From: Nemertoderma westbladi
Lineage: Eukaryota; Animalia; Xenacoelomorpha
Assembly (NCBI GenBank): GCA_032718475.1
Contig: JAUCBJ010003667.1
Span: forward strand, 22,272-86,271
DNA: 64,000 bases
Reading direction: 5' to 3'
A program made the translations under genes and the position numbers. The notes below the pieces were generated by a model. That model did not search any database. It was given only the letters and a program-made list of their open reading frames with translations, and was not told where the DNA came from. Numbering within the stretch: the first letter of the stretch is position 1; each line of letters starts with the position of its first letter. This document shows positions 1 to 64,000 of this stretch, in pieces.

Positions 1-537
1 AATTTATACTCGGCCTCAACACTACGACACCCGATTTTATGGTGAAACTGGTTATTTTCGGCTTTCAATTTCCAGAAAACTATTTAGAGAAAACACATTA
101 GAAGTGGTATCGGGTAACTTTTCATATTTCTTTTATATTCCCTGTATTGCATTGCAATGTACATTATTTTATACTCTACACTACGTGCATATCTTTACCG
201 TACTGCTGACACTGGTTTACTGGTCTCTGTCTCTCTTTCATATATTTACTTTTTTGGGACATATAACAATAATGGCTCTAATTGAGCATGTTGTAGTATT
301 AAACTGAAAGAAAAAACTATCTTAGAATATTGTAAAAAAAATCCGAATTATATTGATTTACATCTCATAATATTGGTTGTGTTTTTTTGTATTTGATTTT
401 GAAAAATATCTAAAGAAATTTTAATATTCAAAATCTGCAGATGAAGATTAATTGTCAAAACAAGAATGAGGGTTTGGCACTATTTTACTTTTTCCTATTT
501 GTGCTCTGTGTAGCAAACTTATCTAATTTTATTTCAG

Positions 538-3500
538 GAATTGACCAAAGTGAAGCCGAATCTTCTTTGGAGTTTGTTCTATACGATTTCACGAGAATAC
601 TTAGTAAGAGCGGTGGTTATGGCTCTTACAATGGTAATCGCTGAAGTCTCTGCTTGCCTGCTATTGGGGAAATTGTTGGAGAGATTTCAGCCAGACAGTG
701 ATATGAGTTTGGGAAAAGCATTGTTGTATACCTTTCTACTTATGGTATGTTATGCAATCCGTTCAAGTGTGGGTCAAAATCTCATGTACCAAGCTATCCT
801 TATAGAATTTAAAATAAGGATTGCATGCCAATGTTTGATATATGATAAGCTACTAGCCATGAATTTGACAACATTGAGTAGGATAACTATTGGTCGTGTT
901 AATAATTTGATTTCGACTGATTGTGAGACCATTTCTACAACCTTACAAAGAGGTGCGGCCCTAGTTATTAGTCCAATTTCTTTAACTATTATTATTGCTG
1001 TTATATACAACTACATTGGTGTTTCATGCTTCTTTGGAGTTTTGGCCATGGTCCTCGTTGTACCACTACAAGTTCTCATTGGCAAGTTTACTGCCAAATT
1101 AAGAGCAAAGGTATCGGAATCAACTGACTACAGAATTAAGTTAACTAATGAAGTTATCATGGGAATGCGCATAATAAAGATGTATGCTTTAGAAAAAGCG
1201 TATTCTAGAATCATATCAGCTTCAAGGAACAATGAAGTAAATAGACTGAAGAAATTATTGTATTGTCAAGGTATTCAAACTAAATTATTCGAAAGATTTA
1301 TTTTAGTAATTGCATTTATATGTTTTGTTTCATACTCGAATTACTTTGGGTATGTTTTACAAGCGTCTGTCGTTTTCCCAGTCCTAGCAATGTTGTTTAT
1401 GCTGAAAAACTTTATTTACTCGTGGGCTGTGATTGGTATCATACGTTGCATTACTTTTGCCGTAGCTGTAAAACGCATTGAGCATTTTCTTCTGACAGAA
1501 GTGCATTCACAAAACCTGGAATCAATAAAGGGCGGCGGTGAGGATACTTCATGTTTATTGGATAAAGCAGATTTGGAATCACATGTAGCGGCAGAGTCAG
1601 GCCTACAACAGGTACAGGTAGTGGAGAAAGAAGATCAATTTGTACTAAATATTAATAATGTTTATGTAAAAAGTAGTTTGTCAGAAGATGAAGGATCAGC
1701 AACCATCCTTGCAGATTTTAGTCTTAGTGTAGAGCAGCCAGGTGAATTAATTTGTGTAGTCGGAGAATTTGGTTCTGGTAAGTCATCTGTACTAAATGTG
1801 ATACTTGGTGAATTACCTTTATACTCTGGAATTGTTAAGTATAATGGGAAACTGAGCTATACACCCCAACAAGGTTGGGTGTTCACTGGCACGATCAGAG
1901 AAAATATTCTATTTGGATCAGAGTATAGTGTGAAACGCTTTAAAAAAGTCATCGATGTGTGTGCTCTTGAAGATGACTTAAAGGCTTTTCCTAATGGAGA
2001 TGAATCTCTAGTTGGTGAAAGGGGTCTTGCATTATCAGGGGGACAAAAAGCTAGAATTTCCCTGGCCAGGGCAGTATATGTTGAAGCCGATATATATCTG
2101 CTGGACGATCCATTAGTCAGCTGTCGATGTACATGTAGCTACTCATTTGTTTGAACATTGCATCCAAAAATTTCTAAGTGATAAAACTGTTATCCTAGTG
2201 ACACATCAAGTACAATTTACGAAGCATGCATCTCGTGTTATTGTCCTTAGCAAAGGGAAAACGATAGCTAGTGGAAAATATGATGATGTGGTTTCCCAGC
2301 TTGAATCCAATGGCATCAACTTTCTATTAATTGATCCAAATTCTCAAACACAGAATGACACGGGTACTGTGGATACTGTTGTATCAGTAACAAATAATGA
2401 GATACATAAAGATGAAATACCTGAGACTCAAACTAAAGTTCAAAAATCCCCAACTTTTTATGGATATTACTTATATTACCTGAGAGCAACTAATATAAAG
2501 ATATTGATATCTGCATTACTCATGACTTTTATTGGTGAGATCATGGCAATTTTTTGTGACCTGTGGTTGGCGCAATGGTCTATCTATAGTCTGAACAATA
2601 GAGGGATGGAAAATATAAGTTATTACAATTTTTCACAGATTACATTTAATAATACAGAAGTTCAATCAGAAGAAAACTCCAGAATGTTTGAAATAATCAT
2701 TTCCAAATTTTTAGATTTGGAAGTCAACAACCACACAATTATTGGTGTGTATGGCTGTCTAATAATACTAACACTATTACTTAGTGCATTAGGTGCTTGT
2801 ATTTTGTTGAAAAGTATTCTTCATGCTGGTTATCGTCTGCACAATGATATGTTTAATCGAGTCCTCAAAGCCAAATGTTATTTTTTTGATACAAACAGTG
2901 TTGGTGATATTTTAAATAAATTCTCCAAGGATATTTGTATTATAGACAGCATGCTGTTAGACAGATTGAATGATATGGTGAATCATAGTGTCAGAATTAT
3001 TTGTATGGTCGCCTTTGTTATGGTAATGAATTTCTGGATGGTAATTGCCGTTGTTCCATTATTTATAATAATGCTAATTGTTAGAGTGTATTACATACGG
3101 ACATCGAAACAAGTAAAAAAACTAGAAGGTTCTTTTAGAACTCCAATTTATCATCACATATCTGTATCTTTGGAAGGGTTGGCAGTTATCCGGGCATTTG
3201 GTGCGAATTCTCGATTTCAAGAGGAATTTTTTAGAAACGTTGACTCACATCTGCGAGTGGTGATTGTTTACAATGGATTAACTTCATGGTTTGGTTTTTT
3301 CAATAGTTTTCTATGTGTTTTCTTCACTACACTTTTAGCATTGTCTGCTGTACTAGCATCTAATATTGATGCAGGAGCTTTAGGTTTATCATTGACTTAT
3401 GCAGCTACACTTTCATTCGCATTTCAATATATGCTAAAACTCTCAACAGAAATTGAAGAGTTAATGACCTCTGTAGGGAGAGTTTATAGTTATACAAAAT

Positions 3501-4411
3501 TGGATCAAGAACGAAATACATTCAGCCATATAAATGATGCTAGAAATCGGATTTCAAATAATCCTTCAATTGAATTCAAAAATGTAAATCTATTTTATGA
3601 CAGTAATCTTCCATCAGTTTTAACTGATGTTTCTTTTCATGTTAAACCTAAAGAAAAAATAGGGATTGTTGGTCGCACTGGTGCTGGAAAGAGTTCCCTT
3701 GTAGCTGCACTTTATCAACTGACTGATACGACTGGTACTATTTTAGTTGGAGGATGTAATACTGCCGATTTGCAATTACAGGATTTACGCAAATCCATGT
3801 CAATAATTCCACAGGATCCAGTGTTGTTTTCTGGTACATTACGCTACAATCTAGATCCATTTACTGAATATTTAGATTCCCAAATTTGGAGTGCCCTGAG
3901 AAACTGTAAATTGTATGACCTTGTGAAAGAACGATCCAATAGTCAACTACCTGCGAAAACTGATGGTTCCTCTGATGACATTCAGAATTCCCATCAAAAT
4001 GATGTCAAATTAACACTGCCTGTAAAAGTACCTTGTGAAGAAGATGATGATTACAATGGACTGCAGTCAAAAGTTGATGAATATGGTTCTAATTACAGTG
4101 TCGGTGAGAGGCAGCTCATTTGCCTTGCCAGGGCGCTTTTAAGGAACAATAAAATTATTGTTGTGGATGAAGCTACTGCCAATGTAGACGCCACTACTGA
4201 TGGGATTATCCAAGAGACCATTCGAGATAAGTTCTCAGATTGCACTATACTTACAATCGCTCATCGTCTAAACACAATTATAGACTCGGATAAGATATTA
4301 GTGATGGATGATGGCCATTTAGTGGAGTTTGACGAACCTTCCAAGCTACTGGCTGATGAGAATACCCGCTTCAGTTCAATGTATAGAGCTACTCATTCAA
4401 TTGTTATGTAA
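538..4411 (+). CDS. ABCC4: ABCC (MRP4-like) ABC transporter, TMD1-NBD1-TMD2-NBD2 in one large exon; +1 frameshift at ~2116; 5' exon(s) not identified
   Basis: ORFs 541-2154 and 2147-4411. NBD1: Walker A GEFGSGKSS, signature LSGGQKARISLARAVY, Walker B IYLLDDP. NBD2: GRTGAGKSS, IIPQDPVLFSGT, SVGERQLICLARALL, DEATANVD, TIAHRL. Removing one base at 2115-2116 restores LDDPLSAVDVHVATHLFEHC. Acceptor tttatttcag ends at 537. Subfamily assignment is by motif similarity only. Confidence 0.88.
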
Positions 4412-4954
4412 TGAATAGTATGCCATTATTGCATACGATACTACTTTAGATGAGATAACCTAGTTACATGTAATCATGTAGGAGGGGCCTAATGTTGATT
4501 TATGTTATATATCATTATTATTACATACTATTAATTTGATTAGATACCGATATGTTAAATAGCATAAAATGTTGAGCGTGTTCTTTCCTATACTAAAATT
4601 TAGTATTAAATAATTGAATGTAGACACTCCCAACTCTAATTTTTCTAATTTTGACATTCTGAAAATTATTGTAAAAATTATTAACAAAAATCGTTATGTT
4701 TCTGGAATGTCAATAACTGACCTTCACATTTCTTATTGCCAGATGGTTCTCATAAAACAAAATCATATTGATCAGTTCTACAATTGGAGTGACCCATGAT
4801 GCTGGGTTTTGGCATTAAACTATTGCCGATGGTGTACACTGCCAATTGATTGATTAATTCAGCTTTTCATTCTATGCCATGAAAAATTATCTAATGGCAA
4901 GAGCCTAGAGTCCCATTAGATTATCATATTATGAAAAATGATAACATCCTGGAG

Positions 4955-5563
4955 TGTGATGGGAGCAGAGGATCCCGACCGGTTAATTTTAGTTACGCGT
5001 CAGCATCACCGTGTGAATGGAAAAGAGTTTGTTGTTGTTCCAATATTGTTGATAAAGTCCAAATATAATACACGATATAGAGTATGATAGCACAGTTTAG
5101 TATATGAAGATAATATTGTTATGTACCGGTAAATTGACACACTGTATGATTGGTGACGGAGGTGACGGTACTAAAGTGTCACCGTACTGTCCTAAGTGAC
5201 TGAGATAACTGAATAGGATACAAACACTGACCGGTAATATATTGATTATCTACTCTACTTGTGGCCTTGTTACTTAGCGGATGCATTTTCCTTGTCCCCC
5301 ATTGGCCAATAACCTAATTCTCGGCTCCCACCTCTGTGGGAGTGTCCCCCCCCCCCCCCCCCCCCCACTGCTGTCACGTTCCCTATCCAAGAGGTTTGAC
5401 CTATAACCTCTTTTGTGTGTGGCTCTTTGGGGCCGTGTGTTGTCCCCATTTTATTGGGGGTGATACGAGGTTGATTGTAATCAACCGCGTACTCCCCAAT
5501 ATTGCTTAAAATGCCACTTCCCAACTTTATGGGGTTGGTGGAGCGGAATTGAATCCGCTCACA
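4955..5563 (-). mobile_element. 3' LTR (~609 bp) of a BEL/Pao-type element
   Basis: Minus strand starts TGTGA and ends TCACA (5-bp terminal inverted repeat). It is immediately preceded by a polypurine tract GGGGGGGGGGAG (5564-5575). No second copy occurs in the window. Confidence 0.65.
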
Positions 5564-6351
5564 CTCCCCCCCCCCATGCTATCTTCCCGGTGAGAAGATA
5601 GCATCACCAACGAGTGCGCTTCAATTATGCTGGAAGCCGATCTCCTATTGGGTGTGAGGTGGAGTTCTCTTTCTTGGAGCCGGCTTTCCAGGCCGCTCCC
5701 TATGGGTATGATATTGCTACCCTCTCTTGGTGCAACTTCACCTATGTCGCACCAAGACATCTGGCGTCTCGGGTCGAGACAATTGTGGATTTCTCTCACA
5801 CAATTTTATCTCCCCACTACTCTCTCCACTCTAACTCCGCTCTGACTGACTCTAACTTCTCCACTCTCACCCTGATTCTCCTCTACTTTTCTTCTACCTT
5901 CACTCTAACTGTCGGACCACCTGTCCCTCACTCTGCCTCTTACTCCTCCCCCCCCCCCCCCCCCACCACGCTTGAATTGCACTCGCCTTCTCTCCACGCG
6001 TTCTATACTCGTCTACTATTAACCCATTCACTCCTGACGAGCCTCACCCTCCCCTTCTGTGCCGTCGCACTTAAGAAGTGTGAAGTCGTCTAATGCCTCG
6101 TCCTGTCATAGTCAATTGGTCCCCAGTCCTAGTAGCTAATTGGAAAAGGTTATATGACTATAGTACTTACTTTGATTATATTTGCTATATGACTATATAC
6201 TAATATGATTATTACATACGTACATACTAATTGCACTTTTAATTAAATTTGCACTTAGGATAGGAGTTCGTATTACTTCACATGTGGTGCCTTCCAGGCA
6301 TCCCCACATCTCCCCCTCTAAGTTCTAGTACGCTCCTCCTGACTTTGGGAA

Positions 6352-8949
6352 TCATCTCAGTTCCTTCCCTCTGTCGTCCTCCTCCCTCGGTCGCTTCCTG
6401 GTCGTTGCCGCTCCCTTGTTCTTATCCCCTTTAAGGTTCCTGATCCTTGCCGTCACCTCTCTGCTGATTCCCGTCGTGGACTCCTTGGGCGCTGGTGTGA
6501 TTAGCTCCCGGTATCGCTTCGCAGGTGGCCCCTCCGAATGGCCCTGTTGTTTCCCCCTAGTGGCGTCCCATAGGATCACCTTCATAGCCCGCGGCACATG
6601 CTCCGCCAAGAAATCTCTGAACTCTCCCCAGTTCTGTGGCGTCCACCTGTCTAAATACCTCTGTGTATTTATCACTCCGGCATACGACGCCGCCGTGGAC
6701 ACTTCCTGATAAGTAAATGGAAGTCTACGTTTAATGATTTCCAGGTGAGCCTCCTGGTTGATATTAAAGAAGCCCCACCGGAATTCATGGGCCTTCATCC
6801 GCTGCTGCGTCATGGTGCCGACATCGGCCCATCCTCGAAGATCCTAAACTTCTCCTCGTCGTCCATCCAGTCGCACTGGCATCTGTAGTGCCCCTGGAAG
6901 TTGCACTTAGAACACCGGTTGTGCAACCGCTGACACGCCCCCATCCTATGACTCGACTCGCGGCAGTAGAGGCAACTCGTCCCTTTCTGGAATCGGTACA
7001 GGCAGCTCCTTTCCTGGTGAGTTTGCCTCCTGCAGTAATCGCAGCCGAGTACCAATGCCTCCCGCCCCACGTCGTCTTTCGTCCCAAGCGATCTCCTCGG
7101 TCTATGGAGTCGCTGGTAAGCGAACTACTGGACGTTAGCGTCCCTGTCCACGTCTATCTCCTCGCCTTGCCTGGGCATTGTCTCTCCGAATACTACCCGT
7201 GGTGCCGTTCCCGGTTGCTCGCCCAACCTGATGGTGCTCCCCGCGAAATCCATCGCCGGCTCCTCATGCACCCAGGCCCGCTTGCCGGGTCTATTCCAGA
7301 AGGCTCTCGCCCCGCTGGCCATCACCACTCTCCCGCCAACCCAGTCCGTGTCTGAGTGGCTGATTCTCCCGATGGGCGGTATCTCTCCGAACTCGTCGTC
7401 ATCCTCGTCCTCCTGTGGGAGTGGCTCCAAACCCGGTATCCCGGTGGATCCACTGTGTCCCTTCCCACCTTGGCTCTCGCCCGTGACTCTCCATCCTTCC
7501 AGTTCCCCTGGCCTTCTCTCCGCGAAATCGCCCTCAGCACCCGCTGTCGTCTGCAATCCCGATGTCGACTGTTTCGGTGATCCTACCGTCCACCCCAATT
7601 CTCGCCCTAGAGACTCGCCCGAACTCCCTGATGTCCAGTGTAGATCGTCTAAGGCCGCCTGTTCCTCGAACCCGTTACCCTCTCCTTTAGCTTCCGCCTC
7701 CCTTTCTTCTGCCTCCCTCCTTTCTCGTCTAACGATTTCTTCGAATCGCTTCGCCTCTCGTCTATCCGCCTCTAGCTGCTCCCACCTCTGATATGGCGTA
7801 TCCACCTCCCTGTCTACTAGATATCGGCAGTTATAATATACCGACTCGCCCTTCAGCCCCGGGTGGTCTACCAGACCCTCGAAAGAACCTTTGAAGGCTC
7901 TTCTGTAGTTCAGGGGTGACCCCGATAGCAGGAATGCCGTTGGTTCTCTCTCGACAACCACGGCCATGAATAGGTTTAGCAAACCTATCATTATCCATTC
8001 CTCCTGCAGGATATATCGCTTCTGATATATCTTTATCGCTCCTCTCCGGAATTGATACACCTCTTGCTTCCCCGGTCTCGCTCCCCACTTGAGCGAGTTC
8101 GCCAACTCCGCTCCGTACTCCTCCCTGAATTTACCCCAGTCCATTGGCTTGTGGCATACGAGCCCCATTAGCTGGCCCATCGCCACCGCTCCACAATGGC
8201 CCGCATTCTCTACTAGTCCCAACCCGTCTGGCGCTGTCATAGCCATGTAGACCGTTTGCATATCCAGGAGGTTGGGGGTCTCCGGACCTATGATCGTTGG
8301 GGGTCTCCGGACCTATGATCCTCTACGCATCGTCGCGGATCGCCGATCCCACCTTTATCGTCGACTTCTCTCTTACTAGGCTCTGCACTGCCTTTGGCAA
8401 CCGGTTTAACTTTGGCCCGTTCTTCTTCCCATACATTCCCAGGTCGAACAGGAATATATCCCCATTTGGCGCGGCCAAATGCAGGAGTATGGTTCTGGCC
8501 GATCCCGCCGACCCTCTTCTCGAACCTTCCTCATCTTCCACGGTCCCCTCATCGTCTAGGACCATGTATCCTCCCCTGCTGACGGACTCTACGAACCTCT
8601 TCCAGTCCTTTCTCGGTGGTTCCTTTGGATACTTCGGTATCCCGAACTTCGCCTCGTCTCCCTTTACCACGTAGTGGAAATGCTTGAAGATCGCGTTGTC
8701 TAGCGATGGTGTCCCGTAGGTCCCGACCAGCTGCTGTTCGTGCACCTCCCTGAAATGGTCCTGCAGCGCTCGTGCCTTGTGACCCTTCTTTGACCGCTCA
8801 TAGTATCCCCTCGTCTTCTCTTCTGGATGCCTTTCGGTGAAATCCATCAATATCTCCTTTCCTCCCAACTCCGCCTTTCTCTTTCTAACAAGTTTCTCCA
8901 CCATTTCGAACTCTCCCGATCGCTCACCTATAAGGTGGGGCCTTGCCAA
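6352..8949 (-). pseudogene. Disrupted retroelement accessory ORF: DEDD(y)-type 3'-5' exonuclease + 3x CCHC zinc knuckle (~860 aa reconstructed)
   Basis: ORFs 8323-8949, 7125-8261, 6810-7070 and 6352-6813 join into one frame after reading through TAG 8323-8325, removing one copy of a 25-bp tandem duplication (8271-8320), reading through TAG 7125-7127, and one frameshift near 6830. Exonuclease-like motifs: YMVLDDEG, LLHLAAPNGDIFLFDL, LPKAVQSLVREKSTIKVGSAIRDD, LLDMQ. Knuckles: CDYCRRQTHQERSC, CLYCRESSHRMGAC, CSKCNFQGHYRCQC. Confidence 0.75.
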
Positions 8950-9419
8950 GGCACAATATAAGTGAGTGATGTAGTTAGGATGGTCTGTACGGTCCGATAA
9001 TGGCCTATCTCTCTCTGAATGCTAGGTTATTGCCTAATTTTCCTACTTCTATTTTCTAAAAGTACCAAATTTACTAAATTCCCTAATTTTGTCAGTTACT
9101 TTAATTGTGTTCTGGAATATCTTGCCTACTGTTACCATAATTTATTTAATTTTATTTTTAATATTTATTTTAATCCTACAACTGTGCTATCAGTATCTAC
9201 TAATGGATTATTTCTTCTTTTAATCCATATTCTGGCCTACTCTATGGGCTTGTGCAGTACAGTAGTATGTCTCGTGTGGCCTACACGATCTGTCCTGCTG
9301 TACCCACGTGCCCCCCTCTCGCTACTCACTACTAACTCTACTAACTTTCTAACTAATTTCTACTAACTCTTACTATATACTACATACCCTCCTACCACTA
9401 ACTCTTACTACTAACGGTA

Positions 9420-12400
9420 CTACACGTACCCTCTTACTAACTCCTCTACTAACGTATGTCTCGCGATATCGTTGGGATCTGGGAACATTGCTTCTGGAAG
9501 AATGTTGGTTTTGGGTCTTCCGAGTAGATGGTTAGGTGTAAGAGGCTCCAGATCTGTGGGGTCGTCGTGAATAGGTACGATGGGCCGGTTGTTTAGGGTA
9601 GCCGTGATCTCGCAGAATGTTGAGAGGAGGGTGTCGTGGATTACCCGGGTGTCCCCTAATGCGACGCGCATGGATCGTTTTACCAAGTCGATGAGCTTCT
9701 CCCATACCCCGCTCGTATGGGGTGCTAAGGGTGTTTGGAAGTGCCACTGTATATGGTGTTCCCTCCAGACTTGGGATGTGGTGTCTTCGGTGAACCATCC
9801 TTCGATCGCCTCTCTAAGTTCCCTTTCTCCTCCCACGAAGTTTGTACCATTATCGGAGTACATATGACGACATGTTCCATTGTTTGCTACGAACCGACGC
9901 AGGGCGTTGATAAATGCGTGTTGTGTAAGGTTCACTACGAGGTCTAGGTAGATCGCCCTAGATCTAAGGCATGTAAAGATGGCTCCCCAGCATTTGATGT
10001 TGGATCGTCGCTCCATGACTGTGAATGGTCCGAAACAGTCTACTCCGGTTACGTAGAATGGCGGGGAGTCGGACTGCAGTCGTGTGGCCGGTAGGTCGGC
10101 CATTCTTTGTGTGAGCGGTGGCGCTAGGTATCTTCTGCAAGGAAAACAACGCTTTAACACTTTCCGGATCAGTGGCTGGATGTGGGTGATCCAATATCTT
10201 TGCCGTATATTAGCCATAATCCAGTTCTGTCCACTGTGACACTGTTGGATTAATAGCTTGGCTAGTGTTGACGTTCTGGGCAGAAGCGCTGGGTATTTGA
10301 CTTCGTATTCAACCGGGGCATTTGCCATCCGGGTATTCAGTCGAATCAGTCCGTCTTCTCCCATCATGGGTCTCAATTGATATACTGGGCTGTCCGGTTT
10401 CAAGGTCTTGCCCGCACTGAGTTGTTCCCACTCATCGGGGAAACTTTCTTTCTGGACATATCTAACAATACACTTCTCCGCAATAATGAGTTCTTGTATA
10501 CTTCGTCGAACTACCGGTTTGTTGTCCTTCCACCGCAGGAAGTTGCGAAGAGTTATGACATGGTGGATGAGACGTCTCATTGAGGAGGTTCGCGCTATCA
10601 ATAGTTGTAAAGACGCTGCTGGTTGCGTGATAGTCGCGATATTATAGTGCCTGCCCGAGTCCTTTGCAGGCTCGGTCAGACAACTATAGATCTCCACTGT
10701 GGCGCTTCTATGGACTTTACGGATCTCCTTGTCATCTTCGGAGTATTTTCCGCTATCTAGTTCGGGATCGAATCGGGTGCTCCAGGTTAATTGTAGCTGC
10801 TGTAGGAATTCCGGGCCTGTAAGCCAGAGTTTACTTTTACCGAGTTGTCGTGGGGTGGCGCCTCTGCTCGATAAATCCGCTGGGTTTTCTTTCCTGTTCT
10901 GTTCTCAGCCGGTGCACTGTTTTATCTCAGTGGCTCGGTTCGCTACAAACGTGGTGTGTCACTGTGGTGGTGAATGGAGGTCGGTCACCGAACAGTAACC
11001 CACGGATGTTGCATTCTCTTCAATCTGGCATTTAGGGAGATATGTATAGGTGTCAGTAGTCTTTAATGCCGCATAATGTCCATCCCATGATGGTGCGTTC
11101 TGCATAAAAGACGTCGTTTGGCTTTACGGATCGGGCTACGTCTCCGGTTGGTATGTGTAACTCCGGTGTGTCAAGTCCGATTAGTAGGGTAATTAGGTTC
11201 ACGTCCAACGGCGGGCATCGTAGATCTACATCTTCATGGTCTAGCTGTATGAGGGGTGTGTATTCCGATGATTGTTGGAACTACACTCGGAGATCGGTGT
11301 GTACCAGAGCGTTCTTGATCGTCAGTTTGACCGTCTCATATCCCTTCATAACCCCTTCCATCTTGAGTTGTACCTCCCCGGACTCCACTTCTCTATGGTC
11401 GGTAATAGTTTGTATGGGCCGCTTGCAAGGCTCGTAATCTAGGCCTAGTTGTTCGAGGAAATTCCGGTCGATAATGGTTCCGTCCAACCCGTTGTCAAGG
11501 AATGCGAGCGTTGTTAAAGATTTCCCGACCCCTTGAATTCTTACTGGGATCACTTTGGCGAAGACCATGTAATGGCGGTTTATAAGATTGATCGTAGCCG
11601 AGATATTTGTCATATGTGATGCATCGGTGGAGGTCTTAAACGGATTGGTTTCCCTCCGTTGAATTGTCCGGGTACCTTTAGAGACGTGGTTCGTCTCTCC
11701 TCTCCGTTTGGATTCGATCCGGAACAGGAGTGTGGTAAAATCAAAGTTCGCAGGGATGTGGAGGAGTGTGTGATGACGTAGGTCATTACAGACCGCGCAG
11801 CGCGATCTTTGGTCGCAATCCCGAACATAGTGACCTGTTTCAAGAGACCGGAAGCATCCTCGGTGTTTCATTATCGCCTCGAAGCGTGGGACGAGTTCAG
11901 CAAACTGGAACTTTCTGCAGAATTCCACCTTATGTTTCTCTCCGCAGAAAAGACATAGAAGGGAGGTTGTGGTGCCTTCCCTCTTGGGTGCCCAATTCGC
12001 TAGATAACACACCCATTCCTCGGCTGATGTTGGTTCCTCGTAGTCCTCGTCGTCGGAATCCTCGGCCATGGTGATGGCCATCGTACTCACCGGAGGGGGG
12101 GCGGAATCTCGGTTTCGGAGTGGGTTCCCTGCTCCTGGAGTTGTTCTCTATTCCATCTAACTTGGAGAGACTTTGTTTGGAGAACATCGAGTCATTCATG
12201 GCTTCGGAGATATCGTCTAGGAATGCCGACATTTCGAGGAAACTGGGATCTCGATCTGGGTGTCTGCGTCGGAGATCTATGCATTTATACGCCCACTTGC
12301 TTTGCAGCCATCCGGGGAACTTTCGGGCAATCTGTTGGAGGTTTAGAATGTTGTTTACTTGTTCCTCCTTATTTAATGGTTTTAGAGTGTAGTAGGCATC

Positions 12401-14047
12401 TTTCATGGAATCCGAGAACTCCTGGATATTCTGTGGGTCCCCTAGGGATCCAGCGTCCTGTATCAGTTTCTCGAGAGTTTTATTAATTATAGTTCCGATA
12501 TTTCCGTATCTTTTGTCTAGAGTTTTCCATGCGTCGTAGTACGCTTCATGAGATCCTCCCTCGAAACATTTAATGATTTGACGTGGTTTGTCACCCAGGT
12601 ATTGGGATAAATATACCAGTTTTTGTGCGTCAGTTATATCCGTTGACCCAATCTGAGCGAAGAACCGTTTTTTGAATCCGAGGTAATCGACGGGGTCTCC
12701 CTCGAAGGTGCGGATCTCCATCTTGGGCATAGCCAGGCGGTTTTCCAATGCTCGGATAATGCCGACGTCGTCTGAACTGGAATGACTAGGAGGATTATAG
12801 TTATTAACACTCTCTCCCATGCACGATGGGTCGATGAGAGGTGGAGTTTTAATGATGACGCGGTTACAGATTTGTGGTGTGGATGTAAACGGATTGTTGG
12901 ATCGAGGGGTGGCGTCCCGTTCCGAGTCCTTTTCAGGCTCTTACTTGGGAACGCTCGGTGCCGTGGGGTTGGATGGGAAATAAGGTTCCTCATTCTTAAG
13001 CGTAACTGGTGGGGGATGGAATACCGGTGCTTGTGCCGATAACGTAGACTGTATGGTTGGCGGGAACTCGGGTTTTGGAGGTTTCGCCGCCGGTGGCGTA
13101 AATGACTTCTCTAATTCCCGGACCGGGATTGGTTCATAGTTCTGTTCTATACCCCTTTCCCAGTCCTCGTATAGTTGAAGATCCCGTTCTATGAGTGCGG
13201 CTTCGTAGTCCGCGAGTTTCGCAATATCCGCATTCTTTTTATGGATGAGAATCGTTTGGGCCTCGGCATGTTGTTTACGCATTTCTGCCTCTAGTTTACA
13301 TTGTTCGGCCTCTTCTTCAGCCTGTTGTCCGGCCTATCGTTTACGTTGTTCGGCCTGTTGTTCGGCCTCTCGTTTACGTTGTTCGGCCCGTTGTTTGGCC
13401 TCTCGTTTTTGCATTTCGGCTGCCAATACATCCTGTTCGATCTGCAGTTGGACATATTTGTCTTCCATTCGAGCTTTAAGGGCCAATGCCCTTTGTTCTC
13501 GTAGCTGATCTCGGAGTGGCTGACCCCCTTGAGAACTGCGCGCTGAACCGGATATCTCGCTACTAGCGCTGGAGTGCTGGTGCCTCGAGGACCCTGTTCT
13601 CTTTCGATGGATTGCTGTCCTGGTGCTGGAGGTCCGCACCGATTCTGCGTCTGTCCTTTCAGTTCTCTTATAGTACTGTTCCTCGTAGCCTCTTACGAGG
13701 CTGAGGGTCCTCCGATGTTGTTTGCGGAACTCATCCAGATGTACAACGTGTTCTTCCAGTCTGGGGTAGTTTACCTGATCTGTTGCGGGAATGAGTTCTT
13801 GATATGATTGTATCATCCGTTCGTATTGTTGTAAGATACTTCGGATATTCTGTAGCTGAGTCTGTATCTCGTTGAGGGGGGTTTCGACCCCCCTTAGTTG
13901 TTTCTCTATACGTTGATATGCTCGAGTGACTCCACCTTTGAGAGCGCCTAGTCGACGGGCCATGTTCTTTACGTTCGGTACCTCGTCCATTTCTGAGTCT
14001 GTGGGGCGGTCCATCTCATCGGTGTCGGAGACGTTATTCGTCGTCAT
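9420..14047 (-). mobile_element. Decayed BEL/Pao gag-pol: gag, three Cys/His knuckles, aspartic protease, RNase H C-terminus and integrase; RT deleted, integrase C-terminus missing
   Basis: Gag: MPKMEIRTFEGDPVDYLGFKKRF...QKLVYL; knuckles CLFCGEKH, CFRSLETGH, CAVCNDLRHHTLLH. Protease: LAFLDNG...LLIGLD...TIMGWT. RNase H end: FVANR...ENPADLSSRG...LWLTGPEFL. Integrase: MADLP, GVDCFGP, SDNGTNFVG, GVWEKLI, LTPNHLL. In-frame stops at 13334, 12941, 11281 and a frameshift at ~12095. Confidence 0.92.
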
Positions 14048-14457
14048 TCTAGCGCCTCGTTGATAGCTAGATATGCGATATCGTAATATAGTTCTTCGTA
14101 GGTCTTGTATTCAGCCTGGACTACCCGAACGGTAATCCTGAATCGTCCAACGTTTGTTCATTGTACTTCGACTTCGACGTGCCAGATTCCTGGCTCAACT
14201 TGGATTATATCAATGGGTGTGATCGATACTTCCATTCCATTCCCTCCACGACTCTCTATATGTGATCTGCTGACTACGAGTTTTTTAATTTGAGTTTGTA
14301 ATTTGATCGAACCACGGCTTTGTCTTAAATCAAATACCAGAGTTTCCTCGTAGTGGGTGCTGGGTAAGCATGGAGAGAGTTTGAAGAGTATTGTAGGATT
14401 CCCAACTTCCACCAGTTGAAGTTGGCCGCGTCTTATTCTCAATTTTGTTGCCATTAT

Positions 14458-14468
14458 TCCTGACACCA
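14458..14468 (-). promoter_or_regulatory. Primer-binding site, tRNA-Leu-like
   Basis: Minus-strand TGGTGTCAGGA directly follows ...CCCCCA and is complementary to a tRNA-Leu-type 3' end (…TCCTGACACCA). Confidence 0.6.
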
Positions 14469-15880
14469 TGGGGGAAAACGCCGATGCTGGAGGCGGAACT
14501 TTTCAGACCACGGAATCCCAGCCAGTCACCGGATATTGGTAGAGGAGAAGGAATACTTTCTTGAATGCAAGATTGCGGTTGAGAAAAGTTTCATTGGTTG
14601 GATATAATCTTTAATGTAACTTCCCTACGGTTGAATCTAATCTCACTGAACCTTGATTGAGAATAAGTTGGGCTTCCCCAAACCAATATACACCAAATAT
14701 TCACAATAATATAACACGACAATATAAATCCCTACAGTACATTATTTAATTACCCACTGTTCGCTCAGATTTTAACCTAACTAATGTTCCCCAATTTTCC
14801 CTCGGTCCTAGTCTCGGTACCATAGTGTCGGTGTCGGTCGACCCTGTTGCGTGTCCGTCCCACCCTTCCCAAACCCCGAAGGGATCGGTCATCAGGCAAG
14901 CGGTACAGCTTGGCTAAGGGTCGGTCAAGTCGGTAGACCCGGTTGCGTGTCTGTCCCACCCTTCCCAAACCCCGAAGGGATCGGTCATCAGGAAAGCGGT
15001 ACGGCTTGGCTAGGGGTCTGTCGTGTCGGTGGACCCGTTTGCATGTCCGTCCCACCCTTCCCGAACCCCGAAGGGATCGGTCATCAGGAAAGCGGTACGG
15101 CTTGGCTACGGGTCCGTCGGTTCATCACAGGGACCCAACCACCTAAGCTTTCCGAGTCCTTATTCAGGCTCGTAGTCGCTTCGGTAGCCGAGAAGCTGCT
15201 CCGAACAGTCGGTAGGCCAGTGGAGTCCGGTCCTTTGTCTTTCGACCCTGTTGCGTGTCCGTCCCGCCCTTCCCAAACCCCGAAGGGATCGGTCATCAGG
15301 AAAGCGGTACGGCTTGGTAAGGGGTCTGTCAGCCCGTCGTGAGCCCCAACGGTTGGTGGTTTTCCGAGTCCTTATTCAGGCTCGTACTAACGCCGGTCGT
15401 GGAACCCACTCCAGGAAGGCAGTCCTCGTTGAACCCTTCCTCCGTTAGTCAGTCGACCCGTCGCAAGTCCCTGGCGTATGTCGGCAGGCTTTCCGAGTCC
15501 TTATTCAGGCTCGTACTAACTGCCGGCGACCAGGGACCGCTAAAGGTCTGTCTGTCGGTTCCCGTCGCAAATCCCTGACACAAGCAGCAGACTTTCCGAG
15601 TCCTTATTCAGGCTCGTAATAACTGCTGTTGGCCAGGGACCGCTAAGGGCAGTCCTTGTCCTTTAGACCTAGCGAGTTACCAAATCCACCTCTACAGGCA
15701 GCAGGAAGTTGGCTAGGCCTAATAGTAATCAGGGAAACCTGAATACTGCTTAACTTTGCCTCCCACCCCTGGCCCTTAAATACATGAAATGAGTCCCGTA
15801 CCCCGTAAGTCGCCCCAATATTCGCCCATAAATCGCCCCCAGTCCATTGAATGTGCCCAAATCCCATGTTCCCGCACCCA
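14469..15880 (-). mobile_element. Putative 5' LTR (~1.4 kb) with internal structured repeats
   Basis: Minus strand TGGG…CCCA termini, abutting the PBS. TATA-like TATTTAA at ~15780 and ATTAAA at ~14610. The outer boundary is inferred from the terminal IR and the switch to REV3L sequence. Confidence 0.55.
14843..15618. repeat. Two interleaved repeat families in the LTR: four ~96-bp units and four 26-bp units
   Basis: tcatcag cores at 14889, 14985, 15081, 15293. tttccgagtccttattcaggctcgta at 15149, 15361, 15490, 15593. Confidence 0.9.
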
Positions 15881-15934
15881 GTAGTGATATCGGAATATTC
15901 ATTTAAAATAAATCCAAAAAATATTCAACTCGCG

Positions 15935-18932
15935 TTAAGAAAAGTTGAAATACCGCAAACAACCGAGAATAGGATCGGTTGCAGGGTCGGCTGTCAGATC
16001 CCTCTGAGGTCGACACATTAACTCCAAACTCATCAGTGTCAAGTGCTGATTTTCGTGTTGACTTTCAAATGCCATGTCCGAATCCTTTTGATTGGCAAAC
16101 TTACACCCAAACAGGTTATCTGGGGTGTTTTGTATTCCTGATGTGTCAGTTTTTCGCTTAGGTTTTGGAGTCGCTTGCATCTCACGTTGCCGTTGCAGTT
16201 GGTTAACCAGAATATGTAGCAATGAGTTTCGATCTCGTCTCTTCACCAGCTGAGTGAATGATCCGCCATCATGAGTGGATAGCGGGGTAATACCATCAAC
16301 TACACCATGTAAATGTGCCAATCCATTGTTACCAGGTGTACTACAGCTCTGGGACTGCAGGAAGGCTTTGGAAGGATGTAAAAAACTTTCCGATAAGTCA
16401 TAAAATGTGTCATCATGAGTGTTGCATATTAGTGAATTATTGTTAGATGGCGTATTAGATAAATGATGACTCACTGGATTGTAAGAGAAGGGATTAGAGG
16501 GAGATAAACTTATTGAGTTGTTGGATAATGGATTAGAAGATGGTAAACTAATTGGAGGACTTACTAAATTACTAGATAATGAATGAGTTATTGGAATATT
16601 AGACAAAGGATTGGATGAAGAATGACTTATTGAATTGTTGGATAACAGATTGGACAAAGTTCGACTTATTGTATTATTAGACAACGGGTTGGAAGATGGT
16701 ATATTTGTAGGAAGTTGACCACAAGTTAGAGGAGAATCAGAACCTTCATAACTCGAGAACAAATCCCCACCAGTTGTGTTATTGAATGACGGCTTATTTT
16801 CATCTACTTTGCCAGCTGGTGTGTTACAAGCCATTTCGCTTTGACTTTGAGTGACACCTGTTGTCTTACACATGTTACTCTGAGTGACAGCTGGTGTGCT
16901 ACACGTGATACCTTGAGTAACTCCCTTTGAATTTTTGCAATCCAACATTATCTTGTTGAACACCCACGCATAAACTGTTGAATATGACGGTGGAGGTTCA
17001 ATGGGTGATATAATAGTGACATCATGAGAGTTTATATGAGTGGTAGGAAACTCTTCGGGATTTTCCCTTAATGGTGGTGGGAAAACTGGTTCGATAATAA
17101 TGACCTCGTTAATGTTATTATCATTGTCGTTTGTCATAATTAGCTGTTACAAAACTTAAATTATAAATGATTTATGAAGGTAAAGTGATTGTGTTAGAAA
17201 TTATATCCTGCTGTATCCTCATTTCTTACCATCAGTTAGGAACTTCTACTTTTTGAAGATTTTATGAAAAATCTTTAACAATAAATGTCTATTCTCAAAA
17301 GGCGCAGGATATCGACGTCAATTGAAATAAATATAATTAATAAAATACACAAAATCTCTTAAATGTATAAAATATTATTATAAATACAAAAGTATATAAA
17401 TATTAAAAGGACTTGTTTCACAACTCAATGATTAGGCCTATTATAAATTCATTAATTTATGAAATTCTAAAATTAAAATTAAAATACAATACAATTATTA
17501 ATATAATTATTTATTAATAATGTAATAAGATAATAATTGATTCATTTTAAATACACGAATATTAATTAACATTGGTTTATTTCATATGAATCAATTATTA
17601 TCTTAATACATTAGTATAATAATAATAATATATACCGGTACATATCATTGCAGGTGGATATTTGCTGAGATTATTTGATAGTTTTGTAGGAATTGACTTG
17701 ATTACTATTAAATTAAGAGTAACTGTAATGAAAAAAAAGTATTTGCAATAAATTTAATCCCATATTTAAATTTAAATTTATTTCAAATTATTTTATAATT
17801 TAATATAATATTATTATGATATAAAAATCATTCAGACACTAATATCTGACTCATTTCCATAACTTCGTCATCAACATTTATATCAGTATCAAGAGGATCA
17901 CAACCCAAAATAGAATCTTTATCAATATTATAATTCAGATAAACCAACATCGATAGCTTCTGGCTCCTCATCTAAGCCGCCGACACTAATTATATTGTTA
18001 CTTAGATCAGCAGTTTCATTAAACTCATCTAGATGCAAATCTAACTGACTACACACCGTCCACGCCAATTCGCTTTCGGTGACGTCACTTCCGCTAAGAG
18101 GGGAAGTCAGTTCAGAGTTCTCAAACATTAAAGGGCTAGTTAAAGTGGAGTCTTTCTTTAGCAGAACGTCGATAAAGCTATCGAATACATCATTGCGGTT
18201 TTCTGTAGGAAGTTTTCTTACAAAAAATTATCAAGATCTTGTCGATAAGGGGAGTCGATCTGTGATGGTTTCCCAGCCAACCGAAGTCTATAGCCTTCTC
18301 CTCCTCCCAGAGGTAAGCCAACCCAGGAATCATTCCTCCACCCTCCACTGCCTCCCTGTTCAATATATCATATATCATATCATATTCGTACTGTCATACC
18401 GTATAAATTAAAATCAATAAAAAATTGCAACAAAAATGGAATGTGCGATTCGTGGGGTTGAAACTGCATCCCCATGACTAGGCTACTCCAGACAGCCAGA
18501 TAACAACACCTCTGCAAGTTTACCTATAAGAGTTGGCCGGTATAAATAAATCTTAAGGAATCTGGTCTCCCCACTGTGGTAGCCGTAGAACGGAGTTCCA
18601 GCAACTCGAGTTATCTTGAAAACGTGTTGGGTAGGTGTGCCGCAATCAGAGCTCCTACCGAGGGCGACATCCATGGATTTATCGACGGCGTCAGCGAACT
18701 GGTTGAGATCGATGTCTCGCGAGTACACGGTGTAGAGATACGGGAAGACGCCATGTACGTGAAGGCAGGTCTTTGAACCGGTCAGCCGGTTGCCGACGGA
18801 CCGAATATTCGTATAATGGGAACTTTAGCAACGCGGCCGCATCTGAATTCGGATGTAACAACGTCTAGGCCAGGTACCAGGAGATGGAATGTCCAAGCAG
18901 AAATCGGCGTCGACAATACGCATAGAAAACAT
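15935..18932 (-). pseudogene. REV3L: REV3L (DNA polymerase zeta catalytic subunit), disrupted 5'/middle fragment lacking the polymerase domain
   Basis: ATG at 18932: MFSMRIVDADF…KVPIIRIFG…KTCLHVHGVFPYLY…QHVFKITRVAGTPFYGYH…FLKIYLYRP…FQPHESHIPFLLQFFIDFNLYGM…DILNR…PGLAYLWEEEK. ORF 15935-17137 has DTSGIQNTPDNLFGCKF and HENQHLTLMSLELMCRPQRDLTADPATDPI, matching REV3L just upstream of the exonuclease-like/polymerase region. Several frameshifting insertions and a deletion are present. Confidence 0.9.
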
Positions 18933-19011
18933 TATCAGCTCAGTCTGTCAGTCAGTTCCGCAGTTACCGGTACGGCAGTACGGTAGCCTATCGTATATGC
19001 CAGATCCAGAC

Positions 19012-19509
19012 TGGAATCCATACACTTTGCGCCGGATTAATCCGGCGCACTTTACAATAAAAGCGCGCCAATGTGGCGCATGGCGCGCTCGAAAATCGTA
19101 AAGTGCGCCGGCTTTGGCACGTGGCGCTCCCAAAAATAAAAACCGGCGCCAATTTGTTGGTTAAACAATTACGGAAGTGCCTTAAAAATTGCATTAGCTG
19201 TTAAAAAATTTCGGCTCGCTTCGCTCGCCTTTCTTTTTTCTGTTGTATGGTTACTGGTACTGCTGAACAGGGACATGTACAGCTCTACAGCAGTACCGGT
19301 ACTGACATTGGCCATTGCCATTGGCAGACTGGTCAGCTGGTTACACTCCTTCAAAATTGCCTTGGCGCGGCGCTCTTCAAAATTGTTTCAAATGTGCGGA
19401 ACGCTTAAAAATTTCGTTGGCGCAGGGTTTGCTTTGAAATTGCATCGGCGCGTGGCGCGCATAAAAATTGGTTGGCGCGCTATCCGGCGCACTTTTTGGA
19501 TGGATTCCA
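19012..19509. mobile_element. Small non-autonomous TIR element (MITE-like)
   Basis: 10-bp terminal inverted repeat TGGAATCCAT…ATGGATTCCA with GGCGC-rich subterminal motifs; no clear TSD. Confidence 0.45.
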
Positions 19510-21452
19510 TACAGGTGCCAGATGCGTAGCGTATGCCTCCATTACCGATTACAGATAATACCGGACCGGTACTGTCTGACTGTGTACACTGCAGCACTGG
19601 TAGACCTACAGCATTAAAGTTCTGAAGTTGCTTGCAGTCGCAGTGTCAGAGCAGAGTGTCACAGTGTTACCTACATCAGTACATTGCTGCTGTGCTAGTG
19701 CTGGGCCGGTAGCCTTCGCTTACTGGGTACGGTACTGACTTAGGCCTACAGCCAGACAGCCTTAGCCTAGCCCCTAGCCTGCTAGCTGCCTAGGCAGCTA
19801 GGCCAGGGCCAGCCGCCTCCGCCTATACAGCTAGGCCTATATGGAATATTGACAAACAGTGCGCCACAGGCGCACAAGGGTTGTGCCCGTTGTGGTTAAA
19901 CGAAAAGCGCACCAGCCCCAGCCATGACATCCAATGCGCGCCAACCATATTCTGTCATTGAAATCTTCATTGATCGAAAGGATACATGCTGACATGACCG
20001 AACGTAATCAGCTGATCGAACATAACCGCAATTATGTTACATTGGATCCTATAACTACGAAATATGTTACATTCGATCTACAAATTACTAAGCCCGAATG
20101 TAACATTGCCATTTAAAGGGTCCGACGAATCTGTACAAAAAAGTACAAAAAAATACAAAATAGTACAATATAGCAGTATAGTACAAAAGAATACAAAAGA
20201 GTACAATAAAGTGCAAAAATAGTAAAAAAGAGTGCAAAAATAGTACAAAAGAGTACAAACGAGTGAGAAACGCTTTGCATAACATGTATCTAAGTGTAGT
20301 TCAAATCGTGTAGAGGGGCGCACTCGCGCACATGATGTGGAAAATAAAACAAAGCATTGTTTGATTGTGGGGCGAGCCACGCATTGAGAGAGGGGCTGAT
20401 CCTAGCTGTCTAGCAGTCAGAGAGTATGACAATACAATCTTAGGCCTGAGTTTTAATGCAGCTTTTTGTGTTCGAAAAACACAAAAAACGGCTCCAATTG
20501 CTCGAAAAATTGCAGTGGGAGATCTCACAGTCTCACTAAGGTTGCAAATAGACAGATAAAGGCATACTTACATAGCCTAAATAAAGTAGCATACACAGTC
20601 TATCCTTCAGTATATGGGCTACCTTAAGACTATGACCTAAATTTTGAGTCTCAGGTATAGGCAGATAGGAGTTTATATCTACCCACTGCCCCTATTGAAA
20701 AGTTTTACATGTACGCCGAGCACGTTCGGCGCAGCACTAGAACTTGCGCCGGGAGCTGGCGCAGAAATGTGCTACGCCGGGCAATGAGCCGGAAGGGTCG
20801 GCGCAGAGATGTGCTACGCCGGCGTAGCCGGCGGAGCACTGCCAATGGTAGAGATGCTGCGCTCGGCGCAGCAGGCGTCGAAATATTCCCGGCGTCGACG
20901 CTGCAGAAATTGACCCGGCGCCGGAGCAGGAATCAGCCCAGCACACCCGGCGTACATATTTGCCTGGCGCAGAAATCAGCCGAACCTAGCACCAGGCAGA
21001 CAGTGAGACTGAGACAACAGACATGCGTTCATCAGACCAACAGCACAGCAACACAATAACAACTGGCATTGCAGGAGGGAGAAAGGAAACTCACACTGCA
21101 GCACTGGCTGACTGCAACTGGTCATTTATTTACGTATTTAACCTTACAGCCTTATGCTGTTATGCAGTAGGCAGGTAGGCTATCACAGTTCCAGCTATCA
21201 GCTGATCAGTCATTATTGGTATTGCTATTGGTCATAGTCAGATTATTTATTTTACATAATATTGCTGTATTGTATAAGCTATATTTATATTATATTATAT
21301 TATTTGGATGGAGACACCGCTGTCATAGAAGCGTATAAATAAAACTGCACATATAATAAAACAGGCAGACAGAATGAAGTTGAATAGTGAATAAAACAAA
21401 ACGACTTATACTATGGCACTATTGATAATGAAACAATTTATTACCGACACAC

Positions 21453-22190
21453 ATGTGTAACCATTGGAAATTGAGTTCAATGACTCCAAGTGCAAGGTCA
21501 TGCATGCATCTAGGTTCTAGAAATCCCCAAGCAACTTTTTACACAATGAATGGACGGACACTTTTATCGGCAACCGAGGAACGTGATTTTGGAATTACAT
21601 TTACACCAGACTTGTCCTTCACAGCATCACAGCTCACTGCACAAAGACTGCAGCCCGCTCCATGCGAGTCGTACATTTAATACGAAGAACTTTTACATAT
21701 TTGGAAGCTCCGATGTTTACCCTCTGACCCTGTTATACAAATCCCTTGTTCGGCCTCTCCTTGAATACGACACAGTTGTTTGTTCGCCATTCCTCCGACA
21801 TGATAAATATTGAACGTCTTGAACAAGTACAACACCGTGTGGTCACTCGCCTTGTACAGTTGTACTATCGCTGGCTGAGTTGTCATATGAAAACCGACTA
21901 CTTGCACTCAAACTACCGACATTAATATATTGCCGTGTACTAGCCGACCTTATAACAACATACAAGTTTATCAACGGGATTAACAAAATTGAGCGAAGTA
22001 ATTTCTTCCAGTTTCGTTCCTAACTCCACCAATGCTAACACGCAACAACTTTGCAGACACCGTTGTAAACATTTGGAATCCTTTACCATTACCGGAAAGT
22101 GTTGTTAATGCACGTAATACCCTTGGTACTCAATGATTGAGCATATTCAAAAAAAGACTAGACTGCGAAATGTCCCTTAAAATGAATATA
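21453..22190 (+). mobile_element. Degraded CR1/L2-type LINE 3' fragment
   Basis: Motifs MHLGSRNP, EERDFGI and LYKSLVRPLLEY lie in shifting frames, as in RT C-terminal regions. Confidence 0.75.
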
Positions 22191-22833
22191 TAGTGATACT
22201 CCTGTGCCCCAAGTGGCAGTAGCGAAAGCGAAAACGATTTCTTTATTAAAATCTAGCTACAGTACCTATTTTTTTTTTTTTTTTTAAATATAGTTTTTTA
22301 TGTTTAATTGTTTTCCTATCTTTTGTAGTTACTTTACTTTGCGCGTTTTATTTCTACAGTAATATTTTACTTATGCGACATACGGTACTACTGTACAGTA
22401 CAGTGTACCTGCGGTACCAAATTTATGTTCCGTATAACTACGTATTGTTGTGTTGTATCCTATAGTGTATTGTAAACTTGTCCTTATTAATATGTTTGCC
22501 TTTAGTACTGTATGTTGTTGAAGCCCTTGAACCTACTGTAAGTATGCTTTGCCGGTTTTTAATTTAATTTTAGTGTAATTTCATTTTTTTTTATAATTAT
22601 TATGCACCAACTGTACTGTAAGTACTGTAAATAAACTATAATTTTAAATATTTTACTAATTTTACCTGAATACCATTATCCGTATTTTTAGTACAATAGT
22701 ACATACGCTTATTAGCGTACTTTGCCAGATGTGTTCATTTTATTTTAATCTACTGTACGTGTACGTACATGTGCAAAAATTAATATTATATTGTTATTCT
22801 GGCGATATTAATAACATAACATATATACACGAA

Positions 22834-25110
22834 GTGGGGCCTTCGCGCAGCACGTGAAATGAGTTAATGCTAAGTATCAACTCGAAAGGATTATAAAAAC
22901 ATAGGAGAAGATTTTCCCGGAAAACGTTAACCCTCTAGCGGGAGACTGGGTAACTGAAGAAGGAAGGATTAGTTTCCCTACAAAGCCACAGCCTATGGTC
23001 TATTACATATCTACCAAGTTTCCGATTGACGGATCATAAATAACGAAATGTTGGAAGGTTTTCACTTTCATACATTTAGCCCTCTAGCGGCATATTAAAG
23101 AACTACGGATCGATCACCTTCCTCACAAAGACGAGGCATGTGGTCTAGTACATACCGGTACTGTATATTCCAAAATTCAGCTTAAATAGATTAAGATCAA
23201 GGAATTCGCAAAGGTTATCACTTTCCTACATTTCGCCCTCTAGCGGCAGACTCGAAAACTCCGGACCGATTACTGTCCACACAAAGACTTAGGATGTCTT
23301 CTAGTACATATATGACAAGTTTCAGCGTAATCAGATCATAAACAACTAAATGGAAGAATAATTTCACATTCGGGACATTTCGCCCTCTAGCGGCAGACTG
23401 GAGAACTGCAGACAGATTAGCCTCCTTTGAAATTTACAGCTAATGGTCTAGTACATACTTCCCAAGTTTCAGCTTAAACGGATTAAAAGCAAAGAAATGG
23501 GTGGCCATTTAATGTTTAGACATGTGGCCCTCTAGCGGGAGACTGGAAAACTTCGGACCGATTACAATCCACACAAAGACTCAGGATGTCATCTAGTACA
23601 TATATGACAAGTTTCAGCGTAATCAGATCATAAACAACTAAATGGAAGAATAATTTCACATTCGGGACATTTCGCCCTCTAGCGGCAGACTGGAGAACTG
23701 CAGACAGATTAGCCTCCTTTGAAATTTACAGCTAATGGTCTAGTACATACTTCCCAAGTTTCAGCTTAAACGGATTAAAAGCAAAGAAATGGGTGGCCAT
23801 TTAATGTTTAGACATGTGGCCCTCTAGCGGGAGACCATTGCACTGATGGTGTCTGAAAGTCTCTCAAAAATCTCAACTTTTGCTTATATTGATACCTACA
23901 AATTTTCAACTTGGCAGCTTTAAATCCGACAAAGTTATTAGCATGTCAAAATCGTAACGACGACGACAACGACGACGACGACAACGACGACGACGACAAC
24001 GACGACGACGACGACGACGACAACTATTTGCATAAATTGACCCACCCCCTAACAGTGTCAATTCGCTAAGGCTCCGCCAACTTCGTGGCTCGCCCCAAGC
24101 GGCATATTAAAGAACTACGGATCGATCACCTTCCTCACAAAGACGAGGCATGTGGTCTAGTACATACCGGTACTGTATATTCCAAAATTCAGCTTAAATA
24201 GATTAAGATCAAGGAATTCGCAAAGGTTATCACTTTCCTACATTTCGCCCTCTAGCGGCAGACTCGAAAACTCCGGACCGATTACTGTCCACACAAAGAC
24301 TTAGGATGTCTTCTAGTACATATATGACAAGTTTCAGCGTAATCAGATCATAAACAACTAAATGGAAGAATAATTTCACATTCGGGACATTTCGCCCTCT
24401 AGCGGCAGACTGGAGAACTGCAGACAGATTAGCCTCCTTTGAAATTTACAGCTAATGGTCTAGTACATACTTCCCAAGTTTCAGCTTAAACGGATTAAAA
24501 GCAAAGAAATGGGTGGCCATTTAATGTTTAGACATGTGGCCCTCTAGCGGGAGACTGGAAAACTTCGGACCGATTACAATCCACACAAAGACTCAGGATG
24601 TCATCTAGTACATATATGACAAGTTTCAGCGTAATCAGATCATAAACAACTAAATGGAAGAATAATTTCACATTCGGGACATTTCGCCCTCTAGCGGCAG
24701 ACTGGAGAACTGCAGACAGATTAGCCTCCTTTGAAATTTACAGCTAATGGTCTAGTACATACTTCCCAAGTTTCAGCTTAAACGGATTAAAAGCAAAGAA
24801 ATGGGTGGCCATTTAATGTTTAGACATGTGGCCCTCTAGCGGGAGACCATTGCACTGATGGTGTCTGAAAGTCTCTCAAAAATCTCAACTTTTGCTTATA
24901 TTGATACCTACAAATTTTCAACTTGGCAGCTTTAAATCCGACAAAGTTATTAGCATGTCAAAATCGTAACGACGACGACAACGACGACGACGACAACGAC
25001 GACGACGACAACGACGACGACGACGACGACGACAACTATTTGCATAAATTGACCCACCCCCTAACAGTGTCAATTCGCTAAGGCTCCGCCAACTTCGTGG
25101 CTCGCCCCAC
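22834..25110 (+). mobile_element. Non-autonomous element with ~146-bp core tandem repeats, (GAC)n microsatellite and short terminal IR (HINE/pearl-like); internally duplicated
   Basis: Begins GTGGGGCCTTCGCGCAGCACG and ends CGTGGCTCGCCCCAC. ccctctagcgg recurs every ~145-156 bp. (GAC/AAC)n at ~23956-24023 and ~24968-25035. 23086-24097 is repeated at 24098-25109. Confidence 0.65.
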
Positions 25111-26735
25111 AGCTAGTCATTATTCATTCAGACATACCGTATCTGTAGCATAGACGTATACCAGACCACAGTACGTCTGTACGTAGTATGTAATAAAGTA
25201 GAACGTAGTACATAAATACAAGGACTAGGCCTACACTGAAGTAGTCTTTAATATTCTTTCTATAATTCATATTGTAACATTTGAGTAATTTCAAAAAATG
25301 TACACTTTACTTGACAACAAAAATTTACATGCAGTGTTTCTTAAGTAGTTGTTTCGTAATGTTACACTTTTGGAATAAAACAACGTACCTACTGTACTTG
25401 TTGCATTTGTCTTTATTAAGGTTTTCCGTCTCTGTATCCTTATTTTCATTTCACCCACCCACAACTTTCGTTCGTTTACAGGTTTAAGTAAACTCGGATT
25501 TGTGCAGCTGCAGTATTATAGATAACCGAATAAACTACAGGTACTGTACAGTATAACAGGCTGATTTTATGTTTTATACCAGTCAGCCCGGTGCGGCTTT
25601 GAAGAGCCGGTGGAAGATTTTTCACCCGGCGCAGAATTTTGCATTGCACAGAGCCGGCGCAGGATTTTTGCACCTGGCATGGGCGTTGGTTTGCACAGAG
25701 CCGGCGCAGGATTTTTTGCACCCGGCGTGGTTTTGCACAGAGCCGGCGCAGGTGGCAGGATTTTTTGCACCCGGCGTGGTTTTGCACAGAGCCGGCGCAG
25801 GATTTTTTGCACCCGGCGTGGTTTTGCTCAGAGCCGGCGCAGGATTTTTGGCACCCGGCGCCGCGTTCGGCGCAGAAAATAAAACTTTTCAATAGGGCCC
25901 ACTGCATGCTGGCATGTATGTATTGCATTATATTGTATTATACGAACAGTAGCCTATCAGTCAAAATCTACATGAATCAAAGTTCTGTCAATCATTTCAT
26001 ACTTGACCACAGAACCAACTGACCAAGGCCGCTAGTATTGACACTGTCAGACTGTAGCGGCGCATATTTTGGTGCCGTCTGGCCGTTGCATTTGCTTGCA
26101 ATTAATTATATTTCTGAATACAAGTGTAGTGTATTGCTGTAGTCAGGTAGTGTATACTACACTGGTATACGCGTTTTGTATGCGTTTCTCACTCGTTTGT
26201 ACTCTTTTGTACTATTTTTGTACTCTTTTGTACTATTTTTGCACTTTATTGTACTCTTTTGTACTCTTTTGTACTATATTGTACTATTTTGTATTTTTTT
26301 GTACTTTTTTGTACAGATTCGTCGGACTGCCATTTAAATGAGCAGGTTACAGGAGGCGTGTTGGGGGAACGAAAACAATAAACGAAAAGTTAACAGATGT
26401 TACAAGATTATTCAAGTTACCGGTACTTTTTAGTCGCAATAATTTTTATTGTCCGTTTAAATCCTTTTTTGTCCATTTTTTTTATTTTTTATGTCCTCCA
26501 AAAATCTAATGTTAGGTTCCATGCTACCGCGGTTTCTCTACTGCTGTTCTCTCAGGCTATCAGTACCGGTATTAGTATATATACCACTATTTTGCTGTAT
26601 TGTATGTACAGAGATGTAGGTATAAAGCAGGTATTTTTGTATTTTAGTACCGGTACCGGCACCGGTACTGCTGTAGGCCTACTGTGTGTAGCCTACCATT
26701 TAAATACGGTACTGGTAGGCCTAACGGCTGACCGG

Positions 26736-27370
26736 TTGTTTTGGTTAGAAAATCCCGCCTCTGTAACCTGCTCCTTTCCCCCGCCTCTGTAACCTGCTCC
26801 TTTCCCTCAATTAGTTAAGTGATCGTTTATTGTTTTGGTTAGGAAATCAACGCCTCTGTAACCTGCTCCTTTCTCTCAATTGGTAATGTTATCGTTCATT
26901 GTTTTGGTTAGAAAATCCCGTCTCTGTAACCTGCTCCTTTCCCTGATTTGGTATAGTGACTGTTTATTGTTTTGGTTAGAAAATCCCGCCTCTGTAACCT
27001 GCTCCTTTCCCTCAATTAGTTAAGTGATCGTTTATTCTTTTGGTTAGGAAATCCCGCCTCTGTAACCTGCTCCTTTCTCTCAATTGGTAATGTTATCGTT
27101 TATTGTTTTGGTTAGAAAATCCCGTCTCTGTAACCGGCTCCTTTCCCTGATTTGGTAAAGTGACTGTTCATTGTTTTGGTTAGAAAATCCCGCCTCTGTA
27201 ACCTGCTCCTTTCTCTCAATTGGTAATGTTATCGTTTATTGTTTTGGTTAGAAAATCCCGTCTCTGTAACCTGCTCCTTTCCCTCAATTTGTTAAATGAT
27301 CGTTTATTGTTTTGGTTAGAAAATCCCGCAACTGTAACCTGCTCCTTTCTCTCAATTTGTAATGTTATCG
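26736..27370. repeat. 68-bp minisatellite array 1
   Basis: About 9 diverged copies of tgttttggttagaaaatcccgcctctgtaacctgctcctttccctcaattagttaagtgatcgtttat. Confidence 0.92.
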
Positions 27371-28202
27371 TAATTGAAAATTCATTTGTATAGGCACTTT
27401 TAAAAAACGACTTTTTGACATTTTTGCTAAATTAAATTAATTATAAAAACGCTTATATTGATAATTGATGTTTATAATAAATATAATCTGGTTTATAAAT
27501 AGTGTACGTATAAAGTTGCCGCAATGCATGGTTAATTATCTAATTCTGAAGTGAATAAAATTAACTATTAAATTGGGGTATATTATTGGAAAATATAGAA
27601 TATGACCAAATTAAAGTAAAAAATAAAATTGGTTTTAAAAATTGTTGTTCTTCGGGCTCAGTAGCAAACAGTACTACTCATATATTATAATTTGATGTGT
27701 GTTTGAAATCCTGGGGACTATGTACACCAAAGTTACATTAAGTTTTATTTTTGATAATATTGAATTTTATTAAAAACACGATATTTAAAATGGCCATAAC
27801 TTCGGTTCTAATGAACCAAATTTGCTGAAATTTTCAACATAACTTAATAATAATAGCAATATCGTCAGACCCTGTAAATTTGGTAAAGATCGAATCATTT
27901 TAAAAAAATGAGTGCCAGCGAGATTTGTCGAATTTGAATGGAATCACTCTGGAGCTTCTTTCCGGACAACCGAATAGGAAGTGATGGCCAGTTTCTATTG
28001 CTCCGCATATGCCGAGGTTTGACTCTAGGTCGCCGTAGAGATGCCTCATGTACGCGGTATTGGCCTGCCCGAGGATCAAGCCCAATACAAACGATTCCTG
28101 AACTCTACAACATCTCAGATTCATTGGTTCAAGAGGTGGAGATCCGATATTTTCGGGATTAACGGATTTAGCCACTATACAGATTTATATAGATAGATAT
28201 TA

Positions 28203-28543
28203 CTACTACTAGGTCGAGCGAACTCGGACAGTGGAAATGAGATCCTTCCAGGCTTCCCGATTCTCCATAGTTGTCGCAATTTCGTTTCTCCCAAGTGCAG
28301 TATCCCTTTCAAGTTGATCTATATATGTTATGGCAGGTCGTCCACGACTACGCTTTCCATGAGTTGGTTGCCAGAGAAGTAGATCTGGTATGACCTCGTC
28401 TTTACTTCGCCAGCAGTGCCCACTGAATCTTAATCTGCGTTCACGGAGGGTGGTTGATACAGGTGGTATTGTACCATAAAGCTCGGCGTTTGTCATGTGT
28501 TGTCTCCAGCTGATGTTTAGGGCTGCCCTTAGTAGTCTTGTAT
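28203..28543 (-). mobile_element. 5'-truncated RTE-clade LINE
   Basis: RRLRFSGHCWR…LLLWQPTHGKRSRGRP; (TAG)n tail; 13-bp TSD tagatagatatta at 28190-28202 and 28544-28556. Confidence 0.88.
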
Positions 28544-28814
28544 TAGATAGATATTAGAAGACTAGAAAGCCCATGGCCCTTCGGGCCACGTCTTTCTAGT
28601 TCACAAGCCTATTCACCATTCCAAACATTAGATTAATTAATTAACTTGACTTAACAAAACGTCACATGGTTGAGTGTTCTCTCAAACAAAGCCTAAAAGC
28701 ATTTTTAATAAATAAATGTGAGAATGTTTTTACTTTTCAGACATTCGCACCCTCTAGCAGTATACTGTATGTGGCAAAGTTTCACATGTTTGTTAAGAAA
28801 CTCAACTTATTTTA

Positions 28815-29445
28815 AGCTCCTTTCCCTCAATTAATTAAATGATCGTTTATTGTTTTGGTTAGAGAATCCCGCCTCTGTAACCTGCCCCTTTCCCTCAATT
28901 AGTTAAATGATCGTTTATTGTTTTGGTTAGAAAATGCCGCATCTGTAACCTGCTCCTTTCCCTGAATTGGTAAAGTGACCGTTTATTGTTTTGGTTAGAA
29001 AGGCCCGCCTCTGTAACCTGCCCCTTTCCCTCAATTAGTTTAATGATCGTTTATTGTTTTGGTTAGAAAATCCCGCCTCTGTAACCTGCTCCTTTCCCTC
29101 AATTGGTTAAGTGATCGTTTATTGTTTTGGTTAGAAAATTCCGCCTCTGTAACCTGTCCCTTTCCCTCAATTAGTTAAATGATCGTTTATTGTTTTGGTT
29201 AGAAAATCCCGCCTCTGTAACCTGCTCCTTTCCCTCAATAAGTTAAGTGATCGTTTATTGTTTTGGTTAGAAAATCCCACCTCTGTAAACTGCTGCTTTC
29301 CCTCAATTAGTTAAGTGATCGTTTATTGTTTTGGTTAGAAAATCCCGTCTCTGTAACCTGCTCCTTTCCCTGATTTGGTAAAGTGACTGTTTATTCTGGT
29401 TACTTTGAACTCGGCCTTAACCTGCTCCTTTCCATCAATTGGTAA
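28815..29445. repeat. 68-bp minisatellite array 2
   Basis: Same monomer as 26736-27370, about 9 copies, same orientation. Confidence 0.92.
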
Positions 29446-30349
29446 TTGTTTTTGGCTATAAAATGAGTGTTTTGCTACGTCATGTGGTAATCGATTACGA
29501 CAACAACCACAAACTATTAAATATAGAGTCTTTTTACCACATGCGCATATGGAAATCTATCTCATAGTCTATAAATCATGGAATCATGGAATGTTTTGGC
29601 ACAGGCATAGTGAAATCAATTGTCTGACAGTCCAGAAATCAGCAGTCTGACAGTTTGAAGAAATACATACATAAAAAGTCATTAAAAGGACAATAAAAGT
29701 CATTAAAAGGACAACAAAAGTCATTATGCATAATTCGTAAAAAAAAGGACAAAAAAAGTCAAATAAAAGGACATAAAAAATCACTGCCATTATATAATTC
29801 ATAATAATATCGCTTGCATATTTCCCATCAAAAACGACAGAATTATTAAATTAATTCTATTTGTTTAATTAAATTAAACACATTCATTGGTCGAATTTAC
29901 CAATTCATTTGTTAGAACTAGTATACCCCCATTGTGTGTTACACCAATGCAATCCTCACGTTTTCGGCCTGTCACCCTCCATTCAGCATCTTGACCCCCT
30001 GTTATCACCTCGCGATGTAATAATAACCATTGTATACTTAATTCCGAGCAATTTCATTAGTCTACCTATTTTTATTTATTTAAATAAAAATGGGATTTTC
30101 TTTATTCATTTCGCCTTCCCTTATTTTATGAATATTTTACTATATTATCGAAAATATATTATGTTATATATAGGCCTATTAGTGCTTTTATTGTCCACAT
30201 TTCATAATCATAACTGCCCAATTGTGATTTGTAAATACACAAACGATTCAATGCGAGCGCGTTAATAACTAAACTCAATTTTTGCAACCGAAACCTCCCT
30301 TGAGTGTCCCAAACATAGACAAATGTATCAGCTAGCAGTACGCCAGCCA

Positions 30350-30585
30350 GGATTGAGAAGAACTTTCACCATTATGAAGTTGTGAAGAAGAGGTTTCACC
30401 ATATGGTAATGTGTCACAACATAACAATCAAATGGCAGCAACAATTACTTCTGGTGTTCCATAAGCTCATAGGATTTCCATCATTTTACCTCTATTGATG
30501 GAGTCAAATGCTTTCTTGAAGTCCATAAATAGGACTGCGGGGAGGTTCTTTGACTTAATTCCTCAATCAGTCTCCATAGCGCATC
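30350..30585 (-). mobile_element. RTE-like reverse transcriptase remnant
   Basis: Minus-strand translation gives NLPAVLFMDFKKAFDSINRGKMMEIL, with stops and frameshifts. Confidence 0.7.
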
Positions 30586-33207
30586 GTCTTTTGTTTCTAC
30601 CTAGGACCAATTATTTTATTTAACTATTTATTTCAGAGGCCAAATATTATGCCATTTTTAAATAACTAAAACAAATCGCAAATTACTATAGTTCATAATT
30701 AGAAACATGTTTATCTACTGTAATACATATCAATTCAACAGTCCCGAGCCTTAACACTTCGATCTTTCTCCTCCCCCTTCCCTCCCATTATTGGTCGGCC
30801 CCTGGCAAGGCCATCTAAACAAACTTAATTATTAAATACTGTTTTAATTAAATTCTTTATGAAAATCTACTTATCTTGTTTTAAATAATTATCAATTATG
30901 GACTTATTATGAATGGAATTATTAATTATAACTAATTATGGACCCTGCATTCGTGGAAAATATAATATTTCATAATTCAGCAGTCAGCCTACGATAATTT
31001 TGCAGGCCCGTCCTTGTTATGGCCTGTTATTTATATGGCCTTGTCCCCTGGAGATGCACCCCATATTTCTTCTCTCTTCCACTCTTGCTTTCCTTTCTTT
31101 CTGCTTCCAATTAAAGTGTTGGTTAGCATCAATCAAACTGTTTTTTATAACAGTTCGCAGATGGCTCGCAGGTTTGACTCGCCCCACAATCATTTTACGT
31201 CATATATTTATCTCCTGGAATAATTTCTTTATTATTCACATAATATACCAGGAAGCATAGGAGTTCATTGATGAGTTACTTAATATTTAATCCTATCATA
31301 CTACTGTATTATTGCAAACTGACAGATAAAAAGGATACATAAATTGAAATTCTTTACTATTTATATCGGTTTTATCATTTGCAAAATTAGTAGAATGTAG
31401 AAATCATTTTCCATTAAGGAACTAATTAAATGTGAATAACTAAATTAGTAAACATGGGAGGAAACCAGAACAAAGTCCCGGCAAGATTATTTTATATAAG
31501 CCATTCAGTTTTGGCGGCTTTACGTTCTCAATCAAAGTCATCCTAGAATTAAATCCTCAAAAACCTTTTATTTTATAATATGTCTGTAATTATACGACTG
31601 CAGTATGTCTTTAAACAGCCATAATATGTGGTACATGTGTACGATGTATGAGAAAACATTGTTAGTTAGCGGAATTAATCTGGTTTACACGTGTAATTTG
31701 GATGGACCAACTTTGGTGGTCAACTGACTTAACGAAAAGTTTGGAATAAAAATCCGTCTGAAGTTGAGATAAGCAGACGACCAGAACTGCAGCAAGGACC
31801 TCCACGTATAACTTGTGTGCGCCACATTGCCAGTCTTGTCCCCCTTACCGATGCTCAAAGTTTTTACAACTTATCAGTAAATTGTAACGTGCCTTGTGCT
31901 ATGGTATGGTTTTCATGAAATCCAAGGTGTGTTCGCCTCATGCCCTCTTTGATGAGTCGACCACCCCAAAGAAGTTAAACTGCTGCAAAAATGTAGATCC
32001 CAAAAACAAAACTGGAAGAAAGCATGCCTTAGTGTCATGGTTCCACTCTCAAACATTATGATTTTATGAGTAGCGGCATAGAAATTCTTCGCGAATGAGA
32101 TGGAATATCTGGTCACTCACAATCTAAGTGCCGCCAGCCCAGTTGATTATGAAACGTACATATATGATATTTATATTTATAAATACATAAATTAGAGATT
32201 GAAATTTTTTACTTTTTATTGAATTCGCTATTGAGAAAGTGTACAATTGTTTTTATCGTCGAGTTGGTCTTTATAATACCACTAATAATTATTATTAGCG
32301 TGAATACTATGTGATTGCGATAATATACCACAAATTGATAACAACCCACTTATGGTACTCAGATTGTAATGATATCAAGCTATTCAAAAAGCAACAATAT
32401 ATTTATTTAGTTGGTGAAGACACTTTCATAGTTGATACATTCGGAATTGAATGGCTGAACCAGCCTATTTCAATCTTATGTCGACAATTACGGTTATAAT
32501 GGGCAGGCTGACTTGAATGCCATACGAGTATCAAATATTGGTTATCTTTAACAGAATGTACAGTAGTTGCGATTGGGAGTGGCGAAAGTATTGTGAATTC
32601 CCATTGCCCATTCAATGCCCAATGCATTTTGCTCATTGTCTTTTTCTACAAAGGCATACTGTATTATTTTTGTATTTTTTTTTAGCGGGAAATTCAAATT
32701 TCTTATTCAGAATAATAATATTATACAGCATTCATGCAATATTATTAATTTTTGAGTTTCAATCTTCAAAACATAAAAATTCGCACAGCACACATTATTG
32801 AATTAATCTTTAAACATAAACGTATCCTGGCTCTCACAGAACTGAGCACTAAGAGCCCATAATTCATTTGTTATATTTTCCAATTTTCATTTCTGGCGTC
32901 AAATTTCAAATGTTTCACAAGATTAGATTTTGACATAAAAATTCGAATTCTACTTTCTCAGTAATACTCCAATTCAATATTCATTCAGCAGTTAACAGAT
33001 AAACAAATCCTATTGATTGGATATTTAACAACGATACTCCTAACCATCCACCAATCAGGAAGGACTGCCATGGTAGATAAGACATCCTGTTCCCAAAATG
33101 TATCAAAGCAGCTAATAAAAGTTTAAGAAACAAATATAAACAAAGAATTATTTTTCATTATTTAATCATAAATAACGTATAATACTTTTCACATTACTGG
33201 CTCTACA

Positions 33208-36200
33208 ATGCCTCGGTTATTACCTCTGTGTCTGCTATTGGTGTCTGTCGGTGTCTGTTGGGGCGACAGTCGGTATCTTGGATTCACCGACTGCGCCAGA
33301 ACCAGCCCTTACCAACTGGTTCAGGTGCAGAACGCATGGACCAACACCTACCCATTCGTATTGCCGGGTACCTTTATGGTAAATGCTACTATTAATGTTA
33401 CATCGGATACAAAGGTTAGTTTTAGTTAGTAAATATGGTTTTCAAAATTATTGTTTGTGAATTTCTACGCAGAAAAATGAACATTTGAATTTGAATATAT
33501 CATATTTCGCAAACAAATATTAACAAAAAATAAAAATTATTATCGATATCTCAGTAACACTAGTAAACTTATTTAAAATACCTGCATCATTGAAGGTCGC
33601 CGTAGACTGATCAGGTTAAAATCGATATGTTAATTATCTATTCGAGTAGGCCTATTTAATTATTAAGTAACAAAAGTTAAACAGTGCGTGATATATTTAT
33701 ATTGTATTGTTATTTACAGATTTAGGCCGATTCTGATTATTAATAAAATAAATAAAATAAAATTCCAAAAAATATCGATATATTCAGAGGCAGATATATA
33801 CTGAACTATGGTAGTGATGTAAACCCTAAATGTTTTATTTTTTGATTTTAGTACAAAATTTTCATTAATAATCAGACTGGCATCACTTAAGATTTTGAGT
33901 AATTGTCATACAACAAATCGTTTTCCGGAACGGTTTAGATAGTGTAACCATTGCTTCCATATATTGTGGTAACAATAGGGAAGCAATGTAATTTTTTTCT
34001 GTCAATTTATTGAATTTTGCAATAAAAATACATTAATTTTTAATAGTAGGGGCCTAGGCCTAATATCAAGTTCGTCCAAAAATTTTCATCCCTTTTCATC
34101 AAAATTACTGATATGCTATAATAAAGGAATAATTTGTTTATAATCAGCCAGCAGACATCGATGTTGATATATCGCTCACCAGACTGGGATTCTTCGGCTT
34201 CTGGTTCCCTATTCCGTGTATAAACGATATGGGATCTTGTCACCATAGCAACTTATGTCAAAAACTCTCGCGAAAGCATGGCCGACAAAACGTTTGTGAT
34301 GAAATTGAAGTGGAGTCAGGTAGGCCTATAAAGTGTTATTATTTTATTTATAGTTAATATTTATATATGAAGTGAAAAGATAATAAAACCGAATAAAAAT
34401 GGAACCCCATGTATAAATCTATACTTAATTATAAAAAGCTACTCGAACATTATAACATAGGAGTAGTTCAACGACGGGCAAAGACTTTACACAACATACT
34501 AACGCCTTCAAGATATAAAGAGAATCGTAACAATAAACAGTACACAACAGGGGAAGCAACAACCTGCACAAGATCTACATAACATGTGTATGCTACCTTT
34601 GAAGAAATTTCACTCCAATACTAGGAATAAAAGTAAACAGTATACTATTAGATGTAAAATGACATGTAACGGCAACAATCTTGTGTACTTAGTAACATGC
34701 AACAAACAAGGGGTGGGCTCGGCCATGAAATTCAAAGCTAGGATAGGAACCGAATTAGAAGACCATTCGTTTGCAGATTTTAGGATCACACCATTTTAAA
34801 CAGTAACAGCGAGTACAAAGGACTTAAGACAAAACTAAGAAAAAGGGAGGGATACTGGCAAAATGCCAACTGAATACTTTAGAACCATACGGGATGAACT
34901 CAATAATTGAAGCAGTTTGCTAACTCCCACGGTCTACAAGCCTTTGCTTAGAGACTCGTACTGTAAAACATTTTAAATATATAATATAATATTAAAATGT
35001 GTAGTTTCTTTCATTAACATTTACTATAATTTAGTATAATCTAGTAATGCCAACTCGAAAACTTGCGAAATAAATATATAATTTTTAAAATAGCGGGATA
35101 TTGGTCTCTTTATTATTTACTTCATTTATTTATTATTATTATATATTACACCATGACCCGTAATATAGTGTCATTTTCTGACGACACGGACCCCCCCCCC
35201 CCTCAATTTTTTCTACAAATCTTTATCATATTGCTTAAAATTTGAAACACTACTAGTACAACTCACCGTGGTTGTTACCATGAAGCCTTTTACCCTTTAA
35301 ATTTTTTTTATAAGCGTTTTAAAAAAGTGTCTTTTGCGAAATTGCACATCTCCTATCATCGCCATTCTTCATATTGAGAAACAGCAAAGATATAGGCGTT
35401 CAAAGATTGCAAGAATTATCGTTCGCTGCAGGCCATTTATTCTATTTAATAAATACACAATATTCTGGAACAATTTGTTTATGTATGATTAGCTACGCAA
35501 TATAGATATTGTATAGGCATACCGCTGTTGCCTACCAACTCATAAAATAAATATCACGTTCTAGAATTTTGTGTATTTATTAAATAGAATAAATGGCCTG
35601 CAGCGAACGATAATTCTTGCAATCTTTGAACGCCTATATCTTTGCTGTTTCTCAACGAAATTCAAACATTGTTACATATTTGGAATACTTGGAACGCAAG
35701 CTTTTTAATGATATCTATAGAGCGAGGTTAATGTGAAGAATGGCGATGATAGGAGATGTGCAATTTCGCAAAAGACACTTTTTTAAAACGCTTATAAAAA
35801 AAATTTTAAGGCGAAATCGAAAGTTCCGGCTTCATATGATAAAGATGTGTAGAAAAATTTGGGGGGGGGGGGGCCGTGTCATGGGAAAATGACACTATTA
35901 TTACGGGCCATGGTGTATATTATTATATTTATGTGGATGCAATTTTTATTCATTCTTATTGTGTTTTTAAAGTAATACATACCCGCCCTCTGAAAAGGTA
36001 GTAAAAACGGAGTTGGTCTAAAAATACAGTAGTACTAAAAAAAAATAAGGTTAAAATTGAATTGTGTAATAATTGTTTTATCTAAATAAAATAGACTTGC
36101 AATTAGCTCATACTGTAAGTAAGTATGCTATATTTCTTATCAATATTAACCATAATTATTAATTCACGATCTTGGCTCGCCTCAGAATCTAATTTTTCCC

Positions 36201-36457
36201 GTTGATTTTGTTGAAATATTGTGATTATTTTTTCTTTCGTAGGACTAAAGCGTATATCTACGGGATTAATTCGTGTGAACCCTTCACGAGTTCCCGCTAT
36301 TCGTCGTCTCTCGCGTAGAAGAAGGAGTTTAGTCAATATGTTGGGTAGCGGAACCTACCGAGTCGATGTTTCCGTAAAGGAAGCTGGCACTGATCATCTT
36401 CTACTTTGCGTCAAAGATGTTGAGATTGAAATGGAGCTAAATATCAATAACTATTGA
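33208..36457 (+). CDS. GM2A: Secreted GM2-activator-like ML-domain lipid-binding protein, 3 exons (33208-33414, 34148-34319, 36243-36457), 197 aa
   Basis: Signal peptide MPRLLPLCLLLVSVGVCWG, then FTDC…PFVLPG. Exon 2 has FWFPIPCINDMGSC; exon 3 has LGSGTYRV…LLLC. GT-AG introns have compatible phases 0 and 1; total CDS is 594 nt with no internal stop. Family call, orthology unproven. Confidence 0.85.
34440..34960 (+). mobile_element. Penelope-like element GIY-YIG endonuclease remnant (in intron 2 of the GM2A-like gene)
   Basis: RRAKTLHNIL, YTIRCKMTCNGNNLVYLVTCNK and LRKREGYW…LNTLEPYGMN, in broken frames. Confidence 0.72.
35149..35915. mobile_element. Foldback/palindromic MITE with TA TSD (Tc1/mariner-type ends)
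   Basis: TA|CACCATGACCCG…CGGGCCATGGTG|TA. Three nested inverted blocks, e.g. 35374-35460 vs 35569-35655 and 35297-35370 vs 35734-35808. Confidence 0.85.
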
Positions 36458-37678
36458 AAGTGCAGTTGACATCATCACTCTCTGTACAAATTGGTTATAA
36501 ATGATCGTAATTATTGCAATTATGCAATATTAACAGTTGTATATTTCTTTATGTGGCTTATTACTAGTAATTATTGGCGTTAGACATCTATGTAATTTAA
36601 ACTTGAAGTACTTTTTAACATCAAATCAAAAACTGTAACTCTGACTATATATTATACTAATGTATTACTTATATTTTTGATTTCGATTAGTATTTGTTAT
36701 TATATAAGTTACAGTAAACATCTCGAACGGCTAAATATTACCAGTATATAATATTACGAGTACATTAATGGTTGGTCTTAGACTTAGACATAATAAAATG
36801 TATATATTAACTTTATTCAATTATTCAATTCAATTATCACATAATAAAATGTAGCGGTGTTGTAGACCTCTCCCCTTATTTATAACTCCCCACCAATGCC
36901 ATCAAAAGACAGTAGGCATAGGCCTACTGAAATTGCCATGATTGTAATCCTTCACTAACCTGCATAATCCGGTAGCATGTGTTAACTTTCGTTTATTGTT
37001 TTGGTTCCAAAACACGGGTCTGTTACCCGCTCCTTTATAAACATACCTACAGTACTGTGCAAATACGATTAGGGGGAGCTGTGTTTGTGGGCCAGTTAAT
37101 TTGGTATATTTCAGGAGGGAGTTCTCCCATATGAGACTTTGCTCTATTGCATCAACCAAAACAAATGGTATCCCATCAAAAGTCTTATTCTAGAATATAA
37201 ATGCTTTTAGAACAAAATGCTCAACTGATCACGCTTGGCATCAACCGGATTCGGAATCAGCACCCTCGAATTGACTAAAAACTGTAAAAAAATCCCAGCT
37301 GTACCAAAATTCTACCCCCAGCCTGTTTTCTACTCGACTATAAGGGTTATGGTGTAACATATGAAGATAAATTATTCAATTTGTGAATTATTACACCAAA
37401 TAATAAAACCATACCATTTAGGAAGTGAATGGAATTATTGAAGCGACAAATACTCTTCAAATTATTTGGAGAAATATATAACATAAATGTGGGAACATGC
37501 AACATGGTGCTTTAGATTTACAATACGTGAAAGTCCTGTTAGTTTCAGTTGCGATTAATGTTGCTCATAGTATAGTACTATAGTACTGAAGGTAGGCCTA
37601 CCGGTAGTTAAATGTTGAGCAACAGTGTTGAGTTCGTTGACACATCTTCTTGTATTTTACATACTACCCATAGCCATC

Positions 37679-38269
37679 TTATTGTTGTGGCAATGTCTGG
37701 AAGAATTTAACTTTATCTTTGACCCCGCTGACCTCTGGTGAACTGTTGTTGTTGTCTGCTCGCTGGCCCCTATTGGCTGCTGTTTCGTCTTCACTTACAC
37801 CACCCACTGTGGTTGTCGCCGCTGTTGGAGGAGATCTAGTAGGCTGCACCCCCTTCTGACTTTGATTCCCATCCATGGCGGTCACATACACACTCTCCAA
37901 TCGTTCCTGCCTTTTTTTCCGACGTTCTTTCATCTTTTTTCTACACCTCGAAATCAAACACGGACCACATAGGATACCCATGAGAGCATACTTTACAATA
38001 AACAGCACTAAGAAAGGGCCTATTAGAAGGGGGCAGCACAGAATCAAAAATACCTTTTCTCGGCGATTGGTTTCGTATCTAGCGAATGGTTCCCATTTTG
38101 TTATCCTCTTCATCTCAGCTTTGAAATCATACCAAGCGCAAAGGTAAGTATTAATGATTAGGGTAAACAGTGCAAACGCACAAAAAGCCACTAGATGTGC
38201 ACAAAAGCCACTCTGCCGGCTTCCTCCAGAAACAGTCATTAAGGGAAAAATGATTCTTGACTTGGTCAT
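37679..38269 (-). CDS. Single-exon orphan membrane protein (196 aa)
   Basis: ATG-to-stop ORF, more GC-rich than its flanks. Two long hydrophobic segments, juxtamembrane Cys residues, a basic cluster RKKMKERRKKRQER and a disordered tail. No family recognised. Confidence 0.55.
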   Translation of the reverse strand: MTKSRIIFPLMTVSGGSRQSGFCAHLVAFCAFALFTLIINTYLCAWYDFKAEMKRITKWEPFARYETNRREKVFLILCCPLLIGPFLVLFIVKYALMGILCGPCLISRCRKKMKERRKKRQERLESVYVTAMDGNQSQKGVQPTRSPPTAATTTVGGVSEDETAANRGQRADNNNSSPEVSGVKDKVKFFQTLPQQ

Positions 38270-38538
38270 GGTCGTGTTTATATACAGCGATTCACATTAG
38301 ATAATAGATAACAATAGCTTAAAGTCTATTATACAACACAGGGGCTGCGAACGACAGCGGCCACCTACCCCGTAGAGAGAATGGCCCCGAACGGCCTAAT
38401 TTTACATATCGTTCTAGAATGATATATAATATGATAAATTAATAGCTATATAACTAAATAATAATAAATTATAGAACTGATTAGTGCGGCATGTTCATTT
38501 GTGCCTTATTATTATTAAGTGGGCATTACTAAATGTTC

Positions 38539-40867
38539 GTGGGGCCTTCGCGCAGCACGAGAGCCCACACGAGAAAGTACATTATTGTATTATACATCTC
38601 TATTAGATATACAAAAACCGTCTTTTATATATGAGTGAAGGCGATGCTATCAGCAGGGCTCCTATCCCACCGGTGCTCAACAAAATAAAAACGCAGAGGG
38701 GTCAAATTAACGTAGCGTATTTTAAGAGAGAGGGGGTGGGGGGGGGGGGGGGAGATCGGGACATTTATTGTATATTGAAAATTTTCAAATTTTTTATGAT
38801 CATGTCCTGCGCCGAAATTGATGGAGATTTCAAATATACAAGCATTTTTTAAATTGTGTAAGGTAAGGACATTTCATCAGAAAGGATCCCAAGGTAAATA
38901 AATATATAAATAAAATTGCCAAAAAAGGGTTGTTTTATTAGGTATGTTTTTTATTAGGTATGTTTTTGGAATAATGAAATATTTCATTCAATTACAATCA
39001 TTTTTGACAAAAAAAAATTATTAACAATTTTCTTAATTGCTTCTTAATAATTTACTATTTCTTAAACAATTCTGACTGAAATCAGTTGAAATTTGTGTAT
39101 GAAATGGCCGAAGCTCAATTTCAATCAACATTGCTTGATGGCACTAGATCAAGGCTTGCACTGGATGTACTACTACTACTAGGATCGGCATGCTGCCTTG
39201 CAGCTTCATTTTTAAAAATGCTGTGCCGGCTTGTCGACAAAATTACGCCGCCACAACTCCCTATCACCCATGACATTTGCTAGATCATCCGTATCTTCAA
39301 GGCCAGTGTCCTTTAAGATGCGTCTCAAGAAAGTCATGGGCTGTCCACCATGCTTATACACTCCATGAGGCTGCCAAAGCACAAGATTATGCACTGGCTG
39401 GTCCTCACGGCGAAAGCAATGTCCTGCAAAGCGGAGGCGATTTTGTTCTAGTGTCAAGCTTGGGGGAACCAATGAGACACCTCCAAATTTATATAGTGTC
39501 TGGTTGGAGATGTGTGCATTGTACTTGACACAATGAATCCGGCGTAGCATTCTTATGAATGTGCCATCCAGAGATTTGGTGTCCTCGAACAGTTAGAGAC
39601 CAGCATGGACTCCCATAGAGGAGTACTGGAACTACTGATGCTCTAAATAATCGGACCTTTAATTCTCGGTGACTTCCAAATCCTGGAAAGCCTATTCAAG
39701 GCTGCCCATGCCTTTCCCTTACGTATTCGAAGGTCCTCACCTGACTTCCGGATCCATGATCCCAGGTAACAGAAGTCGTCCACATGCTCAAGCATACCAT
39801 CCTTTGAGCTTATGCTAATCCGATCAGAGACTTGCTGAGGATTTTCAAAGTTAACTGTCAAAATGTTGGTCTTTCTGGATTAATAAAAAGACCAACACTA
39901 GAAGCAGCATGTTCAAATTTGCAGCCGTCGGGCTCCCTCTAGTGATTCTGAGAGTACTCATAAGTCATCAGCAAAGTCTAGATCAGTTAGGTACTTGGCT
40001 GGATTCTGGAGCCAGTAGGTGGAGTTATCATCACCCCATCATCATTATGATGATCTAAGGACATGCGTAGAACATGCTGCAGAACAACAGCAACTGGATG
40101 TAACAATAATTTCAACCGAATCATCAAAAAATTTAACACTGAATAAATACAATATTATACAATATATTATAATAATATTATAATATATTATACAATAATT
40201 TGATTAAATCGCCACAGCTATAATTTCAGTTACAACTTACAAGGTTTATAAATTTCAAGGTTATTAAATGGAAAAATCTTATAATAACGCAATTTTCATG
40301 GTATTTGCTCAATAATAGTCGAATAACGCAAAAATTTGGAAATAGCGCGACGCGTTAAAATAACGCAGTAGTGGGAGTTCTGGCTATCGGTTTGTGATAA
40401 ACTAGTTGTAAAAACAGAGATCCACTACAGTTTGCCCTTACACACTTGAACTGTCATTTGTAACCCTTCTAACTTGGGCTATTTATGTTAAGTATGACAT
40501 TTTTAGTTTTACAATACTCTTCTCCTTCACTAGCCTCGTTGCGCTCGTCCTGTTTTGTCTTAAAATAATTTTCCTAAACGGAGACTAACGACCTTTATAA
40601 CTATGCAAAGTCTCGAAACTGTCAGAGTAACTGCTGATTCATGGCAGAGGGATACTCGTATCCACTGTAAACTCGTTGCATTCGTTCCTTTTTTTAACAA
40701 ACTTCCGATTCTTTCTAAACTTTTACCGGACTACATACGAACCAAGTTTCGTTTAATTTCATCAAGGAATAACCAAGTTATTAGCGATAAAATATTTACG
40801 ACGACGACAGAAAACTCGTTAATGGCACCCATATGCTAGGCTTCGCGCACATCGTGGCTCGCCCCAC
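38539..40867 (+). mobile_element. Second element with the same termini as 22834-25110 but a different interior
   Basis: Starts GTGGGGCCTTCGCGCAGCACG, has a short (GAC)n at ~40798-40808, ends CGTGGCTCGCCCCAC. Confidence 0.6.
39170..40092 (-). mobile_element. 5'-truncated RTE-clade LINE
   Basis: DLDFADD-type RT motif, DFCYLGS, RLRFAGHCFRR; (TAG)n tail; 10-bp TSD actggatgta at 39160-39169 and 40093-40102. Confidence 0.88.
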
Positions 40868-43800
40868 ACCTTGGGTATGGCCATGAGTACCCATCGATTT
40901 TTTATTTTTTTCGGCTAGAGTTACGTATGCAGTCGCATTTGACATTTTGATATTAATTAATGAAATTATGTACTTTTTGCATAGTAATATCACCACTGAC
41001 TTTATTGCAACATTCATGACCCACTATAGTAGGTCATGCAACATTTTTCACAAAAAATATTGTGTTCTAGAACATTAGCTAATTGACAAGCTAGTCATTT
41101 TTCCAAACATGATTTATTATATAGGCCTACTGTATTAAATTTTTTTTTGAAATTTCTAAAAATACCGGTACTGCAATTTTGTGTGTATTAGAACAATAGA
41201 ATCTAATGTAGAACATTAGTAGATATGTTTTTATGGTAGCTAGTGTTTTTTTACTCGCTACAGTAGTATTTTTTGTGATTATAAAAAATGTGAAAACATT
41301 GATATTTCAGGTTTAAACTATTGCAGAATTAATGACCAAAAATATTGATAATATTTTATCAGTTTACAATTTTTGCATGGTAACAATGATTTATGTTATA
41401 AAGATGTAGCCTAGTTTTTTTTAATTACTAGCCATTTTAAATTTTAAAAATGACTAGTTATATGTTCAACAACATTATATTTTTTTTTTTATTTATGTTC
41501 TAGAAGAGTGTATAATAATTATATTTTGTTCTAGAACTTTACAATGTTGCCATGGTAACAATGATTTATGTTATAAATTAATTAAAATATTTATGCTGTA
41601 CGGAACTGTCACAAAAATAAAAAAAAATAAAATATAAAAAATATAGCTAATATTGTGTTCTAGAACACAAAATTTTTATGAAAAATGTTGTGAGGACGTC
41701 AACGATGGTAATTTAGTTCAAAATAAGTCGATTGCCTATATATTTCATAAAAAAAATTTTTTGAAATGCGACTGCAGACGGAACTGTTCCCGTTTTTATA
41801 ATTTCAAAATATACCGTAGACCTACTAAGACTAACTATAGCTACAGTAGTAACAAAAAACACTACAAAAAAATAGTAAGTCAGCCAGGCTTCACCGGGCA
41901 TGGGACCGCCCCTACAGCACGGTTATGGGATGGGTGCGGAGGCGGATTTCCTTTGCCATCAGCCGTGGCTCCTCCCACTGCCTGCGTGGCTCTAGGGTAA
42001 GGTGGCGCAGCGGGCTGGGGCTCGAGGATGGGGCGAGTCTCCCGCTCACTACTTGAAATGCGGCCGAACTGTAGTACAGTACTGACAGGCTGTTTCAGTT
42101 TTAATTATTTACATCATTTCACATTTCCAATAGTAGCTAGGCACCTGATTGTTGACCATATCTGTATAGGTGGTGGGCGTTTATTTACATTTTTGATAAT
42201 TAAAAGTTTATCCCTCGCTATAAAAAAAACTATATAGTAAGTACCTTTTAGTAGTACTGTACAAGTGTACATTAGTTACCTTAATGAATAATATAAGATT
42301 AAAAAAATATTTTTTTTCATTTGAAAAAATACTAGCTAGGTAATAAAAAAAATATTAGCTTGATATTTAAAAAACACTAGCTAGGCCTACCATTAAAAAA
42401 TATCTGCTAATGTTCCAGAACATTCACAAATATCAAAAAGACAAAACAATCCCGCAAATTTGCTGTATACATACTATACTAGTACCGCTACATGTTCTAG
42501 AACATTATATTTTTTATTTTATTTATGTTCTAGTATAGTTAAATAACATTAATATGGTGTTCTACAACTCTACTGTTGCCATAGTAACAATGAATAATGT
42601 TTAAAAAGTGTAGTGGTATAAGGAACCGTAGCCCTTTTTTTAAAAGGTTATAAATTCCAACCAGCTAATTGTTGATATATTATATTATTGTATAAGTTCT
42701 AGAACATTAATTTTATTCTAGAAAATGTTTATAAAAAGTTAAAAATAATTCGCAAATATAGCTATTATTTGCAACTATTATGGTCTAGAATGTGTCCCTT
42801 ATTCGTAAAAAAAAAGTTCTAATAAAAATAGTTTTTCTTGTTCTAGAATGTTTTTTAAACAATTTTGTCTCTTAACATTTCAATTATTTGTTCTATAACC
42901 ATTATTATGATACCTCAACATGTTTTAGAACATTTCAAACAAATCGTTAGAAATTAGCTAGTTTATAAAATGGGGTGTTAGTGGTGTTTGGTAACGTAAT
43001 GGATTACACCTTAATACCCTTAATACAACAACCATTTTTAGGGGGTCGGAGCCCCCCCCCCCCCCCCCCCCCCCTAATTTTTTTCAAATTTAAATAAAAT
43101 GCTACAAAATTTGGAATGATGGATCGAATCCTTTTCTTACTGGTGGCCTGGCCGGATTTTCCAATTTCTCGGTTATTCCCATTCATCAAGCCCTTACAAA
43201 ATGTCTATTAAGCAATGTTTAACCACCTCCGTAGACTTTATTTTACGTATTTGAAATGTCGTCTAGATATCATTAGAACCGCCTTCGTCTGTGGATTCCG
43301 AATCTGAAACCCGTTGTATGATAATTAATATTCTAGAATAAAACAACAAAACATCAGAATTATAGCGATTTACCTCTAAGTTTACACATTAGTATTTTGA
43401 TAATATCTTTACCAATTTTTGGTTAAATTTAAAACGGTTTTCAGATTCGGAATCCACAGACGAAGGCGGTTCTAATGATACCTAGACGACTGTAGTAAGA
43501 ATTATTATCTGTAGTAAGAATTTATATTGTACAGTGTAGGACTGTAGGAGTGGTACCGGTACGGTGTTGTATTTGGAATGCTATATTGCTGTATTATGGA
43601 GATTAATTATTGATATTAATATAGTCGACTAAAATACATTTATATATATTATATTCTTATTAACTGCCGACAGCGGGATTGGGGAAGATTACAAATGGTG
43701 ACCCGGACGAGATCGTAAGTGCAGAATCGTGACTGTCAGACTTGCGCTAACATCATTACAGAATTCAAGCTATCTACGTTTAGGATACCCGGTACAGAAA

Positions 43801-43869
43801 GTACTGTAATCAAGGTACACTTCATAAAGTAGTAGGCCTACCATTCGGCCACGCGTAAATCCAATCACG

Positions 43870-44961
43870 ATGCCGTTAGATATTCATAGTTTAAATAAGA
43901 AAACTCTTGAACTCATTTTAGAAGTTCTCTACCAAAATGACCCCAATTTCACTATGCCAGCAACAAGGGCGGAAATCGAGACACAGTTGAGGGGCGAAAA
44001 CCAAAACGCCGTACAGTTGGCCTATAACCACCTTCAACATACGCAACTAGCGGGTGCTGTTATGGGAAACTTTCCTACAACACCTTTGACTACAAACGAA
44101 ACGCGAGTTCCACAAACGATTAAACTCCCGGTGTTTTACGAGAAGGATACGCGAGTTTGGTTCGAACAAATAGAACAAATCTTAGAAGGTTCTCCGGAGA
44201 CCGTTATGAAGAACAGTTTACTTCGCGTTCTCCCGACAAACGTGATATTCGACAGTGGAGCAAATGTGACTGATACATTCCACATCATAAAAAATTCGGT
44301 AATTAATTACGCGGATGACAGCGCCGATAGACGATTAAAGAAACTATTAAAGGATCAACAGTTGGGCGATAGAAAGCCGTCCGTTGCTCTTAGGCAACTA
44401 GAGCGTTTGGCGCCTAATAACGAAAACTTAGTACGTCTACGATTTCTGGAAATACTTCCGGAGCCGGTACGTTTAGCCTTGGTTTCTGTCGATGGTATAC
44501 CCAATGACAAAATCGCGGAAATTGCGGATCGGATGATGGAACAAATGACTGGATCTACACCATGGAATTCGGTTAACCAATTATCCACTTCCGGTAGTGT
44601 TGATAAAATGCCGGAAAGTCCAGTAAAACCCGACTGGGAAAGAGCGATCGCAGATCAAATATTACAATTAACTGTGGCTGTTAATGCTTTACAAGCAAGT
44701 ATCAAGCCTCAATACAATCGTTCACGTTCGTTTTCACGCGAGGGACGAGATCGGAATCGCAGTAGAAGTGGGAAATCTCCGTTTTGGTCTGACAACCGAA
44801 ACAGAAATCGTTCGCAATCTAGATATGGATCGTTTGACCCCGAGGGACGATTCTGTTGGTTCCATTGGCGATTTGGAAGAGAGTCTAGGAAGTGCGGTGA
44901 TCCCTCTAAGTGTTCTTGGGATAAACCGGATAATTCAAACAACCAGCAGTCGGGAAACTAA
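43870..44961 (+). CDS. gag: Gypsy Gag
   Basis: KLPVFY…WFEQIE, LGDRKPS, and a CHCC-type motif CWFHWRFGRESRKCGDPSKCSW characteristic of the CsRN1 group. Confidence 0.92.
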   Translation: MPLDIHSLNKKTLELILEVLYQNDPNFTMPATRAEIETQLRGENQNAVQLAYNHLQHTQLAGAVMGNFPTTPLTTNETRVPQTIKLPVFYEKDTRVWFEQIEQILEGSPETVMKNSLLRVLPTNVIFDSGANVTDTFHIIKNSVINYADDSADRRLKKLLKDQQLGDRKPSVALRQLERLAPNNENLVRLRFLEILPEPVRLALVSVDGIPNDKIAEIADRMMEQMTGSTPWNSVNQLSTSGSVDKMPESPVKPDWERAIADQILQLTVAVNALQASIKPQYNRSRSFSREGRDRNRSRSGKSPFWSDNRNRNRSQSRYGSFDPEGRFCWFHWRFGRESRKCGDPSKCSWDKPDNSNNQQSGN

Positions 44962-47900
44962 AAAACTCCAACGGCAAGGCGGTTGACGGTGGAGTAAACT
45001 CGATATATATAACCGTCGTACCAGTAGGAGAATGTTTAGCTGATAGTGGTAGCGAGGCAAGTTGTTTACCTCTAAGTTATGCTTCCACAAATATGAAAAA
45101 AATTCCCCCATATTTAAATTTAAAAGCGGCTAACAAAACTGAAATTAATAGTTTGGGAATTAGAAAAATTAATTTTAAAATTCCAGAATTAAATAATAGT
45201 GAATATTCCTGGGAATTTTATGTGTGCGATGTATCACAGCCAATTTTAGGAGCTGATTTTTTAAAACACAATCAACTTTTGGTGGATTGTGTAAATGATA
45301 GAATAATTCCATTATCCTGGGTTAAAGCGCCGTCTGGAAAATGGAATGCAAACCACAATAAGAAAACAAACAAACATACTAATCCTGAACCATCTGTACA
45401 GAGGATTACTTTAGAAAATCCTGTGTACTACGATAAAGTTTTGGACATATTAAATAATTACCCCGAATTATTTACCCCAATTGATGTGAAAGAACCTGTG
45501 AAACATAATATTGAGCATAATATTTTGACCAAAGGACCCCCAGCTTATTCTAAACCTCGTCGTTTATTTGGTTCACGTTTAGATATAGCCAAAGAAACTT
45601 TTAAAAAATGGGAAGAACAAGGTGTGTGTTACCGTGGAGAGTCTGAATATGCAACTCCCCTTCATATGGCTCCCCAACCAAATTCTACGAGTACACCATG
45701 GAGAGCCTGTGGTGATTTTCGTTGTTTAAATGCACAAACTATTCCTGACCAATATCCGATGCCCAATTTAAATGATTTGACAAGTAATTTACATGGATGT
45801 ACAATATTTTCAAAATTAGATTTGACAGCTGCCTATACGCAAATTCCAATTGCGAAGGTTGACCAACCAAAAGCAGCAGTTGTAACTCCTTTTGGCTTAT
45901 TTATTTTCAAAAGAATGCCTTATGGTTTACGGAATGCTTCAAAAACTTTTCAAAGACTGATGGATTCTGTGTTACAGGATACACCATATACATGGGTTTA
46001 CCTTGATGATGTGCTAGTTTCAAGTAAATCGTGTGAAGAACATCTAAAACATTTAAAGAGCGTTCTCAGTAAATTAGCTGAATTCGGCCTGAAATTAAAG
46101 CCTGAAAAGTGCAAATTTTTCTGTACAGGTGTAAAATTTGTTGGTGTCTGGATTTCGGCTGATGGAATAAAACCACTTCCAGAACAAATAGACGCAATTT
46201 CTAAATTTGAAAGACCAGTTACCACAAAGTCATTGAAAAGGTTCCTCGGAATGTGTGGATTTTACCACAAATTTGTTCCACATTTTTCAGGCACTGCTAC
46301 TCCATTAACTGATATGACTAGAGTAAAAGGTAAAAATAACGCAAAACTGGAATGGACAGAAAAATCTATAGACGCATTCAATAAATTGAAAGAAGCATTA
46401 CGAAATTCTGTTACTTTAGCTTTTCCACGATCAAACACTAAGTTGGAGTTGGCAACTGATGCATCCGATGTAGCAGCAGGTGCTGTGTTGCATCAGGTTG
46501 CGGTTAATAATGTCAAGGAACCAGTAGCATTCTTTTCAGCTAAATTTACGGCTACTGAATCTCGAAAATCGACTTTCGATCGCGAGTTATTATCTGTCTA
46601 TATGGCTTTGAAACACTTTAAATGGTTAATGGGAACAGATTTTGAAATTAAAACCGATCATAAATCATTGGTATATGCATTAAATATGAAAAATCCTACA
46701 CCTCAGCAGGCGAGATGGTTATCATACATTTCGGAATTCGATTGTAATATTTCTCATGTATCTGGCAGTTTAAACGTTGTGGCCGATGCATTATCCAGAA
46801 GTACAGCTGCTGTAACTGTAGAGTTTGATAAAACACTGGCTGAAAGTCAGGCAAGAGATACGGATCTAATAAATTATTTACAAAAAACTTCTTTACCAAC
46901 GATGAAATTTCGAATTGGAGATTCCAGTATATGGTGTGATGCCAGAAATAAATACTTACGGCCATATGTTCCAACTACAATGAGATATCAAATCTTTAAA
47001 CAACTCCATGAATTGGCTCATACTGGTAATAAAGCTACTCTTAAATTGATATCGGATAAATATATTTGGCCTGGAATCAGGAAGGATGTGCAAAAATGGT
47101 GTAAAGAATGCGTACGTTGCCAGCAGTGCAAAGTAATAAGACATACAAAAGCTCCAGTGGGAACAATTCCGACGACTGGACGTTTTCAAACAATACATAT
47201 CGACATTGTTGGCCCTCTACCACCTTCCAAAGGAAATCAATATATAGTAACAATGATAGACAGATTCACCAGATGGCCAGAAGCTGTCCCTACAAGTCGA
47301 ATAGACGCAGAAATTGTAGCAAAAGCACTAATAAAAACATGGATTACTAGATTTGGAGTTCCAAGAGAATTGATCTCGGACAGGGGTACTCAGTTTGAAT
47401 CCCAAGTATGGTCTGAGGTAATGAAATTATTAGGAATACAACGTTCTAGAACAACCAGCTATCACCCACAGTGTAATGGGGCTATAGAAAGATGGCATCG
47501 AACTCTAAAGAATGCATTACGAACTCACACGGAGAAAACTCAAACCTGGTCGGATTCACTACCATTAATAATGTTGGGACTGAGATCTAGTTTAGCAAAT
47601 GATGAGGGATACAGCCCAACACAATTAGTTTATGGTGGAACAGTAGACTTACCTCAACAATATTTCATACCAACGAACTCTGAAAGAGATATAGATAACT
47701 TACCGAAATTCATGGAGGATCTGATGAAATCAGTAAATTCGTTTGCAATTCCAGAAAGAAAACACAATAAACCATCATATATTCCTGCTTCTATGGACTC
47801 AGTGAAACAGGTGTGGCTAAGAAAGGAACGCCGCAAGTCATCCTTAAGTGATCGTTATACAGGGCCATACAAAATACAAGAAAGAGATAATAAAACTGTG

Positions 47901-48158
47901 ACCATTGAAATAAATGGAAAACTCCAGAAAGTATCCATAGATCGAACAAAACCAGCATTTATTGCTAATCAAGACACCGAAATAAATGATTTCACGGCCA
48001 AATTACTTCCATCCAAAACTAAAAGTAATATATTGACCAATGATTGTAATAAATTCTTGAGAAATTCATCCCAAAATATTCCTTCACAAACGAGATCTGG
48101 TCGAGTGTACAATAAAGTTAATTTTAATTTAAATAAAAATGAAATATTTTCAATATAA
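44952..48158 (+). CDS. pol: Gypsy Pol (PR-RT-RNaseH-IN), expressed by -1 frameshift
   Basis: The -1 frame is open from 44952. Protease LADSGS, RT YLDD, RNase H TDASD/TDHKSL/NVVADALSR, integrase HHCC and D-D-E (HIDIVGPLP, SDRGTQF, NGAIERWH), GPY. Confidence 0.95.
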   Translation, partial: GKLKNSNGKAVDGGVNSIYITVVPVGECLADSGSEASCLPLSYASTNMKKIPPYLNLKAANKTEINSLGIRKINFKIPELNNSEYSWEFYVCDVSQPILGADFLKHNQLLVDCVNDRIIPLSWVKAPSGKWNANHNKKTNKHTNPEPSVQRITLENPVYYDKVLDILNNYPELFTPIDVKEPVKHNIEHNILTKGPPAYSKPRRLFGSRLDIAKETFKKWEEQGVCYRGESEYATPLHMAPQPNSTSTPWRACGDFRCLNAQTIPDQYPMPNLNDLTSNLHGCTIFSKLDLTAAYTQIPIAKVDQPKAAVVTPFGLFIFKRMPYGLRNASKTFQRLMDSVLQDTPYTWVYLDDVLVSSKSCEEHLKHLKSVLSKLAEFGLKLKPEKCKFFCTGVKFVGVWISADGIKPLPEQIDAISKFERPVTTKSLKRFLGMCGFYHKFVPHFSGTATPLTDMTRVKGKNNAKLEWTEKSIDAFNKLKEALRNSVTLAFPRSNTKLELATDASDVAAGAVLHQVAVNNVKEPVAFFSAKFTATESRKSTFDRELLSVYMALKHFKWLMGTDFEIKTDHKSLVYALNMKNPTPQQARWLSYISEFDCNISHVSGSLNVVADALSRSTAAVTVEFDKTLAESQARDTDLINYLQKTSLPTMKFRIGDSSIWCDARNKYLRPYVPTTMRYQIFKQLHELAHTGNKATLKLISDKYIWPGIRKDVQKWCKECVRCQQCKVIRHTKAPVGTIPTTGRFQTIHIDIVGPLPPSKGNQYIVTMIDRFTRWPEAVPTSRIDAEIVAKALIKTWITRFGVPRELISDRGTQFESQVWSEVMKLLGIQRSRTTSYHPQCNGAIERWHRTLKNALRTHTEKTQTWSDSLPLIMLGLRSSLANDEGYSPTQLVYGGTVDLPQQYFIPTNSERDIDNLPKFMEDLMKSVNSFAIPERKHNKPSYIPASMDSVKQVWLRKERRKSSLSDRYTGPYKIQERDNKTVTIEINGKLQKVSIDRTKPAFIANQDTEINDFTAKLLPSKTKSNILTNDCNKFLRNSSQNIPSQTRSGRVYNKVNFNLNKNEIFSI

Positions 48159-49229
48159 ATGACGCTCCGCGTCTGATCGGAGGGGTATTGTAGTAAGAAT
48201 TATTATCTGTAGTAAGAATTTATATTGTACAGTGTAGGACTGTAGGAGTGGTACCGGTACGGTGTTGTATTTGGAATGCTATATTGCTGTATTATGGAGA
48301 TTAATTATTGATATTAATATAGTCGACTAAAATACATTTATATATATTATATTCTTATTAACTGCCGACAGCGGGATTGGGGAAGATTACAACGACATTT
48401 CAAATAAGTAAAATAAAGTCTACGGAGGTGGTTAAACATTGCTAAATAGACATTTTTTAAGGGCTTGATGAATGGGAATAACTGAGAAATTGAAAAATCC
48501 GGCCAGGCCACCAGTAAGAAAAGGTGTCGATCTATCATCATACCAAATTTCGTAGCATTTTATTAAAATTTGAAAAAAAATAGGGGGGGGGGGGGGGGGG
48601 GCTCCGACCCCCTAAAAATTGTTGTTGTATTAAGGGTTATGTTGTGTAATTTGTTTTAGAACAAGCAATATTTAAACAAAATAAAATATTTGGAGTATAA
48701 TGAAAATAATGTTCTACATTATTTACCATGCAATGAATTAATTATTAGTGAAAAACGTACAAACCGCTCGCCGCCGCCGCTCAAAAAGTAGAGTAAGTTC
48801 TAAGAGGGCATTGAGCTGTAGCGGCAATATCGTGGTTATCAGGGACAGCCCCTGTCGATCGCGTGGTGTATCATGGACTTTACAATGTTTCAAAAAAAGT
48901 TAAAACAAAATTAATAGAACTACCGTTAATATTATAAAGTTTTATGGTAGCTATTAGTTATGTATGAATAAAGACCGGTTTACACAACTTCTAGAACATG
49001 CTGGCAGGGGCGACTACACAACACCAAAAATTGTTTTAGAAAAATTTAGATCGGGAATTAACATTAACTCATTAGGATTAGAAGTTGAATCCGGCGATGA
49101 CCTTATAATAATAATAATAATAATGGCTTATTAACGTGCCCCCTTCTAACATTAGTCATGCAGAGGGCACCGTAATCAAATGTATAGTTCTGCACATTAT
49201 TTAAATACAAATACTAAGAGATCACTCAC

Positions 49230-49468
49230 ATCTTTAAGGCCAGTGTCCTTTAAGATGCGTCTCAAGAAAGTCATGGGCTGTCCACCATGCTTAATTTCTC
49301 CATGGGGCCGCCAAAGCACTCGATTGTGCACAGGCTGGTCCTCACGGCGAAAACAGTGTCCTGCAAAGGGGAGGCGGCTTTGTTCAAGTATCAAGCTTTG
49401 GGGGACCAATTAGACATCTCCAATGTTATGTAGTGTCTGATTGGAGATGTGTGCATTGTACTTGACAC
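49230..49468 (-). mobile_element. RTE LINE 3' fragment related to 39290-39530
   Basis: FAGHCFRREDQPVHN…GGQPMTFLRRILKDTGL; nucleotide similarity to the 39170 copy. Confidence 0.8.
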
Positions 49469-49476
49469 TAATCAAC

Positions 49477-49615
49477 CTGGAAAACGGTCACGTCGTCCAC
49501 TTTCTCCAAGGCTCCGATTAGGAGGACATTCAGGGCGACCCGACAGCCATGCTCGGTTATGGCTGCGGAATACTACCGCTGATATGCTCCTTACGACTAC
49601 GGGACGTCTGCAACC
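49477..49615 (+). mobile_element. CRE-clade-like non-LTR RT fragment
   Basis: Translation IQGDPTAMLGYGCGILPLI resembles the QGDPxAMxxY…LPLI motif of animal CRE-type RTs; in-frame stop upstream. Confidence 0.5.
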
Positions 49616-50631
49616 AACCACCATCGCCACCATATACTCCCAGCGCCTGATCTGTCGTTGGCTCTGACAACGCCGGACATGCAAGCTGCAGGTCACCAGT
49701 TCGATCCCACCTGGACGTCATTGCCGACTTTGTTAAGACTGTTATTTCGTTATGGGGATTTTCGACGGCGGTGATTTTATTTCTGATGTAAGTTTTCAGG
49801 TTTGTCTTTCTAGTCCGTCTGTATGACGGAATGTACGTTTTTCTGTTTGCTTGTAAGTCAAAAAAATAATAAAACACAGGACATAAGGTAAAATGATCGC
49901 TATGCTGTGTGTATGGGGGATTTCTAGGTCGGTAATTTCATTTCCGATGTCAATTTTGATATTTGGTGTAACTCAAGAGTTAAAAAAATTAAACCGGTTT
50001 ACTTTTTACCTTTTTTATTATCTGTGTTGAACAGCGTTTGCAGGAGTTGAGGTTAGACATAAACATGTTATTGATTTTCAAACGAATAATTTTTTCGCCA
50101 TTATTTCTCACCCGTTAGTTAGACTGATGAGAATTAAATCCATGCCATATATTTAAGTAAAGGTATAATAATGGTAATAGGTAGGGTTGGTATGTATGTG
50201 ATAATTGGAAAGTAACCTGCCATCGGTTTGGATATAATATTAATATAAACTATAATAATTATTATTAATATATTCCTGATTGCTGATAATAAAATTTATA
50301 ATTATAAGTATAACTATTAATAATACCATGAACTTATATTAATATTATTTAATATACAATGAAAATAATAGATTTGTTTAATTAATAACGATAAATTTGA
50401 AAGAAAACAACATAAAAATTGGCATATCAAGGACTCTAGCACACTGGGGGTATTGACTGCCACTATGGACGCGACAAAGTAAACAATACTGCGAATGCTG
50501 AGACCAAAAATATCATAAATTCAATAACCAATACCAAACAGTAGCTCCTCACGAAACGCTGGTCTTCTCCCATGTAAATAAAAATATTTACTTATATAGT
50601 TTACACTCCCCCCCCCCCCCCTCGCCCCTAC

Positions 50632-50920
50632 CTAGGTAGGGAAGAATTCACACTCATTTCTAGTCCGTTCCAAGTCGTGAATTCGTGAGCGAATGTAAGC
50701 TACGCGTTGGTCTTGCAAGGTGCTTTGTATCTCGGAAACCCGCACCAAGGACCGGGTGAACTTGAGGTCCGCATTTATTTGACTGAGACTGACGCTCATG
50801 GTGCGGTATGCGTTCCGTTGCAGCATGTCTCCGTGTCGTTCTATGAGTTCCGATGGCCACGCAATCACGTGTTGGATGAGCGCAGGTTCGAAGTGTTGCT
50901 CCAAAGACGGCGGTAAAAAC
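50632..50920 (-). CDS. WAC: Terminal coding exon of WAC (WW domain-containing adaptor with coiled-coil)
   Basis: LPPSLEQHFEPALIQHVIAWPSELIER…LKFTRSLVRVSEIQSTLQDQRVAYIRSRIHDLE matches the conserved WAC C-terminal coiled coil. Acceptor TTTTCTGTCTTTCAG ends at 50921 (phase 2). Upstream exons are not in the window. Confidence 0.88.
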
Positions 50921-51254
50921 CTGAAAGACAGAAAACAGTTCAGATTATATACTAATGTAATAAAGTAATCTTTATTATAGAACATCTCCTAGCTAGAGTT
51001 ACTTATTTCAGTGTCCATGACATAACCCCCCCCCCCCCCCCCCAATTTTTTTTAAATAGCAGTCATTGATATGGGATCGAATCGAACGAATTTGAATGAA
51101 TCGATAATCGGAAGAAACATTGAGATTCGATTCGACTTTTTAAATTAAACAAATTGAATTTTATCGTCTGAAAACTGCATTGTTGGCTTGATAATATCCT
51201 AAACTCAATCGAAGCACTAGTAGATGAACCACTGCGAAGTCAATCTATCAATTA

Positions 51255-52135
51255 TTGCCCTCCAAATTTAAAAAACTATCAGCCATTCGCACACAATTTA
51301 ATACATTCTCTGAAAAAAATTTGCAATTTGCAATCACAAACCCGTTCAGTAAAGACGGCAAATCCGCAAACAAACTAAGAACCTATTCGCTATTTAAAAG
51401 CACATTAATACATGAACAATATTTGACCAATATGCCATTTAAAACACGCCAAATATTAACACGGTTTAGAATCAGCAATCACACCTATAGGATAGAGACA
51501 GGTCGTTATGATAAAACCCCCCTGGAAAGTAGATTGTGTAGTGATGAATCAATAGAGGATGAGAAACACATTGTAATTAGGTGCCCCAAATTATATAATC
51601 AACGAGAAAAACTATTTTCAAGCTTAGATACAACGACGAATTTACTTTTAAATAATTTAGACGATAATATGAAATTCTATAGCATAATGAAATGTGATGG
51701 CAGAACAACTAACTTTCTTGTAGAATTGCTCAATACGGCATATGAACTTCTAAATTAATACGAAGTGTACGAACTCCTGAATTAATACGAAGTGTACGAA
51801 CTCCTAATACGAACTTCTAAATTAAAAGAATTTCGATCTCCCTGTAAACCAAATAAGTTCGTAATCCAACTACTCGTAACGAGTGCGGCCCAACTTCCTT
51901 CTCATGTCACTTATTTTATTTTATTCAATTTGCTTTGCATTACAGTAGGTAATTCCGTTTAGATCTGGCTCTCATTGTTTTGTGTATCTGTAGGCCTATT
52001 TAGTACCTATGCTTTATTGGTTGGCCATAAACTCTTAAACATTTATACTGTAGGTATAATTACTGTTCATTACGTATACGTATGTATTGCCATGACCCTT
52101 ATTGGGATAAAGGCCAATCTGAATAATAATAATAA
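51255..52135 (+). mobile_element. LINE 3' end (RTE-X/Crack-like C-terminal Cys/His region) with (AAT)n tail
   Basis: KLRTYSLFK…LTRFRISNHTYRIETGRY…RLC…IEDEKH…CP; tail aataataataat at ~52122-52133. Confidence 0.75.
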
Positions 52136-52494
52136 GAAGATGAGTTGTCTTCTTCTCAAGAGGGGGGAAGAGATCCTCTTTATTTACCATAACTTGATAA
52201 AGTTTGAAATAAATTTCAAATGATTTGAGTTGATATGTTATTTATTGACTTGAGTTGATCTTGATAGCATTATAATATTAAAAACTATTCAGATTAGTTG
52301 TTTGACTCTTTCAGAATATCGAGTAAACTTGTCGTGATGTCCTGGCGATATTTTTGGCAGCTGAGAATTAAATTAAAATTATTTTTAAAAGAAAAGGTGA
52401 CCGGATTACCCGATGGCAGATTTTGCCCAAAATCCGCCGGATATCCGGTGCACCCCTACATAAAGCTGATAATTAAATATTTTTTTAATTTGGT

Positions 52495-52830
52495 TGACGT
52501 CTACCCGGTGTTCAGTTGGCACACCGATGTCTCCTTTCTTATGGAGAGGCTTTAGTTGACCTTTAGTCTAAATTGGTGGTGGCTTTTCCCCTTTCAGCCC
52601 CCTGTTTCTATAGGTAGCGTCTTGTCATATGTTTTCCTTGTAGGGCTAACCTCGATGTACTTTGGTGGCTGCCCCAGCAAGTTGCAGAAGTGGTCTTTCC
52701 ATCTCCCAACACTTTCTTCAGGACTGTCAGCTTTTAGGCGCCCCTTAGTAAAAGTTTTCCAACCAGATACCTAATTTACAGTTTGCCAGGTAAATCTTGA
52801 TTGTTGTTGCTGTTGAATACTTTCAACAGC
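52495..52830 (-). mobile_element. RTE-like LINE internal fragment
   Basis: Minus-strand TWQTVN…SG…WKDHFCNLLGQPP resembles the linker between endonuclease and RT in RTE elements. Confidence 0.55.
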
Positions 52831-53137
52831 GACATACAAAAATGACAGATACAGAGACAGAAGTGTAACTGTAATGTCATCAGAAAGCCCCAAAAGATTT
52901 CCCGTCCAACCAGCTATTGCAACATCGCCGCCAGTCGGTAGAAAGTAAGATTGGGGCCAAATTACTTCATAAACCCTGTAGAAACTTAGGAAAGTTAGAA
53001 ACTTGGCATATTTGTCTAATTTTAATCAACGGCCTGTAGTTTGATTACCGGGTTCGGTTAAGGTACATATGATTATTTTACTTTACACCAAAATTTTATT
53101 TAAGATTTCATTAAGATTAAATTTTCCAAATATGATT

Positions 53138-56100
53138 TATAACTTACCTGACTTATCTTAGCGGCCTATTGCCCTGTATAACCAGACTTCTTTTAGTGGC
53201 CTATTGCCCTGTATAACTTACCTGCCTTCTCTTAGCCAGCCTATTGCCCTGTATAACTTACCTGACTTCTCTTAGCGGCCTATTGCCCTGTATAACCAGA
53301 CTTCTTTTAGTGGCCTATTGCCCTGAATAACATACCAGACTTCTCTTAGTGGCCTATTGGCCTGTATAACTTACCTGACTTCTCTTAGCGGCCTATTGCC
53401 CTGTATAACGTACCAGACTTCTCTTAGCGGCCTATTGCCCTGTATAACTTACCAGACTTCTCTTAGTGGCCTATTGCCCTGTATAACTTACCTGACTTCT
53501 CTTAGCGGCCTATTGCCCTGTATAACGTACCAGACTTCTCTTAGCGGCCTATTGCCCTGTATAACTTACCTGACTGATCTTAGTGGCCTATTGCCCTGGA
53601 TAACTTACATGACTGATCTTAGTGGCCTATTGCCCTGTATAACTTACCTGACTGATCTTAGTGGCCTATTGCCCTGTATAACTTACCAGACTTCTATTAG
53701 CGGCCTATTGCCCTGTATAACTTACCTGACTGATCTTAGTGGCCTATTGCCCTGGATAACTTACATGACTGATCTTAGTGGCCTATTGCCCTGTATAACT
53801 TTCCAGACTTATCTTAGTGGCCTATTGCCCTGTACATCTTACCAGACTTCTCTTAGTGGCCTATTGCCCTGTATAACGTACCTGACTTCTCTTAGCGGCC
53901 TATTGCCCTGTATAACTTACCAGACTTCTCTTAGCGGCCTATTGCCCTGTATAACTTACCTGACTGATCTTAGTGGCCTATTGCCCTGGATAACTTACAT
54001 GACAGATCTTAGTGGCCTATTGCCCTGTATAACTTACCTGACTGATCTTAGTGGCCTATTGCCATGTATAACTTACCAGACTTCTTTTAGCCGGCCTATT
54101 GCCCTGTATAACCAGACTTCTTTTAGTGGCCTATTGCCATGTATAACTTACCAGACTTCTCTTAATGGCCTATTGCCCTGGATAACTTACATGACTGATC
54201 TTAGTGGCCTATTGCCCTGTATAACTTACCTGACTGATCTTAGTGGCCTATTGCCCTGTATAACTTACCAGACTTCTTTTAGCCGGCATATTGCCCTGTA
54301 TAACTTACCTGACTTCTCTTAGCGGCCTATTGCCCTGTATAACTTACCAGACTTCTCTTAGCGGCCTATTGCCCTGTATAACTTACCTGACTGATCTTAG
54401 TGGCCTATTGCCCTGGATAACTTACATGACTGATCTTAGTGGCCTATTGCCCTGTATAACTTACCTGAGTGATCTTAGTGGCCTATTGCCCTGTATAACT
54501 TACCAGACTTCTTTTAGCCGGCCTATTGCCCTGTATAACCAGACTTCTTTTAGTGGCCTATTGCCCTGTATAACTTACCAGACTTCTCTTAGTGGCCTAT
54601 TGCCCTGTATAACTTACCTGGTTGATCTTAGTGGCCTATTGCCCTGTATAACTTACCAGACTTCTTTTAGCCGGCCTATTGCCCTGTATAACCAGACTTC
54701 TTTTAGTGGCCTATTGCCCTGTATAACTTATCTGACTTCTCTTAGACGGCCTATTGCCATGTATAACTTACCAGACTTTCATTTAGTGGCCTATTGCCCT
54801 ATATAACTTACCAGACTTCTTTTAGTGGCCTATTGCCCTGTATAACTTACCTGACTGATCTTAGTGGCCTATTGCCCTGTATAACTTACCTGACTGATCT
54901 TAGTGGCCTATTGCCTTGTATAACTTACCAGACTTCTCTTAGTGGCCTATTGCCCTGTATAACTTACCAGACTTCTCTTAGTGGCCTATTGCCCTGTATA
55001 AATTACCAGACTTCTCTTAGTGGCATATTGCCCTGTATAACTAACTTACCAGACTTATCTTAGTGGCCTATTGCCCTGTATAACTTACCTGACTTATCTT
55101 AGTGGCCTATTGCCCTGTATAACTTACGAGACTTCTCTTAGTGGCCTATTGCCCTGTATAGGGTAACTTACCTGACTGATCTTAGTGGCCTATTGCCCTG
55201 TATAACTTACCAGACTTATCTTAGTGGCCTATTGCCCTGTATAACTTACCAGACTTCTTTTAGTGGCCTATTGCCCTGTATAACTTGCCTGCCTTCTCTT
55301 AGCCAGCCTATTGCCCTGTATAACTTACCAGACTTCTCTTAGTGGCCTATTGCCATGTATAACTTACCAGACTTCTTTTAGTGGCCTATTGCCCTGTATA
55401 ACTTACCTGACTTATCTTAGTGGCCTATTAATTGCCCTGTATAACTTACCACACTTATTTTAGTGGCCTATTGCCCTGTATAACTTACCAGACTTCTTTT
55501 AGTGGCCTATTGCCCTGTATAACTTACCAGACTTATCTTAGTGGCCTATTGCCATGTATAACTTACCAGACTTCTTTTAGTGGCATATTGCCCTGTATAA
55601 CTTACCAGACTCCTCTTAGTGGCATATTGCCCTGTATAACTTACCTGACTTCTCTTAGTGGCATAATGCCCTGTATAACTTACCTGACTTCTCTTAGTGG
55701 CCTATTGCCCGGTATAACTTACCAGACTTCTCTTAGTGGCCTATTGCCCTGTATAACTTACCAGACTTCTTTTAGTGGCCTATTGCCCTGTATAACTTAC
55801 CAGACTTTTCTTAGTGGCCTATTGCCCTGTATAACTTACCCGACTTATCTTAGTGGCCTATTGCCCTGTATAACTTACCTGAATTCTCTTAGTGGCCTAT
55901 TGCCCTGTATAACTTACCAGACTTATTTTAGTGGCCTATTGCCCTGTATAACTTACCAGACTTCTCTTAGTGGCCTATTGCTCTGTATAACTTACCTGAC
56001 TTCTCTTAGTGGCCAATTGCCCTGTATAACTTACCTGACTTCTCTTAGTGGCCTATTGCCCTGTATAACTTACCAGACTCCTTTTAGTGGCCTATTGCCC

Positions 56101-59064
56101 TGTATAACTTACCAGACTTCTCTTAGTGGCCTATTGCCCTGTATAACTTACCAGACTTCTCTTAGCGGCCTATTGCCCTGTATAACTTACCTGAATTCTC
56201 TTAGTGGCCTATTGCCCTGTATAACTTACCAGACTTCTTTTAGTGGCCTATTGCCCTCTATAACTTACCAGACTTATCTTAGTGGCCTATTGCCCTGTAT
56301 AACTTACCTGACTTCTCTTAGTGGCCAATTGCCCTATATAACTTACCTGACTTATCTTAGTGGCCTATTGCCATGTATAACTTACCAGACTTCTTTTAGT
56401 GGCCTATTGCCCTGTATAACTTACCAGACTTCTCTTAGTGGCCTATTGCCATGTATAACTTACCAGAATTCTCTTAGCGGCCTATTGCCCTGTATAACTT
56501 ACCTGACTTATCTTAGTGGCCTATTGCCATGTATAACTTACCAGACTTCTTTTAGTGGCCTATTGCCCTGTATAACTTACCAGACTTCTCTTAGTGGCCT
56601 ATTGCCCTGTATAACTTACCAGAATTCTCTTAGTGGCCTATTGCCCTGTACGAGACTTCTTTTAGTGGCCTTGCCCTGTATAACTTAGCAGACTTCTCTT
56701 AGTGGCCTATTGCCCTGTATAACTTACCCGACTTATCTTAGTGGCCTATTGCCCTGTATAACTTACCTGAATTCTCTTAGTGGCCTATTGCCCTGTATAA
56801 CTTACCAGACTTCTTTTAGTGGCCTATTGCCCTGTATAACTTACCAGACTTCTCTTAGTGGCCTATTGCCCTGTATAACTTACCTGACTTCTCTTAGTAG
56901 CCAATTGCCCTGTATAACTTACCTGACTTCTCTTAGTGGCCTATTGCCCTGTATAACTTACCAGACTCCTTTTAGTGGCCTATTGCCCTGTATAACTTAC
57001 CAGACTTCTCTTAGTGGCCTATTGCCCTGTATAACTTATCAGACTTCTCTTAGCGGCCTATTGCCCTGTATAACTTACCTGAATTCTCTTAGTGGCCTAT
57101 TGCCCTGTATAACTTACCAGACTTCTTTTAGTGGCCTATTGCCCTGTATAACTTACCAGACTTCTCTTAGTGGCCTATTGCCCTGTATAACTTACCTGAC
57201 TTCTCTTAGTGGCCAATTGCCCTATATAACTTACCTGACTTATCTTAGTGGCCTATTGCCATGTATAACTTACCAGACTTCTTTTAGTGGCCTATTGCCC
57301 TGTATAACTTACCAGACTTCTCTTAGTGGCCTATTGCCATGTATAACTTACCAGAATTATCTTAGCGGCCTATTGCCCTGTATAACTTACCTGACTTATC
57401 TTAGTGGCCTATTGCCATGTATAACTTACCAGACTTCTTTTAGTGGCCTATTGCCCTGTATAACTTACCAGACTTCTCTTAGTGGCATATTGCCCTGTAT
57501 AACTTACCAGAATTATCTTAGTGGCCTATTGCCCTGTACGAGACTTCTTTTAGTGGCCTTGCCCTGTATAACTTAGCAGACTTCTCTTAGTGGCCTATTG
57601 CCCTGTATAACTTACCAGACTTCTTTTAGTGGCCTATTGCCCTGTATAACTTACCTGACTTATCTTAGTGGCATATTAATTGCCCTGTATAACTTACCAG
57701 ACTTCTCTTAGTGGCCTATTGCCCTGTATAACTTACCTGACTTCTCTTAGTGGCCAATTGCCCTATATAACTTACCTGACTTATCTTAGTGGCCTATTGC
57801 CCTGTATAACCAGACTTCTTTTAGTGGCCTATTACCCTGAATAACATACCAGACTTCTCTTAGTGGCCTATTGGCCTGTATAACTTACCTGACTTCTCTT
57901 AGCGGCCTATTGCCCTGTATAACGTACCAGACTTCTCTTAGCGGCCTATTGCCCTGTATAACTTACCAGACTTCTCTTAGTGGCCTATTGCCCTGTATAA
58001 CTTACCTGACTTCTCTTAGCGGCCTATTGCCCTGTATAACGTACCAGACTTCTCTTAGCGGCCTATTGCCCTGTATAACTTACCAGACTTCTCTTAGTGG
58101 CCTATTGCCCTGTATAACTTACCTGACTTCTCTTAGCGGCCTATTGCCCTGTATAACGTACCAGACTTCTCTTAGCGGCCTATTGCCCTGTATAACTTAC
58201 CTGACTGATCTTAGTGGCCTATTGCCCTGGATAACTTACATGACTGATCTTAGTGGCCTATTGCCCTGTATAACTTACCTGACTGATCTTAGTGGCCTAT
58301 TGCCCTGTATAACTTACCAGACTTCTCTTAGCGGCCTATTGCCCTGTATAACTTACCTGACTGATCTTAGTGGCCTATTGCCCTGGATAACTTACATGAC
58401 TGATCTTAGTGGCCTATTGCCCTGTATAACTTTCCAGACTTATCTTAGTGGCCTATTGCCCTGTACATCTTACCAGACTTCTCTTAGTGGCCTATTGCCC
58501 TGTATAACGTACCTGACTTCTCTTAGCGGCCTATTGCCCTGTATAACTTACCAGACTTCTCTTAGCGGCCTATTGCCCTGTATAACTTACCTGACTGATC
58601 TTAGTGGCCTATTGCCCTGGATAACTTACATGACAGATCTTAGTGGCCTATTGCCCTGTATAACTTACCTGACTGATCTTAGTGGCCTATTGCCATGTAT
58701 AACTTACCAGACTTCTTTTAGCCGGCCTATTGCCCTGTATAACTTACCTGACTTCTCTTAGTGGCCAATTGCCCTATATAACTTACCTGACTTATCTTAG
58801 TGGCCTATTGCCATGTATAACTTACCAGACTTCTTTTAGTGGCCTATTGCCCTGTATAACTTACCAGACTTCTCTTAGTGGCCTATTGCCATGTATAACT
58901 TACCAGAATTATCTTAGCGGCCTATTGCCCTGTATAACTTACCTGACTTATCTTAGTGGCCTATTGCCATGTATAACTTACCAGACTTCTTTTAGTGGCC
59001 TATTGCCCTGTATAACTTACCAGACTTCTCTTAGTGGCCTATTGCCCTGTATAACTTACCAGAA
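53138..59064. repeat. 39-bp minisatellite array (~150 units) with higher-order block duplications
   Basis: Consensus ttagtggcctattgccctgtataacttaccagacttctc. Variant blocks recur at offsets of ~888 bp (56688 vs 57576) and ~4.5 kb (53357 vs 57871). Confidence 0.97.
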
Positions 59065-59069
59065 TGAGA

Positions 59070-62000
59070 ACACGAGAAAGTACATTATTGTATTATACAT
59101 CTCTATTAGATATACAAAAACCGTCTTTTATATATGAGTGAAGGCGATGCTATCAGCAGGGCTCCTATCCCACCGGTGCTCAACAAAATAAAAACGCAGA
59201 GGGGTCAAATTAACGTAGCGTATTTTAAGAGAGAGGGGGTGGGGGGGGGGGGGGGGAGATCGGGACATTTATTGTATATTGAAAATTTTCAAATTTTTTA
59301 TGATCATGTCCTGCGCCGAAATTGATGGAGATTTCAAATATACAAGCATTTTTTAAATTGTGTAAGGTAAGGACATTTCATCAGAAAGGATCCCAAGGTA
59401 AATAAATATATAAATAAAATTGCCAAAAAAGGGTTGTTTTATTAGGTATGTTTTTTATTAGGTATGTTTTTGGAATAATGAAATATTTCATTCAATTACA
59501 ATCATTTTTGACAAAAAAAATTATTAACAATTTTCTTAATTGCTTCTTAATAATTTACTATTTCTTAAACAATTCTGACTGAAATCAGTTGAAATTTGTG
59601 TATGAAATGGCCGAAGCTCAATTTCAATCAACATTGCTTGATGGCACTAGATCAAGGCTTGCACTGGATGTACTACTACTACTAGGATCGGCATGCTGCC
59701 TTGCAGCTTCATTTTTAAAAATGCTGTGCCGGCTTGTCGACAAAATTACGCCGCCACAACTCCCTATCACCCATGACATTTGCTAGATCATCCGTATCTT
59801 CAAGGCCAGTGTCCTTTAAGATGCGTCTCAAGAAAGTCATGGGCTGTCCACCATGCTTATACACTCCATGAGGCTGCCAAAGCACAAGATTATGCACTGG
59901 CTGGTCCTCACGGCGAAAGCAATGTCCTGCAAAGCGGAGGCGATTTTGTTCTAGTGTCAAGCTTGGGGGAACCAATGAGACACCTCCAAATTTATATAGT
60001 GTCTGGTTGGAGATGTGTGCATTGTACTTGACACAATGAATCCGGCGTAGCATTCTTATGAATGTGCCATCCAGAGATTTGGTGTCCTCGAACAGTTAGA
60101 GACCAGCATGGACTCCCATAGAGGAGTACTGGAACTACTGATGCTCTAAATAATCGGACCTTTAATTCTCGGTGACTTCCAAATCCTGGAAAGCCTATTC
60201 AAGGCTGCCCATGCCTTTCCCTTACGTATTCGAAGGTCCTCACCTGACTTCCGGATCCATGATCCCAGGTAACAGAAGTCGTCCACATGCTCAAGCATAC
60301 CATCCTTTGAGCTTATGCTAATCCGATCAGAGACTTGCTGAGGATTTTCAAAGTTAACTGTCAAAATGTTGGTCTTTCTGGATTAATAAAAAGACCAACA
60401 CTAGAAGCAGCATGTTCAAATTTGCAGCCGTCGGGCTCCCTCTAGTGATTCTGAGAGTACTCATAAGTCATCAGCAAAGTCTAGATCAGTTAGGTACTTG
60501 GCTGGATTCTGGAGCCAGTAGGTGGAGTTATCATCACCCCATCATCATTATGATGATCTAAGGACATGCGTAGAACATGCTGCAGAACAACAGCAACTGG
60601 ATGTAACAATAATTTCAACCGAATCATCAAAAAATTTAACACTGAATAAATACAATATTATACAATATATTATAATAATATTATAATATATTATACAATA
60701 ATTTGATTAAATCGCCACAGCTATAATTTCAGTTACAACTTACAAGGTTTATAAATTTCAAGGTTATTAAATGGAAAAATCTTATAATAACGCAATTTTC
60801 ATGGTATTTGCTCAATAATAGTCGAATAACGCAAAAATTTGGAAATAGCGCGACGCGTTAAAATAACGCAGTAGTGGGAGTTCTGGCTATCGGTTTGTGA
60901 TAAACTAGTTGTAAAAACAGAGATCCACTACAGTTTGCCCTTACACACTTGAACTGTCATTTGTAACCCTTCTAACTTGGGCTATTTATGTTAAGTATGA
61001 CATTTTTAGTTTTACAATACTCTTCTCCTTCACTAGCCTCGTTGCGCTCGTCCTGTTTTGTCTTAAAATAATTTTCCTAAACGGAGACTAACGACCTTTA
61101 TAACTATGCAAAGTCTCGAAACTGTCAGAGTAACTGCTGATTCATGGCAGAGGGATACTCGTATCCACTGTAAACTCGTTGCATTCGTTCCTTTTTTTAA
61201 CAAACTTCCGATTCTTTCTAAACTTTTACCGGACTACATACGAACCAAGTTTCGTTTAATTTCATCAAGGAATAACCAAGTTATTAGCGATAAAATATTT
61301 ACGACGACGACAGAAAACTCGTTAATGGCACCCATATGCTAGGCTTCGCGCACATCGTGGCTCGCCCCACACCTTGGGTATGGCCATGAGTACCCATCGA
61401 TTTTTTATTTTTTTCGGCTAGAGTTACGTATGCAGTCGCATTTGACATTTTGATATTAATTAATGAAATTATGTACTTTTTGCATAGTAATATCACCACT
61501 GACTTTATTGCAACATTCATGACCCACTATAGTAGGTCATGCAACATTTTTCACAAAAAATATTGTGTTCTAGAACATTAGCTAATTGACAAGCTAGTCA
61601 TTTTTCCAAACATGATTTATTATATAGGCCTACTGTATTAAATTTTTTTTTGAAATTTCTAAAAATACCGGTACTGCAATTTTGTGTGTATTAGAACAAT
61701 AGAATCTAATGTAGAACATTAGTAGATATGTTTTTATGGTAGCTAGTGTTTTTTTACTCGCTACAGTAGTATTTTTTGTGATTATAAAAAATGTGAAAAC
61801 ATTGATATTTCAGGTTTAAACTATTGCAGAATTAATGACCAAAAATATTGATAATATTTTATCAGTTTACAATTTTTGCATGGTAACAATGATTTATGTT
61901 ATAAAGATGTAGCCTAGTTTTTTTTAATTACTAGCCATTTTAAATTTTAAAAATGACTAGTTATATGTTCAACAACATTATATTTTTTTTTTTATTTATG

Positions 62001-64000
62001 TTCTAGAAGAGTGTATAATAATTATATTTTGTTCTAGAACTTTACAATGTTGCCATGGTAACAATGATTTATGTTATAAATTAATTAAAATATTTATGCT
62101 GTACGGAACTGTCACAAAAATAAAAAAAAATAAAATATAAAAAATATAGCTAATATTGTGTTCTAGAACACAAAATTTTTATGAAAAATGTTGTGAGGAC
62201 GTCAACGATGGTAATTTAGTTCAAAATAAGTCGATTGCCTATATATTTCATAAAAAAAAATTTTTGAAATGCGACTGCAGACGGAACTGTTCCCGTTTTT
62301 ATAATTTCAAAATATACCGTAGACCTACTAAGACTAACTATAGCTACAGTAGTAACAAAAAACACTACAAAAAAATAGTAAGTCAGCCAGGCTTCACCGG
62401 GCATGGGACCGCCCCTACAGCACGGTCATGGGATGGGTGCGGAGGCGGATTTCCTTTGCCATCAGCCGTGGCTCCTCCCACTGCCTGCGTGGCTCTAGGG
62501 TAAGGTGGCGCAGCGGGCTGGGGCTCGAGGATGGGGCGGGTCTCCCGCTCACTACTTGAAATGCGGCCGAACTGTAGTACAGTACTGCCAGGCTGTTTCA
62601 GTTTTAATTATTTACATCATTTCACATTTCCAATAGTAGCTAGGCACCTGATTGTTGACCATATCTGTATAGGTGGTGGGCGTTTATTTACATTTTTGAT
62701 AATTAAAAGTTTATCCCTCGCTATAAAAAAAACTATATAGTAAGTACCTTTTAGTAGTACTGTACAAGTGTACATTAGTTACCTTAATGAATAATATAAG
62801 ATTAAAAAAATATTTTTTTTCATTTGAAAAAATACTAGCTAGGTAATAAAAAAAATATTAGCTTGATATTTAAAAAACACTAGCTAGGCCTACCATTAAA
62901 AAATATCTGCTAATGTTCCAGAACATTCACAAATATCAAAAAGACAAAACAATCCCGCAAATTTGCTGTATACATACTATACTAGTACCGCTACATGTTC
63001 TAGAACATTATATTTTTTATTTTATTTATGTTCTAGTATAGTTAAATAACATTAATATGGTGTTCTACAACTCTACTGTTGCCATAGTAACAATGAATAA
63101 TGTTTAAAAAGTGTAGTGGTATAAGGAACCGTAGCCCTTTTTTTAAAAGGTTATAAATTCCAACCAGCTAATTGTTGATATATTATATTATTGTATAAGT
63201 TCTAGAACATTAATTTTATTCTAGAAAATGTTTATAAAAAGTTAAAAATAATTCGCAAATATAGCTATTATTTGCAACTATTATGGTCTAGAATGTGTCC
63301 CTTATTCGTAAAAAAAAAGTTCTAATAAAAATAGTTTTTCTTGTTCTAGAATGTTTTTTAAACAATTTTGTCTCTTAACATTTCAATTATTTGTTCTATA
63401 ACCATTATTATGATACCTCAACATGTTTTAGAACATTTCAAACAAATCGTTAGAAATTAGCTAGTTTATAAAATGGGGTGTTAGTGGTGTTTGGTAACGT
63501 AATGGATTACACCTTAATACCCTTAATACAACAACCATTTTTAGGGGGTCGGAGCCCCCCCCCCCCCCCCCCCCCCCTAATTTTTTTCAAATTTAAATAA
63601 AATGCTACAAAATTTGGAATGATGGATCGAATCCTTTTCTTACTGGTGGCCTGGCCGGATTTTCCAATTTCTCGGTTATTCCCATTCATCAAGCCCTTAC
63701 AAAATGTCTATTAAGCAATGTTTAACCACCTCCGTAGACTTTATTTTACGTATTTGAAATGTCGTCTAGATATCATTAGAACCGCCTTCGTCTGTGGATT
63801 CCGAATCTGAAACCCGTTGTATGATAATTAATATTCTAGAATAAAACAACAAAACATCAGAATTATAGCGATTTACCTCTAAGTTTACACATTAGTATTT
63901 TGATAATATCTTTACCAATTTTTGGTTAAATTTAAAACGGTTTTCAGATTCGGAATCCACAGACGAAGGCGGTTCTAATGATACCTAGACGACTGTAGTA
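59070..64000 (+). repeat. Near-identical duplicate of 38567-43497 (offset 20503), running off the window
   Basis: Same ORFs at +20503. Only a few substitutions and homopolymer indels seen. Ends in the same acgac|tgtagta Gypsy LTR junction. Confidence 0.97.

What the first reader, a model, noticed from the sequence alone, without database searches (positions are those of the whole stretch)
6352..8949. BEL/Pao-associated accessory gene: DEDD 3'-5' exonuclease fused to three CCHC knuckles and a WGF-containing domain
Seen: four GC-rich minus-strand ORFs lie between the integrase and the PPT/3' LTR, where an env-like ORF would sit. They merge into one ~860-aa frame after repairing two TAG stops, one exact 25-bp tandem duplication and one frameshift. 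The N-terminal half has WRN/RNase D-like exonuclease features (ExoI VLDDEG; LLHLA…FLFDL; LP…L…IKVG.AIRDD; LLDMQ), but the ExoIII equivalent reads YILQE rather than YxxxD. Next come a charged linker, three CX2CX4HX4C knuckles and FE.WADVGTMTQQR…WGFF. Established: DEDDy exonuclease capture has been reported for some LTR retroelements (e.g. bdelloid rotifer). Inference: this exonuclease + RNA-binding-knuckle fusion may be an undescribed retroelement module that trims RNA/cDNA ends or counters host small-RNA silencing.
Basis: partly seen in the sequence, partly recalled or inferred. Interest (0 to 1): 0.85.

Follow-up and report, generated by a model that had tools for sequence, protein, structure and literature searches.

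The report
Retrotransposon third gene, likely RNA exonuclease
A broken copy of a many-copy, protein-coding gene lies behind the remains of a BEL/Pao retrotransposon and encodes three zinc knuckles behind a likely RNA-trimming nuclease domain; if it belongs to that retrotransposon, which is likely but unproven, it would extend a kind of accessory gene known from rotifer elements to this group.

Summary
The anatomy is real: four minus-strand reading frames (8904-6352), two stops, a 25-base duplication, a frame change and three CX2CX4HX4C knuckles. Public DNA runs show a many-copy family whose variable sites fall on third codon positions (15 of 17), so it is a selected coding gene. It has no relative in any protein or contig search. 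The exonuclease call is moderately supported: the first frame aligns to ExoI-ExoII of DEDDy profiles (E 0.003, rank 1 of 61 frames), but ExoIII is atypical and the fold is untested. The tie to BEL/Pao is unproven: the integrase is cut at about 9454, the two LTR-like ends do not match, there is no target-site duplication, and synonymous base use differs from gag-pol. DEDDy third genes are published for rotifer elements, and exonuclease plus several CCHC fingers for trypanosome RNase D. This scan noted similar genes in gypsy elements of other genomes. Verdict: new variant of a known kind, interest 0.5.

The parts
8323..8904 (-). Frame A: about 110 residues of unknown kind, then ExoI-like (8562-8545) to ExoII-like (8358-8329) motifs; ends at a stop
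   Evidence: hhalign to a 48-sequence DEDDy profile E 0.003, 74 columns
8271..8320 (-). Exact 25-base tandem duplication (a break)
7125..8312 (-). Frame B: putative second half of the exonuclease domain (LLDMQ 8270, WGARP 8087, Y-x3-E 8015-8001), charged stretch, long acidic/glycine-rich linker; ends at a stop
   Evidence: no significant profile match on its own (E 0.51 and 0.21); the stop is not shared by the contigs listed at 7127
6810..7124 (-). Frame C: three CX2CX4HX4C zinc knuckles at 7043, 6974, 6914
6352..6843 (-). Frame D: domain of no known family holding WGFF (6777-6766), then a basic tail; entered by a frame change near 6831
   Evidence: no relatives or fold; other copies differ in length near 6831
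8928..8978 (-).
   Evidence: read from the sequence; untested; consensus recalled
9022..9454 (-). Non-coding spacer with short tandem repeats; its upper edge is a junction with the cut integrase
   Evidence: joints that go back within 9397-9453 and loose ends at 9454
9420..10904 (-). Integrase frame (zinc-binding and catalytic core), cut at about 9454
   Evidence: Integrase_H2C2 E 1.3e-5; motifs at 10040, 9854, 9701, 9536
11281..14110 (-). BEL/Pao-type gag and protease in several broken frames; no reverse transcriptase found between protease and integrase
   Evidence: DUF1759 E 2.6e-14, Asp_protease_2 E 2e-4; knuckles at 11955-11758
14826..15961 (-). 5'-LTR-like end (TG...CA) with 96- and 103-base tandem repeats; primer-site-like TGG at 14822
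   Evidence: depth falls to flank level beyond about 15961
6309..6319 (-). Polypurine tract followed by TG at 6308, directly behind frame D
5564..5575 (-). Second polypurine tract followed by TG at 5563
4955..5563 (-). 3'-LTR-like end (TG...CA, short inverted termini, AATAAA at 5455) with no matching partner in the window

Best explanation
This is a dead copy of a many-copy coding gene that likely served as the third gene of a BEL/Pao-type LTR retrotransposon family and is predicted to encode an RNase D/WRN-like 3'-5' exonuclease whose three zinc knuckles would hold single-stranded RNA for trimming. Shown: the gene is many-copy, coding and selected; it has three knuckles; it lies on the same strand as, and behind, BEL-type gag, protease and integrase, in front of a polypurine tract. 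Partly shown: ExoI and ExoII of a DEDDy domain. Inferred: expression from its own, perhaps spliced, RNA; an RNA substrate (from the knuckles, as in trypanosome RNase D); activity with glutamate in place of the last aspartate. For the target I commit to 3' ends of short single-stranded RNAs, most likely host silencing RNAs or the element's own RNA fragments, with the element gaining relief from silencing; nothing here tests that step. Rough odds by step: DEDDy-like fold 0.75; part of a BEL/Pao element 0.65; active nuclease given the fold 0.6.
For: Thousands of contigs at mostly 80-99% likeness lie across the whole gene in three runs (7414, 4735, 4928 laid on 6240-9840; 58 in the fourth). Depth is high from about 4955 to 15961 and 20-180 outside (the tool warns that depth is no copy number). 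Of 37 listed difference places in frames A-D, 22 are third positions (p 0.001); of the 17 that vary among copies, 15 (p 4e-6). Two stops and the frame change are not shared by the listed contigs. Frame A ranks 1, 1 and 3 of 61 frames against three DEDDy profiles; best score 24.4, next 16.5, 100 shuffles 12.0 +/- 2.2, maximum 22.0; the alignment puts its D-x-E on ExoI and its IRDD aspartate on ExoII. No hydrophobic window above 1.6, so it is not envelope-like. Precedents: PMC5408684 (DEDDy third genes), PMC7797062 (fingers raise RNA binding and cleavage).
Against: No homologue was found and Pfam is blank. HMMER with the same profiles gives frame A only E 1.4 and 5.6 among 252 frames; hhalign probability is 10%. 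Frame B does not align significantly, and ExoIII reads Y-x3-E about 24 residues after the tryptophan, against 12 with Y-x3-D in alignment A1. The integrase is cut at the junction, the ends do not match, there is no target-site duplication, and four-fold-site base use differs from gag-protease-integrase (p 4e-13). No listed contig bridges integrase to the gene.
Confidence: 0.45

Rival explanations
1. The gene is an exonuclease-knuckle gene of a different repeat (another LTR family or a non-autonomous element). The window is a composite in which that repeat was nested into, or recombined with, a BEL/Pao remnant at about 9454, or was mis-joined in assembly.
For: Ends unlike and no target-site duplication. 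Contigs that carry the right flank from 15962 have 334, 3116 and 3057 letters of other DNA in front (X1 record 8, X2 record 15, X4 record 32), and one that carries the left flank to 4955 runs on for 130 letters (X2 record 9), as if two separate insertion sites were joined. G over C on the coding strand starts at the junction. Two X4 contigs leave the window's sequence at 9454. The window holds near-identical 4.9-kb and 1-kb duplications, which may be assembly artefacts.
Against: Same strand and expected order; depth is of the same order over gag, integrase and this gene; no second gag or pol lies between 9454 and 4955; the copy has another internal loss (no reverse transcriptase), so a second deletion at 9454 is a simple reading. 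Table 5 shows 15 of 103 joints, so a joint between the two flanks may be hidden.
Confidence: 0.25
2. It is a third gene with a DEDDy-like fold but no catalysis: an RNA-binding protein that shields or sequesters RNA, in the manner of inactive DEDD derivatives such as EXD1 or Maelstrom.
For: ExoIII is atypical. PMC5408684 (discussion) notes inactive DEDD derivatives that keep RNA binding in the piRNA pathway.
Against: Three acidic residues sit at the ExoI and ExoII places, and the fourth candidate is still acidic; rotifer third genes also change one D to E (PMC5408684). Whether this residue is shared by other copies could not be read: 540 rows are not shown.
Confidence: 0.15
3. The gene is a knuckle-bearing nucleic-acid-binding protein of unknown fold, and the exonuclease motifs are a chance likeness.
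For: Blank Pfam, PDB and 1.8-billion-protein searches; weak HMMER scores; rank only 3 of 61 against the RNase D-type profile.
Against: Score above all 100 shuffles, with five motifs in the right order and the acids on the right columns; the KWGARP stretch of frame B falls on the conserved W of the profile, though at E 0.51.
Confidence: 0.12
4. It is a host gene or processed pseudogene that happens to lie inside a repeat.
For: Exonuclease-knuckle proteins exist as cellular genes (PMC7797062).
Against: Many diverged copies; synonymous base use unlike the host ABC-transporter gene; a polypurine tract, not a poly(A) tail, follows.
Confidence: 0.03

Closest known systems
DEDDy exonuclease ORF3 of bdelloid rotifer LTR retrotransposons Juno and Vesta, and of Athena/Terminon retroelements (PMC5408684: abstract to discussion and figure legends read; PMC6431247, PMC5718144: passages)
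   Same: Extra gene in the env position, RNase D-like motifs, one catalytic D changed to E, no membrane segment, function untested.
   Different: The four rotifer clades named are Juno, Vesta, TelKA and Mag, not BEL/Pao; no knuckle array or further domain is described for their ORF3; there the motif is DEED, here the last acid differs. Sequence kinship could not be tested because those proteins were not in hand.
Trypanosoma brucei RNase D, TbRND (PMC7797062: abstract, passages, section 13; PDB 7c42-7c4c seen)
   Same: 3'-5' exonuclease domain followed by a row of CCHC fingers; the fingers raise RNA binding and cleavage of small RNAs.
   Different: A cellular enzyme with four fingers 28 residues from the nuclease; here three knuckles lie about 320 residues behind the putative ExoIII, followed by an extra domain. 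No sequence match between frame A and any PDB chain.
WRN / EXD2 / mut-7 (Nibbler) exonuclease domains
   Same: Order of motifs from ExoI to ExoII, including the KVG stretch before the ExoII aspartate.
   Different: About 22% identity over 74 columns only; longer spacing in the second half; Y-x3-E.
Dada DNA transposons of Laccaria and Ectocarpus (PMC3706591: passages)
   Same: A mobile element that carries a DEDDy domain.
   Different: The domain is inserted in a DDE transposase and keeps all four acids.
BEL/Pao retrotransposons, Belpaoviridae (PMC8742986: whole text; PMC3118150: passages)
   Same: gag with DUF1759, protease before integrase, polypurine tract, TG...CA ends.
   Different: The only third gene these texts name is env-like; this copy lacks reverse transcriptase and a matching LTR pair.

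Membership tests
DEDDy (RNase D/WRN-like) exonucleases | ExoI D-x-E | tested here: met
   aligned to the D-T-E columns by hhalign, E 0.003, probability 10%; weak by HMMER
DEDDy (RNase D/WRN-like) exonucleases | ExoII aspartate after the K-V-G strand | tested here: met
   same alignment; also with the stand-alone profile, E 0.021
DEDDy (RNase D/WRN-like) exonucleases | ExoIII Y-x3-D | tested here: not met
   candidate reads Y-x3-E at 8015-8001; frame B has no significant alignment. So it is called DEDDy-like, not filed as a member.
DEDDy (RNase D/WRN-like) exonucleases | Family profile over its cut-off (Pfam PF01612) | tested here: not met
   no Pfam family for frames A and B
DEDDy (RNase D/WRN-like) exonucleases | DnaQ-like fold | not tested
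   no unbroken natural copy or relative was found to fold; the domain was not modelled
DEDDy (RNase D/WRN-like) exonucleases | Two-metal 3'-5' nuclease activity | not testable with these tools
   needs an assay
CCHC zinc knuckles | C-x2-C-x4-H-x4-C | tested here: met
   3 of 3 matches in the window lie in frame C; 0 of 200 shuffles reach 3; Pfam zf-CCHC did not score
BEL/Pao (Belpaoviridae), the neighbouring gag-pol remnant | BEL-type gag and nucleocapsid knuckles | tested here: met
   DUF1759 E 2.6e-14 (its link to BEL/Pao gag is recalled); knuckles 11955-11758
BEL/Pao (Belpaoviridae), the neighbouring gag-pol remnant | pol order protease, RT, RNase H, integrase | tested here: not met
   protease and integrase in that order, but no RT or RNase H family in the frames scanned and only about 0.4 kb between them: a deleted copy
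BEL/Pao (Belpaoviridae), the neighbouring gag-pol remnant | Two matching LTRs and a target-site duplication | tested here: not met
BEL/Pao (Belpaoviridae), the neighbouring gag-pol remnant | Primer-binding site for tRNA-Arg or tRNA-Gly | tested here: inconclusive
   TGG at 14822, three bases after the CA end; no host tRNA in hand
BEL/Pao (Belpaoviridae), the neighbouring gag-pol remnant | Polypurine tract before the 3' LTR | tested here: met
   two candidates, 6319-6309 and 5575-5564
BEL/Pao (Belpaoviridae), the neighbouring gag-pol remnant | RT phylogeny | not testable with these tools
   no RT in this copy and no genome held
ORF3 accessory genes of LTR retrotransposons | Lies in one element with pol, between matching LTRs, in several copies | tested here: inconclusive
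   position and strand fit; no listed contig bridges the 9454 junction
ORF3 accessory genes of LTR retrotransposons | Kept as a coding gene among copies | tested here: met
   15 of 17 variable places are third positions

The most novel reading that the evidence does not exclude
A high-copy BEL/Pao family carries its own small-RNA nuclease: an exonuclease fused to three RNA-gripping knuckles and an orphan domain, built like trypanosome RNase D but independently, that destroys or trims host silencing RNAs. It would be a retrotransposon-encoded enzymatic suppressor of small-RNA defence and the first non-envelope third gene in this group.
Probability: 0.15. Interest if true: 0.85.

Novelty: new variant of a known kind. 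Interest (0 to 1): 0.5.

Why it matters
What the exonuclease third genes of retrotransposons do has been open since they were described in rotifers (PMC5408684 reports no activity test). A version with three RNA-binding knuckles points to an RNA substrate and gives a protein to assay. If the link holds, the capture extends to BEL/Pao, for which the texts read name only env-like third genes. The gene has no relative among 1.8 billion protein representatives (frame A), so it also shows coding repeat content that annotation misses.

Tried and rejected
No genome is held, so intact copies and dN/dS could not be sought. Homologue searches all blank: frames B+C, 275-875 aa; frame A against PDB (19) and 1.84 billion representatives; frame D, longer proteins; frame C, longer proteins; frame B in metagenome and viral contigs; integrase in metagenome contigs; earlier findings by sequence and nearby. 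Atlas with frame D: recognition 1436, under the 2300 mark, only unnamed clusters at 0.94; taken as no result. Single-sequence model of frame D: pLDDT 42, no PDB match at E 0.001; meaningless. No RNA holder listed; no evidence either way on expression. Rfam: two chance microRNA matches far under their cut-offs. Long terminal inverted repeats around 4955-9424 were considered from two short arms and rejected (score 39, 3 of 200 shuffles reach it). A direct-repeat pair 5564-6340 / 8950-9500 was rejected likewise (41, 6 of 200). An envelope reading was rejected: highest 19-residue hydropathy 1.59. Viral contigs gave no extra DEDDy sequences for the profile. Literature searches listed no paper whose title or opening abstract describes an exonuclease third gene in BEL/Pao; the library lacks most subscription journals and Repbase. 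PMC6681497 and PMC12451622 (passages) were not relevant. No supplements were opened; those of PMC3118150 hold BEL/Pao element sequences and may bear on novelty.

Full report
Observation. The minus strand between 8904 and 6352 holds four consecutive reading frames, A to D, in DNA of 50-58% G+C against 33-36% in the left flank. They are separated by a stop at 8325-8323, an exact 25-base duplication at 8271-8320, a stop at 7127-7125 and a frame change near 6831. Frame C holds three C-x2-C-x4-H-x4-C knuckles, the only ones in the six frames of the window; 0 of 200 shuffles gave more than one. Base use at four-fold sites is alike in A-D (p 0.45) and unlike both the BEL frames (p 4e-13) and the host ABC-transporter gene (62% against 28% G+C). 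The four frames are therefore one broken gene.

Copies and selection. No genome is held. Four public DNA runs (three samples, three studies; one may be the source of the window) were laid as contigs. Summed depth is in the thousands to tens of thousands from about 4955 to 15961 in three runs and 20-180 outside; the tool warns that this is no copy number, but 7414, 4735, 4928 and 58 contigs at mostly 80-99% likeness lie on 6240-9840. The table of differences shows 40 of 580 places; I dropped 3 outside the gene. Of the other 37, 22 are third codon positions (p 0.001). Splitting at a threshold of my choice (under 90% of depth in run X1), 15 of 17 places that vary among copies are third positions (p 4e-6), against 7 of 20 places where nearly all copies differ from the window. 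At 7127 and 6352 all listed depth in all four runs differs from the window (37/38/30/6 and 38/26/28/5 contigs), and near 6831 length differences and loose ends are listed in all four. So these breaks belong to this copy, and the gene may end a little further down. The tables show no row for the stop at 8323 or the duplication, so these were not tested.

Is it an exonuclease? Pfam, PDB and the large protein collections give nothing. I built three profiles from 48 bacterial members of PF01612 (19 stand-alone WRN/EXD2-like and other, 29 mostly RNase D); 15 of the stand-alone ones find WRN, EXD2 and mut-7 best in the PDB. With HMMER, frame A ranks 1 and 2 of 252 frames at E 1.4 and 5.6, and is not among the first 12 rows for the RNase D profile. 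With hhalign it ranks 1, 1 and 3 of 61 frames of 100 residues or more; the best score is 24.4 (next 16.5; E 0.003; probability 10%), above all 100 shuffles (12.0 +/- 2.2, maximum 22.0) and the reversed sequence (15.3). The alignment spans 74 columns and places the D-x-E on ExoI and the IRDD aspartate on ExoII. Frame B ranks 22, 8 and 23 of 61; only its W-x2-R-P stretch falls on the expected column (E 0.51). The ExoIII candidate is Y-x3-E, about 24 residues after that tryptophan against 12 in alignment A1. The fold was not modelled. I put the DEDDy-like fold at about 0.75 and do not file the protein as a family member. Frame D matches nothing.

Does it belong to the BEL/Pao element? Upstream on the same strand lie gag (DUF1759, E 2.6e-14), a protease and an integrase, with no reverse transcriptase between them. 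The gene is followed at once by a polypurine tract and TG (6319-6308); a second such pair is at 5575-5563. That is the place of a third gene. Against a simple reading: the integrase frame passes into short tandem repeats at about 9454, where two contigs of X4 go on with other DNA; the ends 14826-15961 and 4955-5563 are no more alike than shuffles; there is no target-site duplication; contigs that carry either flank run on into DNA that is not the other flank, as far as the cut tables show; and G over C on the coding strand begins at the junction. No listed contig is long enough to bridge integrase and gene. The locus is either one element with two deletions and one foreign end, or a join of two repeats. 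I put the BEL/Pao link at about 0.65.

How it likely works. By analogy with trypanosome RNase D, where CCHC fingers raise RNA binding and cleavage (PMC7797062, abstract, passages and section 13), the knuckles would hold single-stranded RNA and feed its 3' end to the nuclease. Selection among many copies says that the protein helped the element. Relief from small-RNA silencing is my choice of benefit; trimming of the element's own RNA or primer is as open. An inactive RNA-binding form is the main rival on mechanism.

What is known. DEDDy third genes are described in rotifer Juno and Vesta elements and in Terminons, with DEDD changed to DEED and no activity test (PMC5408684, parts 1-3 of 5 and figure legends; PMC6431247 and PMC5718144, passages). 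Dada DNA transposons carry a DEDDy domain too (PMC3706591, passages). For BEL/Pao, the ICTV profile (PMC8742986, whole text) and the survey PMC3118150 (passages) name only env-like third genes. Seven searches listed no paper on an exonuclease third gene in BEL/Pao; the library is incomplete and no supplements were read. Two earlier notes of this scan (e1-9570289, e1-7470659; unchecked) describe Rrp6-like exonuclease-knuckle third genes in gypsy elements of other genomes.

Verdict. New variant of a known kind; interest 0.5.

Noticed in passing
window 514-4411 (+): Full-size ABC transporter (two membrane and two ATPase domains) with no apparent intron, split into two overlapping frames at 2117-2154: a real frameshift or an assembly error.
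   Followed up: partly
window 43828-48158 (+): A second LTR retrotransposon with RT, RNase H and integrase in one 1074-aa frame and a weak DUF7041 gag frame before it; gypsy-like by these families.
   Followed up: partly
window 38567-43497 and 59070-64000; 23079-25113: A 4.9-kb duplication at 99.9% and a 1-kb tandem duplication at 99.7%; recent duplications or assembly artefacts.
   Followed up: no
window about 53200-59000: Long array of a 39-base unit with open frames of 295-418 codons.
   Followed up: no
window 14833-15646: Tandem repeats of 96 and 103 bases in the LTR-like end; a short motif recurs at least five times there and again near 12918-12940 inside gag. No Rfam family.
   Followed up: partly
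window 15935-17146 (-): A 403-codon serine/asparagine-rich frame with no Pfam family runs into the repeat's end at 15961, as if interrupted.
   Followed up: partly
window 18483-18824 (-): Frame with a POL3_N domain (E 2e-20): part of a host B-family DNA polymerase gene.
   Followed up: no
window 4983-5457: Other copies of the LTR-like end skip 278 or 472 bases here, so this end comes in several lengths.
   Followed up: no
window 8324-9059, 6585-7080, 8569-8642: Single contigs skip these parts of the gene: internally deleted copies exist.
   Followed up: no
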